This document shows, piece after piece, positions 1 to 44,912 of a stretch of 44,912 nt of DNA. The translations under genes and the position numbers were made by a program. Each line of letters opens with the position of its first letter. The first letter of the stretch is position 1. The DNA comes from an uncultured Candidatus Saccharibacteria bacterium (lineage in GTDB: Bacteria; Patescibacteriota; Minisyncoccia; Portnoybacterales; UBA2143). A model generated the notes under the pieces. It did not search any database and was not told where the DNA came from. It saw only the letters and a list, made by a program, of their open reading frames with translations. The stretch is from assembly GCA_964494655.1 (NCBI GenBank), contig CAZBRM010000002.1, forward strand, positions 1 to 44,912. Reading direction: 5' to 3'.

Positions 1-130
1 TTTTCTCCCATTCTTTCGAAGATTTTTTTTCTCTTTCTTTTTCAGGTTGAAAAAGTTCTGGCACCTTTAATCTTTCTTCAAAATCAGATTCTGGTTTATA
101 AAGTTTCTTTTTTAATTCTTTTAATTCCAT
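1..130 (-). CDS. hypothetical protein, N-terminal fragment (gene runs off the left edge)
   Basis: ATG at 130..128 on the minus strand opens a frame that stays open to base 1: MELKELKKKLYKPESDFEERLKVPELFQPEKEREKKSSKEWEK. It is absent from the ORF track because the window truncates it. No family recognised. Confidence 0.4.
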   Translation of the reverse strand, partial: MELKELKKKLYKPESDFEERLKVPELFQPEKEREKKSSKEWEK

Positions 131-135
131 TAGTC

Positions 136-675
136 TTATATTAACAAATCAAACTCTTTTTGTAAAAAATGTTTTGAATTTATTTTTTCGTTTAAAATAG
201 ATTGGATAAAATTAAGATTATTATTTTGCTTATTTCCATACCCAAGAAATTCTAACAGTCTATTTTCGAAATTATTAATAATAATTTTAATATCGTTATT
301 TTTTTGATTAATTTCCTGAAAAGAACATAAAACAAGTTGCCAAATTTGATTATCTTTTTCTGGCTCAGGAATTAATTTGTCAATTAGTTCAGATAAATAA
401 AAAGAAACAAATAGAGAAAGCAGATTATTGTGAAGACGAGAAAAACTGTTTATAGTTTCTGCTCCAGTAATAATATCAAATCCTCTAGCCGGAGCAACCA
501 TTAAACAACTATTTAGAAAGAGTTCTAAGTGACCCTTAAGCTTTGCTTGATTCTTACGAACTGACTTGCCCTTAAGTAAAATTTTACCAAATTCTTTAGT
601 ATAAACAGTTATCAACTGGTCAAATTCTCCTAAATTTGATTTTTTAATAATAATTCCCTTAGTTTTATATAACAT
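136..675 (-). CDS. recO: DNA repair protein RecO (short form)
   Basis: 179 aa. The N-terminal OB-fold pattern MLYKTKGIIIKKSNLGEFDQLITVYTKEFGKILLKGKSVRK...KLKGHLE is typical of RecO. ATG start. Confidence 0.8.
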   Translation of the reverse strand: MLYKTKGIIIKKSNLGEFDQLITVYTKEFGKILLKGKSVRKNQAKLKGHLELFLNSCLMVAPARGFDIITGAETINSFSRLHNNLLSLFVSFYLSELIDKLIPEPEKDNQIWQLVLCSFQEINQKNNDIKIIINNFENRLLEFLGYGNKQNNNLNFIQSILNEKINSKHFLQKEFDLLI

Positions 676-700
676 GTCATTCTAAATTATGTTCCTCTTT

Positions 701-767
701 GTCATTCTGAGGCAAAGCCGAAGAATCTTTGTCTAAATAGATCCTTCGCTTGTTAGCTCAGGATGAC
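701..767. repeat. imperfect palindromic intergenic element (GTCATTCTGAG ... CTCAGGATGAC)
   Basis: Arms at 701..711 (gtcattctgag) and 757..767 (ctcaggatgac) are complementary at 10 of 11 positions and flank a 45-nt GC-richer core (gcaaagccgaagaatc...). A partial third arm, gtcattcta, lies at 676..684. Confidence 0.6.
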
Positions 768-3634
768 TACTTTTTAATTCCAAGCCAAATTTTTTTATTA
801 TCTAAATCAATTTGTTTTTCAATTAAATATTTTTGCTTTGTTTTTGGTTTAAGTTCTAATTTCTTAGCACTTATATCTTCCTTAATCTCTTTTTCTTGTT
901 TTTTTATAATCCTCTCTAAATCAGAATCAACTGAGTAATATAGATTAATTAATTGACCAGGATTTAAACCTGCATCTTTACGCATACCTTGAACAAGACG
1001 AACTAAATCTCTTACTAATCCTTCTTTTTTTAATTCTACAGTAATCTTAATATCTAGTTTGATATTTTTTCCAAAAACAACTTCTTTTACATTTACTTCT
1101 TCTTTTATTAATTCAGTTAGTTCTTTATTTTGAACAATTAACTTATTATTAATTGTTAATTTATTTAACGGTTGCCTCACTTTAATTCCAGCTTTAGCTC
1201 TTTGAGCTAAAGCTTCAGCAGCTATCTGCCTTGTTTGATCCATCTCTTCTTCTAATTGTTTATCAATTAATTTTTCTTTTGGCTTTGGATAATCATCTAG
1301 ATGAACTGATTGAGAGTCTTTATTGCTTTTCATCTTTTGGTAAATTTCTTCAGTAATAAAAGGAACAAAAGGAGCAGCTAATTTAGATAGATTAAATAAA
1401 ATCCAAAATAAAGTTTGGCTAGCTTCTGCTTTTTCTTTTTTATTCTTAGCTTTCTGTAACCTAGATCTAGAACGACGAATATACCAATTAGAAAGCTGAT
1501 CAACAAAATCATCAATTAGTCGAGCTGCTGTAACTACGTCATATTTATCTAAATTAATTATTACTTGCTTATTAAGAGAATTAAAACAGGAAATAATCCA
1601 TTTATCTAATATATTATTTGATTTAATTGCTTTTGGTTTAAAATCTTTTTCTTTATAAGTATCAAAAAAAACAAAAGAATTTAAAAGAGTACCAAAGAAA
1701 CGCCTATTCTTATTAGTCAAATCTTTAATATCAAATCTCTTAGGCTCACCTGCTTGATTAATAGTATAAAAATACCAACGCAATGTATCTGCTCCATATT
1801 GATCACACATTTTCCAAGGGTCAACTACATTTCCCCAAGACTTAGACATTTTCCTGCCTTTTCTATCAAGAACATGACCAAGACAAATACAATTTTTAAA
1901 AGAATTACCTTCTTCTATTTCTCCAACATGTTCCATTAAAGTGGCAACGGATAATAAGGAATTAAACCAGCCTCTAGTTTGATCTATTGCTTCTGAAATA
2001 AAATCAGCTGGATAATGTTCTTTGAATTTTTTCTTACTATCAGTTCCAAAAGGATAATGCCATTGAGAAAAAGGCATTGATCCTGAATCAAACCAACAAT
2101 CAATCACACTTTTATCTCGAATCATTTGACCACCACATTTACATTTTAACTTAATTTTATCAATAAAAGGACGATGCAAGTCTTTTATATCTACACCTAA
2201 TTCTTTAATACTACCAATACATTTTCTTTGACCACACTTTTCACATTCCCAAATAGGCAGAGGAGTCCCCCAATATCTTTCTCTAGATAAAGCCCAATCA
2301 CAAGCTTGTTTAATAAATACACCAAAGCGTCCATTTTTAATATGATTTGGTTCCCAATAAATTTTATTATTATTAGCTACTAATTCCTTCCGAAGCTTAG
2401 ACATCCCAATAAACCAAGATTCTTTGGCATAATATAGTAAAGGAGTATCGCAACGCCAACAAAAAGGGTAGTCATGTTCATATTTTTCTTCTTTAAAAAG
2501 CAATCCACTTTTCTTCAAATAATTTAATATTTTATCTTCTATTTCTTTGTCTTTAACAAATTTACCTAATAAATCATACTTAGCTAAATCTTTCAGAAAA
2601 TACCCTTTTTCATCAACTGTATGGATTTCGGGTAAACCAACTTCTTTGCCTAATTTATAATCTTCTTCTCCATACATCACTGCTGTATGAACAACTCCAG
2701 TCCCATCCTCAGTACTAACAAAATTAGCTGGAACTATATAGTGAGCCTTTTTACCACTCTTTTTAACTGACTCAATTTCAAATAAAGGCTGATATTCTAC
2801 ATTAACTAAATCACTACCTAAAAATTCATCAACAACCTTATAATCACCATCAATAATTCTTAATCTATTTTTAGCTAAAATATATCTCTTGCCTTGATAA
2901 GCTATTTTAACGTAATTAATTTTTTTTCCTACAGCTAAAGCTACATTGCCTGGTAAGGTCCAAGGCGTTGTAGTCCAAGCTAAAACAATATCATTTTTTT
3001 TAATTTTTTCATTACCCTTGGTAACTTTAAAATTCAAATATACAGAATTATCCCAAACCTTTTTATATCCCTGAGAAACTTCATGACTAGAAAGAACTGT
3101 TTCGCACCTAGGACACTGAGGAACAATTTTAAATCCTTTGAATAATAATCCTTTATCCCAAACTTTTTTAAGAATATACCAAATACTTTCAATATATTCA
3201 TTTTCATAAGTGATATATGGATCTTTCATATCTATCCAAAAACCAATTCTCTTAGTTAGTTCTTCCCATTCATCTTTATATTTCCAAACACTCTTTTTAC
3301 ATTTTTCATTAAATTTAGCAATACCATATTTTTCAATATCATCTTTATTTTTAAAACCAAGCTCTTTTTCCACTTCTAGTTCTACTGGCAAGCCATGAGT
3401 ATCCCAACCTGCTTTTCTATCAACAAAAAATCCCTGCATTGTTTTGTAGCGTGGAATAATATCTTTAAAGACTCTGGCTTCAACATGATGTATCCCTGGA
3501 CGACCATTGGCAGTTGGTGGTCCTTCAAAAAAAACAAATTTCTTTTTGCCTTTATTTTTATTCAATCCTTTTTCAACAATTTTGTTTTTATCCCAGAATT
3601 TTAATATTTTCTCTTCGTTTTTAGCTAAATCCAT
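767..3634 (-). CDS. ileS: isoleucine--tRNA ligase
   Basis: 955 aa. Class I signature region PPTANGRPGIHHVEARVFKD, KMSKS motif (GRKMSKSWGN) and Zn-type CPRC/CWRC motifs. Full-length collinearity with IleRS. Confidence 0.97.
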   Translation of the reverse strand: MDLAKNEEKILKFWDKNKIVEKGLNKNKGKKKFVFFEGPPTANGRPGIHHVEARVFKDIIPRYKTMQGFFVDRKAGWDTHGLPVELEVEKELGFKNKDDIEKYGIAKFNEKCKKSVWKYKDEWEELTKRIGFWIDMKDPYITYENEYIESIWYILKKVWDKGLLFKGFKIVPQCPRCETVLSSHEVSQGYKKVWDNSVYLNFKVTKGNEKIKKNDIVLAWTTTPWTLPGNVALAVGKKINYVKIAYQGKRYILAKNRLRIIDGDYKVVDEFLGSDLVNVEYQPLFEIESVKKSGKKAHYIVPANFVSTEDGTGVVHTAVMYGEEDYKLGKEVGLPEIHTVDEKGYFLKDLAKYDLLGKFVKDKEIEDKILNYLKKSGLLFKEEKYEHDYPFCWRCDTPLLYYAKESWFIGMSKLRKELVANNNKIYWEPNHIKNGRFGVFIKQACDWALSRERYWGTPLPIWECEKCGQRKCIGSIKELGVDIKDLHRPFIDKIKLKCKCGGQMIRDKSVIDCWFDSGSMPFSQWHYPFGTDSKKKFKEHYPADFISEAIDQTRGWFNSLLSVATLMEHVGEIEEGNSFKNCICLGHVLDRKGRKMSKSWGNVVDPWKMCDQYGADTLRWYFYTINQAGEPKRFDIKDLTNKNRRFFGTLLNSFVFFDTYKEKDFKPKAIKSNNILDKWIISCFNSLNKQVIINLDKYDVVTAARLIDDFVDQLSNWYIRRSRSRLQKAKNKKEKAEASQTLFWILFNLSKLAAPFVPFITEEIYQKMKSNKDSQSVHLDDYPKPKEKLIDKQLEEEMDQTRQIAAEALAQRAKAGIKVRQPLNKLTINNKLIVQNKELTELIKEEVNVKEVVFGKNIKLDIKITVELKKEGLVRDLVRLVQGMRKDAGLNPGQLINLYYSVDSDLERIIKKQEKEIKEDISAKKLELKPKTKQKYLIEKQIDLDNKKIWLGIKK

Positions 3635-3647
3635 ATCTTTTTATATT

Positions 3648-5165
3648 TTACATTTTCTCTGGAGCTGAAATACCCATTATCTCCAGAGTGCTCTTAAGAA
3701 CTATTTTTGTCGCTTTGATTAAATTAATTCTTGCTTGCGCTGTTTTTTTATCTTCATCTAAAACCCTGCAATTTTCATAAAACTTATGAAAAGCATTTGC
3801 TAATTCTATTGAATAATAAGGAAGTCGCTGAACCTGATAATCTCTGGCAATATCTTCAATAATCTCTGGGAATCTAATTAATTGTTTTATAAGATTTATT
3901 TCTTCTTCTTTATTCAAATTTTCAAATAATAATTTTGATTCTTTATTCTCTGTTTTTGCAAGAATACTATGAATCCTTGCATAAGCATACTGAACATAAT
4001 AAACTGGATTTTTGTTTGATTGCTCTTTAGCTAGTTCTAAATCAAAATTCAAATGCGTATCAGCTGACTTCTGTAAAAAGAAAAAGCGAACTGCATCTTT
4101 TCCAACCCTATCTAATAATTCATCCATAAGGACGTAAACACCAGCTCTTTTAGACATTTTCTGCTTTTCGCCTTTATCTAAAATCGTCACAAACTGTAAA
4201 AGAATAATTTGCAACTTATCTTTATAGCCCAACGCCTCAACTCCAGCCATTAAACCAGAAACATCTCCATGATGATCAGCTCCCCAAACATTAATTACCT
4301 TATCAAACTTCTTATTTTCAAATTTATCATTGTGCAAAGCAATATCACCTGCTAAATATGTTTTATTGCCATCTTTTTTAATAACAACCCTATCTCTTTC
4401 ATCTCCAAATTGTTTTGACTTAAACCATTTGGCTTCATCTTGTTTATAAATTAAACCTTTTTCTTGTAAAAAATTCAATATCTTATCAACTTTGCCTGAT
4501 TTATGTAAATCCGACTCAAAAGTCCATTCATCGTATTCAATGCCCATTTTATTAGTTGTTTCTTGAATTAAATCTTTAATAATATTTTTAGCAGCCCATT
4601 GGCCTACCTTAAAAGCGTCTTTTTCTTTATTATTTTTAGCCAATTCATCAATATATTTTCCTTTATACTTTGCCTTATTATCCTTTAAAACGGAATGGCC
4701 TAAAGCAATAATTTGCTGGCCAAAATCATTAATATAATACGCTTTTTCTGTTTTAAACCCGGCTTTTCTTAGAACATTAGCCAAAACATCGCCAAAAGGT
4801 CCACCCCTAGCATTACCGACTGTTAAGGGACCTGTTGGATTAGCAGAAATAAATTCTACCTGTATTTTTTTGCCTTCGCCAATATCTAATTTTCCATAAT
4901 TATCGCCTTTTTCTAATATTTTATCCATCTCTTCTTGAAGCGCTTTTTTGGATAAATAAAAATTAATAAAACCAGGTCCAGCTTTTTCAATTTTTTCAAA
5001 TAAAGCATTATTTTTTAATTTTGAAATTATTTTATCAGGATTAATTTTTGCCTTAAGAGCAATATTAGTAGAAAAATCGCCATGTTCAGCTATAGCCGGA
5101 CGCTCCAACTTAGCTTCCTGTTTAGTAATATCTTTAATTAATTTTTCCATCTTTTCTCTAATCAT
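3648..5165 (-). CDS. argS: arginine--tRNA ligase
   Basis: SANPTGPLTVGNARGG (HIGH-region equivalent), MSKRAG and a C-terminal anticodon-binding DALR-like end. The ORF-track start at 5183 is a TTG; the first ATG is at 5165 (MIREKMEKL...). Confidence 0.93.
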   Translation of the reverse strand: MIREKMEKLIKDITKQEAKLERPAIAEHGDFSTNIALKAKINPDKIISKLKNNALFEKIEKAGPGFINFYLSKKALQEEMDKILEKGDNYGKLDIGEGKKIQVEFISANPTGPLTVGNARGGPFGDVLANVLRKAGFKTEKAYYINDFGQQIIALGHSVLKDNKAKYKGKYIDELAKNNKEKDAFKVGQWAAKNIIKDLIQETTNKMGIEYDEWTFESDLHKSGKVDKILNFLQEKGLIYKQDEAKWFKSKQFGDERDRVVIKKDGNKTYLAGDIALHNDKFENKKFDKVINVWGADHHGDVSGLMAGVEALGYKDKLQIILLQFVTILDKGEKQKMSKRAGVYVLMDELLDRVGKDAVRFFFLQKSADTHLNFDLELAKEQSNKNPVYYVQYAYARIHSILAKTENKESKLLFENLNKEEEINLIKQLIRFPEIIEDIARDYQVQRLPYYSIELANAFHKFYENCRVLDEDKKTAQARINLIKATKIVLKSTLEIMGISAPEKM

Positions 5166-5229
5166 GTATCCATCATAGCTCAAAATCTTGATTTACTCAA
5201 TACTAATGCTATGCTAAAATTATCTTAAT

Positions 5230-5679
5230 ATGCCTACTCTCACTACTAACCCGCGAGCTAAATTTGATTATCATATCCTGGAAAAATTTGAAGCAGGCAT
5301 TGTTTTATTTGGCCACGAAGCAAAGGCAATCAAAAATAATAGAATGAGTTTAAAGGGCTCTTATGTTACAATAAAAAATGAGGAGGCCTGGCTGATTAAT
5401 ACCCAGATATCTCCTTATCAGCCAAAAAACACGCCTAAAGAATATGATCCAACCCGCTCCAGAAAATTGCTTTTACATAAAAAAGAAATTGACAGTTTAA
5501 TTGGTAAAACAAAACAGAAGGGCTTGACTTTAATGCCTCTGCGGGTTTACACTAAACAAAACAGAATAAAATTAGAATTTGCATTGGCTAAAGGAAAAAG
5601 AAAAACAGATAAACGAGAGAAAATTAAAAAAAGAGAAGTTAATAGAAAAATAGGAAGAGCATTACGAGATAAAGCATAA
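5230..5679 (+). CDS. smpB: SsrA-binding protein SmpB
   Basis: 149 aa with ...NPRAKFDYHILEKFEAGIVLFGHEAKAIK...LLLHKKEI... and a basic C-terminal tail. Sits directly upstream of the tmRNA gene. Confidence 0.95.
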   Translation: MPTLTTNPRAKFDYHILEKFEAGIVLFGHEAKAIKNNRMSLKGSYVTIKNEEAWLINTQISPYQPKNTPKEYDPTRSRKLLLHKKEIDSLIGKTKQKGLTLMPLRVYTKQNRIKLEFALAKGKRKTDKREKIKKREVNRKIGRALRDKA

Positions 5680-5690
5680 TTTAAACAAAT

Positions 5691-6074
5691 GGGGATGACA
5701 GGCATCGATAAAAGCATAGTTTTTTAATAAGCAAGCCGAGTTCAAAATCTCGTTAAACTTTTGAAAAAAATCTAAGTGCAAACTTGATTTCTAAAGCCAA
5801 AAGCGCAGTAGCTTCGCTATCTGTTGCTCCGGCTTTTGCTACTGCATAAAGTCAGTAGCCATTCGGACTTTCAACTCCTGATAGAAAGCTCTGGGTGTCA
5901 ATTTTTCAGGATAGATAATTAAAATCGCCTTGATTTAGTTATTGAAAATTTAGAGGCAATAACTAAAAATTTTTTGCTTGGTTTTAAGTTTTTAGTTATT
6001 ATGTTAAATCAAGCTAAACTTGTAGAATTATTAAAAAATATCTTTTAGACGGGGGTTCGATCCCCCCTTCTCCA
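5691..6074 (+). ncRNA. ssrA: tmRNA (SsrA)
   Basis: The 5' end GGGGATGACAGGCATCGA pairs with the 3' end CTTCTCC(A), including a G3:U wobble (the alanine identity element). T-arm GGGGGTTCGATCCCCCC at 6051..6067. The resume context AAAAAAATCTAAGT-GCA-AAC resembles the E. coli AAAAATAGTC-GCA-AAC. The tag ORF 5778..5849 encodes ANLISKAKSAVASLSVAPAFATA*. CCA does not appear to be fully encoded. Confidence 0.9.
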
Positions 6075-6126
6075 CATTTGTAAAAACTAAAATAAAACTA
6101 TTTATAAGAAAAGATACAATAAAAAA

Positions 6127-6636
6127 ATTTGGCAACCGCGAACTAGAATTAATTATTGGATTAAGATTAGCCCAATTCGGCTAATTGACGATAACAATAA
6201 AAATGTCGGTATCATTGAAACACCAAAAGCGCTTAAAATGGCCCAAGAAAAGGGTCTTGATTTAATTGAAATATCGCCCAACGCTAAACCGCCAGTTTGT
6301 AGAATAATGGATCATGGTAAATATCAATATGAAAAATCAAAAAAAGATAGAAGTCAAAAAACAAATCAAAAAAAGATAGAAATAAAAGGAATTAGAATAA
6401 GCCCAAGAATAGGACAGCATGATTTAGAGTTCAAGGCAAAACAAGCAGAAAAATTTTTAGATAAAGGATATAAAGTTAAAATTGAAATGATATTAAGAGG
6501 CAGAGAAAAATGGCTATTAGAAACGGCTAAAGAAAAAATGAACAAATTTATTGAATTAATATCCGTTGAAATAATTTTTGAACAGGAAATAAAAAAGCAG
6601 CCTAGAGGCTTAATTGTCATTATTGCTAAAGGATAA
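6127..6636 (+). CDS. infC: translation initiation factor IF-3 (non-ATG, probably ATT start)
   Basis: The ORF track starts at ATG 6238 (MAQEKGLDLIEISPNAKPPVCRIMD...), but the frame is open from 6091 and encodes the missing IF3 N-domain (...RINYWIKISPIRLIDDNNKNVGIIETPKALKM...). There is no ATG, GTG or TTG in that stretch. In-frame ATT codons lie at 6100, 6127 and 6148, so the start coordinate is uncertain. Confidence 0.88.
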   Translation: MWQPRTRINYWIKISPIRLIDDNNKNVGIIETPKALKMAQEKGLDLIEISPNAKPPVCRIMDHGKYQYEKSKKDRSQKTNQKKIEIKGIRISPRIGQHDLEFKAKQAEKFLDKGYKVKIEMILRGREKWLLETAKEKMNKFIELISVEIIFEQEIKKQPRGLIVIIAKG

Positions 6637-6639
6637 AAA

Positions 6640-6837
6640 ATGAGAAAACTTAAAACAAATAAAGCATTATTAAAAAGAATTAAAATAACTGGAAAGAAAA
6701 AAATATTAAAAAGAGCTCTACATCAGAGCCATTTTAACGCTAAGGAATCAGGAAACAAAACAAGGCAAAAGAGAAAAACAAGTGAAATATCTTCTGCTGA
6801 CAGAAAAAAAATAAAACAAATACTTCCGAATATTTAA
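6640..6837 (+). CDS. rpmI: 50S ribosomal protein L35
   Basis: 65 aa, very basic, MRKLKTNKALLKRIKITGKKKILKR. Canonical infC-rpmI-rplT order. Confidence 0.9.
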   Translation: MRKLKTNKALLKRIKITGKKKILKRALHQSHFNAKESGNKTRQKRKTSEISSADRKKIKQILPNI

Positions 6838-6847
6838 TTTAAAATTT

Positions 6848-7192
6848 ATGACTAGAGTAAAAAGAGGCGTTATGGCTCATAAACGCCGAAAAAAAATAAT
6901 AAAACAGGCTAAAGGATTCAAATGGGGAAGAAAGTCAAAATATAAATTAGCCAAAGATGCGTTAAAACATGCCTGGACTTACGCTTATAGAGACAGGAAA
7001 AGAAAGAAGCGCGACTTTAGGCGTCTTTGGAATATAAAGATAAACGCGGCATCAAGAGAAGAAGGAATAACCTACAGCCGGTTTATTAATAAATTAAAAA
7101 AAGCTAAAATTGAACTTGACAGAAAAATATTAGCTCATTTAGCAGAGAAAAAGCCTAAAATATTTGAAAAGATTATTGAAAAAATAAAATAA
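6848..7192 (+). CDS. rplT: 50S ribosomal protein L20
   Basis: 114 aa, MTRVKRGVMAHKRRKKIIKQAKGF...AYRDRKRKKRDFRRLWNIKINAA is the classic L20 signature. Confidence 0.96.
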   Translation: MTRVKRGVMAHKRRKKIIKQAKGFKWGRKSKYKLAKDALKHAWTYAYRDRKRKKRDFRRLWNIKINAASREEGITYSRFINKLKKAKIELDRKILAHLAEKKPKIFEKIIEKIK

Positions 7193-8125
7193 TTATATCT
7201 CAGCGATGAGTAAATCTAAGGCCGCAGAACCATCTAAGCGGCCTTTTTTTAATCCTAATTCAATTTTTAATAAATACTTATATATATTTTTTAATTGCTC
7301 TAATCCAAAATTCTTTAATTGTTCTGAACTTTTTTTAATTACAAAAGGATGAAGCCCGCTTAATTTCGCAAGATTATAAAAAGGCGTTTCTTTTTCAATT
7401 AAATCTTTTAATTTAAGCAAAACGCGAATTTGATAAACAAACATAGAAAATAAATAAATTTCATTTTCTCCTTGCTCTAAATGCTCGTGAAGTAAACGAA
7501 AAGCTGTTTTTTTATCTCTTTTAGCTAAAGCATCTAGAGTTTTGAAAATATTAGTATCTATTTTTGACCTAACTAATAAATCGATATCCTGTTCATCAAT
7601 TAATTGCCCTGCCTTATAACTCACCAGTTTATTAAGCTCATTATTTAATTGCCATAAATCACTACCTACATAAGCAACTAATTTTCTCAAGGTTTCATGA
7701 CTAATATTCGCTTTGTTTCTACTGACCTGTTTTTTCAACCAGATTATTAAATCATTATCTGATAAGAGCTTAAATTCTTCAAACATACTTGCCTGGCGTG
7801 TAAGAGAAGGCTTAGTTAATTTTCCTTCTTGATAAATAACAACTATAATATCTTGATTATCTTTAAGTTTATTTTTCTTTATGTATTTTAAAAACTCTTC
7901 TAAAAAATCTTTACTATTTAATATGTTTTCCAAAATAATAAGTTTTTTTTCATCAAACATAGAAATTGATTCAATTCTTTCTCTAACTTTACTAAAATCA
8001 AAATCATTTTCTCTAAAACGCATCAAATTAAACCCAGTTTTATGCTTGGTCTTATATTCCTTAATAACTTCTATTAATTTTTGCCTCAAGCGAAACGTAT
8101 CTTCGCCATAAAGAAGAATAATCAT
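7193..8125 (-). CDS. holA: DNA polymerase III delta subunit
   Basis: 310 aa, MIILLYGEDTFRLRQKL... with length and helical C-terminal pattern typical of HolA. Its stop codon abuts the rplT stop with 0 nt between the convergent genes. Confidence 0.78.
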   Translation of the reverse strand: MIILLYGEDTFRLRQKLIEVIKEYKTKHKTGFNLMRFRENDFDFSKVRERIESISMFDEKKLIILENILNSKDFLEEFLKYIKKNKLKDNQDIIVVIYQEGKLTKPSLTRQASMFEEFKLLSDNDLIIWLKKQVSRNKANISHETLRKLVAYVGSDLWQLNNELNKLVSYKAGQLIDEQDIDLLVRSKIDTNIFKTLDALAKRDKKTAFRLLHEHLEQGENEIYLFSMFVYQIRVLLKLKDLIEKETPFYNLAKLSGLHPFVIKKSSEQLKNFGLEQLKNIYKYLLKIELGLKKGRLDGSAALDLLIAEI

Positions 8126-8156
8126 AATACTCCCATTCTACCAAAAAACTACTAAC

Positions 8157-8193
8157 TTAAAAAGCCACGCCTTAGAAAGATAGACAGGCACGG
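8157..8193. repeat. copy 1 of a short repeated motif (AAAAA-N5-GCCTTAGAAAGATRGACAGGCAYGG); terminator-like hairpin when read on the minus strand
   Basis: The 25-nt core 8169..8193, gccttagaaagatagacaggcacgg, matches 20856..20880 at 23 of 25 positions. On the minus strand GCCGUGCC...GGCGUGGC forms an 8-bp stem with two G:U pairs, followed by UUUUU, immediately downstream of the 8204..9235 gene. Confidence 0.5.
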
Positions 8194-8203
8194 CCTACTC
8201 CTA

Positions 8204-9235
8204 TTATTCCCAAGTAATATCTTGATGTGGTTCAACTATTTCTATCCATGTTTGTCCAACAACAAAAGGAATTTCTTGATCAGTATTTTTATCTAAAAAT
8301 TTAAGTTTGCTATATGGATTCTTTTCGCTTTTTTGCCAAATACAGTCAATAACAATTCCATTCTGATAAATTTGACACTCACCCGTTCCTTCAAGATCTA
8401 AATCATTATAATCCGGGTTTTCAATTTGTTCTGAAAAAACTCTCATCACTACAATATTTTTAGCTTTAACTTGTTGATTATTACTCTTATCTATTTCTTT
8501 TGAATTAGTTCTATATCGCAAATATGAATTAATTTCTGAATCATATTGATATGAAACATTATATGGATAAGAATAATTTATTCTTAAGATCTTGTTATGC
8601 GCGTTATTGTTACTTGCTTCCTCAATATGAGAATATCCTTCAAATTCATTTTCTAAACGATAATTATATTTCTGAGCGCTATTTATTAATTCCTCTATTG
8701 AAGTAAAACCATTATGAGGCCAGGGCATTCCATCTTTGCGATAGAAAGCTTTATAAAGATTTATCATCGCATCAATATTATCCATAATTCCATTATTCAA
8801 TTTATCTAAAGCAAAGTGAGATCCGCCCCAATGGACTAAAATAGCGTCTATTCCTTGGGCTAAGGGTATAAAATCATGGCGCGCGCTACGTAAAGAGCCT
8901 ATCTCTTCTGGAGAATTACAAAGATAGACAGCCATCAGACGAGTAATACTATTCGTAATAACCGGCAGCTCAAAAATTAAATCTGCCTTAGAAAGCCCAG
9001 ACAATGGACGAGTTACTGGATCATTGGCTAAAACAATCGCTAATGGCCTTCTATTATAATTATCGCAAGATAATCCGCTTAAGGGGCTAATATTATTATC
9101 TATTCTATCAATTAAATTAGTTGATTGATTTTCTATATCAATAGTCCTATCTAATTTATTAAAAATAAAAATTAGCCCTAGGGCTAAAATAGAAAAAATT
9201 AAAATTAAAAAAATTTTATTTTTTACATTAAACAT
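8204..9235 (-). CDS. DUF3048-family secreted/lipoprotein-like protein
   Basis: 343 aa with an N-terminal TM/signal segment. RPLAIVLANDPVTRPLSGLSKADLIFELPVITNSITRLMAVYL matches my recollection of the DUF3048 (YerB-like) N-domain pattern. Confidence 0.7.
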   Translation of the reverse strand: MFNVKNKIFLILIFSILALGLIFIFNKLDRTIDIENQSTNLIDRIDNNISPLSGLSCDNYNRRPLAIVLANDPVTRPLSGLSKADLIFELPVITNSITRLMAVYLCNSPEEIGSLRSARHDFIPLAQGIDAILVHWGGSHFALDKLNNGIMDNIDAMINLYKAFYRKDGMPWPHNGFTSIEELINSAQKYNYRLENEFEGYSHIEEASNNNAHNKILRINYSYPYNVSYQYDSEINSYLRYRTNSKEIDKSNNQQVKAKNIVVMRVFSEQIENPDYNDLDLEGTGECQIYQNGIVIDCIWQKSEKNPYSKLKFLDKNTDQEIPFVVGQTWIEIVEPHQDITWE

Positions 9236-9244
9236 TTCTCTGAA

Positions 9245-9628
9245 TTAAACACTGCTTTTTTTTAAAATCTCTTCAATCTTGTTAACAATTTCATCAGGAG
9301 TAAAATGTGCTTTAATTAAATAATCTTCAGCGCCTAATTTTAATCCTCTTTCAACTTCTTCCTCTTATCCTAAATTACTCAAAATGATAACTGGAATATT
9401 TTTTGTTTCGTTGTCTTTTTTAATTTCTCCAAGTATTTCAAATCCATCCATCCCAGGCAAAACCAAATCTAATAAAATTATCTCATATTTCTTCTCTTTA
9501 ATTTTTTTTAATGCTTCTTTGCCATCAATAGCCACTTCAACGCTAAAACCGCTATTATTTAACTTACGAGACATAAGTTCTCTAAGAAACTTATCATCTT
9601 CAACTATAAGTATTGACTCTTTGTTCAT
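9245..9628 (-). pseudogene. CheY-like receiver-domain response regulator interrupted by an in-frame TAA
   Basis: The 87-aa ORF ends ...[10 protein letters not shown] at TAA (9367..9365). The same frame continues without any stop for 39 codons (EEEVERGLKLGAEDYLIKAHFTPDEIVNKIEEILKKSSV*) and completes the receiver fold (alpha4-beta5-alpha5, conserved K). In the paralog next door the stop aligns with Q of ...SNSGQPVEL. Confidence 0.7.
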
Positions 9629-9632
9629 ATAA

Positions 9633-9998
9633 TTAATCTAATTGTTTTTTAACTTTATCAACAACTTCGATAGGATCAAAATCTGTCTTAATTAACCAAT
9701 CTACAACTCCTAATTCTTTAGCTCTACTTAATTCTACTGGTTGACCTGAATTAGAAATAATGATTATTGGAATTCCCTTAAGATTGTCATCTTTCTTAAT
9801 TTCTTCCATCACTTCAAATCCTCCCATTTTAGGCATAACAATATCTAGAAGAATCAAGTCAGGCTTTTCCTCTCTTAATTTTTCTAATCCTTCCAAACCA
9901 TCTCTAGCTGCATTAACTTGATAACCTTCCTGAATTAATTTTTTTTGAATAAGTTCAAGCAATATTTCTTCATCTTCTATAATAAGAATTTTTTTCAT
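9633..9998 (-). CDS. stand-alone CheY-like response regulator receiver
   Basis: 121 aa, [11 protein letters not shown]...[18 protein letters not shown]...[10 protein letters not shown]...WLIK has all the receiver hallmarks (DD, D, S/T, K). No output domain. Confidence 0.92.
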
Positions 9999-10013
9999 AA
10001 TTTTTAATAATAT

Positions 10014-11582
10014 TTATTGTTTTATTGGTAAGCTAAATGTAAAAATAGTTCCTTTATTTTTTTCACTTTTAAAATTTATTTTACCGCCATGAGCTTCAAT
10101 TATATTCTTACAAATAAATAATCCAAGTCCTGTTCCTTCTGCGTCTGATTTAACAGCATTATCAGCTCTGAAAAATTTACTGAAGATACGGTCGTGTTGT
10201 AAATTTGAAATACCTATGCCATTATCTTCAATTATAACATATACAAAAATTTTATCAAAATCCAATGAAATTGTCACCTTTCCGCCAGCTTTGTTATATC
10301 TGATTCCATTATCTATTAGATTCTGGATAACAAGCGTTATTTTTTCCTTATCAATTTTAATTTTAGGCAATTGTTTTTTTGGCTTTTTAAATATTAACTT
10401 AACTTTTTTCTCTTTACTTAATCCAATTAAAAGATCATTAGTATCTTCTATGATTTTTTCTAGAGAATATACTTCGCGATTATAGATAAAACGGCCTTCT
10501 TCAATTCTGTTCACATTAAGCAGGTCATTGATTAAAAGAATCATTCTTTCATTACTTTGATAAGCTTTTTTTAAAAATTCAATCTGTTCTGAAGAAACTT
10601 TGCCAACATCCCCATCTAAAACCATATGTAATGACCATTTAATAGCTGACAAAGGTGTTCTTAATTGGTGCGCTGCTATTGCAACAAACTCTGTTTTCAT
10701 TCGGCTTATTTCCTTATCACGCGTAATATCATGCATAATAATTATCGTGCCAACTATTTCCTCACCAGAAGCGATGGGCACAATAAGTACATCAAAAAAT
10801 CTTCTTACTGGCTTTTCCAAAATAAATTCATACCTTTGTCCTGTCCATTCTATTTTTTTACCTATTGCTTCATATAACTTATTAACAGCTGAGAAATCAA
10901 GGATTTCTTCTATTCTCTTGCCAATAACATCGCTTTCTTTTATTTTTAATTTCTTTTCTGCGTCAGGGTTAACTAAAGTAATTCTTTTATCTTTATCAAA
11001 GACAATCAAACCATCAGTTATACTAATCAAAGCGGCTCTTGTTTTGTTCTGTTCTTCTTCAACTTTCTTTCTTGCTTCTTGCGCGTCTTCTAACATGTTA
11101 ATTAATGCTATTTTTGCTTTTTCTAAATCATTTGTTCTTTCCTCTACTTTTTTTTCTAAACTTTCTTGAAATCCTTTAATTTCAGTAATATCTGAAATAG
11201 CTAAAAAACAACCTATTATATTATTCTTATCGTCTTTTCTTATTGAAATAGAAATACTTACTGGAATCCTCTTTTTATTATAAGCGACAAGAATCACTTC
11301 GCGACTCTTAACTATTTTGTTTTTTAAGGTCTGTTTAAAATATTTTTGAATTAATTTCTTATTTTCAAATAAAAATTCTATCCCCTTACCAATAATAATT
11401 TCCTCATCATAACCAGTAAAATCATTAGCAGCTTTATTTGTATCAACAATAATACCACTTGGATTAATGGTATAAATAGGCAAAGGTAAAAATATAGAAA
11501 GCTCTTTAATATATCTTTCTAAATTCTCTAGATCTTCTTTAATTTGTTGCGAAATAAAAGTGTCTTTTTTTTCTTTTATCAT
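10014..11582 (-). CDS. soluble PAS-PAS sensor histidine kinase
   Basis: H-box AAHQLRTPLSAIKW, N-box QNLIDNGIRYN, G1 IEDNGIGI, G2 GTGLGLFICKNIIEAHGG, and two PAS-like segments. I saw no TM segment. The track start at 11597 is TTG. The ATG at 11582 lies 1 nt after the upstream gene's TAG. Confidence 0.9.
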   Translation of the reverse strand: MIKEKKDTFISQQIKEDLENLERYIKELSIFLPLPIYTINPSGIIVDTNKAANDFTGYDEEIIIGKGIEFLFENKKLIQKYFKQTLKNKIVKSREVILVAYNKKRIPVSISISIRKDDKNNIIGCFLAISDITEIKGFQESLEKKVEERTNDLEKAKIALINMLEDAQEARKKVEEEQNKTRAALISITDGLIVFDKDKRITLVNPDAEKKLKIKESDVIGKRIEEILDFSAVNKLYEAIGKKIEWTGQRYEFILEKPVRRFFDVLIVPIASGEEIVGTIIIMHDITRDKEISRMKTEFVAIAAHQLRTPLSAIKWSLHMVLDGDVGKVSSEQIEFLKKAYQSNERMILLINDLLNVNRIEEGRFIYNREVYSLEKIIEDTNDLLIGLSKEKKVKLIFKKPKKQLPKIKIDKEKITLVIQNLIDNGIRYNKAGGKVTISLDFDKIFVYVIIEDNGIGISNLQHDRIFSKFFRADNAVKSDAEGTGLGLFICKNIIEAHGGKINFKSEKNKGTIFTFSLPIKQ

Positions 11583-11583
11583 A

Positions 11584-12183
11584 CTACTCCCATTCAATTA
11601 CGTATTCATGATACAAATCTTTGTCAAAAGCGCATTTTGTTTCCTTTATAGTCATTTTATCTGTTTTAACAACAAGATTAGCTATGGCTTTAAAATATCC
11701 TTTAAAATAAGCGCAAAGAATAGGATGAATTTTAAAATCCATTAAATGAAGAACTAATTTTTTGTTCTTTATATCAATCTCTGGAGCTTCAAGTTTTCCA
11801 ACAGAATAATGCTTTTCCCAATACTTAGAACTTTCTTCAAATGTTTTTTCGATAGAAACAAAATATCTTAAAAGCGTCTTAACAATGAAGGAATGTTTTG
11901 GAGCAGACATACCCATATTAATAATCTCTTTCCCTCCCCAATTAAAAGTTTCTTCAATAAGCAATAAAGATAGAATTCTCCATCCTAATGGATACCAACC
12001 AGTAGATTTTATTTCTTTGCCATAAATATTTTTTTGTCCAAGAGCTTCAAGTTTTTTTCTTAATTCATCTAATCCCTGCTCCCCTTTCTTATCCAAAACA
12101 TACTTAACATCAGTATGGAATACAGCGCCTCTTGTTTTACCTTTTATTTTTAAAATCTCTTCTACTTCATTTTTATCCAACAT
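11584..12183 (-). CDS. DUF2378 (TIGR02265)-like / V4R-like putative ligand-binding protein
   Basis: 199 aa. The pattern KG..GAVF....KYV....G..GLDEL......GWYPL...L...I.......G...A.........W.....G.LE........L.L.DF....ILCAYFKGYF.......V.....TKCAF.......Y.IEW fits my recollection of DUF2378. Family assignment is from memory only. Confidence 0.5.
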   Translation of the reverse strand: MLDKNEVEEILKIKGKTRGAVFHTDVKYVLDKKGEQGLDELRKKLEALGQKNIYGKEIKSTGWYPLGWRILSLLLIEETFNWGGKEIINMGMSAPKHSFIVKTLLRYFVSIEKTFEESSKYWEKHYSVGKLEAPEIDIKNKKLVLHLMDFKIHPILCAYFKGYFKAIANLVVKTDKMTIKETKCAFDKDLYHEYVIEWE

Positions 12184-12197
12184 AATATATTTTTAAG

Positions 12198-12914
12198 CTA
12201 TTTTTTATCTTTTTTTAATTTTTTAATTTCTTTTTTTAGTTCTATCATTTTTATCTCCCTATCTATAGTCAATCTACTAAATCTTTCTAGTTCACTAATT
12301 TTTTTTCTAAGCTCTTTTGTTTTCTGTTCAATTATCTGTTCTGTTTCTTTTTTACGAGTAATATCGCATAAAATGATCATTAATCCAAAGATTTCCTGAT
12401 TTTGCGCAATTACTGGAGCAGTTCTTACTTGAAAAAACTTTTTTGGTTGTTTGCCTAAAATCAATTCGTATTGCTTATTAGCTAATTCCATATGAGCTCC
12501 TAGAACCTGACAAAGTTTGTTTATATTAACAAAATCAGTAAGTTCAATTAAAGAAATTCCCAATAAATTCTTATTTTCAACACCTAAAATAGCCATTGCA
12601 TTAGGATTAATTAAAACTATTTTATGGTCTTGATCAATCATAATCAACCCATCAATTAAGCTGTTAACCACCGCATCAGTTTTTCTTTTTTCCTCAATTA
12701 ATCTTTCTCTAGATCTAGAAAGTTCGAAATCTTTTCTAACCAACATTTTGGCAATTTTATCTATTTCAGACAATTCTTTCTGTAAACGTTCTCGTATTTC
12801 TAAAGATTCTAAATCTCTTTTAATTAATAATTTAACAATATGATCTAATTCCTTTAATTGTTCCTTTAACTTTTTTATTTCTTTTCTTTTTTGACTAGAT
12901 GTAAGAATCTTCAT
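12198..12914 (-). CDS. coiled-coil + PAS domain protein (kinase-less paralog of the adjacent kinase's sensor)
   Basis: 238 aa. The central PAS (DAVVNSLIDGLIMIDQDHKIVLINPNAMAILG...FFQVRTAPV...GLMIILCDITRKKE) aligns with the second PAS of the 10014..11582 kinase (AALISITDGLIVFDKDKRITLVNPDAEKKLK...FFDVLIVPI...GTIIIMHDITRDKE). Lys/Glu-rich coiled-coil flanks. No DHp/CA domain. Confidence 0.7.
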   Translation of the reverse strand: MKILTSSQKRKEIKKLKEQLKELDHIVKLLIKRDLESLEIRERLQKELSEIDKIAKMLVRKDFELSRSRERLIEEKRKTDAVVNSLIDGLIMIDQDHKIVLINPNAMAILGVENKNLLGISLIELTDFVNINKLCQVLGAHMELANKQYELILGKQPKKFFQVRTAPVIAQNQEIFGLMIILCDITRKKETEQIIEQKTKELRKKISELERFSRLTIDREIKMIELKKEIKKLKKDKK

Positions 12915-12948
12915 TTTTTATTAAATGATAATTTTAAAAAATTTATTT

Positions 12949-14136
12949 TTACCCTAAAACTAGAATACACATCGTCTCATTATGAAAGACAGAATTGCAA
13001 ATATTAGATTCGATGTTTCCGCCCAAAGGAGCTTGTTCTCCATAAGTATAAAAACCAATTAAAGGCGTTTCTTTTCCAAGAATGTCTTGGATAGCTGTTA
13101 TCTCTTCTCCAACACGAGAACCAAATAATTTATAACGAGCTATACAGTCAAAAACAAAAACAGCCTTAGGTGTGTTCCCTTTAAGACAAGCTAAAGCATT
13201 TTCAGCTGCCTTTTTAGCGGCTTCAATAGCTTTATCTTGATCCCCAATCATTAAACGAATTTCTGAACCTTGAGGAATTTCAGCTGCGCAAGTAATCTCT
13301 CCTTTCTCATTAGCAATAACAACGTCTCTAATTAAAAGCTCTGAAGAGCCTTCAACGCTCATGCCTAATGGATATGTATAAGCTAACCTGGCAATTGGTT
13401 CTTTTGTTAGCTCTTCTGCTTTTTTACCAAAATAATCCTCATAAATCTTTAAAGCTGGTTTATTGTTTAATTCTTTAAGCACTGCTCCTTCTGATTTAGT
13501 AACTTTCATTGGTAAACCAATTGGCTCCCATCCATGTTTAACTCCAATCCCCCAAGAAAATTTTCCAGATAAACCGACTCCAACTACAGCATCATTTAAA
13601 ACTTTATCCTGATAATAGACAAAAGTCTTTTTAAAAACAAAATCATCGCCAGCTGAACCGCCTATAATAGGAAAGTGCTTTCCTAAAACCGACTGCATTC
13701 CTCTAACAATAGCTGCTCCATTGCCAGTTAATCCTTCTAAAATACTTATAAAGAGAGAAATCTTTTGAGGGCTTTTTTTAATAACATCATCTGCTGCCGC
13801 CCTTCCAGCTTGATAACTATCTGCTTTTACATTTTTACCTAATCCAATAGTAAATTTAATCTGATCCGAAGCCATAGCCATAACAGCTACATGTTTATTG
13901 ATTGGGCCTTGTGTAGTAATTTCTCCAGAATCACTACAACCGACAATTAGAGCTCCTTGAGCAGCCATATTTACTCCTTGAAGCATTTTTTCCTGATTTA
14001 AAGATACAGAAGAAAAAACCATGATTAAATCAGGTTTTTGTTTAATTTGATCAATAGCTTGCTCACAAGCATCTTGACCTGCTTTTTTAGAATCAACATT
14101 ATTACTTCTACCAACCCCCACTTTAATTGATTTCAT
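12949..14136 (-). CDS. FIST (FIST_N + FIST_C) sensory domain protein
   Basis: 395 aa with ...LIMVFSS...GCSDSGEI...IIGGSAGD...FVFDCIARYKLFG...LIGFYTYGEQAP..., the characteristic FIST_C ending. No TM and no output domain. Confidence 0.8.
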   Translation of the reverse strand: MKSIKVGVGRSNNVDSKKAGQDACEQAIDQIKQKPDLIMVFSSVSLNQEKMLQGVNMAAQGALIVGCSDSGEITTQGPINKHVAVMAMASDQIKFTIGLGKNVKADSYQAGRAAADDVIKKSPQKISLFISILEGLTGNGAAIVRGMQSVLGKHFPIIGGSAGDDFVFKKTFVYYQDKVLNDAVVGVGLSGKFSWGIGVKHGWEPIGLPMKVTKSEGAVLKELNNKPALKIYEDYFGKKAEELTKEPIARLAYTYPLGMSVEGSSELLIRDVVIANEKGEITCAAEIPQGSEIRLMIGDQDKAIEAAKKAAENALACLKGNTPKAVFVFDCIARYKLFGSRVGEEITAIQDILGKETPLIGFYTYGEQAPLGGNIESNICNSVFHNETMCILVLG

Positions 14137-14218
14137 ATTTTTTCTTTTCTAAAATTATTTAAATTTTTCTAAGAAAAAACTAAATAATGTTAAAAACTTT
14201 TAATTAATTTATTATTTA

Positions 14219-15091
14219 TTATATCATAGAGAACCTCTTTACTAAAGTGTTAAAGTCCAAGCTTTTTAAAAACTTATTAACTTTATCTCTATTATAATCC
14301 CCCCATTTTGATTCTTTTAAATTAAAATCAATAGAAATATCTAATTTGATAGTGGCCAAATACTGGCTAAAAAAGGCCTGTTCTTTATACTCTAATAATC
14401 TTGCTTTTAATTTAACATTTAGATTGCTAGATTCTAAATTTTTATAAAGCTTTTCCAAACTTCCAAATTGTTTAAGCAATTCAATTGCTGTTTTCTCGCC
14501 AACACCAGGAACTCCTGGAATATTATCAGAAGGATCTCCTTTTAACCCCTTAAAATCAATTATCTGATCAGGTCTTAATCTATAACGCTTAAAAATTTCT
14601 GACTTATTATAAATAAAAGAATCTTTAATTCCTTTTTTAAAAGTATAAACACTCACATTATTATTAACCAACTGTAAAACATCTAAATCGCCAGTAACAA
14701 TAAAACTGTTGATTTTCAATTTTTTGTTTTGAATTTTTTTAACAATTGTGCCAATAAGATCATCAGCTTCAAATCCTTTTTTTTCATAAATAGGTATATT
14801 AAAAACACTGACCATTTTCTTTATTAAGGGAATTTGATCATATAACTCTTGTGGTGGCTTTATTCTTTTAGCTTTATAATCTTTATACTCTAAATTACGG
14901 AATGTAGGGCCTGGCAAATCAAAAGAAACTACTAGATAATATGGATTTAAGTCTTGAATAACTTTAAAAAGAATACTTGCAAAACCATAAACAGCATTAA
15001 CTAATTTACCTTTTTTTGTTTTCAAAGGTGGCAAAGCATGAAATGCGCGATGAATTAATGCATTGCCATCTATAATTACAAAATTTTTCAT
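14219..15091 (-). CDS. stand-alone 5'-3' exonuclease (Pol I N-terminal/FEN-like)
   Basis: 290 aa, MKNFVIIDGNALIHRAFHALPPL...GFEADDLIGT...VTGDLDVLQL...GDPSDNIPGVPGVGEKTA (H3TH). No polymerase domain follows. Confidence 0.9.
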   Translation of the reverse strand: MKNFVIIDGNALIHRAFHALPPLKTKKGKLVNAVYGFASILFKVIQDLNPYYLVVSFDLPGPTFRNLEYKDYKAKRIKPPQELYDQIPLIKKMVSVFNIPIYEKKGFEADDLIGTIVKKIQNKKLKINSFIVTGDLDVLQLVNNNVSVYTFKKGIKDSFIYNKSEIFKRYRLRPDQIIDFKGLKGDPSDNIPGVPGVGEKTAIELLKQFGSLEKLYKNLESSNLNVKLKARLLEYKEQAFFSQYLATIKLDISIDFNLKESKWGDYNRDKVNKFLKSLDFNTLVKRFSMI

Positions 15092-15516
15092 TTAATTACA
15101 ATTTTTCTTTTATTTTTATCTAAGTATTCAAATTTGAGCCATAAAGCATTTTTAGGCAAGATTTTTTTTACTTTCTCAGCCCACTCGATAACAACAAGAT
15201 TGTGTTTATTATCGATAATTTCTTTAAAATCCAGCTCTAATAAATCTTTATCTTCAATCCGATAACAATCAATATGATACAAAAAATCATATTTTTTCAT
15301 AATTACAAAAGTGGGACTGGTAATTCTTTGTTTAATTCCTAATCCTTTAGCAAATCCCTGAACAAAAGTAGTCTTACCTCCTCCTAAATCTCCTTCTAAG
15401 GCAATAATTACAGCTTTATTTTTTTCTTTTTTTTCTTTGATTATCTCCTCAGCTAAAAATTTTCCTACTTTCTGCGTCTCCCCCGCGCTTTTAGTTATTA
15501 TTTCTATATACTCCAT
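15088..15516 (-). CDS. tsaE: tRNA t6A37 biosynthesis ATPase TsaE (YjeE)
   Basis: LEGDLGGGKTTFVQGFAKGLGI...ITSPTFVIMKKY...HIDCYRI. The track start at 15582 is TTG and adds an implausible hydrophobic extension; the ATG at 15516 (MEYIEII...) follows a GGAG. Its TGA overlaps the next gene's ATG (ATGA). Confidence 0.85.
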   Translation of the reverse strand: MEYIEIITKSAGETQKVGKFLAEEIIKEKKEKNKAVIIALEGDLGGGKTTFVQGFAKGLGIKQRITSPTFVIMKKYDFLYHIDCYRIEDKDLLELDFKEIIDNKHNLVVIEWAEKVKKILPKNALWLKFEYLDKNKRKIVIK

Positions 15517-15599
15517 ACGCTTTATACTCCAGTATACTATATTGACCATAAAACTAAAATAGAATAGAATTATGGTAATCAATAACTTGAAGTAATAAA

Positions 15600-17339
15600 A
15601 TGGCTTTAACGAATTTTAATACAAAACGAATACAAGAAAAACTAGCTAAAATTAGGAGGGAAGAAGAAGAAGAAGAAGCGAAAAGAACAGCCAAAAAGTT
15701 CGATCTATCGTATGTTAACCTAACAATTACACCGATTGATTATGAAAATTTAGCAAATATACCAAGAGAAAAGGCGGAACAAGGAAACATAATCGTTATA
15801 CAGAGAAAAAACCGCGTTATCGGTTTAGCTTTAACGGATCCCGGTAATCCAAAGGCGAAAGAAGTAATTGAGGAACTTAAAAATAAAGGATTTGAATGTA
15901 AAATATTTGTAGTATCTCTCACAAGCTTAAAAAAAGGATTGGGATATTATAATATAATTGAACAACATATAAAAGAACGTCCCTTGAGAAGCGTTCTTAT
16001 TATCCAAATAAAAGAGTTAGAAGAATTTAAAGAATCTCTGCAAACTGTTCAAAAATTAGAAAAAACAATAAACGTATTGCCCACAAGCCGTTTGTTAACA
16101 ATTATTATGGCCGGAGCAATTGAAATGAAAGCTTCAGATATCCATATCGAACCTTCTGAAGAAAACATAAGATTAAGGTATAGAATTGATGGTCTTTTAC
16201 AAGACATTGTTGATTTTCCAATGAACCAATACACTTTCCTTCTTTTAAAAATAAAAATGCTTTCAGATATGCTTCTTAATGTTCATGATATAAGCCAGGA
16301 TGGAAGATTTTCAATTAATATTTTGGATGATGAAAAAATAGAGCAAGCAATTGATCTTAGAGTATCTGTATTGCCAAGCAGTAAAGGAGAAAGTGTTGTT
16401 ATTCGCCTTCTTGGATTGTCAACTATTAAATTAGATATTAGGGGGTTAGGCATAAGACTAGATTTATTTAATATAATAAAAAACCAAATAAACCAACCAA
16501 ATGGAATGATTCTGGCTACTGGACCAACTGGTTCTGGAAAAACAACAACGCTTTACGCCTGCTTAAATTATGTTAATAAACCAGGCAAAAAAATTATTAC
16601 CGTAGAGAATCCCGTAGAGTATCAATTAAAAGGCGTTACTCAAACACAAATAAGCAGAAGAAAAGGACACACATTCGGCAAAGCGCTTAGATCAATAGTT
16701 AGACAAGACCCTGATATCTTAATGATCGGAGAAATGAGAGATGAAGAAAGCGCTGAAATTGCAATACAATTTTCTTTAACAGGCCATCTTGTTTTTTCTA
16801 CATTACACACAAATAATGCTGCCGGAGCAATTCCAAGATTAAACGGAATGGGAATTGATTCGCCATCGCTTGCGGCAGCCATTAATATGGTAATTGCCCA
16901 AAGATTAGTTCGAAAATTATGCACGCACTGTAAAAAAGAATACCAGCCAACCAAAGAAGAATTAGTTATAATAAAAAAAATAATTTCAAGCATTTCAGAG
17001 AAATCGGGAATTAAAATTCCAAAAAAAATAACTAATCTATACCAGGCAGAAGGATGCTCTAAATGCCATGGATTAGGATACAAGGGAAGAATCGGCATTT
17101 TTGAGCTTTTTGTTATTAGCGATGAAATTAAAACAATTATTTTAAAAAGGGGAGCAGACTATCAATTGCAAGCTAAAGCCGAAGAAGAAGGGATGACAAC
17201 TCTTATGCAAAGCGCAATATTAAAAATGGTTGAAGGCGAAACCACTTTAGAAGAAATAAAAAGAGTAATTGGATCTCCTGAATTATCAGCAAAACAATTA
17301 TCAAATAAAGAAGAAAAGAAAATAAAAAAAATAGAATAA
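15600..17339 (+). CDS. GspE/PilB-family type II/IV secretion (type IV pilus assembly-type) ATPase
   Basis: 579 aa with an N-terminal GSPII_E_N-like region, Walker A GPTGSGKTTTLYA, Asp box, Walker B ILMIGEMRD, His box TGHLVFSTLHTN, and tetracysteine CTHC...CSKCHGLGYKGRIGIFE. Confidence 0.92.
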   Translation: MALTNFNTKRIQEKLAKIRREEEEEEAKRTAKKFDLSYVNLTITPIDYENLANIPREKAEQGNIIVIQRKNRVIGLALTDPGNPKAKEVIEELKNKGFECKIFVVSLTSLKKGLGYYNIIEQHIKERPLRSVLIIQIKELEEFKESLQTVQKLEKTINVLPTSRLLTIIMAGAIEMKASDIHIEPSEENIRLRYRIDGLLQDIVDFPMNQYTFLLLKIKMLSDMLLNVHDISQDGRFSINILDDEKIEQAIDLRVSVLPSSKGESVVIRLLGLSTIKLDIRGLGIRLDLFNIIKNQINQPNGMILATGPTGSGKTTTLYACLNYVNKPGKKIITVENPVEYQLKGVTQTQISRRKGHTFGKALRSIVRQDPDILMIGEMRDEESAEIAIQFSLTGHLVFSTLHTNNAAGAIPRLNGMGIDSPSLAAAINMVIAQRLVRKLCTHCKKEYQPTKEELVIIKKIISSISEKSGIKIPKKITNLYQAEGCSKCHGLGYKGRIGIFELFVISDEIKTIILKRGADYQLQAKAEEEGMTTLMQSAILKMVEGETTLEEIKRVIGSPELSAKQLSNKEEKKIKKIE

Positions 17340-17378
17340 AAATATTCTATTCGAAAAAACGTATTAATATCTAAAAAA

Positions 17379-17517
17379 CTGTAGGCAACGACTCTCTGCC
17401 TGAGAACAGAAAGAAAAGGTTCTCCGAGGAGTATTCCAGCCAAAGCCAAAATATCCGAAAACTAAGATAAACCCCCATCGAATCCAAAATTAAAAATTGA
17501 ATCCTTATTGCCTACAG
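17379..17517. other. GC-enriched intergenic element bracketed by a perfect 10-bp inverted repeat (candidate small RNA or MITE-like element)
   Basis: ctgtaggcaa (17379..17388) and ttgcctacag (17508..17517) are exact reverse complements. There is an internal hairpin gagaac(17402..17407)/gttctc(17419..17424). The composition is visibly GC-richer than the flanks. Confidence 0.25.
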
Positions 17518-17589
17518 ATTTCTAGATATTAAAAAAGGACTTGTTTTAAACAACCTCCATTATTGAGATAATAACAAATTATTATAAAA

Positions 17590-18609
17590 ATGTCAAGCAA
17601 TATAACTGATCCTAAAGAATTAAATGAAGATATTAGGCTAGATAATACTCTAAGACCTCTATCTTTTAATGAGTATGTAGGACAAGAAAAGATTAAGGAC
17701 AATTTAAATATATTAATTGAAGCAGCAAAAAAAAGGAATGAACCAATAGAACATGTATTATTGTATGGAAACTCTGGACTTGGCAAAACTACATTAGCTC
17801 ATATCATCAGCAAAGAAATGGGAGTAAATATTAAAGCAACTTCTGGTCCTGCTATTGAAAAAACAGGAGATCTTGCTTCAATATTAACAAATCTCCAACC
17901 GGGAGATATTTTATTCTGTGATGAAATTCATCGCCTTAATAAAACAATAGAAGAAATTCTTTATCCCGCCATGGAAGATTTCAATCTAGATATCATTATC
18001 GGAAAGGGGCCCTCAGCTAAAACACTTCAATTAGAATTACCTCATTTTACTCTTATTGGCGCAACAACTCGTAGCGGACTTATTTCTTCTCCATTACGCA
18101 GCCGCTTTGGCGCAACTTACAGATTAAATTTTTATGAACAGCTAGACATTGAAAAAATAATTGCGCGTTCAGCAAAAATATTAAAAGTAAACATTGAAAA
18201 TAATAATACCTTAAAATTAATTGCCCAATGTTCTCGCTATACGCCGCGTGTAGCCAACCGCCTATTAAAAAGAGTCAGGGACTACAGTCAAGTAAGGACT
18301 AATGATATAGTCAATGAACAGACAACAAAAGAAGCATTGGAAATGCTGGAGATTGATGAATATGGACTTGAACCGGCAGATCGTTATATTTTAAAAACAA
18401 TTATTGAAAAATTCGGTGGAGGACCTGTGGGCTTGCGTACTTTAGCTGCAGCCAGCCACGAAGAACCCGAAACAATAACTGATGTCTATGAGCCGTATTT
18501 GCTTCAAATAGGATTTCTTGACCGCACTTTGCGTGGTCGTATTGCTACCAAACTTGCCTACAATCATCTTGACATAAAATATGACACTAAAGAAAATAAA
18601 TTATTTTAG
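17590..18609 (+). CDS. ruvB: Holliday junction branch migration ATPase RuvB
   Basis: 339 aa, [16 protein letters not shown]...[17 protein letters not shown]...LFCDEIHRL...[18 protein letters not shown]... Confidence 0.97.
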
Positions 18610-18867
18610 TTATTGATAAATGTTATGACTACCGATTGAATGGAAATATACTATATTATTATTAGCAAATTCAAAAACAATACGATATTTATAATCAATT
18701 GAAAAAGACCAAAAATCTCTAAATTTTCCTGAAAGTTTATGAGTTTTTAATTTTTTATCAAAGGGATTTTGACGAAAAATATTTTCTTTCTCTTCTGCTA
18801 TTTTTTTTATTTTATTTGGCAATTTTTTATAACTTCTATCAAATTTAGAAGAATATAAGATTTTCAT
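18610..18867 (-). CDS. type II toxin, RelE/ParE (YafQ-like) superfamily
   Basis: 85 aa, ...FDRSYKKLPNKIKK...KTHKLSGKFRDFWSFSIDYKYRIVFEF..NNIVYFHSIGSHNIY matches the RelE/StbE-type pattern. Confidence 0.8.
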   Translation of the reverse strand: MKILYSSKFDRSYKKLPNKIKKIAEEKENIFRQNPFDKKLKTHKLSGKFRDFWSFSIDYKYRIVFEFANNNIVYFHSIGSHNIYQ

Positions 18868-18894
18868 AAAATTATCAGCTTTTAGTTTATTATT

Positions 18895-19113
18895 TTATCT
18901 TAAATCTTTAAGAGATCGTAAAACTTTACCTTTACCTGCCGCTATTTCTGCTTGACTTTCTTCTAATTCAGCTAAGATTTTATTTTCTTCTTCATGCTCA
19001 CGCAAAAGAGCGCGAAAAAATTCGCTCACGCTGGCATATCTGCCTTTTTTAACTTCTCTTTTAACTATTTTAACCATTTCAGCAGGAAGAGAGATATTAA
19101 TAATATTACGCAT
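18895..19113 (-). CDS. ribbon-helix-helix (CopG/ParD-like) antitoxin
   Basis: 72 aa. MRNIINISLPAEMVKIVKREVKKGRYASVSEFFRALLREH is an RHH beta-strand plus two helices. Lies 27 nt upstream of the toxin gene. Confidence 0.72.
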   Translation of the reverse strand: MRNIINISLPAEMVKIVKREVKKGRYASVSEFFRALLREHEEENKILAELEESQAEIAAGKGKVLRSLKDLR

Positions 19114-19160
19114 ATTTTTTATATTTTTTATATTTTTTATTAAAATTTATTTTCGACCCT

Positions 19161-19189
19161 GTAATAATTTGTAATAATTTATATTACAA
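19161..19189. promoter_or_regulatory. candidate operator of the TA operon (tandem 10-mers plus 8-bp inverted repeat)
   Basis: gtaataattt is repeated exactly at 19161..19170 and 19171..19180. ttgtaata (19169..19176) and tattacaa (19182..19189) are perfect inverted repeats with a 5-nt spacer. The site is 48-76 nt upstream of the antitoxin ATG. Confidence 0.4.
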
Positions 19190-19224
19190 CATTATCAAAA
19201 TTAAAATACCTTGTCAATAACTTT

Positions 19225-20862
19225 ATGAATAACATAATTAAAATTATTTCTTATTTATTAATAACTGGAGGTTTTTTTATTTTCTGCCTTCCTTTTTCCG
19301 TCAATGCCACAAATGTAGTTATTAATGAAATTATGTATGATTTGCCAGGGATTGATACCGATCATGAGTGGATAGAAATTTTAAATATTTCTGATACTGA
19401 AATTGATTTGACTAATTGGAAATTCAATGATGGAAGTAATCATAATTTAAATGAACCGCCTAAAAATGGTGGGCAAGGTTTACTTAAAATTTCGGCTGGC
19501 GAATATACGATTCTGACTGGAGACGCTACAACTTTTTTAACTGACCATCCGGGATTTTCTGGTACAGTTATTGATACTGTAATGAGTTTAAAAAATACAA
19601 ACGCTACATTAAAAATTCTTGATTTAGAAAACAATGAAATTGATTCTATTGCTTATGAAAGTATCTGGGGCGCCAATGGCGATTGGAAAACTTTAGAAAA
19701 AATTGATTCTCAAGGTACAAATACTCAAAATAATTGGCAAATAAGCGTACTTGACGGAGGAACGCCTGGAATCTTAAATAGTAGTGGCGCAGAAATTGTT
19801 CTTGAAGATAATGGAGAAGAAACATCAATTGAATCAACTACCAGTGGAGTGCCTATTATCCCTGTGAACCAGCCGCCTGTTGCTTATGCTGGAACAGACA
19901 TAACTGCTTTAATTAATCAAGAAATAATATTTGATGGTTCCTTATCTTCTGACTCTAATAATGACGCGCTAACTTATTTTTGGAATTTTGGAGATGGCGC
20001 GACAGATATTGAACAAATATCTAAACATACTTATCTTTATCCAGGACAATATATTATATCTTTATTAGTTGATGATGGAGAATTCTCTGATTTGGATATT
20101 ATTACAATTAATATCTACAATAAATCAATTATTATCAGTGAATTTTTGCCTGATCCAGAAGGGACAGACGCTGAAAATGAATGGATTGAATTATATAATC
20201 AAAGTAATCAAATAGCTAATTTAAGTAACTGGCAATTAGATGACCAAGAAGAAGGAAGTTTGCCTTTTATTTTTCCTGCTAATAGTTTAATAGGCCCTAA
20301 TCAATTTTTAGTTTTAATAAGATCAATTACTAAAATTGCCTTAAACAATGATAATGACCAAGTCCGTCTTATTTACCCAGACGGCTCTTTAGCTGCTGAA
20401 ATTAATTATTTAGCTGAGAAAAAAGAAGGATTCTCCATAGCTTTTGACAATAATGATTATTTTTGGACTAAAATTCCTACTCCTGGATCAGCTAATATTA
20501 TTAGCTCAATTGGTTTAGATTTAGAAACAGAAAATCTATCTAAAAATAATCCTGAGCCAATTATTCAACAAAGCCAAGAAATGCCAGATGTTACGGCTAA
20601 TACGAATTTAAACCAGAGTCAAAGCTTTGACGCTTCTGAGGACAGCCCTTCACTGTCAAATAAAGAATTGCTCTCAAACATTTCGAGCGTTATTCAAAAC
20701 AACCCTAATGATAATATAAATTTTACTGCTTCTTTAGGCCAATCAACACAATTAAATCAGAAATCAAAACTAATTTTATATCTATCAATAATCATCTCTG
20801 GCTCTCTATTATTAAGCTGGATTATTATTCAAGTGAGAAAAACGAAAAAAATCTTGCCTTAG
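19225..20862 (+). CDS. surface-anchored lamin-tail-domain (LTD) - PKD - LTD protein
   Basis: 545 aa with a signal/TM N-terminus. LTD-like VVINEIMYDLPGIDTDHEWIEILN...NWKFND and IIISEFLPDPEGTDAENEWIELYN...NWQLDD. PKD-like PPVAYAGTD...FDGSLSSDSNNDALTYFWNFGDG...HTYLYPGQY. C-terminal TM (LILYLSIIISGSLLLSWIII) plus a basic tail. Confidence 0.82.
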   Translation: MNNIIKIISYLLITGGFFIFCLPFSVNATNVVINEIMYDLPGIDTDHEWIEILNISDTEIDLTNWKFNDGSNHNLNEPPKNGGQGLLKISAGEYTILTGDATTFLTDHPGFSGTVIDTVMSLKNTNATLKILDLENNEIDSIAYESIWGANGDWKTLEKIDSQGTNTQNNWQISVLDGGTPGILNSSGAEIVLEDNGEETSIESTTSGVPIIPVNQPPVAYAGTDITALINQEIIFDGSLSSDSNNDALTYFWNFGDGATDIEQISKHTYLYPGQYIISLLVDDGEFSDLDIITINIYNKSIIISEFLPDPEGTDAENEWIELYNQSNQIANLSNWQLDDQEEGSLPFIFPANSLIGPNQFLVLIRSITKIALNNDNDQVRLIYPDGSLAAEINYLAEKKEGFSIAFDNNDYFWTKIPTPGSANIISSIGLDLETENLSKNNPEPIIQQSQEMPDVTANTNLNQSQSFDASEDSPSLSNKELLSNISSVIQNNPNDNINFTASLGQSTQLNQKSKLILYLSIIISGSLLLSWIIIQVRKTKKILP

Positions 20863-20880
20863 AAAGATGGACAGGCATGG
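20846..20880. repeat. copy 2 of the AAAAA-N5-GCCTTAGAAAGATRGACAGGCAYGG motif
   Basis: gccttagaaagatggacaggcatgg at 20856..20880, in the same orientation as copy 1. It overlaps the TAG stop (20860..20862) of the LTD gene. Confidence 0.5.
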
Positions 20881-20958
20881 TGTTATTAATTTCATTGATT
20901 CATGCTCGTTAATAGATTAAAATAAAACTAAATAACTTTTAAAGGAGGATGAGAGAAA

Positions 20959-21171
20959 ATGCCACAATATCGGTTAGAATGGCAAAAAACGGAGCAAATT
21001 GAAGGAGCAATAATAACAATCAACTGCGCGAAAGACATTATTGTTAATTGTACAGAAAAAAATCCTGATAAAATAGCTGGAAAAGAAGCCAAAGAAATAT
21101 TTGATAAGCTCCCAGAATTTTCAGCTACTCTTAAAAAGATAGTTGTTCATTTTCAAAAAGAATTTACTTGA
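20959..21171 (+). CDS. small hypothetical protein (70 aa)
   Basis: Strong SD (aaaggagga) about 10 nt upstream of the ATG, TGA stop, followed by a hairpin plus T-tract. No family recognised. Confidence 0.45.
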   Translation: MPQYRLEWQKTEQIEGAIITINCAKDIIVNCTEKNPDKIAGKEAKEIFDKLPEFSATLKKIVVHFQKEFT

Positions 21172-21180
21172 CACAAAAGC

Positions 21181-21220
21181 AAAGCTGGAACAATACTGTT
21201 TCGGCTTTTTCTTTTTTCTC
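21181..21220 (+). terminator. rho-independent terminator candidate
   Basis: aaagctggaac (21181..21191) pairs with gtttcggcttt (21198..21208) in an 11-bp stem including 2 G:U pairs, with loop aatact, followed by ttcttttttc. Confidence 0.45.
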
Positions 21221-21228
21221 CTTTTCCA

Positions 21229-21257
21229 TTGACACCTTTTATTACTCAAAGTATTAT
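21229..21257 (+). promoter_or_regulatory. sigma70-like promoter candidate for yebC-ruvC
   Basis: TTGACA (21229..21234), a 17-nt spacer, then TATTAT (21252..21257). The SD-like agaggg and ATG 21282 lie downstream. Confidence 0.4.
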
Positions 21258-21281
21258 TAACATAAGAGGGATCTTTTAATT

Positions 21282-21821
21282 ATGTCAGGACATTCCCATT
21301 GGCATTCAATAAAACACAAAAAAGGAGCAACAGATATAAAACGGGGTAAAATTTTTAGCAAAATATCTCGTTTGATTAGTATTACCGCTAGAGAAAAAGG
21401 AGGAGACCCTGAATCTAATCCAAAATTACGCGTAGCTATTAATAAAGCCAAAGAAGCGAATATGCCGAAAGACAATATTGAACGCGCGATTAAAAAAGGA
21501 TCAGGACAAATAGAAGGAGTTAAAATGGAAGAAATCTCTTATGAAGCATACGGACCAGCTGGAATAGCGTTGATTATTGATGTAATAACTGATAATAAGA
21601 ATAGAGCCCTATCTGAAATAAAACATATTCTTAGCCGTTTTGACGGGAAAATGGCTGAAACCGGAAGTGTTAAATATCTCTTTGATAAAGAAGGAGAAAA
21701 ATGGACGCCAAAATATCCCATTAAAATCACTGATAAAAAAACAAAATCTCAATTAGAAAAACTTTTTGATGCGCTAGATGAAAATGACGATACACAAGAA
21801 ATATATAGTAATTTAAAGTAA
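21282..21821 (+). CDS. yebC: YebC/PmpR-family protein, shortened variant
   Basis: MSGHSHWHSIKHKKGATDIKRGKIFSKISR...GGDPESNPKLRVAINKAKEANMPKDNIERAIKKG...YEAYGPAGIALIIDVITDNKNR. Only 179 aa, whereas the family is typically near 240 aa. Confidence 0.85.
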   Translation: MSGHSHWHSIKHKKGATDIKRGKIFSKISRLISITAREKGGDPESNPKLRVAINKAKEANMPKDNIERAIKKGSGQIEGVKMEEISYEAYGPAGIALIIDVITDNKNRALSEIKHILSRFDGKMAETGSVKYLFDKEGEKWTPKYPIKITDKKTKSQLEKLFDALDENDDTQEIYSNLK

Positions 21822-21825
21822 TTTT

Positions 21826-22293
21826 ATGATAATATTAGGAATTGATCCCGGCACTGCCGCCACGGGATATGGCGTTATTAAAAAAGATAACAATCTTGAA
21901 ATGATTGATTATGGTTGTATTGAAACAACTACTGACTATTCAACTGCTGAACGGCTCAACATTTTAGATAAAGAGTTATCTAAAATAATTAAGAAATATC
22001 AGCCAGAAAGAATAGCTATTGAAGATATTTTTTTCTTCAAGAATATTAAAACAGCCATCAAGGTAAGCCAAGCAAGAGGGGTTATTTTAGCAAGAGCGGC
22101 AAAAACAAAAATGCAAATAATTGAATACACCCCGCTTCAAATTAAACAAGCAGTAACTAGTTATGGCAGAGCCGATAAAAATCAGGTTCAACAAATGGTT
22201 AAGTTATTGCTAAATTTAAAACAAATACCTAAGCCAGATGACGCCGCTGATGCTTTAGCCGCAGCCATCTGTTGCGCTAACTCAACAAGATAA
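21826..22293 (+). CDS. ruvC: crossover junction endodeoxyribonuclease RuvC
   Basis: 155 aa, MIILGIDPGTAATGYGVI...IAIEDIFFFKN...TPLQIKQAVTSYGRADKNQVQ...PDDAADALAAAIC. Confidence 0.94.
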   Translation: MIILGIDPGTAATGYGVIKKDNNLEMIDYGCIETTTDYSTAERLNILDKELSKIIKKYQPERIAIEDIFFFKNIKTAIKVSQARGVILARAAKTKMQIIEYTPLQIKQAVTSYGRADKNQVQQMVKLLLNLKQIPKPDDAADALAAAICCANSTR

Positions 22294-22297
22294 ATTT

Positions 22298-22960
22298 ATG
22301 TCTATTATAACTCAATATATGATTAATCAAGGCGTATCAAAAGAAGCAATCATCCTGCTTTTAATGCTTCCTGTTGTCGCAACAATCATTGCTTTTGCCA
22401 GACAGGTTATCGGCATTAAAGGATTTGGAATTTACACACCTTTAATTATTGCTTTTGCATTTTTAGCTACTGGATTAAAATACGGCTTGGCTTTTTTTAT
22501 AATAATCATTCTTGTCGGCACATTAACCAGATTGGTTGTTAAGCGCTTTAGATTATTATATCTTCCTAGGATGGCAATTATTTTAACAGCAGTAGTGTTA
22601 TCTATTCTTATTGTCTTTTTAGAAGGAGCTTATTCAGGACGAAATGGATTAACAGCCGCTTCTATTTTTGCTATTGTCATTATGATTATATTGGTTGAGA
22701 AATTCATAGCATCTCAAATAGAAAGAGGAAATAAAGAAGCAATCATTTTAACTATCGAGACCTTAATTCTTTCTATTATTTGCTACTGGGTTGCTATTTG
22801 GCCATGGCTTAAAAATTTTACTTTAACTTATCCTTTTTTTATTATCATGGGGACTATTGTAATAAATATATTATTAGGCAAATGGACAGGATTAAGAATT
22901 TCAGAATACGCGCGTTTTAGAAAAGTAATTAAATCTATTGAGCCATCTGAAAAAAAATAA
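22298..22960 (+). CDS. 7TM membrane protein of the 7TM_transglut (PF14402-like) family, lacking the transglutaminase-like domain
   Basis: 220 aa with about 7 hydrophobic helices. The segment PVVATIIAFARQVIGIKGFGIYTPLIIAFAF matches my recollection of the conserved first-helix/loop motif of this family. Gene context with a TIGR02291-like ligase agrees. Confidence 0.7.
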   Translation: MSIITQYMINQGVSKEAIILLLMLPVVATIIAFARQVIGIKGFGIYTPLIIAFAFLATGLKYGLAFFIIIILVGTLTRLVVKRFRLLYLPRMAIILTAVVLSILIVFLEGAYSGRNGLTAASIFAIVIMIILVEKFIASQIERGNKEAIILTIETLILSIICYWVAIWPWLKNFTLTYPFFIIMGTIVINILLGKWTGLRISEYARFRKVIKSIEPSEKK

Positions 22961-22967
22961 TCTTGTT

Positions 22968-24287
22968 ATGGTTGATTTTTTAAAAAAATCTAAAAAGCTT
23001 TTGGGCATTAATGCCCGTAATCTCACTTATTTACGGCCCTCTAATTCTTTGAGGGCTATTCGTATTGCTGATAATAAACTTTTAGCTAAAAAGATACTAT
23101 CAAGAAATGGATTGCCTGTTTTGCAAACATATTCAGTTGTCAAAAAAATTGAAGAACTTAGAACGTTTGACTGGACAGGACTGCCATCAACCTTCACTTT
23201 AAAGCCCAATAAAGGGTTTGGTGGCGAAGGCATCCTTGTTATATATGGACGAAAAAAGAAACCGCCTTATCCTTGGGTTAAAGCAGATAAGAAATTAATT
23301 GAAATAAAGGATTTACAAAGCCATATTCTAAATATTTTAGAGGGTAATTTTTCTAGAACGATCCTTCCTGATTTTGCCTTTTTTGAAGAAAGAATTAAAC
23401 TTTTAAAATTATTTAAGCCATATAGCTACCGCGGTATACCAGATATTAGAGTTATTGTATATAATTCGGTTCCAGTAATGGCTGAAATGAGATTCCCAAC
23501 AAGAGAATCAGGCGGCAAGGCAAATCTTCATCTAGGAGGAATTGGAGTTGGCATTGATATGGGCACAGGAACTACCACGACAGCTATACAAAATGATAAA
23601 ATAATTGAATATATTCCAAAAACAAGATTATCGTTAAAAGGGATGCAAGTGCCTGAGTGGAAAGAAGTTTTACAACTTGCCATTAATGCTCAACAAATAA
23701 CTAAAATCGGCTTTCTTGGCATAGATATTGTTATTGACAGGGAAAAAGGACCAATAATTTTGGAGCTTAATGCAAGACCGGGATTATCTATTCAAATTGC
23801 TAATTTAGCCCCGCTCAACGAGCGATTACAAAGAGTTAAAGGTCTTAAAGTAAAAACAATAAAAAGAGGGGTAAAATTAGCGCAAGATCTTTTTGGAGGA
23901 GAAATAGAAGAAGAGTTAGAAGAAATTTCAGGAAGAAAAGTTATTGGTATTAATGAACCAATAGAAATTTTAGATGGAGAAAAAAATAGATATCCAACAA
24001 TGGCTAAAGTTGATACGGGCGCTTATAGAACAACGTTATGTAAAAATTTAGCCGAACAATTGGGAATTAATCAGATTATTGGTTATAAAAAAGTAAGAGG
24101 AGCTTTAGGTTCTGAAGAAAGATCTATTATTAATTTCTCATTTTATTTGGATAAAAGATTAGTAAGCACTGAAGCTTTTATAGCTGATCGAGAGGAATTG
24201 AAGTATGATATTATTATCGGAAGAAAAGATCTAAAAAGATTCTTAGTTGATCCCGCAAAAAATGTTTTTATGGGAAGGAGAGGATAA
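22968..24287 (+). CDS. fusion protein: RimK-related alpha-L-glutamate-ligase-like ATP-grasp (TIGR02291-like) + DUF785/'Zn_protease' retropepsin-like peptidase domain
   Basis: N-terminus: LLGINARNLTYLRPSNSLRAIRIADNKLLAKKILSRNGLPV...KPNKGFGGEGI...ANLHLGGIGVGID...GIDIVIDREKGPIILELNARPGL. C-terminus: IGINEPIEILDG....MAKVDTGAYRTTL...RGALGSEERSIINF...FIADREELKYDIIIGRKDLKRFLVDP. The track start at 22938 is TTG; the ATG at 22968 follows the upstream stop by 7 nt. Confidence 0.8.
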   Translation: MVDFLKKSKKLLGINARNLTYLRPSNSLRAIRIADNKLLAKKILSRNGLPVLQTYSVVKKIEELRTFDWTGLPSTFTLKPNKGFGGEGILVIYGRKKKPPYPWVKADKKLIEIKDLQSHILNILEGNFSRTILPDFAFFEERIKLLKLFKPYSYRGIPDIRVIVYNSVPVMAEMRFPTRESGGKANLHLGGIGVGIDMGTGTTTTAIQNDKIIEYIPKTRLSLKGMQVPEWKEVLQLAINAQQITKIGFLGIDIVIDREKGPIILELNARPGLSIQIANLAPLNERLQRVKGLKVKTIKRGVKLAQDLFGGEIEEELEEISGRKVIGINEPIEILDGEKNRYPTMAKVDTGAYRTTLCKNLAEQLGINQIIGYKKVRGALGSEERSIINFSFYLDKRLVSTEAFIADREELKYDIIIGRKDLKRFLVDPAKNVFMGRRG

Positions 24288-24291
24288 ATAA

Positions 24292-25788
24292 ATGATTGTT
24301 AAAGATTTAAAAACTTTAAAAGAATTATTTAAAAAGATAAAGACGCCCATATTTGGCATAGGGGCTTATGCTTTTGATCGCCTTGGGTTAGAAAATATTA
24401 TTTCTAATTACCGGATTATAGTTTTGCGCTATAGTTTAGATACTAAATTAATTGAAAAAGACATTAAAGTGTTTTCCTTAGAAAAAAGAATGGGGACAAA
24501 ACATATCCGCGAACCGCGCAACGCTACAACCGTTCTAAAACTGCCACAAACCAAAGAATATCTTGATAAATTCAAAAATCCAGCAATGCTTGTATTAAGA
24601 GCATCAAGCAAAATGGAAAGAATTTGCAAAGAAAATAACTGGCAACTACTAGCTAATCCTACTTTCTTTGGCAAAAAAATGTTTGAAAATAAGATTAAAT
24701 TCAGAAAAGTTCTTCAAGAGATTGAGGTTCCTATTCCACCTGGCAAAATATCGCTATTAGATAAATTACATTACGGCCACTTAATAAATAAATATGGCCT
24801 GCCTTTTGTGATCCAACACCCAACCAAGGGCGGAGGAAAAGGAACTTTCTTTATTCATAATAAAGAAGATTTTGAAAAAACCATAGAAAAATTGGAACAA
24901 AAATGGGACGAAGAAGATGAGAAAAAAATGATTCCGCCAACAGAGGTAATTGTCGCTAAATTCATTCAAGGCCCTTCGCCAAGCATAGCTGGATGCGTTA
25001 CTCAATATGGCATTCTTTCAACTAGTCTCCAACATCAAATTTTAGACATTTCACAACTTTATAATCCTGAAAAAGGTTCTGGCCTGTTCTGTGGTCATGA
25101 TTGGACTAGCTCTAATTTTGATGAAGAAATATCTAAACAAGCATATAATTATGTAGAAAAAGTAGGACAACATCTAAAAGAACATGATTATAAAGGAATC
25201 TTTGGGTTGGATTTTGTTCTAGACGAAAAAACCAATCAACTTTATTTAGTTGAATGCAATCCCCGTTTACTTGGCACTGGCCCAACCATAAATATGGCTC
25301 AATTATTAAACAACGAACCCCCTATTTTAGCCTTTCACGTTTTAGCGTTTCTTGATACTGATTATCAACTAGACATAGACAACATAAATAAATTAATGCG
25401 CCAGAAAAAAATAGGCGCTCAAATGATTCTTCATAATTTAACAGGACATTGGGCAAGAAACCATCAACAATTGAAAGCAGGAATCTATAAATTAAATAAT
25501 AAGTCCTCATTAAAATATTTGCGACCAGGATATGATTTAAAACATCTTGAAAACAAAGAGGAATTTTTATTAGCTGATGGAGTTTCTATAAAAAAATCCC
25601 ATTTCAGTCCTAATCGCCGACTCTGTCGCATTCTTACGTTAAATCAGGTTCTAGATAGTTCATACAAGAAATTAACGCCTTGGGCAAATAATGTAGTTGA
25701 GGTTGTTTACAAATCTTTTCAAATAAAACAGATCCATTTAATTAAGTTTAAAAAATTCTTTTTTCCTAATTTTCTAGCTAAAGGATAA
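24292..25788 (+). CDS. second ATP-grasp ligase, subfamily not assignable
   Basis: 498 aa, NKIKFRKVLQEIEVPIPPG...LPFVIQHPTKGGGKGTFFIHNKEDFE...VIVAKFIQG...YKGIFGLDFVLDEKTNQLYLVECNPRLLG. The SD ggaaggagagg lies inside the end of the preceding gene. Confidence 0.7.
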   Translation: MIVKDLKTLKELFKKIKTPIFGIGAYAFDRLGLENIISNYRIIVLRYSLDTKLIEKDIKVFSLEKRMGTKHIREPRNATTVLKLPQTKEYLDKFKNPAMLVLRASSKMERICKENNWQLLANPTFFGKKMFENKIKFRKVLQEIEVPIPPGKISLLDKLHYGHLINKYGLPFVIQHPTKGGGKGTFFIHNKEDFEKTIEKLEQKWDEEDEKKMIPPTEVIVAKFIQGPSPSIAGCVTQYGILSTSLQHQILDISQLYNPEKGSGLFCGHDWTSSNFDEEISKQAYNYVEKVGQHLKEHDYKGIFGLDFVLDEKTNQLYLVECNPRLLGTGPTINMAQLLNNEPPILAFHVLAFLDTDYQLDIDNINKLMRQKKIGAQMILHNLTGHWARNHQQLKAGIYKLNNKSSLKYLRPGYDLKHLENKEEFLLADGVSIKKSHFSPNRRLCRILTLNQVLDSSYKKLTPWANNVVEVVYKSFQIKQIHLIKFKKFFFPNFLAKG

Positions 25789-25812
25789 AAAAAAATTTAA
25801 AATTGTTAAACT

Positions 25813-25838
25813 AAAAAACCGCCTTAAACGGGTTTTTG
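25813..25838. terminator. weak bidirectional hairpin between convergent genes
   Basis: aaaaacc(25814..25820)-gccttaaacg-ggttttt(25831..25837), with A/T runs on both sides. Sits between the ATP-grasp gene (+) and tyrS (-). Confidence 0.3.
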
Positions 25839-25860
25839 TTAATTAAAATATTATTTCAAA

Positions 25861-27078
25861 TTAAACTCTTATTTGAATGAATTTTCTTTTGCCAACTTGG
25901 ATAATCATTTTATCTTTAGTAATTATTTCCTGATTATTATCTTTTATCTTATGATTATCTATTTTAACTCCGCCCTGTTCAACTAAACGTCTGGCTTGAT
26001 TTTTACTTAAACTTAATTTCGTCTTAATTAGTAATTCTAAAATATTATATTTTTTATCGCTTAATTTACAAACAGGCATCTCTGCTGGTCTCTGTTTCTC
26101 CTTAAAAATGCGTTCGAATTCTTTTTCTGCTTCTTGAGCAGATTTTTTATTATGATGTATAGAGATAATTTCTCTAGCCAATCTTGCTTTAGCATCTCGC
26201 GGATTTAGTTTATCGCTCTTAATATCTTCATCTATTTGCTTAATTTCTTCCATAGGCAGATCAGTACAAAGTTCTAATCCTGGAATAATTAAACCATCAG
26301 GCCAAGACATAATTTGGCCAAACATTTGTTCTGGCTTTTCATTTAAAACAATCATATTGCCAGTTGTCTTGCCCATTTTCTCTCCTTTAGGATCAACTAA
26401 CAACTTAGTTGTTAAAACAAATTTCTCTTTCTTATTAATCGCTTTTATTAAATCCCTACCACAAAGCATATTAAATGTTTGATCATTACCGCCTATTTCT
26501 AAATCAACGCCCATAGCCACGCTGTCATAGGCCTGACTTAGGGGATATAAAAATTCATGTAAATAAATTGGTTGATTTTTTTTTATTCTTTCTTGAAACA
26601 TACTTCTTACAAGCATTTGCTGAACTGTAAACTTAGACGCTATTTTAATTAAATCAACAAAATTTAACTTATCATTCCACTCACTGTTATACATTATTTT
26701 AGCTGAATTTTTTCCGGAAAAATCTAAAATTTTATCTGCTTGTTCTTTATAATTTTCTGAATTTTTAAGGACTTCTTCTCTGGTTAATTTTTTTCTAGTT
26801 TCGCTTTTATCTGTGGGATCTCCAATCATACCAGTAAAATCTCCAATTAAAAAAATAACTTCGTGGCCTAGTTTCTGAAATTGAGCTAATTTTCTAATTT
26901 GAATAGCATGACCAATATGAAGAGTTGATGCTGTTGGATCAAAACCGCAATAAAGACGAATTTTTTTACCTGACTTTAGTATTTTTTCTAAAGATGCCTT
27001 ATTAGGATAAATATTCTCAACTCCTCTAGTTAGAGCTTTTTGTATTTTTTGTTCTTGACTCATAATTAATTTAATCAT
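25861..27078 (-). CDS. tyrS: tyrosine--tRNA ligase (with C-terminal S4 domain)
   Basis: YCGFDPTASTLHIGH (HIGH), KMGKT (KMSKS) and a C-terminal S4-like LSKNQARRLVEQGGVKIDN. The track start at 27132 is TTG and would overlap the divergent PBP gene. The ATG at 27078 is preceded by AAGGA; the ATG at 27063 is an alternative. Confidence 0.93.
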   Translation of the reverse strand: MIKLIMSQEQKIQKALTRGVENIYPNKASLEKILKSGKKIRLYCGFDPTASTLHIGHAIQIRKLAQFQKLGHEVIFLIGDFTGMIGDPTDKSETRKKLTREEVLKNSENYKEQADKILDFSGKNSAKIMYNSEWNDKLNFVDLIKIASKFTVQQMLVRSMFQERIKKNQPIYLHEFLYPLSQAYDSVAMGVDLEIGGNDQTFNMLCGRDLIKAINKKEKFVLTTKLLVDPKGEKMGKTTGNMIVLNEKPEQMFGQIMSWPDGLIIPGLELCTDLPMEEIKQIDEDIKSDKLNPRDAKARLAREIISIHHNKKSAQEAEKEFERIFKEKQRPAEMPVCKLSDKKYNILELLIKTKLSLSKNQARRLVEQGGVKIDNHKIKDNNQEIITKDKMIIQVGKRKFIQIRV

Positions 27079-27123
27079 ATCATCCTTGCCAAAACAGGTC
27101 AATTCTGCGAAAATAAGAAAACA

Positions 27124-29631
27124 ATGAAACAAAAAAGAAACATCATCAAAATAATAATATTTTTTATTATTTTTTGTTTTATTTTAACTTTTCTTACAGG
27201 AATTGGCGTTTTTGCTTATTTCGCTAAAGACTTGCCTGATCCTACTAAAATAGGCCAGCGCCAAATAGCTCAATCAACTAAAATTTACGATCGCACCGGA
27301 AAAATAATTCTATATGATATTCATGGAGAAGAAAAAAGAACAATAATTCCATTTGAACAAATACCTCAATATGTAAAAGATGCAACTGTTGTTATTGAAG
27401 ATGATAATTTTTATCATCATATTGGAATAGATTGGAAAGGAATTATTAGGGCTATTCTTGCTAATTTTAGAGGAAAAAAAATAGAGCAAGGCGGCTCAAC
27501 CATAACGCAACAATTTATCAAAAACGCTTATTTGGGAGGTCCACAATCTGAAAGAACCTATACTCGCAAAATTAAAGAAGCTATTTTAGCGCTAATAATG
27601 GAAAGAAAATATTCCAAAGATGAAATTTTAAATTCATATCTTAATCAAATTCCTTATGGATCTAATGCTTATGGCATTGAAGCGGCTAGCCAGACATTTT
27701 TCAATAAATCAGCTCAAGACATTACGTTGGCCGAAGCAGCGCTTCTGGCCGCGCTCCCGCAAGCATCAAGTTATTATTCTCCTTATGGCTCTCATTTAGA
27801 TGAACTTAAAGACAGGCAAAATAATATTTTGAACAAAATGATTTCTTTTGGCTATATTACAGAAGAACAAGCCAACCAAGCTAAAGAAGAAAAATTAGAA
27901 TATGCATCGCAGATAAATCTTAAGGCTCATCATTTTGTCACTATGGTCAAGGAATATTTAGAAGAAAAATATGGCAATCTTTATGCGGATATAAATATGG
28001 CAGGATTGAAAGTGCAAACAACATTAGACTGGGACTTACAGCAAATTGCCGAAGAAATAATTACCGAAAAAGCAATTAGAAATAAAGAGAAATATAACGC
28101 AAGTAATGCTGCTTTAGTTACTATTGATCCAAAAACGGGCCAGGTTATAGCATTAGTCGGTTCAAAAAATTATGATGAAGATCAATTTAATATTGCTACA
28201 AGCCCTCATAGACAACCTGGATCTTCTTTTAAACCATTTGCTTATGCTGCTGCTTTTAAAAAAGGATATACTCCTGAAACAATAGTATTTGACTTACAAA
28301 CAAATTTTGGAAAATTTGGAACAATAGATTATATCCCAAAAAACTATGATAATAAATTCCGTGGACCAATAAGTTTAAGAAGCGCCTTAGCACAATCAAT
28401 TAATATTCCAGCTGTTAAAATTCTTTATCTCGCAGGAGTTGATGAAACAATTAAATTAGCCCAAAATATGGGGATAACAACTTTAAAAGACAGACAAAGA
28501 TATGGACTATCTTTAGCCTTAGGCGGTGGAGAAGTTAAATTAATAGATGAAACAGCTGCCTATGGAGTATTTGCAACTGAAGGAGTTAAATATCCAATAA
28601 GTATAATTTTAAAAATTGAAGACGCTAATGGGAATATTCTAGAAAAATATAGAGAAAATCCAACAAGAGTTCTTGATGAACAAACCTCAAGACAAATTAA
28701 TGATATTCTTTCAGATGATTCGGCAAGAGCGCCTATGTTTGGAACTCATTCAAGGCTTTATCTCCCAGGAATTCCAGCAGCTGTAAAAACAGGAACTACG
28801 CAAGATTATGCTGATGGATGGACCATTGGATATACGCCAAGTTTAGTCACTGGAGTTTGGGCTGGTAATAATGATTATGACGAGAAAATGAGACAAGGAG
28901 CTGCTGGCGCGAGTGTAGCAGCCCCAATATGGAATGAATTTATGATTAAAGCTTATGAATTTAAAACTAATGAAAATAATGGAGAAAATAAAGAAAACGA
29001 TGAATTTATTTTACCTAAAAGCGCGGAAAATTTCACATCCCCAGAACCAACCACGACAACCACTAAACCAATACTTAATGGCCAATTTACTTATAATAAT
29101 AATGTAAAAATTGATAAAATCTCAAGAAAATTAGCAACTGATTTAACACCACCTGATTTAATTGAAGAAAAATCATATCAAGAAATTCATTCTATACTTT
29201 ATTATATTAATAAAGATGACCCATTAGGTGATTATCCTAATAATCCAAACCAGGATCCGCAATTTGAAGAATGGGAAAAATCTGTTTTAGAATGGGCTCC
29301 AGATAATCAAAGCCCTCCAACAGAGTACGATGATATTCATATATTAGAAAATCAGCCTAATATAAAAATTATTCTTCCAGTAAAAAATAGTTTTATTAAT
29401 CAGTATATCTTAACGATACAAGCCCAAGCAGAAGCCCCCTTAGAAATTAAACAGCTTGATTTTTTTATTAACAACCAATTTATTGGTACCGACAAAATTA
29501 AACCTTATTCAATAACTTTTAATATTTTCCCTTACTTATTAGATCAAGAAGAGCAAACTATAAAAGTTAGGGCTTATGATAATGTTTTAAATAGACAAGA
29601 AGATAAAATAATTATTAAAACAGATTTTTAA
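27124..29631 (+). CDS. class A penicillin-binding protein (GT51 transglycosylase + transpeptidase) with a long C-terminal extension
   Basis: 835 aa with an N-terminal TM. GT51 motifs EDDNFYHHIGID, GGSTITQQ and RKIKE. Transpeptidase motifs SSFKP, SIN and KTGTT. About 200 further residues, Thr/Asn-rich then beta-rich. Confidence 0.93.
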   Translation: MKQKRNIIKIIIFFIIFCFILTFLTGIGVFAYFAKDLPDPTKIGQRQIAQSTKIYDRTGKIILYDIHGEEKRTIIPFEQIPQYVKDATVVIEDDNFYHHIGIDWKGIIRAILANFRGKKIEQGGSTITQQFIKNAYLGGPQSERTYTRKIKEAILALIMERKYSKDEILNSYLNQIPYGSNAYGIEAASQTFFNKSAQDITLAEAALLAALPQASSYYSPYGSHLDELKDRQNNILNKMISFGYITEEQANQAKEEKLEYASQINLKAHHFVTMVKEYLEEKYGNLYADINMAGLKVQTTLDWDLQQIAEEIITEKAIRNKEKYNASNAALVTIDPKTGQVIALVGSKNYDEDQFNIATSPHRQPGSSFKPFAYAAAFKKGYTPETIVFDLQTNFGKFGTIDYIPKNYDNKFRGPISLRSALAQSINIPAVKILYLAGVDETIKLAQNMGITTLKDRQRYGLSLALGGGEVKLIDETAAYGVFATEGVKYPISIILKIEDANGNILEKYRENPTRVLDEQTSRQINDILSDDSARAPMFGTHSRLYLPGIPAAVKTGTTQDYADGWTIGYTPSLVTGVWAGNNDYDEKMRQGAAGASVAAPIWNEFMIKAYEFKTNENNGENKENDEFILPKSAENFTSPEPTTTTTKPILNGQFTYNNNVKIDKISRKLATDLTPPDLIEEKSYQEIHSILYYINKDDPLGDYPNNPNQDPQFEEWEKSVLEWAPDNQSPPTEYDDIHILENQPNIKIILPVKNSFINQYILTIQAQAEAPLEIKQLDFFINNQFIGTDKIKPYSITFNIFPYLLDQEEQTIKVRAYDNVLNRQEDKIIIKTDF

Positions 29632-29632
29632 A

Positions 29633-30739
29633 TTAAACCTTAATTGGCATAACTATATAAGAATAATTAATATCTCCAACTGGTCTTATTAAGACTGGTT
29701 TAGTATTATCGTTCAAACCTATAATTACTTTGTCACTATAGATATTATTCAAACCGTCCAAAATATAACGGTAATTAAAAATTACTTCAACTTCTTTTCC
29801 TTTAATTTCTGCTTCTATTTTAGATTTATTTTCTCCTATATCTGCATCTTTTGAGGAAATTTCAATTATAGATTTTTTAGGATCAACAAATATTTTAATA
29901 TCATTAACTTTTCCAGTAAATAAGCTTGCGACTTTAATATTATTAATTAATTCGGCTCTATTAATAATTACTTCTGTTTCTGAATTAGATGGGATAATCT
30001 GTTGATAATCTGGGTATTGTCCATCTATTAATCTTGAAATTATTTGTGTATTATTAAAATCAAATAAAATTTGATTATTTGATAAAGTAATTTTTACTTC
30101 TTCTTGTTCTTTTTTTTCGCTTAAAATTCTAATCACTTCTAATACAGTTCTTTGTGGTATTATAATTGACTGTTCTTTTAATTCTTTAGAATTAATTTCT
30201 ATATTTTTTTCAGCTAAACGAAAACTATCAGTAGCTGCTAATTTAATTGTATTTTTATAAAAATTTATATATATACCTGAAATTTCAGGTCTAGATTCTG
30301 AAGTTGAAGCCATTTCAACTACCTGTATAAAACTATTTTTTAATAAATTATTTTTAATATTTATTAATGGTTGTAATTTAATTTTTGGAATAATTGGAAA
30401 ATCATCAGCACTTAAACCCTTTAAAATAGATTTAAATTTCTTACATTTTAATTCTAATTGTTTATCTTTAACCCTTAATTCTATTTTTTCATTAGGTAAA
30501 TTATTAACAAAATCATTAATTAATTTAGCTGGAACAGTAATACTTCCTCTTTCTTTAATTTTTCCTGGAATCCAACAATTAATTCCTATTTCTAAATTAG
30601 TTGAAGATATTTTTAATTTATTATTTTCTATAGATAATAAAACATTATTTAATATTGGTAATGTTAAATTTCTACCAATTATTCTTTCAACTATATTTAA
30701 TGCTTTTTTAAAATTTTCTTGAAGACAAATTATATTCAT
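29633..30739 (-). CDS. dnaN: DNA polymerase III beta sliding clamp
   Basis: 368 aa, typical three-domain length, ...TLPILNNVLL...ISSTNLEIGI...ATDSFRLAEK...LIDGQYPDYQQIIP.... Sits directly downstream of dnaA. Confidence 0.93.
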   Translation of the reverse strand: MNIICLQENFKKALNIVERIIGRNLTLPILNNVLLSIENNKLKISSTNLEIGINCWIPGKIKERGSITVPAKLINDFVNNLPNEKIELRVKDKQLELKCKKFKSILKGLSADDFPIIPKIKLQPLINIKNNLLKNSFIQVVEMASTSESRPEISGIYINFYKNTIKLAATDSFRLAEKNIEINSKELKEQSIIIPQRTVLEVIRILSEKKEQEEVKITLSNNQILFDFNNTQIISRLIDGQYPDYQQIIPSNSETEVIINRAELINNIKVASLFTGKVNDIKIFVDPKKSIIEISSKDADIGENKSKIEAEIKGKEVEVIFNYRYILDGLNNIYSDKVIIGLNDNTKPVLIRPVGDINYSYIVMPIKV

Positions 30740-30892
30740 TTTAATAATTATAATTTAATTAAATTTATTTATTATTAATATTATTAGTATTTATAAATCT
30801 GTGTAAAACTCTTTTTTTATAATCTATATATTATGTTTTATAATTTATAATATGTTATTAAAAAAGTAAATAACTTGTGGAAAAATTATTTA
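30740..30892. other. dnaA-dnaN intergenic region: extremely AT-rich candidate DNA-unwinding part of oriC
   Basis: By hand count about 14 G+C in 153 nt. DnaA-box-like TGTGGAAAA at 30876..30884 (1 mismatch to TGTGGATAA) and TGTGTAAAA at 30800..30808 (2 mismatches). Confidence 0.4.
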
Positions 30893-32254
30893 TTAATTGT
30901 ATATTTTTTCTTTAATTAAATTAATCTCTTGTTGGAATAACTCGTTGTCCACAATCTCTTTATTTATTTTTCGGCAAGCATACATTACTGTTGTATGATC
31001 TCTTCCTCCTAATTTTTCTCCTATATAAGGATAAGAATTATTTAATTCTTCTCTAATTAAATACATGGTTATTTGTCTAGGATGGACTAATTCTTTTTTT
31101 CTTGATTTATTAATTAAATCATTTGTGTTTACATCATAAAAATCAGCCACTGTTTTAAGAATATTTTTATAATTAGTTTTTCTTTTTGGCGAGTTAATAA
31201 TTTGAGATAATATTTGAGGAACTGTTTTTATATCAGGCGCTGTTTTATTTATTTGCGCAAAAGCTATAATTCTATTAAGCGCTCCTTCTAATTCTCTTAT
31301 ATTATTTTGAATATGTGAAGAAATATAATCTATAACATCTTCAGAAATTTTGATTTTCTTTTCTTTTATTTTATTTTTTAAAATAGCTGTTCTGGTTTCT
31401 AAATCAGGATAACTAATATCAGCTATCATCCCCCCTTCAAAACGAGAGCGAAGACGTTCTTCTAGAGTTGAAATTGATTTAGGTGGTTTATCTGAGCTTA
31501 TAATAATTTGCTTATTTTTCTGATAGAGACTATTGAACATATGAAAAAACTCTTCTTGTGTTTTTTCTTTACCAGCAATAAATTGAATATCATCAATAAT
31601 TAAAGTATCTATTTTATGATATTTATTTTTAAAAGAATCCATTCCTTTTTTTTGGATAGCATCAACTAATTCACTTGTGTATTTTTCCGAGCTAAGATAT
31701 TTGATTTTTTTATTGGGATATCTTTTAAATAATTCATTCCCCATTGCTTGAAGTAAATGTGTTTTTCCTAATCCAACACCTCCATAAATAAATAAAGGAT
31801 TATACATTGTTCCCATATGATCAACAACGGCTCTACTGGCCGCCTGGGCCAATTCATTAAAAGAACCAACAACGAAATTATCAAAAGTATATTTAGGATT
31901 TAAATTTGTTTCTTTATTAAAACTAAATTCCTGAAAATTTAATTGGTCACCAATATTGGTTGGTATTATTTTTGGTATTGTTTTATTAATAGTATTAGTA
32001 AGTGTTTTTTCGTTGCCTATCATAAACTGAATTTCTTTGATGTCTGGAGAATTATTACGAAGAATTTTAAAGATAAGTTTATTATATTTATTTTCAAGCC
32101 ATTCCTTTGTAAAACCATTAGGCGCGCTTACAGTAATAACGCCATTTTTTTTAGAATGGATCTTAGTGTTCTTAAACCAAGTAATGAAACTAGCTTTAGA
32201 AATAGTTAATTCAACTTCGCCTAGCACAGTTTGCCAGAGTTCTTTTAGATTCAT
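30893..32254 (-). CDS. dnaA: chromosomal replication initiator DnaA
   Basis: 453 aa, NPLFIYGGVGLGKTHLLQA, LIIDDIQFIAGKEKTQEEFFH, RSRFEGGMIADI, and C-terminal HPRQITMYLIRE...IGEKLGGRDHTTVMYA. Confidence 0.98.
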   Translation of the reverse strand: MNLKELWQTVLGEVELTISKASFITWFKNTKIHSKKNGVITVSAPNGFTKEWLENKYNKLIFKILRNNSPDIKEIQFMIGNEKTLTNTINKTIPKIIPTNIGDQLNFQEFSFNKETNLNPKYTFDNFVVGSFNELAQAASRAVVDHMGTMYNPLFIYGGVGLGKTHLLQAMGNELFKRYPNKKIKYLSSEKYTSELVDAIQKKGMDSFKNKYHKIDTLIIDDIQFIAGKEKTQEEFFHMFNSLYQKNKQIIISSDKPPKSISTLEERLRSRFEGGMIADISYPDLETRTAILKNKIKEKKIKISEDVIDYISSHIQNNIRELEGALNRIIAFAQINKTAPDIKTVPQILSQIINSPKRKTNYKNILKTVADFYDVNTNDLINKSRKKELVHPRQITMYLIREELNNSYPYIGEKLGGRDHTTVMYACRKINKEIVDNELFQQEINLIKEKIYN

Positions 32255-32371
32255 ATATTATAACTTTTAATTATTGTATCATAATAAAACAAATAAACAA
32301 AATACGTGTTTTTGTTAACAAGATGTGTATGAACTGTGAAGAATTATTATTTAATTAAAGCGTGTTTTAAG
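32255..32371. other. dnaA-rpmH intergenic region with DnaA-box-like repeats (candidate oriC/dnaA control region)
   Basis: TGTGTATGA (32324..32332) and TGTGAAGAA (32335..32343) share orientation, lie 11 nt apart, and each carries 2 mismatches to TGTGGATAA. cgtgtttt is repeated at 32305 and 32361. Confidence 0.35.
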
Positions 32372-32400
32372 TTGACTTTAATAAAAAAAAATACTAGAAT
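32372..32400 (+). promoter_or_regulatory. sigma70-like promoter candidate for rpmH-rnpA-yidC
   Basis: TTGACT (32372..32377), a 17-nt spacer, then TAGAAT (32395..32400), which ends 9 nt before the rpmH ATG. Confidence 0.4.
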
Positions 32401-32409
32401 TAACACATT

Positions 32410-32544
32410 ATGTCTTTCACTTATAATCCCAAAAAGAAGAAAAGAAAAAAAACACATGGTTTTATGGTAAGAATGTCTACTAGATATGGTCGCCGTGTTT
32501 TATCTAAACGAAGAGCAAAAAAGCGTAAAAAATTAACCGTTTAA
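32410..32544 (+). CDS. rpmH: 50S ribosomal protein L34
   Basis: Not in the ORF track (44 aa). Hand translation gives [44 protein letters not shown]. Canonical position between dnaA and rnpA. Confidence 0.93.
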
Positions 32545-32552
32545 TTTTTGGC

Positions 32553-32894
32553 ATGCTTTCAAAAAAATATAAATTAAAAAAGGACAATGATTTTAAGAAA
32601 GTATTTAAAAATGGAAGATACAAACAGAAAGATTTTATTAAAATAAAGTTTTTAAAAAATAATTTAGAAATAAGTAGATTTTCTTTTATAGTAGGATTAA
32701 AGATATCAAAAAAAGCTGTTCAGAGAAATAAAATTAAACGCAGATTAGAAGAAATTATACGATTAAATTCTAAACGAATTATTATAGGTTTTGATATTAT
32801 TGTCTTTGTTGATAAAGAAATAATAGAAAAGAAATATATAGAAATAAAAGAAAATTTAGTTTATTTATTAAAAAAATCAAAGCTAATTATTTAA
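32553..32894 (+). CDS. rnpA: ribonuclease P protein component
   Basis: 113 aa, LKKDNDFKKVFKNGR...VGLKISKKAVQRNKIKRRLEEIIR (the RNR-like motif). Position after rpmH. Confidence 0.9.
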   Translation: MLSKKYKLKKDNDFKKVFKNGRYKQKDFIKIKFLKNNLEISRFSFIVGLKISKKAVQRNKIKRRLEEIIRLNSKRIIIGFDIIVFVDKEIIEKKYIEIKENLVYLLKKSKLII

Positions 32895-32897
32895 AAA

Positions 32898-33638
32898 ATG
32901 GAATTTATAATAAATATATTTAATCAAGTTCTTTATTATCCTTTATTTAATTCTTTAATTTGGCTTTATAGTAATGCCTCTTTTAATGATTTAGGAATAG
33001 CAATTGTTATTTTAACGATTTTAATCCGTTTTATTCTTTATCCTCTTTCAAAAAAGGCAATCCAGTCACAAAAAGCAATGAGCGCTTTACAGCCAAAAAT
33101 AAAAGAGATTCAAAAAAAATATAAAAATAAAGAAGAGCAAGCTAAGCAGATGATGGTTTTGTACAAAGAAAATAAAGTGAATCCAATGACTGGGTGTCTT
33201 CCTATTTTAGTTCAGTTCCCAATTCTTATTGCTTTATATCGTGTTTTTTTTACAGGGTTAGATCCTGAACGACTGAATGGTCTTTATAGTTTTGTCCAAA
33301 GGCCAGAATCTCTTAATTTTATGTTCTTAGGATTAGTTGATCTTTCCACAAGAAGTATTACTCTAGCTGTTATTGCTGGTATTCTTCAGTTTATTCAATC
33401 AAAAATGATTATGCCTAAAAAAATTGCTGGAAAGAAACAAGGGATGAAAATTGGAAATATGGATTTTTCTTCTTTAATGGGTCAGCAAATAACTTATTTT
33501 ATGCCATTGATAACCGTTTTTATTGCATTAAGTTTACCAGCAGCTTTACCCTTGTATTGGATAGTGATAACTTTATTTGGTATTGTCCAGCAATATTTTA
33601 CAAAAATAGATAATAAAATTGTTAAAAATCATGGATAA
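32898..33638 (+). CDS. yidC: membrane protein insertase YidC (short, Gram-positive/CPR type)
   Basis: 246 aa, ...LGIAIVILTILIRFILYPLSKKAIQSQKAMSALQPKIKEIQKKYK...NPMTGCLPILVQFPILIALY... Confidence 0.92.
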   Translation: MEFIINIFNQVLYYPLFNSLIWLYSNASFNDLGIAIVILTILIRFILYPLSKKAIQSQKAMSALQPKIKEIQKKYKNKEEQAKQMMVLYKENKVNPMTGCLPILVQFPILIALYRVFFTGLDPERLNGLYSFVQRPESLNFMFLGLVDLSTRSITLAVIAGILQFIQSKMIMPKKIAGKKQGMKIGNMDFSSLMGQQITYFMPLITVFIALSLPAALPLYWIVITLFGIVQQYFTKIDNKIVKNHG

Positions 33639-34080
33639 AAAAAATATCATAAAGAAAACTGTTACAGAATTACTAAAATTAATGAATTTTAACGGTAGTG
33701 TTTTGATTAACAATTTTGATGAGGATAATATAATAGCTAATATTCAGACAGATCAAGCTGGTTTTTTAATCGGCCAGGCAGGCGCAAGCTTAGATGCTTT
33801 ACAATGTATCGCAAGGACTTTAGTTAATAAAAAAACCAATGAATCAGTAAAATTTATTCTAGACGTTAACGACTATAGAAAGAATAAAATAGATCTCTTA
33901 AAAAATTTGGCAAAAGATATAGCTAAACAGGTTTTATCAAAGAGAGTTGCTGTTACTCTTCAGCCAATGTCTGCTTATGAAAGAAGAATTATACATTTAG
34001 CTTTAATTAATGATTCTCAAATAAATACAGAAAGTATTGGATATGAGCCAGAAAGAAGAATAATTGTAAGACCTCGTTAA
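33631..34080 (+). CDS. jag: Jag/KhpB-like RNA-binding protein (KH + R3H)
   Basis: GFLIGQAGASLDALQ is KH-like and MSAYERRIIHLAL is an R3H motif. The track start at 33619 is TTG; the ATG at 33631 overlaps the yidC end by 8 nt. Confidence 0.8.
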   Translation: MDKKNIIKKTVTELLKLMNFNGSVLINNFDEDNIIANIQTDQAGFLIGQAGASLDALQCIARTLVNKKTNESVKFILDVNDYRKNKIDLLKNLAKDIAKQVLSKRVAVTLQPMSAYERRIIHLALINDSQINTESIGYEPERRIIVRPR

Positions 34081-34083
34081 TTA

Positions 34084-34362
34084 ATGTCCATTAAAGCGAA
34101 AGAAATTATTAATAATAAAGTCATTAATAGAAGTGGTTATTACTTAGGTAGGGTCGTTGATTTTGATATAAATATTTCAACGCAGGCCATTGTAAGATAT
34201 TATGTCCAAGGAAATCTCCTTGGATTTTTTAAAAATCCGTTGATTATTAGCTCTAGTCAGGTTATTAAAATAGAGAAAGATAGAATTATAGTTGAAGATG
34301 CTATTATTCAAAAAAAAATAACTAAAAAGAAGACAGAATCAAGTATAAAATATGCTCAATAA
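34084..34362 (+). CDS. small PRC-barrel-like protein
   Basis: 92 aa. ...VINRSGYYLGRVVDFDINISTQAIVRYYV...ISSSQVIKIEKDRIIVED resembles the PRC-barrel pattern. Assignment is weak. Confidence 0.5.
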   Translation: MSIKAKEIINNKVINRSGYYLGRVVDFDINISTQAIVRYYVQGNLLGFFKNPLIISSSQVIKIEKDRIIVEDAIIQKKITKKKTESSIKYAQ

Positions 34363-35761
34363 AAAAATAGCTTATAATAGCATTATTTCATCTGGGGCTA
34401 GAATCATTGGACTAGCCCTTTCTTTAGTAATAATTGGCTTTATTACGCGCTATCTTGGCAAAGATGGTTTTGGTTATTATTCGGTTATTTTAGCTTTTTT
34501 ATATTTTTTTACGGTTCTAGCTGACTTGGGATTATACTCTATTTGTTTAAGGGATATTTCAAGACCTAATGCAAATGAAAAAAAAATAATAAATAATTCT
34601 TTTACTTTAAGATTTTTTGCCGGATTATTTATTTTTTCTTTTGCTCCTATAATTGTATATTTTTTTCCTTATACAAATGAAGTTAAATTAGGAGTTTTAA
34701 TAGGTTCTTTTGGTTTTTGGATGATGTCTAATCATCAGGTTCTAGTGGGTGTTTTTCAAAAATATTTAAAAATGAACAATGTTGCCATAGCAGAACTTGT
34801 GGGTAGATTATTTCAATTAGTTTTAATTCTGTTTTTCATCTGGCAAAAATTAAATTTTTTGTTTATTGTTTTCGCTTTTGTAGTGGGCGCTTCGATTAAT
34901 TTTATTTTGGTTTTTATATTTATTAGAAAATATGTCCGTATTTCTTTTGAATTTGATTTTATTTTTTGGCGCTCTTTATTAAAAGAATCCTTGCCTCTGG
35001 CTTTAGCTATTATTTTTACTGTAATTTATTTCAAATTAGATACGATTATGCTTTCTTTAATGAAGCCACCTGCTGATGTTGGTATTTATAATTTGTCTTA
35101 TAAGTTTTTAGAGAGTATGCTTTTTTTCCCTGCAATGTTTATTGGATTAGTAATGCCGTTAATGTCTAAATATGCTTTTTCCCTAAGAAAAAAATTTAAT
35201 AAAATTACACAAGAAGCTTTGGATATTTTATTGCTTTTTACTGTTCCATTAATTATCGGAACATTTTTCCTTTCTAAAAAAATTGTTATTTTAATAGCTG
35301 GGAAAGATTTTTTATTATCAGCTGGAGTTTTAAATTTGTTGATTATTGCTGGAGGTATTATTTTTTTAGGAGTTCTTTTTTCTAATATGATTATTTCTTT
35401 AAAAGAGCAAAAAAAATTAATTTATATTTACGGAATTGGCGCAGGAATTAATTTAATAGCCAATTTTATTTTTATACCTAAATATTCATATTATGGCGCA
35501 GCTTGGACAACTATTTTAACTGAATTTATTGTAACAGGACTGATGTTGATTATTCTTTATAGAATACTTAAATCTCTACCATCATTTAATTCTATTTTTA
35601 AATATATTTTGGCTGGATTAATAATGGCTATTCCCCTTTATTATTTACATAATTTATCTTTATTTATTCTTATTGTTTTATCTGGTTTAATTTATTTTGG
35701 TTTTTTGCATTTAATTAATGGAATACCTTTTAACAATGTGAGGAATTTAATTAAAAAATAA
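34352..35761 (+). CDS. Wzx-like flippase / polysaccharide biosynthesis protein (MOP superfamily)
   Basis: 469 aa and about 12-14 TM helices. An N-terminal ...SGARIIGLALSLVIIGFITRYLGKDGFGYYSVILAF pattern is typical of the family. Confidence 0.78.
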   Translation: MLNKKIAYNSIISSGARIIGLALSLVIIGFITRYLGKDGFGYYSVILAFLYFFTVLADLGLYSICLRDISRPNANEKKIINNSFTLRFFAGLFIFSFAPIIVYFFPYTNEVKLGVLIGSFGFWMMSNHQVLVGVFQKYLKMNNVAIAELVGRLFQLVLILFFIWQKLNFLFIVFAFVVGASINFILVFIFIRKYVRISFEFDFIFWRSLLKESLPLALAIIFTVIYFKLDTIMLSLMKPPADVGIYNLSYKFLESMLFFPAMFIGLVMPLMSKYAFSLRKKFNKITQEALDILLLFTVPLIIGTFFLSKKIVILIAGKDFLLSAGVLNLLIIAGGIIFLGVLFSNMIISLKEQKKLIYIYGIGAGINLIANFIFIPKYSYYGAAWTTILTEFIVTGLMLIILYRILKSLPSFNSIFKYILAGLIMAIPLYYLHNLSLFILIVLSGLIYFGFLHLINGIPFNNVRNLIKK

Positions 35762-37065
35762 TGTTTGCCTGGCTTCTTTTTTTAATAGCATATATCCCAT
35801 TTCAAATTGCGTTAAATCCTAGTATTAGATTTGATTTGGCGTCTATTAGGGTTTTTATTATTTTCTTCTTTTTATTTTTTGTTGTTAAAAAATTGATTAA
35901 CAAAGACCTATTTAGAAATAATTATTTTTATAATTTGCAAGGAATTTGTCTAATTCTTTTTTTATTTTTGTCCTGTCTTTCTTTAATAGGCGCAGAAAAT
36001 ATTTTTTGGGGAATAAGAAAAATTATTTTTTTCCTATCTATTTTTCCTCTTTATTTTTTAATTATTGCTTTAATAAATAATTGGCAAAAAATTAAAAAAA
36101 CTATTTTAATTTTAGCAATTAGCAGCAGTTTTTTAGCTTTAATCGGTTTACTTCAGTTCTTATCTCAATTTGTTTTTGGGCTGGAGAAAACTTATAGTTT
36201 TTGGGCTATTAATATTCTGCCTATTTTTTCAGGCTTTAATTTAGGGGCTATGATTTTAGCTTATCCAAGCTGGCTTGTTAATGTAAGTGGAGAAACTATG
36301 ATGAGGGTATTTTCTCTTTTTTCTGATCCACATATGGTTAGCTTTTATATTGGACTTATTTTGCCATTAGTTATGGTCTTACTCTACTGGACAATTAGAA
36401 GAAATCAAGCTAAATTTTCAATTATTTTTATTTTATATTCCACATTATATATTGCATTATTATTGACATTTGCTCGCGGATCTTATATTGCCATTATTAT
36501 TTCTTTTTTAATTTTAATTTTTCTTTTTTGGAAGTATCTTCATGATAAAAAAATAATTATTTTATTATGCTTGTCTTTGTTGATCTTTATTATTCCTGTA
36601 ACTCCGATTGCGGATAGATTTTATTCAACATTTAATTTAAGTGAAGGTTCAAACGCTGGACGTTTAGAAATGTGGCAGATTGCTAGCAATATAGGGATGA
36701 ATAGTTTTTGGAGCGGGATAGGATTGGGAAATTATTCTCTAGCTATTGATTCTGAGTTTGATTATAGAAATCCAGCTACAGCTCATAATCTTTATTTGGA
36801 TATTTTTTCAGAGATTGGATTCCTTGGCTTAATTGTCTGGTTATTTTTAATTCTAGGAACAATCTGGCAGATTGTTAAAAAATTAAAATTTTTAAATAAT
36901 GAAAATCAAAAATGTATTTTAATTTGTTTAATTGGCTCTTTATCTTATTTTTTTATACATAGCTTTTTTGAAACAGCGATTTATAGTCCAAGCGTTTTAG
37001 CGTTATTAATGATCATCTTAGGTTTATCTACTGTTTTATTTAAAAATAATGCAGAAAATAATTAA
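35761..37065 (+). CDS. O-antigen ligase/polymerase-like (Wzy_C domain) membrane protein
   Basis: 434 aa, polytopic. TFARGSYIAIIISF...GRLEMWQ...GIGLGNY...AHNLYLDIFSEIGFLGL is the Wzy_C hallmark. The start overlaps the upstream stop (TAATG). Confidence 0.75.
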   Translation: MFAWLLFLIAYIPFQIALNPSIRFDLASIRVFIIFFFLFFVVKKLINKDLFRNNYFYNLQGICLILFLFLSCLSLIGAENIFWGIRKIIFFLSIFPLYFLIIALINNWQKIKKTILILAISSSFLALIGLLQFLSQFVFGLEKTYSFWAINILPIFSGFNLGAMILAYPSWLVNVSGETMMRVFSLFSDPHMVSFYIGLILPLVMVLLYWTIRRNQAKFSIIFILYSTLYIALLLTFARGSYIAIIISFLILIFLFWKYLHDKKIIILLCLSLLIFIIPVTPIADRFYSTFNLSEGSNAGRLEMWQIASNIGMNSFWSGIGLGNYSLAIDSEFDYRNPATAHNLYLDIFSEIGFLGLIVWLFLILGTIWQIVKKLKFLNNENQKCILICLIGSLSYFFIHSFFETAIYSPSVLALLMIILGLSTVLFKNNAENN

Positions 37066-38224
37066 TTTTATTATTTATTTAATAGTTTTTTCTTTGCCAT
37101 TATATTTGGTTAGTTTTAAAATTGCCTGGATTCCAATAACGGTTTTAGAATTAATGATTTATCCGCTTTTTATTATTTGGTTATTTTATTTTATTATTAA
37201 GAAAAAGAAAATTATAGATTGCAAATTTTATATACCCGCATTATTAATTTTTTTAGGCGCTACTATTTCAACTTTATTATCATTAGACATTCAAGTTAGC
37301 GCTGGCATTTGGAAAGCATGGTTTGTCGCGCCAATGCTTTTTTTTGTAGTTATTATTAATAGTCTTAAAACAAAAAAGCAAATTAAAAATATTATTCTTT
37401 CTTTTATTTTATCTGGTTCTATTGTTGCCTTAATTTCCTTATTCTATTGGTTTAATGAAAATTTAACATATGATAATAGATTACAAGCATTTTATAATTC
37501 GCCAAATTACTTAGCTATGTTTCTGTCCCCTCTTTTATTCTTATCTTTTTATATCTATTCTCTTGTTAAAAACAAGATATTAAAAATATTACTTATTACT
37601 GATTATTTATTATTAATAACTGTTATTTATTTGACTTATTCCTATGGAGCCTGGCTCGGATTAATAGGCGCTGTAATTTTTATTCTAATATTTTTAAAGA
37701 TTAGATTGCGTTATATATTTTTATTTTTTTTAATAATTATTTTATTTTTTTCTTTTCAAGCTTCTAGCTATAAATTTCAAGGATTTCTTGATTTTTCTTA
37801 TCCTTCTTTAAAATCACGCTTAGTTATTTGGCAAAGCTCCTGGGAAATAATAAAAGACCATTCCTTAATTGGGATTGGTCCCGGTATGTTTCAAAAATAT
37901 TATTTAGATGAGCAAATTAATTTTGAGCCGTATTTAGAATGGGCTGTTCCTCAGCCGCATAATATCTTTTTGGCTTTTTGGCTGCAGACCGGCATAATTG
38001 GTTTAATGGGATTGATCTGGTTATTAATAGTTTTTTTTAAAAACGCATTGAGGTTCGATCTTTGCAAGGGCCGAACTTCAATTATTTTAATTGTCCTTGT
38101 TTCCAGTATGATTTGTATATTAATTCATGGGTTAGTTGATACGACTTATTGGAAGAATGATTTAGCAATAATTTTTTGGCTTATTACAGCTCTAATGAGT
38201 AAAGTAGGCCGTCTTTCTGATTAA
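37049..38224 (+). CDS. second O-antigen ligase/polymerase-like (Wzy_C domain) membrane protein
   Basis: 391 aa, polytopic. SYGAWLGLIGAVIF...SRLVIWQ...GIGPGMF...PHNIFLAFWLQTGIIGL. Overlaps the upstream gene by 17 nt. Confidence 0.75.
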   Translation: MQKIINFIIYLIVFSLPLYLVSFKIAWIPITVLELMIYPLFIIWLFYFIIKKKKIIDCKFYIPALLIFLGATISTLLSLDIQVSAGIWKAWFVAPMLFFVVIINSLKTKKQIKNIILSFILSGSIVALISLFYWFNENLTYDNRLQAFYNSPNYLAMFLSPLLFLSFYIYSLVKNKILKILLITDYLLLITVIYLTYSYGAWLGLIGAVIFILIFLKIRLRYIFLFFLIIILFFSFQASSYKFQGFLDFSYPSLKSRLVIWQSSWEIIKDHSLIGIGPGMFQKYYLDEQINFEPYLEWAVPQPHNIFLAFWLQTGIIGLMGLIWLLIVFFKNALRFDLCKGRTSIILIVLVSSMICILIHGLVDTTYWKNDLAIIFWLITALMSKVGRLSD

Positions 38225-39284
38225 TAAATAAAAGATAATCTTCCAATGGCGATAAAAGAAGTTCTTTCGCGTCATAGTCGCTATTATCTTTTATTTTAAT
38301 TATATCTTCGGTTTCTAAATTAATTTGCCAAATCTCGTCAGAAAATGAGATTTTTTCTTTATAATAGTCATCAGGTAAAACAGCTGATACGGGTATGCTT
38401 TTAGGAACTGCACAAAATATTGTTCTATTATCCTGGCTCCAGACGCATTTTTCGGGCAGAGTAATAAAGGTTAATTCTTTTATTATTTGTTCATTTAAAT
38501 CAACTAATTTTAATTTTAAATTCTTACCCTGGCTGTTTGTTTCTGAAATAAGGATTTTATCTCCAAGAGGAGACCAAAGAGCGGTTAATCCGTATGTTTC
38601 TTTGATTATTTTTTTAAGATTATTATCAAATAAGTCAATTGCATAGATAACGCTTTGAGCTAATCCGCTCGGTTTTGTGCGTATTGTTATTTTATTTTCA
38701 TCGGGCCACTCAACAATCAAATCTTTCATCCTTGTTGATAAAATATTGTTCCATTCAGAGCCATCAGGATTAGCTATACTTATATTGCTATCGCCTGTCT
38801 GCGAATCATAGTATTGGTATGCAATTTTCTCCTGTGTTGAAGACCAAGCAATCCATCTTATCTTATAATCTAATAATGTAAAACTATCAGCGTTGTAGTC
38901 ATATAAATATTTTTCAAGTAGATAATCTTTTTCAAAAATAGCAATAACCTTATCTTTATTTTTAGACCAAAGGACTTTGATAAGCCCGGGTAGATTATTT
39001 GAAGATAGTCGTGTTTTATCTGAACCGTCAAAATCTGACTCAAAAATATTTCCATTATTGGCAAGATAGTATCTGGCCTTCTTATTATTAATAATAATCG
39101 GTCCAACGACTGGTTCTTGTGAAATAGGTTTTATTCTGCTATCTAAATATTCGTTTGTTGTATTGTTGTCTGATTTTTCATCAGATTTTGGACTTTCTTT
39201 AATAAAAAAATTATAAATAGCTAAAATTCCTAATGCGATTATAAGGAGAATTATTAAAATAATTAAGATTTTTTTTAATGTCAT
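38184..39284 (-). CDS. membrane-anchored TolB-like (PD40 / WD40-like beta-propeller repeat) protein
   Basis: 366 aa with an N-terminal TM and repeated W-S-x-x-x-x-K-I motifs (LWSKNKDKVIAIF, AWSSTQEKIAYQY, LWSPLGDKILI, VWSQDNRTIF). Confidence 0.62.
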   Translation of the reverse strand: MTLKKILIILIILLIIALGILAIYNFFIKESPKSDEKSDNNTTNEYLDSRIKPISQEPVVGPIIINNKKARYYLANNGNIFESDFDGSDKTRLSSNNLPGLIKVLWSKNKDKVIAIFEKDYLLEKYLYDYNADSFTLLDYKIRWIAWSSTQEKIAYQYYDSQTGDSNISIANPDGSEWNNILSTRMKDLIVEWPDENKITIRTKPSGLAQSVIYAIDLFDNNLKKIIKETYGLTALWSPLGDKILISETNSQGKNLKLKLVDLNEQIIKELTFITLPEKCVWSQDNRTIFCAVPKSIPVSAVLPDDYYKEKISFSDEIWQINLETEDIIKIKDNSDYDAKELLLSPLEDYLLFINQKDGLLYSLEL

Positions 39285-39373
39285 AGTTTTATGTAATTTT
39301 GTTTATTTTTATTTAGATTTCTGGAGGTTCGCCAATTAGCAAGAGTGGTTGGTATTAAGGTTCTGCTGGTTCT

Positions 39374-39763
39374 TTAGGGTTTTGGCAAATTGGGCGGCGT
39401 TAAGGATGTTAAATCAGGATTAATAGTATTTAAGATAAGATAAGCGCAAAGACCTAAAATTAAACCAGAAATTGCTGCCCAGATGTATTTTTTAGCATCT
39501 TCTTTTGAAACAACAGTATCAGAGAGCATATACATGAATCCGCCATAAACCAAAACACCTAAAGCAGCTATGCCTATTAGTAATAATCCAAAAGTATATA
39601 GAGATTTAATATAATCCGGTAAAGAAACAGGATCCCCAGCTGTTGGTCCTCCAGGAATAGTTACTTCTATTTTATATTCAGCTGAAGAGAAATTAATATT
39701 AATTAAAGAAAAAAAGCAGATTATTATTGAAATTATTGGGATTATGATTAATATTTTTTTCAT
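39374..39763 (-). CDS. T4SS pilin (VirB2/TrbC-like, CPR 'T4SS_pilin' PF18895-type)
   Basis: 129 aa with a signal peptide and two hydrophobic helices. ...LYTFGLLLIGIAALGVLVYGGFMYMLSD....KEDAKKYIWAAISGLILGLCAYLILNTINPDL fits my recollection of the family. Lies in an operon with VirB4. Confidence 0.68.
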   Translation of the reverse strand: MKKILIIIPIISIIICFFSLININFSSAEYKIEVTIPGGPTAGDPVSLPDYIKSLYTFGLLLIGIAALGVLVYGGFMYMLSDTVVSKEDAKKYIWAAISGLILGLCAYLILNTINPDLTSLTPPNLPKP

Positions 39764-40473
39764 GGAATTAATGTTATTTCTATTATTCTCTGCGCTTTTT
39801 GATTTTTATTATTTTTATTCTCTGCAATAACTTCTAATTTTTTCTTAATTGATTCAGTCAATTCATTTATTTTTAATATAAGCGTATTCGGATTATTTTC
39901 ATCTATCTTTAAAGCTTCTTGCCCATCAAATTTCCATTTATAATTCAATTCATTTGTATTGTTTATATTAAAGAAATATGGCTTGGTAACGAATTGCGCT
40001 TCTTGATTTGATTTAATTTCATATTTATTAGGCAAATTTTTTACATAAAGAACAATTTCTGGTTCAGATGTTTCTATTGATAAATAAGCTATTCCCAAAA
40101 AAATATTATTAGTATTTTTTATCTCCAATCTAATTACATTTTTATTATTAATGGTTACTTCCGTATTGAATTTTAAAACTTGTTTGTTTAATCCCGAACT
40201 TTCTTCTTGAAAATAATCATTAATAAACCAGTTATAAATTAAATTTTCAGAATCAATTCTAGAATCATCAATGTTCGCGACTACTTCAATATCGCTGCCT
40301 CTTACGGGTAATGCTTTGCCTTGATATCCTAATGGCGTGTAGGTATCAGTTGACCATGTTAATGTTATATCTATTTGCGATGTCTGGCTTTGAACTAATC
40401 CAGTAATAAAAAACCAGCATCCTATAATCAATATAGTTATTAATAAATAATTTGTTTTTTTTATATCAACCAT
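39760..40473 (-). CDS. signal-anchored secreted protein with two beta-rich repeats, unknown function
   Basis: 237 aa with an N-terminal TM. Two similar modules (LIYNWFINDYFQEESSGLNKQVLKFN and LNYKWKFDGQEALKIDENNPNTLILKIN). ATGA overlap with the pilin gene. Confidence 0.5.
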   Translation of the reverse strand: MVDIKKTNYLLITILIIGCWFFITGLVQSQTSQIDITLTWSTDTYTPLGYQGKALPVRGSDIEVVANIDDSRIDSENLIYNWFINDYFQEESSGLNKQVLKFNTEVTINNKNVIRLEIKNTNNIFLGIAYLSIETSEPEIVLYVKNLPNKYEIKSNQEAQFVTKPYFFNINNTNELNYKWKFDGQEALKIDENNPNTLILKINELTESIKKKLEVIAENKNNKNQKAQRIIEITLIP

Positions 40474-40475
40474 AT

Positions 40476-40874
40476 TTAAACTTTTCCTTTAGCCAATTTA
40501 CTTGCCCATTTAGGTAGATAACCTTTTTGTTCTAAAAATATTATAGCAACAAATCCAGTCCAAAAAGGCAAAATACTTACAAGAGGAATAAAATCTCCAA
40601 CAGTCGCCGTTATAAATTTCCAAGTTGGAAATTTATGAAGCCGAAATAATACCCAAGAACCAAGAATCATAATAACTAAAATATTTATTGACCAGCCAAG
40701 TGCTCCTAAGGTTAAGACATCAAGGATATCTTTAATAACAGCTAAGCAAAAAGCTAAGAAAAATTCTACATCGCTGATTTCACTAATTGACTGAGCTGTT
40801 TTTCGCTTTTTTTTGACTGTTACGTTAGAATTTTTAGCTCTTTCTTGATTCAATTCTTCTGTGTAATTATTCAT
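40476..40874 (-). CDS. small polytopic membrane protein, unknown function
   Basis: 132 aa with a basic cytoplasmic N-terminus and about 3 TM helices. Tightly packed between VirB4 and the secreted protein. Confidence 0.5.
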   Translation of the reverse strand: MNNYTEELNQERAKNSNVTVKKKRKTAQSISEISDVEFFLAFCLAVIKDILDVLTLGALGWSINILVIMILGSWVLFRLHKFPTWKFITATVGDFIPLVSILPFWTGFVAIIFLEQKGYLPKWASKLAKGKV

Positions 40875-40881
40875 AATAATT

Positions 40882-42693
40882 TCAATTTTTTTCTGTATTG
40901 TTTTTTTTATTCTCTTCTTCGGCTAATTCTTGTTTGGCTTTTTCTATTTCAAGTAATTGCGCCGGGTCAGAAGTAATAATCTGGTCTTCGGTGTAAGAAG
41001 CTACTACCTGAATAGCAACATGCTTATTTCCGGCAAATAAGATTCCTTCGCCAACAGCGCTTTCTAAAAGCATATATTTTTCTCTTTCGGTTAAATTAAA
41101 TGTTTCTTTAACTATCTCAATTGACGCAGAAGATTGTTTTAACAACAATTGAAGAGAAGAGTTGGTAACAATTGGTTTTCCGTATTTTGATTTCATGAAA
41201 TCAGATATATCTTGTGTAATTGTTGTCAGTCCGAGATAGTATTTTCTGCATCTTTTGGCAATACCAAAAAGGAAAGAAGCTGCGTCTTCATGTTGCATCA
41301 TTATCCATGCCTCATCAACAACCATCATTCTTTTTTTTGTCTGAGAGCGTATAATATTCCATATATATCTAAGGACAATATACATTGCCAGTGGCCTTAA
41401 TTCATCTTCCATATCTCTAATGCTAAAAACTATTAGTTTTTTATCCAGTTCAACATTAGTCGGCTGATTGAAAAAAATAGCATAGCTTCCGTTTACATAT
41501 TTTTCCAATCGATTAACTAAGCTTTCTGCACCAGTCATTCCTTTTAAAATAGTGTAGAGGTCTTGCATTAAAGGCGGAGTTATTTTGCTGAAATCCGACT
41601 CAGCTGTAATGTCTCTTGCGGCGTATGTTTTTGCAAGGGCTTTATCTATAATTGAATCTTCTTCAGGGGTTAATCCTCCAAGCATCATTCTTAACAGTCC
41701 TACTAAATTAATAATATTGCTTCTTAAAATATCAGTAGGATTATCATCGGGTCCAGGTATTGGTAAATCGAAAGGATTAAGGTGATTATTTGATGTTAAA
41801 GAGATATCTATAAATGATCCCCCTACTGTTTCTGCCAGATATTTATATTCTTTTTCGGGATCAACAATAATAACTTCTGTGTCCTGCATTAAAGAACGCA
41901 GAACTTCTAATTTAACAGAGTATGATTTTCCAGAGCCACTTTTTGCAAATACAACCATATTAGCATTTTCAAGAGTAAAACGGTCAAAAAGGATTAAAGA
42001 ATTATTGTGCCTGTTGATTCCATAGAGAACCCCTTTATTATCAGTTAAATCGGATGATATAAATGGGAATGTTGAGGATAAGGGAGCCGTGTTTAGGTTG
42101 TTATGAACAAGCAATTTATCGCTTTTTAAAGGAAGCGTTGAAATGAATCCCTGTTCTTGCTGAAATACAGCTGGCTTAGCATAAACCATTTGGTTTTCCA
42201 GTATTGCCCTTATTTCATTTTCTATTTTATCTAGTTCTTGAGGAAGATCAGAAAAAAAAGTTATATAAAGTCCGAATTTAAAAAGTTTTTCAGCGTTTCT
42301 TTGTAGTTTATCTCGCAAATCTTCTATACTTTCTACTGCCGTCTCAAGCTTGGGGTCGCGAATTTTGCCTTTTTCAAGTTGTAATGATATTTGTGATTGT
42401 ATCTGAGCGCTTTTTTTAGTAAGTTCCTTTAATGCTTTATTTGTATTTATCGGATTAATAAAAAAAGATATGTTCATTTCCCTATCAAGTGTTATGATTG
42501 GCGAGAGCCAGGCAGTGTTTAAAACTTGCGGATAAGTAAATATAAAGATAGTTCTAGCGTATTTTTCTCCTATTTGTATATAATTAGAGTTTATTTTTAA
42601 TCCGCCTGGAGAGATTAAATCAACAAGATTTATATTATGACTTGTTTCTTCTATATTAGAAGTAGATTTTATTTTTTTAAACAATGATAACAT
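40882..42693 (-). CDS. VirB4/TrbE-family T4SS ATPase (middle and C-terminal ATPase parts)
   Basis: 603 aa. GEKYARTIFIFTYPQVLNTAWLSPI is the VirB4 NTD motif. Walker A VVFAKSGSGKSYSVK at about residue 250, Walker B MMVVDEAW, and ...GLTTITQD.... Confidence 0.85.
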   Translation of the reverse strand: MLSLFKKIKSTSNIEETSHNINLVDLISPGGLKINSNYIQIGEKYARTIFIFTYPQVLNTAWLSPIITLDREMNISFFINPINTNKALKELTKKSAQIQSQISLQLEKGKIRDPKLETAVESIEDLRDKLQRNAEKLFKFGLYITFFSDLPQELDKIENEIRAILENQMVYAKPAVFQQEQGFISTLPLKSDKLLVHNNLNTAPLSSTFPFISSDLTDNKGVLYGINRHNNSLILFDRFTLENANMVVFAKSGSGKSYSVKLEVLRSLMQDTEVIIVDPEKEYKYLAETVGGSFIDISLTSNNHLNPFDLPIPGPDDNPTDILRSNIINLVGLLRMMLGGLTPEEDSIIDKALAKTYAARDITAESDFSKITPPLMQDLYTILKGMTGAESLVNRLEKYVNGSYAIFFNQPTNVELDKKLIVFSIRDMEDELRPLAMYIVLRYIWNIIRSQTKKRMMVVDEAWIMMQHEDAASFLFGIAKRCRKYYLGLTTITQDISDFMKSKYGKPIVTNSSLQLLLKQSSASIEIVKETFNLTEREKYMLLESAVGEGILFAGNKHVAIQVVASYTEDQIITSDPAQLLEIEKAKQELAEEENKKNNTEKN

Positions 42694-42694
42694 A

Positions 42695-43348
42695 TTATTG
42701 GTTTCTTAATTCTTTTGCTTTTTGTAGTTCCGGCTCTTCTTTTGCGTTAGGGTTGTATAGTTTATAAAATAGTTCGACTAATTCTTCTGTCTTTAAAGGC
42801 GCTGTTTTAACACCCATGCCGCGTAATCCAGCAGCTACGAATTCAACTCTTTGCCAGAGGTTATTTTTGAATTCGTTAAATTCCGTTTCTTTTGTTTCAA
42901 TGTTTTTGTTTCTTTTAAAGAATTTTCCAAAAATACTCATGTTTTTAGTAATAAAAGGGCTGTAAGGGATAACAACATAAAATGATTCTGTCATAATATT
43001 GGTAATTTCTGTAAGCCCCTTAATAAAATCAACATATTCTAATGCCTGTATTTTTAAGAGTTCGTTTTCTTGGTCGATTTGTTTTTCTTCTAATATTTGG
43101 ATATATGGGTCAATATCAAATTTTCTTGAAGCAACCATAATTTGTATTGGAAAATCAATTGAATTTAAAAAATCCTGATATTTATAAATGAGAGCGTCCT
43201 GTTCCTCGGTTGATTTTAAATCAAAATTCAAACTAGTAGCCATTAAAATGGCTCTTATCCCTTTATTTTTAAGAATAACTACATCATCTTTAATCTCTTT
43301 AATTTGTATATGTTTTTGGATTAATGCAGATTTGTCTTTACTAATCAT
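42695..43348 (-). CDS. VirB4/TrbE N-terminal-segment-like protein (apparently the detached first ~200 residues of VirB4)
   Basis: 217 aa. IKDDVVILKNKGIRAILMATSLNFDLKSTEEQDALIYKYQDFLNSIDFPIQIMVASRK resembles the extreme N-terminal segment of full-length VirB4/TrbE proteins. Its TAA is 1 nt from the ATG of the 603-aa ORF. Confidence 0.55.
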   Translation of the reverse strand: MISKDKSALIQKHIQIKEIKDDVVILKNKGIRAILMATSLNFDLKSTEEQDALIYKYQDFLNSIDFPIQIMVASRKFDIDPYIQILEEKQIDQENELLKIQALEYVDFIKGLTEITNIMTESFYVVIPYSPFITKNMSIFGKFFKRNKNIETKETEFNEFKNNLWQRVEFVAAGLRGMGVKTAPLKTEELVELFYKLYNPNAKEEPELQKAKELRNQ

Positions 43349-43365
43349 ATTTTATTAATTACATT

Positions 43366-43647
43366 TTATTTTTTTCTTTTCCATAAATATAATTTTGGTT
43401 TTAGAAGATAACTAATTAATGAACCTACAAAATATATAAATGGCCTTCCATTGAATTTATAAAAAGCAAGAAGCAGGCAAAAAGCAATAACAGGAATAGC
43501 TATAATTAAAAAAATCCATAATTCTGCAAAAAACCATAAAATAGCAAGCACGCCTGCGCCTATTAATATATAAAAAAACTGTCTTAGAGTTAACGGTCCG
43601 ATTATTTTATCTTTTATCTCAATAAATTGAGGAACATTAAATTGCAT
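43366..43647 (-). CDS. PrgI/VirB3-like small membrane protein
   Basis: 93 aa. MQFNVPQFIEIKDKIIGPLTLRQFFYILIGAG... followed by two TM helices, the pattern of PrgI-family (PF12666) proteins that precede VirB4. Confidence 0.6.
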   Translation of the reverse strand: MQFNVPQFIEIKDKIIGPLTLRQFFYILIGAGVLAILWFFAELWIFLIIAIPVIAFCLLLAFYKFNGRPFIYFVGSLISYLLKPKLYLWKRKK

Positions 43648-43648
43648 A

Positions 43649-44092
43649 TTATTTTTTTAAATTAACTATATTTCCATTTAATTGAGGTGTATTGGAATTT
43701 TTATTCATGTTCTCATTTTCTCTTGGCCATTCTGAAATCTTATGGATTTTTTTTAAATCATCTTTTACTGGCAGGAATATTGCGCTGTTGATATCTCTAG
43801 CAAGTTGACGGGCTGACTCTCTTTCTAAATTACATTCTTTTTCAACCGATCTTAGAAAATCAATTATATTTGTTTCTCCCAATAGAATCATTCCAGCTAT
43901 ATATGAAGCCCACCAAGTTTGGTCATCATTTAAATTATTTTTTTTTGCTATTTCCAACATTTTACTAGCTGTTTCTTCACTAAATATTGTCTTGCGTAAA
44001 TCTTGAGGTAATTGAAAATATTTAAAATACCTTTGTCTTATTAAGGGGTCAGTAATGTCTTGTAATTGTTTAATTTGATGTGGAGTTAGCAT
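43649..44092 (-). CDS. hypothetical protein in the T4SS-like operon
   Basis: 147 aa, helical, no TM, no family recognised. 1 nt from the downstream gene and 8 nt from the upstream gene. Confidence 0.5.
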   Translation of the reverse strand: MLTPHQIKQLQDITDPLIRQRYFKYFQLPQDLRKTIFSEETASKMLEIAKKNNLNDDQTWWASYIAGMILLGETNIIDFLRSVEKECNLERESARQLARDINSAIFLPVKDDLKKIHKISEWPRENENMNKNSNTPQLNGNIVNLKK

Positions 44093-44100
44093 AGTTTATT

Positions 44101-44910
44101 TTATAACGGATGCTTTTCGCTCCATTCTTTATCGCTTTCTGGTTTTGGTTTTGATACTGCCTTTCCTGTTGTGGTATTATAATATTCTCGAATTTCATCT
44201 TTCATGTCTTTCATATTTTTTCCTATAATATCATCCATTAATCTATTATAAAGCACTGGGTTTTCATCACCTGCTTTAATTAATACTGATTTGCCTAATT
44301 TGCCGCCAAGTTTAAACTGTTTTTTAAAAGCATCAAAAACCATTTTTTGATTTCCTTCCGATTTTTCACCTGGCTTTCCGATTGCTTCTATTTGAATCTT
44401 TTCTATATCTTTAGTTTTTATATTTCCAACTGCTTCGTTAATTTCTTCCTCAACTTTTTTTATGTCTTGTGGATCTATGTTTTTTGCTATAGGCGCTAAA
44501 TCAAGTCTAGATACAATAACATCTTTTTCTTGGCCATATTTTTTTGTTAATTCTATCATTTTCTTTATTTTCTTATCATCAAAGTTTTTAAGTCCATCTT
44601 TGCGTCCTGCTAAAATTTTACCAATAGCAGCTTTGTTTTGTGGATTTGCTGATTCATAGTCTTGTTCAAGATTTTTAGTAGTTCTGTCTTTGTATTTCTT
44701 TTCTGCTCCAGCAAAAGCAGTTCTTTCTCTTTCTTCAAAAGCTCGAGGTCCTCTACCTATTTGTTTTGTTGCCCATTTAGCTCCTGTTACTTTACCAACC
44801 CATCCCATTTTTTCGCCATAATTACCTATTCCTCTTCCTATTTTTCCAGCTCTCTCAGCCGTTGCCGTTTGAACTCTTCTACCTGCCCATTTAGCACTTC
44901 CTTTACCAGC
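44101..44910 (-). CDS. Gly/Lys-rich hypothetical protein, probably 5'-truncated by the window edge
   Basis: The track calls 44101..44808, but the frame stays open for all 34 codons up to the edge (AGKGSAKWAGRRVQTATAERAGKIGRGIGNYGEK-MGWVGKVTGAKWATKQIGRG...). The G-x-AKWA motif recurs on both sides of the called ATG. Confidence 0.5.
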   Translation of the reverse strand, partial: AGKGSAKWAGRRVQTATAERAGKIGRGIGNYGEKMGWVGKVTGAKWATKQIGRGPRAFEERERTAFAGAEKKYKDRTTKNLEQDYESANPQNKAAIGKILAGRKDGLKNFDDKKIKKMIELTKKYGQEKDVIVSRLDLAPIAKNIDPQDIKKVEEEINEAVGNIKTKDIEKIQIEAIGKPGEKSEGNQKMVFDAFKKQFKLGGKLGKSVLIKAGDENPVLYNRLMDDIIGKNMKDMKDEIREYYNTTTGKAVSKPKPESDKEWSEKHPL

Positions 44911-44912
44911 GC

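What the first reader, a model, noticed from the sequence alone, without database searches (positions are those of the whole stretch)
22298..25788. Compact 7TM + (RimK-related ligase fused to retropepsin-like peptidase) + second ATP-grasp operon: candidate uncharacterised peptide-tailing or peptide-polymer system
Three tightly packed genes follow ruvC, with spacers of 4, 7 and 4 nt. (i) A 220-aa 7TM protein resembles the 7TM_transglut family but lacks its usual inactive-transglutaminase domain. (ii) A 439-aa protein has an N-terminal half resembling the alpha-L-glutamate-ligase-related ATP-grasp family (TIGR02291; LGINARNLTYLRP...) and a C-terminal 120 residues forming a DUF785/'Zn_protease' retropepsin-like domain (AKVDTGAYRTTL...IIGRKDLKRFLVDP). 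(iii) A 498-aa second ATP-grasp enzyme is of unclear subfamily. In proteobacteria the 7TM-transglutaminase protein, the TIGR02291 ligase and the DUF785 peptidase are separate neighbouring genes. That association was predicted computationally, and to my knowledge its product remains experimentally undefined. The related RimK and RimB proteins add and trim poly-Glu tails on ribosomal protein S6. Here the system is condensed, fused, joined by an extra ligase, and found in a minimal CPR-type genome. This suggests it does something these cells cannot dispense with, such as building and trimming an amino-acid tail or polymer at the membrane.
Basis: partly seen in the sequence, partly recalled or inferred. 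Interest (0 to 1): 0.78.

Follow-up and report, generated by a model that had tools for sequence, protein, structure and literature searches.

The report
Rlo-like membrane peptide ligase–peptidase cluster
Three tightly packed genes in a tiny-genome (Patescibacteria/CPR) bacterium encode a seven-helix membrane protein, an amino-acid-joining enzyme fused to a peptide-cutting enzyme, and a second joining enzyme; this is a compact, widespread relative of the Pseudomonas RloABC stress-tolerance system, whose chemical product is still unknown.

Summary
ORFs, lengths and 4/7/4-nt spacers are as described, and all three domain assignments pass profile searches. Gene 1 is the 7TM module of RloB without its transglutaminase domain. 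Gene 2 is a RloC/TIGR02291-like ATP-grasp ligase fused to a RloA/RimB-like retropepsin. It keeps the catalytic DTG and the Lys/Arg residues that RloA needs to cut poly-glutamate. Gene 3 is an orphan ATP-grasp ligase, not Ddl, PurK or biotin carboxylase.

The 7TM plus ligase–peptidase pair occurs in at least 592 species-level genomes. The 80 examined are Patescibacteria-like and share the order yebC–ruvC–7TM–fusion. The pair is about as conserved as RuvC and YebC.

Gene 3 is an accessory. It is present in 27 of 85 loci and is replaced by other ATP-grasp ligases in 48. Fusion proteins link all the parts, including 7TM+ligase and ligase+retropepsin+gene-3.

Best reading: a membrane-docked, non-ribosomal acidic-peptide (poly-Glu-type) add-and-trim machine. 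It is a new variant of a known kind. The product and acceptor are inferred, not shown.

The parts
22298..22960 (+). 7TM membrane protein (220 aa), homologous to the C-terminal 7TM module of RloB. It has no transglutaminase domain. Predicted topology is N-terminus outside, C-terminus inside, with a basic cytoplasmic tail.
   Evidence: PF14402, E=2e-30. NF052267 RloB positions 312-507 of 508. The AF2 model has mean pLDDT 82 and seven long helices, with no solved fold relative. By my count from the sequence, cytoplasmic loops carry 18 K/R and external loops 4. Most invariant columns of alignment A2 lie in the cytoplasmic loops and tail.
22968..24287 (+). Fusion protein (439 aa): a RloC/TIGR02291-like ATP-grasp amino-acid ligase joined to a retropepsin-like aspartic peptidase.
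   Evidence: The search found 4049 homologues at E<=1e-5, and all of the top 120 listed are fusion-type proteins, mostly about 440 aa.
22968..23897 (+). ATP-grasp ligase domain (residues 1-310). It contains the Mg/ATP-site residues D253, E266 and N268 (nt 23724-23771) and K79.
   Evidence: PF14397, 221 bits; TIGR02291, 269 bits. D253/E266/N268 align with RimK D248/E260/N262 and are invariant in alignment A1. The domain pI is 10.1.
23898..23957 (+). Acidic linker (residues 311-330, containing GEIEEELEEIS) between the ligase and the peptidase.
   Evidence: pI 4.3. The acidic character is kept in close relatives only. Its role is unknown.
23958..24287 (+). Retropepsin-like peptidase domain (residues 331-439). 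The catalytic D349-T350-G351 is at nt 24012-24020. K347, R385 and R408 align with RloA K46, R114 and R137. The domain also has a GRxD motif at residues 418-421.
   Evidence: The domain profile hits RloA structures 9g58_A (E=9e-9) and 9g59_A (E=2.7e-8), with motif spacing matching RloA numbering. It also hits the DDI1 retropepsin at E=1e-3. DTG or DSG is kept in 119 of the 120 closest homologues. Residue roles are from PMC12239564.
24292..25788 (+). Second ATP-grasp ligase (498 aa, here called AG2). It is a Patescibacteria-restricted orphan family with a three-domain fold like biotin carboxylase and PurK, and a family-specific invariant loop GSGLFCGHDW (residues 262-271).
   Evidence: P0261 (926 aa) fuses ligase, retropepsin and an AG2 domain that is 35% identical to gene 3 over 482 aa, E=1e-86. 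AG2 homologues sit in the same cluster in 27 of 85 loci and in 3 of 3 contexts found starting from AG2 itself.
25819..25831 (.). Short GC hairpin flanked by A/T runs between the convergent AG2 and tyrS genes. It is a likely end of the transcription unit.
   Evidence: The terminator scan flags it on the minus strand. The sequence is shown. This is a consensus match only.
21229..21257 (+). Best promoter-like site (TTGACA-17-TATTAT), just after a terminator-like hairpin at 21181-21208 and upstream of yebC. It suggests a yebC-ruvC-7TM-fusion-AG2 transcript.
   Evidence: 11 of 12 matches. The total number of promoter-like sites in the region is no higher than in shuffled sequence, so this is weak evidence.

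Best explanation
This is a Patescibacteria-wide variant of the Rim/Rlo type of peptide add-and-trim system.

Proposed mechanism:
- The RloC-like ATP-grasp domain of gene 2 uses ATP to ligate amino acids non-ribosomally. The most likely substrate is L-glutamate or another acidic residue, added to the C-terminus of a growing peptide or tail.
- The ligase works while docked on the conserved cytoplasmic face of the 7TM protein (gene 1).
- The retropepsin domain fused in cis presumably dimerises like other retropepsins. It cuts runs of acidic residues and so sets chain length, releases product or regenerates primers.
- The second ligase (gene 3) is a lineage-specific accessory that adds a different residue or makes the primer.
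- The 7TM protein anchors the machinery and probably hands the product to, or through, the membrane.

Shown here: domain identities, intact catalytic residues, genetic linkage and fusions, distribution and conservation.

Inferred: the Glu/acidic chemistry, the acceptor, the docking, and any export.
For: **Homology to RloB, RloC and RloA.**

**Intact active sites.** The ligase Mg/ATP residues and K79 are invariant. DTG is kept in 119 of 120 close homologues.

**Poly-Glu-binding residues.** The residues whose mutation abolishes RloA poly-Glu cleavage and complementation are R114 and R137; K46 and D48 also matter. All align with invariant K347, D349, R385 and R408 (PMC12239564).

**Basic domains.** Ligase pI is 10.1 and peptidase pI is 9.45.

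**Physical and functional linkage.**
- 7TM is fused to the ligase in P0382 and in L024.
- Ligase, retropepsin and AG2 are fused in P0261.
- The 7TM gene lies directly upstream of the fusion gene in all 82 loci that have upstream sequence.
- 75 of 84 informative loci carry at least one further ATP-grasp ligase downstream.

**Peptidase swap.** In proteins of about 790 aa that fuse ligase, retropepsin and MATCAP, the retropepsin motifs decay while the MATCAP HExxxH motif is kept. Eukaryotic MATCAP/TMCP enzymes are carboxypeptidases that trim acidic tubulin tails and remove polyglutamylation (PMC10499314).

**Genetics in Pseudomonas.** Loss of rloB or rloC suppresses loss of the peptidases. The ligase and 7TM protein therefore make something that the peptidase must process.

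**Topology.** The 7TM C-tail and most invariant residues are cytoplasmic, which fits docking of a cytoplasmic enzyme.

**Conservation.** It equals that of RuvC, YebC, TyrS and the PBP across species.
Against: - No product, acceptor or activity is known for any RloC-type ligase. The Glu specificity is extrapolated from RimK and from the peptidase pocket.
- TIGR02291 scores below its trusted cut-off (269 against 314 bits), so orthology to RloC is not strict.
- In Pseudomonas the peptidase is periplasmic, which is the main argument for export. Here it is cytoplasmic, so export through the 7TM protein is not required by the data.
- The 7TM fold has no solved relative. It carries conserved acidic residues E134 and E154, which would be an odd lining for a poly-anion conduit.
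- Conservation figures are biased because loci were chosen by similarity to the fusion protein.
- Neighbouring glycosyltransferase, GNAT, YdjC and PBP genes in relatives hint at a glycan or cell-wall acceptor instead.
Confidence: 0.5

Rival explanations
1. The acceptor is a cell-wall or glycopolymer precursor. The ligases would build or decorate a peptide on a lipid-linked sugar or peptidoglycan unit, and the 7TM protein would act as the membrane scaffold or flippase for that glycopeptide.
For: - A class-A PBP gene lies just downstream in the window (27124-29631) and in most related loci.
- In relatives the variable slot between the fusion gene and the PBP gene also holds GT4 glycosyltransferases, a GNAT and a YdjC-type deacetylase.
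- Pfam names PF14397 'sugar-transfer associated'.
- Pseudomonas rlo mutants have cell-shape and beta-lactam phenotypes, and Vibrio rlo is under the cell-wall-stress regulator VxrAB.
- Both ligases give weak hits to the archaeal pseudomurein ATP-grasp model.
Against: - PBP adjacency may be inherited gene order. The whole ruvB-yebC-ruvC...tyrS-PBP-dnaN-dnaA block near the origin is syntenic.
- In the window tyrS intervenes on the opposite strand.
- Glycosyltransferase, GNAT and YdjC genes are present in only a minority of loci and in none at the window.
- The peptidase pocket residues point to poly-Glu rather than to a stem peptide.
Confidence: 0.15
2. The 7TM protein is a sensor or regulator, in the manner of a 7TM receptor, and not a conduit. 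It would switch a cytoplasmic ligase/peptidase pair on or off in response to envelope or osmotic cues, and the product would stay in the cytoplasm as an osmolyte, a storage poly-amino acid or a protein tail.
For: - Related 7TM proteins carry variable extracellular domains: an inactive transglutaminase in RloB, and PKD in L040 and L085. That is a receptor-like architecture.
- Here the peptidase is cytoplasmic, so nothing requires export.
- The osmotic phenotype in Pseudomonas fits a regulatory role.
- Conserved residues cluster on the cytoplasmic face, as expected for signalling to a partner.
Against: - Most Patescibacteria versions have no extracellular domain at all.
- In Pseudomonas a cytoplasmic ligase and a periplasmic peptidase act in one pathway. 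That is hard to explain unless something crosses the membrane.
Confidence: 0.15
3. It is a RimK/RimB-type ribosome-modification system. The ligase would add, and the fused peptidase would trim, a poly-Glu tail on ribosomal protein S6, with the 7TM protein only localising it.
For: - The peptidase is cytoplasmic, like RimB, and fusion mimics the reported RimK-RimB complex.
- Weak RimK-family similarity: TIGR00768, E=5.6e-15.
- The peptidase pocket is RimB/RloA-like.
Against: - The ligase scores far better on the RloC-type model (269 bits) than on RimK (55 bits against a cut-off of 143) or on S6-Glu ligase PRK10446 (15 bits against 331).
- Obligate pairing and fusion with a 7TM protein and the multiple accessory ligases have no counterpart in rim operons.
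- No rpsF is present in the window to examine.
Confidence: 0.07
4. The ATP-grasp genes are ordinary housekeeping enzymes (Ddl, PurK/PurT, biotin carboxylase or carbamoyl-phosphate synthase) that merely sit next to a membrane protein.
For: Foldseek places gene 3 nearest biotin carboxylase and PurK structures, at E of about 1e-16. There are weak sequence hits to those families.
Against: - All housekeeping models score far below their cut-offs: biotin carboxylase 35 bits against 723, PurK 26 against 318, Ddl 18-22 against about 245.
- Identity to the solved structures is about 12% and TM-score about 0.5-0.6.
- The biotin carboxylase motif QVEH is LGTG in gene 3, so its conserved Glu-His pair is absent (alignment).
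- Gene 3 is fused to the ligase-peptidase in P0261.
- Gene 3 was found only in this cluster in every context sampled.
Confidence: 0.02

Closest known systems
RloABC operon of Pseudomonas aeruginosa (Lormand et al., mBio 2025, PMC12239564)
   Same: - The same three protein modules: the 7TM_transglut membrane module (RloB), a TIGR02291-type ATP-grasp ligase (RloC) and a retropepsin-like peptidase (RloA) with conserved K/D/R/R poly-Glu-binding residues.
- The genes are adjacent and co-oriented.
- The product is unknown in both systems.
   Different: - Here the 7TM protein lacks the periplasmic inactive transglutaminase domain.
- The peptidase has no signal peptide and is fused to the C-terminus of the cytoplasmic ligase, whereas RloA is secreted.
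- One or more extra ATP-grasp ligases accompany the core.
- The host is a monoderm-type, reduced-genome Patescibacterium, and the cluster sits in core synteny near oriC.
- The ligase falls below the TIGR02291 trusted cut-off.
RimK/RimB (RimABK) ribosomal protein S6 poly-glutamylation system
   Same: A cytoplasmic ATP-grasp alpha-L-Glu ligase is partnered with a cytoplasmic retropepsin that trims poly-Glu. The two are reported to interact physically, which fusion would hard-wire.
   Different: - The ligase is not a RimK-family member by score.
- It is always paired with, and sometimes fused to, a 7TM membrane protein.
- Accessory ligases are present.
- There is no evidence that S6 is the substrate.
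Eukaryotic tubulin tail cycle: TTL/TTLL ATP-grasp ligases versus MATCAP/TMCP carboxypeptidases (PMC10499314)
   Same: - An ATP-grasp ligase adds residues to acidic C-terminal tails and a peptidase removes them.
- Patescibacteria relatives of gene 2 are fused or adjacent to MATCAP-family domains that keep the HExxxH motif.
   Different: - The window itself has no MATCAP gene.
- The substrate here is unknown and is not tubulin.
- The analogy concerns logic and shared families, not orthology of a pathway.
Poly-gamma-glutamate synthetase PgsBCA with the CapD/PgdS depolymerases, and cyanophycin synthetase with its primer-generating hydrolytic site (from my own knowledge; not tested here)
   Same: A cytoplasmic ATP-dependent amide ligase works at or with polytopic membrane proteins to make a non-ribosomal poly-amino acid. 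A dedicated peptidase cuts the polymer for release, length control or primer supply.
   Different: - The enzyme families are unrelated (Mur-ligase-like PgsB; CphA1 architecture).
- The linkage chemistry differs (gamma-Glu; Asp-Arg).
- No homology to the 7TM protein.

Membership tests
RloABC system | Membrane protein with the 7TM_transglut (PF14402) module | tested here: met
   PF14402, E=2e-30, 106 bits against a cut-off of 25. It aligns to RloB model positions 312-507 of 508.
RloABC system | Periplasmic inactive transglutaminase domain on the 7TM protein (full-length RloB, NF052267) | tested here: not met
   The protein is only 220 aa, with 82.8 bits against a cut-off of 900, and matches only the C-terminal 7TM part. 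Relatives are also about 213-245 aa. Two relatives carry a PKD domain instead.
RloABC system | RloC-type ATP-grasp ligase (TIGR02291) | tested here: inconclusive
   E=3.7e-80, covering positions 9-314 of 317, but 269.3 bits is below the trusted cut-off of 314.2. Catalytic residues are intact.
RloABC system | Retropepsin-like peptidase with catalytic DTG and the poly-Glu-binding residues K46, R114 and R137 | tested here: met
   The domain profile hits RloA structures 9g58 and 9g59 at E=9e-9 and 2.7e-8. K347, D349, R385 and R408 align with identical spacing and are invariant. The NCBIfam RloA1-3 equivalog scores (15-25 bits) are far below their cut-offs, so this is homology, not equivalog membership.
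RloABC system | Peptidase is secreted (N-terminal signal peptide) | tested here: not met
   The peptidase domain spans residues 331-439 of a soluble ligase fusion with no N-terminal signal or TM segment. It must therefore be cytoplasmic.
RloABC system | Poly-Glu cleavage activity, and hypo-osmotic, biofilm and antibiotic phenotypes suppressed by loss of the ligase or 7TM protein | not testable with these tools
   Requires biochemistry and genetics. Known only for Pseudomonas.
RimK/RimB system | RimK-family alpha-L-glutamate ligase (TIGR00768 / PRK10446) | tested here: not met
   TIGR00768 scores 55.4 bits against a cut-off of 143.4. PRK10446 scores 15.3 against 331.
RimK/RimB system | Ribosomal protein S6 with an acidic C-terminus as acceptor | not testable with these tools
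   No rpsF homologue is present in the 44.9-kb window.
PF14397 ATPgrasp_ST (Pfam family) | Score above the Pfam gathering threshold over the full domain | tested here: met
   221.1 bits against a cut-off of 31.4, covering positions 2-277 of 278.
Biotin carboxylase / PurK / Ddl (for gene 3) | Score above the curated cut-off, and the family's conserved QVEH motif | tested here: not met
   Best scores are 35 bits against 723 (biotin carboxylase), 26 against 318 (PurK) and 22 against 243 (Ddl). The biotin carboxylase motif QVEH is LGTG in gene 3. Fold similarity is only generic: TM-score 0.5-0.6 and 12% identity.
NF005096 / PRK06524 'biotin carboxylase'-labelled ATP-grasp family (for gene 3) | Score above the curated cut-off | tested here: not met
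   172.6 bits against a cut-off of 684, E=8e-51, positions 16-425 of 493. This is a distant relative, not a member.
Known anti-phage defence systems (PADLOC) | Any component model hit | tested here: not met
   No hits for any of the three proteins at E<=0.01.

The most novel reading that the evidence does not exclude
The 7TM plus ligase-peptidase core is a near-core machine of Paceibacteria/Moranbacteria-type Patescibacteria. It would synthesise, size and export a previously unrecognised non-ribosomal anionic peptide polymer as an envelope or osmoprotective component. The interchangeable accessory ATP-grasp ligases, together with MATCAP, GNAT, glycosyltransferase and YdjC genes, would diversify its composition between lineages. 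On this reading the Patescibacteria form is a widespread simple version of the system, rather than the system being a gammaproteobacterial invention derived from rim as proposed for rlo. The ligase-MATCAP pairing would be a prokaryotic counterpart of the eukaryotic tubulin-tail TTL(L)/MATCAP cycle.
Probability: 0.2. Interest if true: 0.8.

Novelty: new variant of a known kind. Interest (0 to 1): 0.55.

Why it matters
**An open question in Pseudomonas.** The Rlo system controls osmotic-stress survival, biofilm formation and antibiotic tolerance in Pseudomonas. Nobody yet knows what its ligase makes or what its 7TM protein does.

**A simpler version to work with.** The Patescibacteria version is stripped down, with no transglutaminase domain and with the peptidase fused to the ligase. 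It is widespread and about as conserved as the DNA-repair and translation genes around it. Two or three soluble domains and one small membrane protein could be reconstituted to identify the product.

**Evolutionary picture.**
- RloB-type 7TM proteins were reported as 96% proteobacterial (PMC12239564), yet a large Patescibacteria branch exists.
- Natural fusions now link all the parts: 7TM with ligase, ligase with peptidase, and ligase with peptidase and a second ligase or MATCAP.

**Relevance to CPR biology.** In organisms with very small genomes and largely unknown envelopes, a conserved multi-ligase peptide machine near the replication origin is a good candidate for an uncharacterised envelope or stress function.

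Tried and rejected
- **Defence system:** PADLOC gave no hits for any of the three proteins.
- **Fold of the 7TM protein:** Foldseek against the PDB found nothing significant. The best matches were NqrD/RnfE-type subunits at E of about 1 and TM-score about 0.4. No transporter or receptor family can be assigned, and I do not rely on the Nqr/Rnf resemblance.
- **Gene 3 as biotin carboxylase, PurK or Ddl:** rejected on scores, on the absent biotin carboxylase motif and on context.
- **S6 as substrate:** no rpsF in the window, and the only acidic run is EEEEEE inside the T2SSE-type ATPase. Not testable.
- **Ribosomal precursor peptide (RiPP/graspetide idea):** the gaps between genes are only 4-7 nt, so I saw no room for a small precursor gene inside the window's cluster. 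Small ORFs occur in two relatives only (L004, L024). Not pursued.
- **Acidic linker as a self-cleavage site:** it has at most three consecutive Glu, whereas RloA needs at least 8, and its acidity is not conserved in distant relatives. Kept only as a note.
- **Literature:**
  - Iyer et al. 2009 (the original computational prediction) is not held in the library, so I cite it from memory only.
  - I found no paper linking RimK-like ligases with Patescibacteria.
  - I found none linking MATCAP with bacterial ATP-grasp enzymes.
  - I found no follow-up identifying the RloBC product.
- **Promoter scan:** the number of promoter-like sites equals that in shuffled sequence, so the operon boundary is only suggestive.

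Full report
**1. Observation**

- ruvC (21826-22293) is followed on the same strand by ORFs of 220 aa (22298-22960), 439 aa (22968-24287 from the ATG) and 498 aa (24292-25788).
- The gaps are 4, 7 and 4 nt.
- A convergent tyrS follows at 25861-27132 on the minus strand.
- Some gene callers start the first protein at Met8, giving 213 aa.
- An alternative TTG start for gene 2 at 22938 would overlap gene 1. Homologue alignments support the ATG.

**2. What the three proteins are**

*Gene 1.*
- It matches PF14402 (7TM_transglut) at E=2e-30.
- It matches only positions 312-507 of the 508-position NCBIfam model for RloB, the 'osmotic stress tolerance membrane protein'. It is therefore the 7TM module without the transglutaminase domain.
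- An AlphaFold2 model (mean pLDDT 82) shows seven long helices plus a C-terminal amphipathic helix.
- The K/R distribution that I counted from the sequence is 18 in the predicted cytoplasmic loops and tail against 4 outside. This gives an N-out, C-in topology.
- Most invariant positions in 46 homologues lie on the cytoplasmic side: R35/Q36/G39/G42, R78...Y88/R91, E134/F136/Q140 and W196-F207.
- Foldseek finds no significant solved relative; the best E is about 1.

*Gene 2, ligase domain.*
- Residues 1-310 match PF14397 (221 bits) and TIGR02291 (E=3.7e-80, 269 bits, below the 314-bit trusted cut-off).
- RimK-family models score far lower.
- The Mg/ATP-site residues D253, E266 and N268 align with RimK D248, E260 and N262. 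They are invariant, as is K79.

*Gene 2, peptidase domain.*
- Residues 331-439 form a retropepsin domain. Single-sequence scores are marginal: PF05618 at 27.3 bits against a cut-off of 27, and DDI1 at E=1e-3.
- A profile of nine such domains hits the RloA crystal structures 9g58 and 9g59 at E=9e-9 and 2.7e-8.
- In that alignment AK(347)-V-D(349)TG, R385 and R408 correspond to RloA K46, D48, R114 and R137, with identical spacing.
- The R114A and R137A substitutions had the strongest effect on poly-Glu cleavage in vitro and failed to complement in vivo (PMC12239564).
- DTG or DSG is kept in 119 of the 120 closest homologues.
- The ligase domain (pI 10.1) and the peptidase domain (pI 9.45) are both basic. 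They are joined by an acidic linker containing GEIEEELEEIS.

*Gene 3 (AG2).*
- It matches only generic ATP-grasp models. The best specific hit is NF005096/PRK06524 at 172.6 bits against a cut-off of 684.
- Its AlphaFold2 model (pLDDT 91) resembles biotin carboxylase and PurK only generically: TM-score 0.5-0.6 and about 12% identity.
- The biotin carboxylase QVEH motif is LGTG in gene 3.
- Ddl, PurK and biotin carboxylase models all score far below their cut-offs.
- AG2 is an orphan family. The search found 364 homologues at E<=1e-5. The 120 listed are almost all about 500 aa, and those that carry a name come from Patescibacteria.
- The family has an invariant loop, GSGLFCGHDW.

**3. Are the genes a unit?**

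*Distribution and gene order.*
- The best 80 all look like Patescibacteria (Paceibacteria, Moranbacteria, Parcubacteria). A few records carry other titles, noted in section 7.
- In those 80 loci and in 5 fetched earlier, a 7TM gene lies immediately upstream of the fusion gene in all 82 loci that have upstream sequence. In L024 the two are fused into one 689-aa ORF.
- The order yebC-ruvC-7TM-fusion is almost universal in this set.

*The downstream slot varies.*

| Content downstream of the fusion gene | Loci (of 85) |
|---|---|
| AG2-type gene | 27 |
| One to three other RimK/GshB-like ATP-grasp genes instead, sometimes with GT4 glycosyltransferase, GNAT, YdjC or MATCAP genes | 48 |
| None | 9 |
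| Too short to judge | 1 |

A class-A PBP gene usually follows.

*Reverse check.* Starting from three AG2 homologues of 55-58% identity, every context again showed 7TM, fusion, MATCAP and AG2 in that order.

*Rosetta-stone fusions in the representative-protein search.*
- P0382 is 7TM plus ligase.
- P0261 is ligase, retropepsin and an AG2 domain that is 35% identical to gene 3 over 482 aa (E=1e-86).
- P0242 is ligase, retropepsin and YdjC.
- Many proteins of about 790 aa are ligase, retropepsin and MATCAP.

*Conclusion.* The 7TM plus ligase-peptidase pair is the invariant core. Gene 3 is one of several interchangeable accessory ligases, but it is a genuine part of the system.

*Conservation.* Across the species-level loci the 7TM and fusion proteins are as conserved as the housekeeping neighbours. 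The loci were selected by similarity to the fusion protein, which inflates its value.

| Protein | Median identity, closer set (%) | Median identity, all loci (%) |
|---|---|---|
| Fusion | 75 | 51 |
| RuvC | 73 | 54 |
| YebC | 70 | 54 |
| 7TM | 68 | 54 |
| TyrS | 66 | 66 (found only in the closer set) |
| PBP | 66 | 48 |
| AG2 | 64 | 61 |

**4. Comparison with what is known**

*RloABC.* The proteobacterial counterpart is no longer just a prediction. Lormand et al. (mBio 2025, PMC12239564) named it RloABC in P. aeruginosa and reported the following.
- RloA paralogues are secreted retropepsins that cut runs of at least 8 Glu.
- The triple protease mutant dies in hypo-osmotic medium and has biofilm, antibiotic and shape defects.
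- Deleting rloB (7TM plus inactive transglutaminase) or rloC (ATP-grasp) suppresses these defects.
- The product of RloB and RloC is still unknown. I found no later paper that identifies it.
- The authors report RloB as 96% proteobacterial and propose that rlo arose from rim in Gammaproteobacteria.

*How the window's system differs.*
- It has no transglutaminase domain.
- The peptidase is fused to the ligase and is therefore cytoplasmic, like RimB rather than RloA.
- Accessory ligases are present.
- It is widely distributed in Patescibacteria, in core synteny a few kb from dnaN and dnaA.

**5. Mechanism**

*The evidence converges on an add-and-trim cycle on an acidic peptide.*
- The ligase is RimK/RloC-like.
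- The fused peptidase keeps the poly-Glu-binding pocket.
- In the ligase-retropepsin-MATCAP triple fusions the retropepsin signature and Arg residues decay (DTS, DPG, NTT and others), while the MATCAP domain keeps HEI(D/E)TH and the ligase keeps its catalytic residues. A peptidase is evidently required, and either type will serve.
- Eukaryotic MATCAP/TMCP enzymes are HExxxH carboxypeptidases that trim acidic tubulin tails and remove polyglutamylation (PMC10499314).

*Role of the 7TM protein.* Its cytoplasmic C-tail, its fusion to the ligase N-terminus in some genomes and its conserved cytoplasmic face argue that the ligase is docked on it.

*Open points.*
- Whether the product then crosses the membrane. 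The Pseudomonas genetics and RloA's periplasmic location imply that it does there. In this system it could equally stay inside.
- Whether the acceptor is a free peptide, a protein tail or a glycan or cell-wall precursor. The neighbouring PBP, GT4, GNAT and YdjC genes in relatives keep that last rival alive.

*Confidence.* I put about 0.5 on the membrane-docked acidic-peptide add-and-trim model. The cell-wall or glycopolymer acceptor rival and the sensor rival each get about 0.15. S6 modification gets about 0.07. Housekeeping enzymes are effectively excluded.

**6. Novelty and verdict**

All component families were known. I found no description of the following:
- the Patescibacteria-wide variant with its fused, cytoplasmic peptidase and transglutaminase-less 7TM protein;
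- the multi-ligase accessory slot;
- the natural fusions;
- the retropepsin-to-MATCAP peptidase swap.

This is a new variant of a known kind, of moderate interest. It is not categorically new. It is a good minimal model for finding the still-unknown product of Rlo-type systems, and it shows that the family is much broader than reported.

**7. Surroundings and incidental observations**
- The window spans the likely replication origin. dnaN (29633-30739) and dnaA (30893-32254) are on the minus strand, and the cumulative GC-skew minimum is at about 31-32 kb.
- Upstream of the cluster are a T2SSE-type ATPase, ruvB and a conserved LTD/PKD surface protein.
- A tmRNA gene lies at 5691-6077, and no tRNA genes are present.
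- The best promoter-like site (21229-21257), following a terminator-like hairpin, lies upstream of yebC. A hairpin at 25819-25831 follows gene 3. Together they suggest a five-gene transcript, but the scan is no better than chance overall.

Noticed in passing
window 29633-32600: dnaN (29633-30739) and dnaA (30893-32254) lie on the minus strand. The cumulative GC-skew minimum is at about 31-32 kb, and GC falls to 19-26% there. The window probably spans the chromosomal replication origin, and the cluster lies about 5-10 kb from it.
   Followed up: partly
window 5691-6077 (+): A full-length tmRNA gene (Rfam RF00023, 107.6 bits). ARAGORN found no tRNA or tmRNA in the whole 44.9-kb window, so ARAGORN missed this tmRNA.
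   Followed up: no
P0250, P0252, P0253 and about 30 further proteins of about 790 aa; loci L023, L055, L059, L061, L078, L089-L091: Patescibacteria relatives fuse or juxtapose the ligase with a MATCAP-family (PF08014, formerly DUF1704) domain that keeps the HExxxH motif. In the triple fusions the retropepsin domain has mostly lost DTG and its Arg residues. This looks like a peptidase swap. It also looks like a prokaryotic ligase-plus-MATCAP pairing that parallels the eukaryotic TTL(L)/MATCAP tubulin-tail cycle.
   Followed up: partly
window 23898-23957 (fusion residues 311-330): A Glu-rich linker (containing GEIEEELEEIS, pI 4.3) sits between two basic domains, directly upstream of a peptidase predicted to prefer acidic runs. 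It could be a pseudo-substrate or a self-processing site. However, it has at most three consecutive Glu and is acidic only in close relatives.
   Followed up: partly
window 25075-25104 and 25765-25785 (gene 3 residues 262-271 and 492-498): The AG2 family has an invariant, low-pLDDT loop GSGLFCGHDW and a nearly invariant extreme C-terminus, with L495, A496, K497 and G498 (LAKG) conserved in at least 90% of the 49 aligned sequences. The fused version P0261 lacks the last 16 or so residues. The function of both features is unknown.
   Followed up: no
L040:4427-5989 and L085:4450-5976: In two relatives the 7TM protein is about 510-520 aa. In L040, which was scanned against Pfam, the N-terminal part is a PKD domain, where RloB has its transglutaminase domain; L085 was not scanned. 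The conserved upstream gene in the window (19225-20862) is itself an LTD/PKD surface protein.
   Followed up: partly
window 34352-37065: A Wzx-like polysaccharide flippase (PF01943) and a Wzy_C/O-antigen-ligase-like protein lie about 9 kb downstream. This indicates a surface-glycan locus on the other side of the origin.
   Followed up: no
L026, L028, L029 and others; L057, L080: Several public MAG records that carry this Patescibacteria-type locus are titled 'uncultured Bdellovibrionales', 'uncultured Candidatus Saccharibacteria' or 'Candidatus Pacearchaeota archaeon'. Gene content and synteny suggest that these titles are placeholder labels or mislabels.
   Followed up: no
window 22298-22321: The start codon of the 7TM gene is ambiguous. 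Public gene calls split between Met1 (220 aa, 4 nt after ruvC) and Met8 (213 aa, 25 nt after ruvC).
   Followed up: partly

Follow-up and report, generated by a model that had tools for sequence, protein, structure and literature searches.

An RloC-type ATP-grasp ligase fused to a retropepsin-like peptidase in Patescibacteria: a probable two-gene variant of the Rlo system

Among described systems, the RloABC proteins come closest to the locus analysed here. As described in 2025, RloA peptidases are secreted and able to cleave poly-Glu in vitro, RloB joins an inactive transglutaminase to a 7TM domain, and RloC is a cytoplasmic ATP-grasp enzyme (bioRxiv 10.1101/2025.03.18.643919). Deletion of either rloB or rloC suppresses a triple RloA-peptidase mutant, and the peptidases therefore act on the products of RloB and RloC (bioRxiv 10.1101/2025.03.18.643919). 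In Pseudomonas, Rlo bears on osmotic (hypo-osmotic) tolerance, antibiotic susceptibility, biofilm formation and cell shape, and 96% of RloB hits fall in Proteobacteria (bioRxiv 10.1101/2025.03.18.643919).

A second point of reference is the pair RimK and RimB. RimB was shown in 2025 to be a retropepsin-like endopeptidase that cleaves poly-Glu (PMC11957791). Independently of RpsF cleavage, it also stimulates poly-alpha-glutamate synthesis by RimK, and its binding raises the ATPase activity of RimK (PMC11957791). Both proteins are joined in a natural hybrid, RimBK (DP2392 of Desulfotalea psychrophila), where the peptidase is N-terminal and proteolytically active on poly-Glu tails (PMC11957791). 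With RimBK, the fusion of a ligase to a peptidase is as such already published; what is new here is the RloC::retropepsin architecture, for which our literature search found no describing paper. The work of Iyer et al. 2009 (Mol Biosyst), which reportedly first linked these domains, lay outside the reach of that search.

The combination of a ligase with a trimming peptidase is also met in more distant systems. In the tubulin tyrosine ligase/MATCAP carboxypeptidase cycle, an ATP-grasp peptide ligase is paired with a tail-trimming peptidase, and cyanophycin synthetase has an internal hydrolase site that generates primers. The locus shares this logic with them, and sister Patescibacteria fusions carry a MATCAP domain (PF08014), but the peptidase classes and the substrates are different.

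The fused gene and its distribution

The locus lies in a window of 44,912 nt, the whole stretch of DNA that was analysed. On the + strand, a single uninterrupted frame with no internal stop extends from 22938 (TTG) or 22968 (ATG) to 24287. The ATG at 22968, taken as the start in the sequence-only reading, is correct, as homologues align from that Met and the gene callers place the start there as well (Table 1). A hydropathy scan of the 439-aa product found neither a TM segment nor a signal peptide, with a top 19-residue value of 1.16, and because the fusion has no hydrophobic segment, both the ligase and the peptidase domain are cytoplasmic. The full-length AF2 model, like the other AF2 models a single-chain prediction, has a pLDDT of 86.8 and a pTM of 0.70.

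Table 1. Coordinates of the fused gene, its domains and the neighbouring features in the window
Feature	Coordinates	Strand	Description	Basis
Fused gene	22968..24287	+	439 aa; RloC-type ATP-grasp ligase joined through an acidic junction to a retropepsin-like peptidase	
ATP-grasp domain	22968..23897	+	Residues 1-310	PF14397, TIGR02291, invariant columns
Junction motif	23892..23933	+	F309-GGEIEEELEEIS-G322	Conservation window, AF2
Retropepsin-like domain (PF05618 / DUF785 / RimB-like)	23934..24272	+	Residues 323-435	Profiles, alignment, fold match
7TM membrane partner	22298..22960	+	220 aa	PF14402 (106 bits); NF052267 RloB
Second ATP-grasp enzyme	24292..25788	+	498 aa	PF02655; weak PRK06524-like match
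Terminator-like hairpin	21181..21208	+	Before yebC	Consensus scan only
Sigma-70-like promoter (11/12)	21229..21257	+	After the hairpin, before yebC	Consensus scan only

Full-length relatives of the fusion were found in 70 species-level Patescibacteria genomes (one genome was scanned per species), at 41–92% identity and with an open frame of 435–485 aa in every one; Portnoybacteria, Moranbacteria/Moraniibacteriota and the Parcubacteria group appear in their record titles. Among 5.8 billion proteins searched there were more than 100 clusters (90% identity level) of 435–452 aa that are 65–100% identical to the fusion, nearly all annotated with PF14397 together with PF05618 and named Patescibacteria, Parcubacteria or Portnoybacteria. 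Some of the MAG taxon labels ("Saccharibacteria", "Bdellovibrionales") are given as deposited and appear unreliable. Most Patescibacteria have not been cultured. In the source assembly (490 kb, 88.9% complete), PF05618 occurs at one locus only.

The sequence-only reading had itself named the artefact that could undo it, namely that adjacent ligase and peptidase genes were merged by a missed stop or a frameshift, to which a misassembly can be added. In some database entries the peptidase part is indeed a separate small ORF, as in a stand-alone small peptidase that carries the last ligase helix (P0127), but P0127 turned out to derive from a copy of the fusion that is disrupted by a frameshift within the ATP-grasp domain, and was rejected as a stand-alone form. 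When the peptidase part was used as query against short proteins, just 6 fragments were obtained, against an intact frame in 70 independent genomes and in the more than 100 clusters. The artefact reading is effectively refuted, and the fusion is native and old. The observation of a ligase and a peptidase in one polypeptide is thereby confirmed; the interpretation first given to it is supported in part.

Ligase and peptidase domains compared with Rlo and Rim proteins

In the 449-aa TTG form, residues 27–301 match the Pfam family PF14397 (ATPgrasp_ST) with an E-value of 2e-65 and 221 bits, the cut-off being 31.4. The NCBIfam model TIGR02291 ("alpha-L-glutamate ligase-like protein") aligns over profile positions 9–314 of 317 with 269 bits, which is below the trusted equivalog cut-off of 314 bits, so that the protein is a member at family level but not a strict equivalog. 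The RimK family model TIGR00768 has a cut-off of 143.4 bits, of which the ligase reaches 56.7, and it is thus not RimK-type; the PF08443 match is limited to a 42-residue stretch. As for the fold, the best Foldseek matches of the ligase part are ArgX/LysX, RimK and cyanophycin synthetase. In an alignment of 58 sequences (A1, mean column identity 57%), Lys79 (of LKPN), Glu140, Arg142, Asp253, Glu266 and Asn268 are invariant; of these, Asp253, Glu266 and Asn268 align with the Mg site of RimK and are Mg/ATP-site residues of the ligase. To our knowledge, neither a substrate nor a product has been reported for any RloC-type ligase, and we infer Glu specificity solely by way of the distant homology to RimK (about 57 bits). 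A role in RiPP maturation of the graspetide type was considered and found unsupported: the ligase belongs to the RimK/LysX/ArgX structural type, and there is no precursor gene in the operon.

The PF05618 (Zn_protease/RimB-like) match of the C-terminal half is borderline, its 27.3 bits lying just above the cut-off of 27, and covers profile positions 66–133, corresponding to the last ~65 residues. A gag-asp_proteas match (Pfam) spans the N-terminal half of the peptidase domain, around the active site, and the NCBIfam models RloA3, RloA1, RloA2 and RimB match the C-terminus weakly (14–25 bits). The domain aligns end to end with the RVP domain of yeast Ddi1 (E 3e-4), and when the C-terminal 128 aa were folded alone, AF2 gave a model with a pLDDT of 88.3. 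In Foldseek, the best PDB matches of this model are, in order, RloA of P. fluorescens (9g58, E 7e-8, the nearest solved fold), the DUF785 protein Lpg0085 (2pma), RloA2 (9g59), Ddi1 and HIV-1 protease. The catalytic Asp349 lies in a D-T-G-A motif at nt 24012–24023 (gat acg ggc gct), which together with the C-terminal I-I-G418-R419 conforms to the single-lobe peptidases of clan AA. Asp349, Gly351 and Gly418 are invariant in the 58 sequences, and Thr350, Ala352 and Arg419 (of the IIGR motif) are kept in at least 90% of them. The retropepsin domain of the C-terminal module is complete, and the proposals of a complete DUF785-type module with D-T-G-A and of a catalytic Asp that would stand up in a proper alignment have both been borne out, the former by the end-to-end alignment with Ddi1 and the fold match with RloA. 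Judged from the residues retained, both halves look catalytically competent. Altered active-site motifs occur in some relatives: DTS in P0165, DSGA in L024, and DTGN/DTGS in L060/L065.

RimK and RimB, the comparators of the sequence-only reading, give way to RloC, RloA and RloB, which fit instead on account of the TIGR02291 score (269 against 57 bits for RimK) and the RloB-type 7TM neighbour. With the Rlo operons of P. aeruginosa and P. fluorescens the locus has in common a PF05618 peptidase, a PF14402 7TM protein, a PF14397/TIGR02291 ATP-grasp enzyme and tight operon linkage. Unlike Rlo, which has three genes, the Patescibacteria module has two, plus an extra ATP-grasp gene. RloA is secreted and has a signal peptide, whereas the peptidase here is attached to the C-terminus of the ligase and has none; a cytoplasmic peptidase is new with respect both to secreted RloA and to the 7TM-fused relatives, where the peptidase is external. 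RloB has a periplasmic inactive transglutaminase domain, which is missing from the 220-aa 7TM protein. The invariant acidic junction motif is a property of the Patescibacteria fusion and not of Rlo, and the hosts are Patescibacteria instead of, as for RloB, mainly Proteobacteria. RimBK likewise combines a retropepsin-like peptidase and a RimK-superfamily ATP-grasp enzyme in one cytoplasmic polypeptide, but the order is peptidase–ligase rather than ligase–peptidase, the ligase is RimK-type rather than RloC-type, and the 7TM neighbour, obligatory here, is absent from rim loci. Because an RloB-type 7TM gene is located immediately upstream of the fusion in 68 of the 70 loci, the two exceptions being cut by a contig end, the locus appears from sequence comparison to be a variant of the RloA/RloB/RloC system that has two genes in place of three, and not a RimK/RimB pair.

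The peptidase had further been described as the presumptive antagonist of the ligase. This is too simple given that RimB also stimulates synthesis by RimK (PMC11957791). Covalent coupling of synthesis and cleavage remains the sensible reading of a conserved single polypeptide in which the catalytic Asp is present. Stimulation of RimK independently of RpsF cleavage (PMC11957791) could also mean that the retropepsin domain of the fusion serves mainly to activate the ligase, through regulation or oligomerisation, with proteolysis secondary or lost, and the altered motifs of P0165, L024 and L060/L065 are consistent with such a role. We consider it rather improbable, however, since the invariance of Asp349 and Gly351, the retention of Thr350 and Ala352 in at least 90% of the 58 sequences, and the preserved GR hallmark are unexpected for a dead enzyme.

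The acidic junction

What had been called a Glu-rich linker between the two domains is indeed an acidic junction, but not a passive linker. Nucleotides 23892–23933 read ttt gga gga gaa ata gaa gaa gag tta gaa gaa att tca gga and encode FGGEIEEELEEISG, with the motif GGEIEEELEEISG located at nt 23895–23933. The TIGR02291 profile stops at Gly310 and PF05618 starts near Lys324, which places Glu312–Ser321 outside both. FGGEIEEELEEISG is the top-conserved 14-residue window of the protein, with a mean identity of 0.978 (97.8%) compared with 0.932 for the Mg-site motif ELNARPGLSIQIAN, and is exact in 61 of 71 sequences. The codons of the junction drift synonymously (Leu317 uses 6 codons), and selection therefore acts on the peptide; a nucleotide-level constraint, such as an RNA element or a recent transfer, was rejected on the same ground. 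Because the junction is the most conserved 14-mer and its codons drift in this way, it has to be counted as a functional part of the complex rather than a passive spacer, and this finding is new as well.

In the AF2 models the junction is a short amphipathic acidic helix, whose pLDDT rises from ~56 in the full-length model to 84 in a model of the helix with only the peptidase domain, which hints that the two may associate. In the wider family, a large sub-clade retains LFGGEIE(E/Q)E(I/L/V)E(E/D)I(S/T)G, and more distant fusions have a non-acidic helix at the junction instead, for example LFAExFxDKV. A 7TM-specific docking site in the acidic junction is unsupported, as relatives with non-acidic junctions keep the 7TM neighbour.

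Retroviral proteases excise themselves, and the fusion could by analogy be a self-processing polyprotein, a possibility already raised in the sequence-only reading. The retropepsin domain would cut at or near the junction and free the ligase and a dimeric peptidase, and the fusion would serve 1:1 co-expression only. Such processing would account for a segment that is the most conserved of the protein yet lies outside both domain profiles, and for the low confidence of the junction helix in the full-length model; it would also suit the position of the peptidase in the middle of the polypeptide in the triple fusions described below. The 8-residue length of the acidic stretch equals the minimal RloA substrate of 8 Glu (bioRxiv 10.1101/2025.03.18.643919). 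However, the stretch is broken by Ile and Leu and has at most 3 contiguous Glu, whereas RimB requires at least 5–6 (PMC11957791) and RloA at least 8 (bioRxiv 10.1101/2025.03.18.643919), so that the published specificities argue against a canonical cleavage site, although the peptidase here is divergent. Distant fusions, moreover, have non-acidic junction helices, and in the triple fusions there is no such motif at the C-terminal junction of the peptidase. Taken together, we regard self-processing as unlikely.

A related idea takes glycogenin, which primes its own polymer, as analogue. Cleavage of the junction by the retropepsin would expose a Glu-rich C-terminus on the ligase that might act as a tethered primer or acceptor when the ligase polymerises, and the peptidase would release completed chains to the 7TM protein for export. 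We assign a low probability to such a self-priming polymerase.

The membrane partner, the operon and related fusions

As for the 7TM protein, the NF052267 (RloB) match is confined to profile positions 312–507 of 508, the C-terminal 196 positions, and the partner therefore corresponds to RloB's 7TM half and lacks the transglutaminase domain. Its C-terminal tail, GKWTGLRxSEYxRFR, is conserved. The topology, based on a hydropathy scan and on a positive-inside count made by eye, would be N-out/C-in, and since the positive-inside count puts the N-terminus outside, the conserved tail would be cytoplasmic. The possibility that the C-terminus of the 7TM protein is an acidic acceptor similar to RpsF was rejected, because the tail is basic, and variable after GLRxSEYxRFR. 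In the Rim system the acceptor is ribosomal protein S6, which ends in Glu-Glu; its gene, rpsF, is not within the window.

From ruvC onward the genes are separated by gaps of only 4–7 nt, as in a single operon, and the hairpin and promoter at 21181..21257 probably open a yebC-ruvC-7TM-fusion-ATP-grasp2 transcription unit. The order yebC-ruvC-7TM-fusion is kept across Portnoy- and Moran-type genomes and also in more distant relatives. The second ATP-grasp gene starts 4 nt downstream of the fusion, with its Shine-Dalgarno sequence GGAAGGAGAGG within the end of the fused gene, and 20 of the 24 closest loci have it in this position; it is an accessory ligase of the module.

Our preferred reading, which we hold to be moderately probable as a full mechanism, is that the locus is a compact two-gene Rlo-type module native to Patescibacteria, in which ligase and peptidase are coupled and work with a 7TM partner. 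The product of the cytoplasmic ligase domain would be amide-linked, and homology makes a Glu-rich peptide or tail with alpha linkages the most likely candidate. The retropepsin domain would pair with a second copy to form a two-Asp active site, dimerising inside a ligase oligomer, and the attached peptidase would cleave that product within the same complex; such cuts may set the chain length and free chains or primers, by analogy with RimB and RimK. From the strict gene linkage, the 7TM protein would be an obligate membrane partner, either exporter or anchor, and the second ATP-grasp enzyme might contribute another type of residue or take part in priming. The retention of the module in a 490-kb genome counts in favour of this mechanism, as does the recurrence of the same three modules in other fusion patterns. 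Against it, the side of the membrane on which the peptidase resides differs by lineage, and the site of action, perhaps also the role, differs with it.

For Rlo chemistry, the locus would imply that ligase and peptidase act on the same molecule, close enough to be one protein, that the 7TM half of RloB rather than its transglutaminase domain is the indispensable partner, and that the peptidase can act on either side of the membrane, in keeping with a product that is synthesised in the cell and then handed outward. A soluble single-chain fusion is at the same time a convenient biochemical object for the Rlo field.

Related fusions were collected with the C-terminal 142 aa of the fusion as query against 1.84 billion representatives, which gave 502 matches at E<=1e-3, and architectures were sorted for the best 150 of these. 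In this survey, of the kind the sequence-only reading had called for, about 52 of the best 150 are ligase–peptidase fusions, and triple fusions are present in addition. Eight to nine of the best 150, of about 790 aa, are ligase–peptidase–MATCAP/DUF1704 carboxypeptidase (PF08014) proteins, and two (P0229 and P0245) are ligase–peptidase–second ATP-grasp proteins; in the triple fusions the peptidase is the middle domain. That the same core is joined in relatives to MATCAP-like carboxypeptidases or to a second ATP-grasp domain is likewise new. At one Patescibacteria locus, the core has beside it a PKD-PKD-7TM protein, a second MATCAP gene and three more genes for ATP-grasp enzymes. The network of fusions with MATCAP and extra ATP-grasp domains suggests a family of machines for peptide tails or peptide polymers that is retained even in genomes of roughly 0.5 Mb.

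A different arrangement is seen in nine of the best 150 matches (P0151, P0202, P0203 and others). These proteins run from a signal anchor through one or two peptidase domains to the 7TM domain, and an unfused ATPgrasp_ST gene follows directly, overlapping or abutting the signal anchor–retropepsin–7TM gene. They share the three modules with the present locus, and the peptidase domains are mutually detectable (E 1e-13 to 1e-18), but the peptidase is joined to the membrane protein outside rather than to the ligase inside, so that it is placed on the outer face of the membrane and resembles secreted RloA. The closest truly stand-alone peptidases adjoin RimK-type ligases as rimB|rimK-type pairs, with the 7TM gene absent. 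The tree of the peptidase domain, built on 118 columns, is poorly resolved, but the 7TM-fused peptidases form one supported clade.

Variation in the peptidase domain and its other partners

In the alignment of relatives (loci L025–L070), Moranbacteria-type fusions carry an insert of approximately 30–40 residues within the retropepsin domain, located after about residue 372 in the numbering of the window protein. A Portnoy-like subgroup (L060, L064, and L065) has a deletion at this site in the same alignment, and its active-site motif is DTG[NTS], which replaces DTGA.

P0121, a 539-residue protein matching the peptidase part of the fusion, combines the catalytic domain of a class-I lysyl-tRNA synthetase (PF01921) with a peptidase domain that is 63% identical to that of the window protein. 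The two domains are connected through MEIEEEVKETTGKK, which is a remnant of the acidic junction. P0121 reflects either genuine shuffling of domains or a chimera introduced by assembly. On a non-Patescibacteria contig (L080:4001-7695), a gene encoding a signal, two retropepsin domains, and a 7TM domain is paired with an ATPgrasp_ST partner, and the glutamate dehydrogenase gene that follows this pair fits with glutamate as the building block.

A possible target of the peptidase domain

Only one run of at least four Glu residues is present in the window, in the 579-aa ORF (see table). RimB can cleave a run of six contiguous Glu residues in vitro (PMC11957791), and because the run is of a length that RimB can cleave, this ORF product is a possible target of the peptidase domain of the fusion.

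Genomic setting of the module

An enlarged variant of the module at L074:1870-9674 (a contig of GCA_964391305.1) occupies the same position as in the window, between yebC-ruvC and tyrS. In the window, a consensus scan of the forward strand places TTGACA-17-TATTAT 20 nt past a terminator-like hairpin, and the stretch holding both elements stands between a 70-aa ORF (20959..21171) and yebC.

Features of the window and members of the enlarged L074 module
Feature	Position	Strand	Detail
579-aa ORF	window 15600-17339	+	six contiguous Glu, residues 21-26 (IRREEEEEEAKR)
Terminator-like hairpin, then promoter-like match	window 21181-21257	+	hairpin stem 12 bp with T-run
L074, PKD-PKD-7TM protein			516 aa
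L074, ligase-peptidase-MATCAP protein			800 aa
L074, additional ATP-grasp genes			three
L074, second MATCAP-like gene			575 aa

Among the relatives L001–L067, many 'binchicken' MAG records with this locus of Patescibacteria type bear the title 'uncultured Candidatus Saccharibacteria' or, in other cases, 'uncultured Bdellovibrionales'; both are probably placeholder or incorrect taxon labels.

Follow-up and report, generated by a model that had tools for sequence, protein, structure and literature searches.

A relaxase-less, pilin-bearing type IV secretion cluster near the replication origin of a Portnoybacteria-like genome

Results

Gene content and extent of the cluster

The window, the whole 44,912-nt stretch of DNA analysed here, belongs to a Parcubacteria (Portnoybacteria-like) genome and carries, ~6 kb from dnaA/dnaN, a type IV secretion system (T4SS) cluster. 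In the ORF listing, eight tightly packed minus-strand genes occupy positions 39374-44910, and their intergenic spacings computed from the coordinates (8, 1, 17, 1, 7, 2 and -4 nt) agree exactly with those given in an earlier sequence-only reading. These genes, together with a ninth, encode the following products.

44101..44912, minus strand: C-terminal part of a VirB6/TrbL-like protein, ~270 codons (ORF 44101-44808+, open to the edge)
43649..44092, minus strand: 147-aa soluble protein, between the VirB6-like and PrgI genes
43366..43647, minus strand: PrgI/VirB3-like protein of 93 aa, a two-transmembrane (TM) membrane anchor for VirB4
42695..43348, minus strand: TrsD-like protein of 217 aa, corresponding to the separated N-terminal ~200 residues of a VirB4 ATPase
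40882..42693, minus strand: VirB4 ATPase (MPF-FATA type) of 603 aa, without the N-terminal ~200 residues of a canonical VirB4
40476..40874, minus strand: 132-aa membrane protein with three TM segments by hydropathy
39760..40473, minus strand: 237-aa membrane-anchored extracytoplasmic protein with two predicted tandem Ig/FN3-like domains
39374..39763, minus strand: VirB2-like T4SS pilin precursor of 129 aa, with a signal peptide and two hydrophobic helices by hydropathy
38184..39284, minus strand: membrane-anchored TolB/WD40-like beta-propeller protein of 366 aa, the ninth in-window gene and the last in the cluster

The limits first set for the operon (39374-44910) proved too narrow. Downstream, the cluster reaches 38184. 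Upstream, near-identical public contigs (L001-L005) were used to extend the locus, and the cluster runs past the window edge for three more genes, which encode proteins of 334, 637 and 185 aa; a calcium-binding repeat (TSP3) is the assigned feature of the 334-aa protein. The whole cluster therefore comprises about 12 genes, with one pilin.

A VirB4 motor encoded in two pieces

Profile searches support the PrgI/VirB3, VirB4 and T4SS-pilin assignments made in the sequence-only reading. The 603-aa VirB4 scores 89.8 bits against Pfam P-loop_TraG and 29.3 bits against CagE_TrbE_VirB, passes NCBIfam conju_CD1110 (392 bits versus a cut-off of 325, over profile positions 183-734 of 752), and matches the VirB4 structure of PDB 4AG5 (E 5e-45) far better than TrwK (1.8e-6). 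Its Walker A (AKSGSGKS, residue 250) and Walker B (MMVVDEA, residue 456) motifs are both intact. The alignment of this ATPase to full-length VirB4 begins only at about residue 200. In agreement with the split VirB4 proposed earlier, hhalign places the family profile of the 217-aa protein on residues 21-196 of a full-length VirB4 (797 aa) from a clostridial plasmid (E 4e-7, prob 92.8%). The two proteins also tile colinearly on the 894-position NCBIfam VirB4_plasma profile, which represents the VirB4 Mbov_0397 of a Mycoplasma ICE: the 217-aa protein covers positions 99-269 (E 9.5e-9) and the 603-aa protein positions 276-893. Scores against the Mycoplasma profiles lie below the curated cut-offs (VirB4, 298 versus 590 bits; TrsD-like protein, 33.5 versus 590; pilin, 21 versus 40), and Mycoplasma ICEs differ from the locus in their mobility and in an unsplit VirB4. 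By these alignments, VirB4 is split in two genes, with the TrsD-like protein as its missing N-terminal piece. The 217-aa protein matches the TrsD profile (NCBIfam NF041427) over its full length (positions 12-200 of 201, E 2.5e-5) at 24.2 bits, below the curated TrsD/TraD cut-off of 200, and has a precomputed PF26593 TraC-like match; by profile similarity, it is classed as a TrsD homologue outside the curated TrsD/TraD subfamily. The PrgI/VirB3-like protein passes Pfam PrgI (44.6 bits, cut-off 27), scores 21.8 bits against TcpE, and has two hydrophobic segments by hydropathy.

The VirB6-like protein and the pilin

Read on the minus strand from 44912, the frame of the edge gene has no stop as far as base 44910, so the window edge cuts this gene short, as had been noted. 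The statement that no VirB6 is identifiable in the window does not hold, as the truncated Gly/Lys-rich gene is itself the tail of a VirB6-like protein. In contigs L001-L005, the full gene encodes a 677-aa VirB6/TrbL-like polytopic membrane protein: the hydrophilic Gly/Lys-rich tail lies in the window, and the N-terminal part beyond the edge has a signal/TM segment and ~7 TM segments (8 hydrophobic segments within residues 1-380 by hydropathy). As a new hmmscan of the 677-aa protein gave no match, the assignment rests on a precomputed PF19590 (TrbL_3) match and on an Azambacteria orthologue, which passes Pfam TrbL/VirB6 (PF04610) at 26.1 versus 25.9 bits. The protein also has a weak NCBIfam match to the CD3337/EF1877 mobilome membrane protein. 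The pilin scores 24.8 bits against Pfam T4SS_pilin, slightly below the cut-off of 26.6; this family is the top match for all five pilin orthologues tested, one of which exceeds the cut-off (27.0 bits). A weak match to the NCBIfam Mbov_0395 pilin-like profile is also observed (E 1.5e-4).

Partner proteins of the cluster

AlphaFold2 models of two proteins were compared with known folds. The 237-aa protein is modelled as an N-terminal helix followed by two beta-sandwiches (pLDDT 88.3), and its top Foldseek matches are tandem FN3/Ig modules (E 5e-8). An NTF2/VirB8 fold was rejected for this protein on the basis of the predicted tandem Ig/FN3 arrangement, and only 59 homologues, from the Portnoybacteria-like lineage, were found. 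The model of the 366-aa protein consists of a TM helix and an all-beta propeller (pLDDT 89.4) that matches TolB, WD40 and acylaminoacyl-peptidase propellers in Foldseek (E ~1e-11). Neither model has the NTF2-like fold of VirB8, and no VirB8-like or VirB1-like (lysozyme/peptidase) component was recognised in the cluster. The propeller gene is co-directional with and downstream of virB4 in 40 of 45 related species, and its start lies no more than 64 nt from the pilin gene in 27 of 29 loci. By this gene arrangement, it is assigned to the cluster; its product could nevertheless belong to the envelope without any tie to the T4SS and have no more than a conserved synteny in common with it. With the TSP3-repeat calcium-binding protein and Cys-rich proteins, the propeller and tandem-Ig proteins form an extracytoplasmic, membrane-anchored set; the strongly conserved propeller and the tandem-Ig protein are candidate lineage-specific structural parts.

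The remaining two proteins are less readily classified. The 147-aa protein has no TM segment and no match in Pfam, NCBIfam or PDB; homologues occupy the same position between the VirB6-like and PrgI genes in 33 of 69 species. The 132-aa protein has no family match in Pfam/NCBIfam scans, and its homologues immediately follow virB4 in 35 of 64 species. A relationship of this protein to the pilin or to PrgI was ruled out, as they are unrelated by hhalign.

Conservation across Patescibacteria and the flanking chromosome

Comparison of neighbourhoods across CPR genomes reveals that the order VirB6-(147 aa)-PrgI-TrsD-VirB4-...-propeller is kept in 80 independent Patescibacteria loci, roughly one per species. 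The VirB4 proteins of these closest loci share 56-91% identity with that of the window, and nearly all of the genomes have Patescibacteria names (Portnoy-, Azam-, Moran-, Doudnabacteria and Kazan, among others); the exceptions are three MAGs assigned by name to Bdellovibrionales or Gammaproteobacteria. PrgI is present in 72 of 72 species, a separate TrsD-like ORF lies directly upstream of virB4 in 75 of 75, and a VirB6-like gene is found upstream of virB4 in 45 of 49. Relative to the closest other species, dN/dS is 0.07-0.42 for all genes (0.135 for the 147-aa protein, 0.10 for the TrsD-like protein and 0.094 for the propeller), which indicates purifying selection, and the ORFs are intact. Given the recurrence of the gene order and these dN/dS values, the eight-gene arrangement is not due to chance.

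The flanks were inspected for the genes of a mobile element. Beyond the VirB6 remainder and the three additional cluster genes, the upstream extension contains ksgA and a UvrD-type helicase gene. The other flank carries Wzy, yidC, rnpA, rpmH, dnaA and dnaN. The absence of a relaxase and a coupling protein from the window, as reported in the sequence-only reading, was borne out: no relaxase, coupling protein or integrase was found in the window (where the relaxase scan took ORFs of at least 90 aa, minus three overlapping shadow ORFs), in the 7.8 kb upstream of its edge or in the 10 kb past its other end, a total of ~63 kb of contiguous chromosome. For a VirD4/TcpA-type coupling protein, the sole T4SS-DNA_transf signal in these ~63 kb is a sub-threshold stretch within VirB4. 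The view covers ~63 kb of the genome, and a VirD4-like coupling protein may be encoded farther away; in most Patescibacteria genomes, VirD4-like homologues are encoded far from virB4 (PMC12102498).

These results bear on the possibility that the locus is an ordinary ICE, or the decaying remnant of one, with its relaxase and coupling protein out of view. The nearest relatives of this VirB4 outside Patescibacteria are encoded on conjugative-type plasmids of Bacillota and Actinomycetota, and the order VirB6-PrgI-x-VirB4 is common to the locus and such plasmids, including a clostridial one that additionally encodes VirD4 and an SLT hydrolase. However, the identity to plasmid VirB4 proteins is only 30-36%, and no tRNA gene lies within the window. 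The G+C content does not shift at the cluster, none of its genes is decayed, and the synteny of flanking core genes with the cluster is conserved across species (ksgA in 20 loci). Moreover, a relaxase is found near virB4 in only 15 of 2,474 patescibacterial virB4 genes (PMC12102498). For the visible 63 kb, this reading is largely refuted, and overall it is considered very improbable.

Discussion

A further example of a recently described class

Patescibacteria, a major part of bacterial diversity, rely on host cells, and theirs is the first T4SS that its own carrier has been shown to need for growth. The locus is a real, intact Patescibacteria (CPR) chromosomal T4SS of the relaxase-less, pilin-bearing kind, located near the replication origin. 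It is a further example of a class that was described in 2023-2025. The view that such sets are not functionally defined is outdated: this class has been surveyed (PMC12102498), and Tn-seq shows that the epibiotic growth of Saccharibacteria requires their homologous cluster (Wang et al. 2023, PMC10633639). In co-culture that cluster is essential and comEC is not (PMC10633639; PMC12857230). The Patescibacteria T4SS derives from monoderm conjugation machinery and is non-conjugative (Wang 2023, PMC10633639; Quinonero-Coronel 2025, PMC12102498). Its VirB4 clade is nested in MPF-FATA and is accompanied by TrsD, PrgI, VirB6 and VirB2-like pilins (PMC12102498); a relaxase is almost never present, and the genes often lie near dnaA/dnaN/rnpA/ksgA/rpmH (PMC12102498, Quinonero-Coronel et al. 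2025). The locus corresponds in its genes: its virB4, of MPF-FATA type, is accompanied by a distinct TrsD-like gene and by genes for PrgI/VirB3, VirB6 and a VirB2-like pilin, and it lies on the chromosome next to dnaA/dnaN/rnpA/rpmH/ksgA with no relaxase or coupling protein nearby.

Relative to the homologous reference cluster of Southlakia epibionticum ML1 (SEML1_0004/0006-0019; PMC10633639), several differences are observed. The locus has one pilin gene, in contrast to a six-gene array in Saccharibacteria, and has no recognised lysozyme/peptidase (VirB1-like) or NTF2 (VirB8-like) gene. The 237-aa protein is analogous to the essential, exported tandem-Ig protein SEML1_0005. A membrane-anchored beta-propeller gene follows the pilin gene at the locus, unlike in the Saccharibacteria cluster as annotated in the supplementary rows of Wang et al. 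that concern it, where no propeller term appears (PMC10633639); likewise, no mention of a propeller was found in the main text of the 2025 survey (PMC12102498). Among MPF-FATA systems, the comparison set comprises the pGO1/pSK41/pIP501 TrsC-TrsD-TrsE subclass and the CD1110/CTn-type clostridial plasmids, and the two-gene layout of TrsD and a shorter VirB4 resembles pGO1. The monoderm systems differ from the locus in carrying VirD4, a relaxase and an SLT/CHAP hydrolase and in lacking a VirB2-type pilin. The locus leaves the current picture of the cargo and direction of these T4SSs unchanged; it provides a clean, compact Parcubacteria-type example and shows directly the correspondence between the TrsD-like protein and the missing N-terminal piece of VirB4. 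This piece, the propeller and the tandem-Ig protein are concrete targets for structural and genetic work.

Proposed function and direction of transport

Taken together, the locus is very probably a vertically inherited chromosomal Patescibacteria T4SS that originated from MPF-FATA conjugation machinery and serves the epibiont-host interface rather than conjugation. By sequence, its membrane core consists of a VirB6-like polytopic channel, the PrgI/VirB3 anchor and the two-piece VirB4, to which one Sec-signal VirB2-like pilin is added. In the proposed mechanism, the TrsD-like piece would link VirB3 to the ATPase hexamer, and VirB4 would pull pilin from the membrane and polymerise it on the VirB6 platform. 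The resulting pilus or tube would cross the cell wall, and the extracytoplasmic partners may scaffold this passage or bind the host.

A pilus of this kind might alternatively act solely as an adhesive structure for host attachment, without translocation. Pilus biogenesis requires VirB2, VirB3, VirB4 and VirB6, and the extracytoplasmic Ig-like, propeller and calcium-binding proteins resemble adhesion or scaffold modules. However, type IV pili for adhesion are already present in these genomes (a PilB-type ATPase is encoded in the window at 15600-17339) and have been implicated in Saccharibacteria host adhesion (PMC10633639; PMC12857230). It can also be argued that a genome of ~1 Mb that retains another complete apparatus close to oriC probably uses it for a different purpose. 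A purely adhesive pilus is judged unlikely.

For a translocating machine, the weakest step of the reading is which way transport runs. The main alternative is that the same machine works outward and delivers effector proteins or toxins to the host bacterium by injection, to subvert or permeabilise it, as modelled on Brucella VirB, Bordetella Ptl and Xanthomonas-type interbacterial T4SSs. Protein export was suggested by Wang et al. (PMC10633639) because the relaxase and coupling proteins are missing; exporters that function without a coupling protein exist (Ptl, Brucella), and the cluster has several genes for secreted or surface proteins. In contrast, neither the cluster nor the DNA beside it encodes a candidate effector in which a toxin or enzyme domain can be recognised, and the export of cytoplasmic effectors normally needs a coupling protein, for which no gene was found in the ~63 kb. 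Outward export is a possibility to be taken seriously, though not the expected one.

The favoured use of the apparatus is as a conduit for the uptake of host macromolecules, nucleic acids in particular. This preference for import is based on analogy with the archaeal Ced/Ted and Helicobacter ComB importers, which have no coupling protein. A set of VirB2, VirB4 and VirB6 without a relaxase can import DNA, as in Ced/Ted (Beltran et al. 2023, PMC9905601). Like the locus, Ced/Ted are domesticated chromosomal T4SS derivatives with neither relaxase nor coupling protein, and they are reduced to a pilin, a channel and an ATPase that resemble VirB2, VirB6 and VirB4, respectively. The likeness is functional only: Ced/Ted do not have the PrgI and TrsD pieces or the extracytoplasmic partners, all of which are present at the locus, and their role is in DNA repair among cells of one species rather than at an epibiont-host interface. 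In its most specific form, import would proceed through an inward "feeding tube", in which a VirB2-type pilus and the VirB6 channel, powered by the two-piece VirB4, supply a cell unable to make nucleotides with nucleic acids or other macromolecules of the host. In this Parcubacteria-type version, the conserved, membrane-anchored propeller would be a structural part not listed before, which steers the pilus across the wall in place of the missing VirB8/9/10 scaffold. This detailed version is tentative and rather doubtful as a whole. A 2026 preprint on host-RNA feeding describes tubular structures, which may be T4SS pili, where a parasite meets its host.

Extent and layout of the cluster

The eight co-directional minus-strand ORFs that the sequence-only reading had placed between 39374 and the window edge were recovered by ORF listing, with identical recomputed spacings of 8, 1, 17, 1, 7, 2 and −4 nt. 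As had also been stated, the first gene is cut by the edge: its frame runs without a stop up to the edge (minus strand read from base 44912). A ninth co-directional ORF, absent from the earlier set, begins 89 nt past the pilin gene. The cluster genes in the window are as follows.

44101–44912 (−), C-terminal tail of a VirB6-like protein
43649–44092 (−), soluble protein, 147 aa
43366–43647 (−), PrgI/VirB3-like protein, 93 aa
42695–43348 (−), TrsD-like protein, 217 aa
40882–42693 (−), VirB4 ATPase, 603 aa
40476–40874 (−), protein with three hydrophobic segments by hydropathy, 132 aa
39760–40473 (−), tandem-Ig protein, 237 aa
39374–39763 (−), pilin, 129 aa
38184–39284 (−), membrane-anchored beta-propeller protein, 366 aa

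Identical copies of the 603-aa protein occur on 11 public metagenome contigs. One of these related contigs, L002 (64.6 kb), shares the final 14 kb of the window apart from 6 mismatches; it therefore comes from the same population and was used to look past the window edge. The total cluster comprises about 12 genes (L002 3065–14510), nine of which lie wholly or partly inside the window. Three further co-directional genes are found upstream of the VirB6-like gene on L002, encoding a 334-aa protein anchored in the membrane and bearing Ca-binding TSP3 repeats (Pfam TSP3_bac, 42 bits), a 637-aa exported protein with 12 Cys residues and a 185-aa protein with a Cys-rich tail. Promoter and terminator scans gave counts equal to the shuffled expectation and did not fix the operon boundaries. 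Beyond the cluster, two small exported or lipoprotein-like proteins of 176 and 204 aa (L002 1756–2914, −) are transcribed divergently from it; both are Gly/Pro/Trp/Arg-rich, have no family match and are kept only in 10–12 of the closest species.

The VirB4 ATPase and its detached N-terminus

The assignment of the 603-aa protein to VirB4 is supported by matches to P-loop_TraG (89.8 bits), CagE_TrbE_VirB (29.3 bits) and NCBIfam conju_CD1110 (392 bits, cut-off 325), and it carries a Walker A motif (AKSGSGKS) at residue 250 and a Walker B motif (MMVVDEA) at residue 456. Among solved structures, it matches the C-terminal domain of Thermoanaerobacter VirB4 (4AG5) with an E value of 5e-45 and the Gram-negative TrwK with 1.8e-6. 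The nearest plasmid-borne relatives, from Bacillota and Actinomycetota, share 30–36% identity.

All the full-length VirB4 profiles align to this protein only from approximately position 180–276 onward (CD1110, 183–734 of 752; TIGR00929, 238–729 of 792; Mbov_0397, 276–893 of 894). The 217-aa protein occupies positions 99–269 of the Mbov_0397 profile (E 9.5e-9) and aligns over its whole length to the TrsD/TraD model (E 2.5e-5), at a score far under that model's cut-off. In a direct test of the split, the first 233 residues of a one-piece 797-aa VirB4 from a clostridial plasmid were compared with the 217-aa family profile by hhalign, which returned a match over residues 21–196 (probability 92.8%, E 4e-7); the 328-aa protein adjoining that plasmid VirB4 gave no match to the profile. 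A duplication of the ATPase's own N-terminal region was considered and rejected, as the family-versus-family comparison with hhalign is not significant (E 0.35). Because the 217-aa protein does not detectably resemble the N-region still present on the 603-aa protein, it represents the missing piece of VirB4 rather than a paralogue. The VirB4 described earlier as split is therefore an ATPase whose N-terminus is encoded separately. In each of the 75 related species compared, the two pieces are encoded by separate, neighbouring genes; the split is ancient and is not a frameshift artefact. This arrangement corresponds to the TrsD/TrsE pair known from pGO1-type plasmids. Only chance matches (XopAI, E 0.48) were obtained for the 217-aa family profile against PDB sequences.

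A related tiling is seen in the actinobacterial NCBIfam profile SCO6880 (477 positions), on which PrgI (11–77), the TrsD-like protein (240–299) and the VirB4 N-region (362–475) fall consecutively. From these profile alignments, SCO6880 suggests a natural VirB3 and VirB4-N fusion in Streptomyces elements.

VirB6-like, PrgI and pilin components

The earlier statement that no VirB6 is identifiable in the window does not hold: the truncated Gly/Lys-rich gene encodes the C-terminal tail of a 677-aa VirB6-like protein. In residues 1–380, hydropathy reveals a signal or TM segment followed by about seven more hydrophobic segments. The protein has a precomputed match to PF19590 (TrbL_3); no Pfam match was returned by the hmmscan performed here, and its Azambacteria orthologue exceeds the Pfam TrbL/VirB6 cut-off (26.1 versus 25.9 bits). 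The 93-aa protein scores 44.6 bits against a PrgI cut-off of 27, as its proposed identity predicts. The 129-aa protein, read as a pilin, combines a signal peptide with two hydrophobic helices; its T4SS_pilin score (24.8 bits) is slightly under the 26.6 cut-off, and this family is the top match in five of five orthologues tested, over the cut-off in one.

Conservation and accessory proteins

Each of the 12 cluster proteins was run in iterative searches against every ORF from 80 independent loci, approximately one per species, retrieved with VirB4. The TrsD-like and PrgI proteins are kept in all species counted.

Species with each cluster protein at the same position, among loci with sufficient flanking sequence
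TrsD-like protein, 75/75
PrgI, 72/72
VirB6-like protein, 45/49
366-aa protein (downstream of virB4), 40/45
334-aa protein, 18/24
637-aa protein, 15/24
132-aa protein, 35/64
147-aa protein, 33/69
Pilin, 21/45
237-aa protein, 12/45

All cluster genes are under purifying selection relative to the closest other species (dN/dS 0.07–0.42). The most constrained are VirB4, the propeller and the TrsD-like protein; VirB6 and the large surface proteins are the least so.

The AlphaFold2 model of the 366-aa protein (25 homologues, pLDDT 89.4) consists of an N-terminal membrane helix and a beta-propeller, for which the closest solved folds are the TolB, WD40 and acylaminoacyl-peptidase propellers (E ~1e-11). 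In 27 of 29 loci it starts no more than 64 nt from the pilin gene. Judged by gene position, its conservation and its linkage to virB4 are about the same as those of VirB6 in this part of the phylum. In the 237-aa model (pLDDT 88.3), two Ig/FN3-like sandwiches come after a membrane helix; a role as a VirB8 analogue was rejected, the fold being tandem Ig/FN3 and not NTF2. An essential exported tandem-Ig protein, SEML1_0005, occupies a similar position in the Saccharibacteria cluster. The 132-aa protein was rejected as a second pilin or as a VirB3 (hhalign E 0.27 and 0.039, over short overlaps). No match to any family or structure in Pfam, NCBIfam or the PDB was found for the 147-aa protein, and profiles of the 637-, 334- and 147-aa families gave nothing useful against the PDB except the Ca-binding TSP3-type repeat of the 334-aa protein.

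In the Doudnabacteria-like loci (L053–L084), virB4 is followed by a single membrane-protein gene and the propeller gene. This single gene encodes 330–430 aa with three hydrophobic segments at the C-terminal end and takes the place of the 132-aa/237-aa/pilin trio, and no pilin is detectable by sequence between virB4 and the propeller gene. The VirB6-like protein of these loci is approximately 1,100–1,400 aa.

Genomic context

The remainder of the window carries housekeeping genes (aminoacyl-tRNA synthetases, SmpB, IF3, L20, HolA, RuvABC-region genes, PBP1, dnaN, dnaA, rnpA, yidC, jag, two Wzy-type genes and one for a flippase), and the 10 kb beyond its other end are likewise housekeeping. Consistent with the earlier remark that neither a relaxase nor a coupling protein was in view, none was found in the approximately 63 kb examined, nor was an integrase or a tRNA gene. 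Extension of the contig past 44912 on L002 reveals no full conjugative element upstream; instead, the two divergent small genes are followed by ksgA and a UvrD-type helicase gene. The G+C content of the cluster is similar to that of its surroundings. An ICE was rejected on this genomic context, and a hidden ICE is a less likely explanation of the cluster.

The last cluster gene lies about 6 kb from dnaA, and the cumulative GC skew has its minimum near 30–32 kb. Between 29000 and 37000, around dnaN, dnaA, rpmH, rnpA, yidC and jag, G+C falls to 23–26%. The low G+C and the skew minimum are consistent with a replication origin; a DnaA-box scan (20 matches, 12.5 expected) had no clear cluster and did not locate oriC.

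Among named relatives, VirB4 identity is highest to Candidatus Portnoybacteria (73–76%), within the Parcubacteria group of Patescibacteria, followed by Azam-, Moran- and Doudnabacteria and Kazan. Many related MAGs are labelled "uncultured Candidatus Saccharibacteria"; this label looks generic and was left out of the taxonomy.

Relation to known systems and proposed mechanism

The same system was described by Quinonero-Coronel et al. in a 2025 survey of 3,035 Patescibacteria genomes, in which the VirB4 clade falls within MPF-FATA, TrsD is the commonest partner, PrgI/VirB3, VirB6 and VirB2-like pilins occur near virB4, and relaxases do so in just 15 cases (PMC12102498). In Paceibacteria and Microgenomatia, the cluster is often close to dnaA, dnaN, rnpA, ksgA and rpmH (PMC12102498). 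Among the T4SSs of monoderms, these systems are described as unique in a 2025 review (PMC12857230), and Tn-seq by Wang et al. (2023) found the Saccharibacteria cluster, including its pilin array, to be essential in co-culture (PMC10633639). The earlier view that such sets are not functionally defined is in part superseded by the published essentiality data and survey. The locus is an instance of a published class, and its first interpretation was essentially right. Three points go beyond confirmation: the truncated gene as a VirB6-like tail, the TrsD-like protein as the detached VirB4 N-terminus by direct test, and the virB4-linked membrane-anchored beta-propeller, of which no mention was found in the main text of the survey (PMC12102498); no propeller term occurs among the supplementary rows retrieved for the Saccharibacteria cluster.

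What has been observed is the set of parts, how far each is conserved and that no conjugation-specific genes lie close by. By established T4SS biology, PrgI would anchor the VirB4 ATPase, and the TrsD-like piece would provide the N-terminal domain in contact with VirB3 and with the membrane. VirB4 would pull pilin out of the membrane for polymerization on a VirB6 platform, and the membrane-anchored propeller, Ig and Ca-binding proteins may scaffold passage through the wall or touch the host. Direction is the weakest step of this mechanism. Uptake of host macromolecules is favoured by analogy, because archaeal VirB2, VirB4 and VirB6 sets that lack a coupling protein (Ced/Ted) are importers (PMC9905601). 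It is also favoured because nucleotide synthesis is absent from these cells (PMC10633639, PMC12102498), because comEC is dispensable and the T4SS is not (PMC12857230), and because possible T4SS pili have been reported (2026 preprint) at the interface between a parasite that feeds on host RNA and its host. Effector export through the same machine is a serious rival to uptake; a pilus serving adhesion only is less likely.

Other genes in the window

An isolated PilB-type T2SSE/type IV pilus ATPase gene (15600–17339, +; 389 bits) sits between tsaE and ruvB, with no PilC, PilM or pilin gene adjoining it. At 22298–25788 (+), a gene for a 7TM_transglut membrane protein is grouped with two ATP-grasp genes, the first of which encodes an ATPgrasp_ST protein whose C-terminal region is Zn/aspartyl-protease-like; the three-gene set looks like a peptide-ligase or modification module. 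A signalling cluster at 9633–14136 (−) comprises a FIST-domain protein, a PAS protein, a 199-aa protein matching no family, a histidine kinase with two PAS domains and a receiver on its own, a sensory investment unusual for a very small genome. On L088, a contig near-identical to the window, the isoleucyl-tRNA synthetase gene is called as two ORFs (675 and 188 aa, 7043–9909) versus one 955-aa ORF at window 767–3634; the difference is due to a frameshift at strain level or to an error of assembly. Finally, a 545-aa protein (19225–20862, +) that carries one PKD and two lamin-tail (LTD) domains is probably a surface protein.
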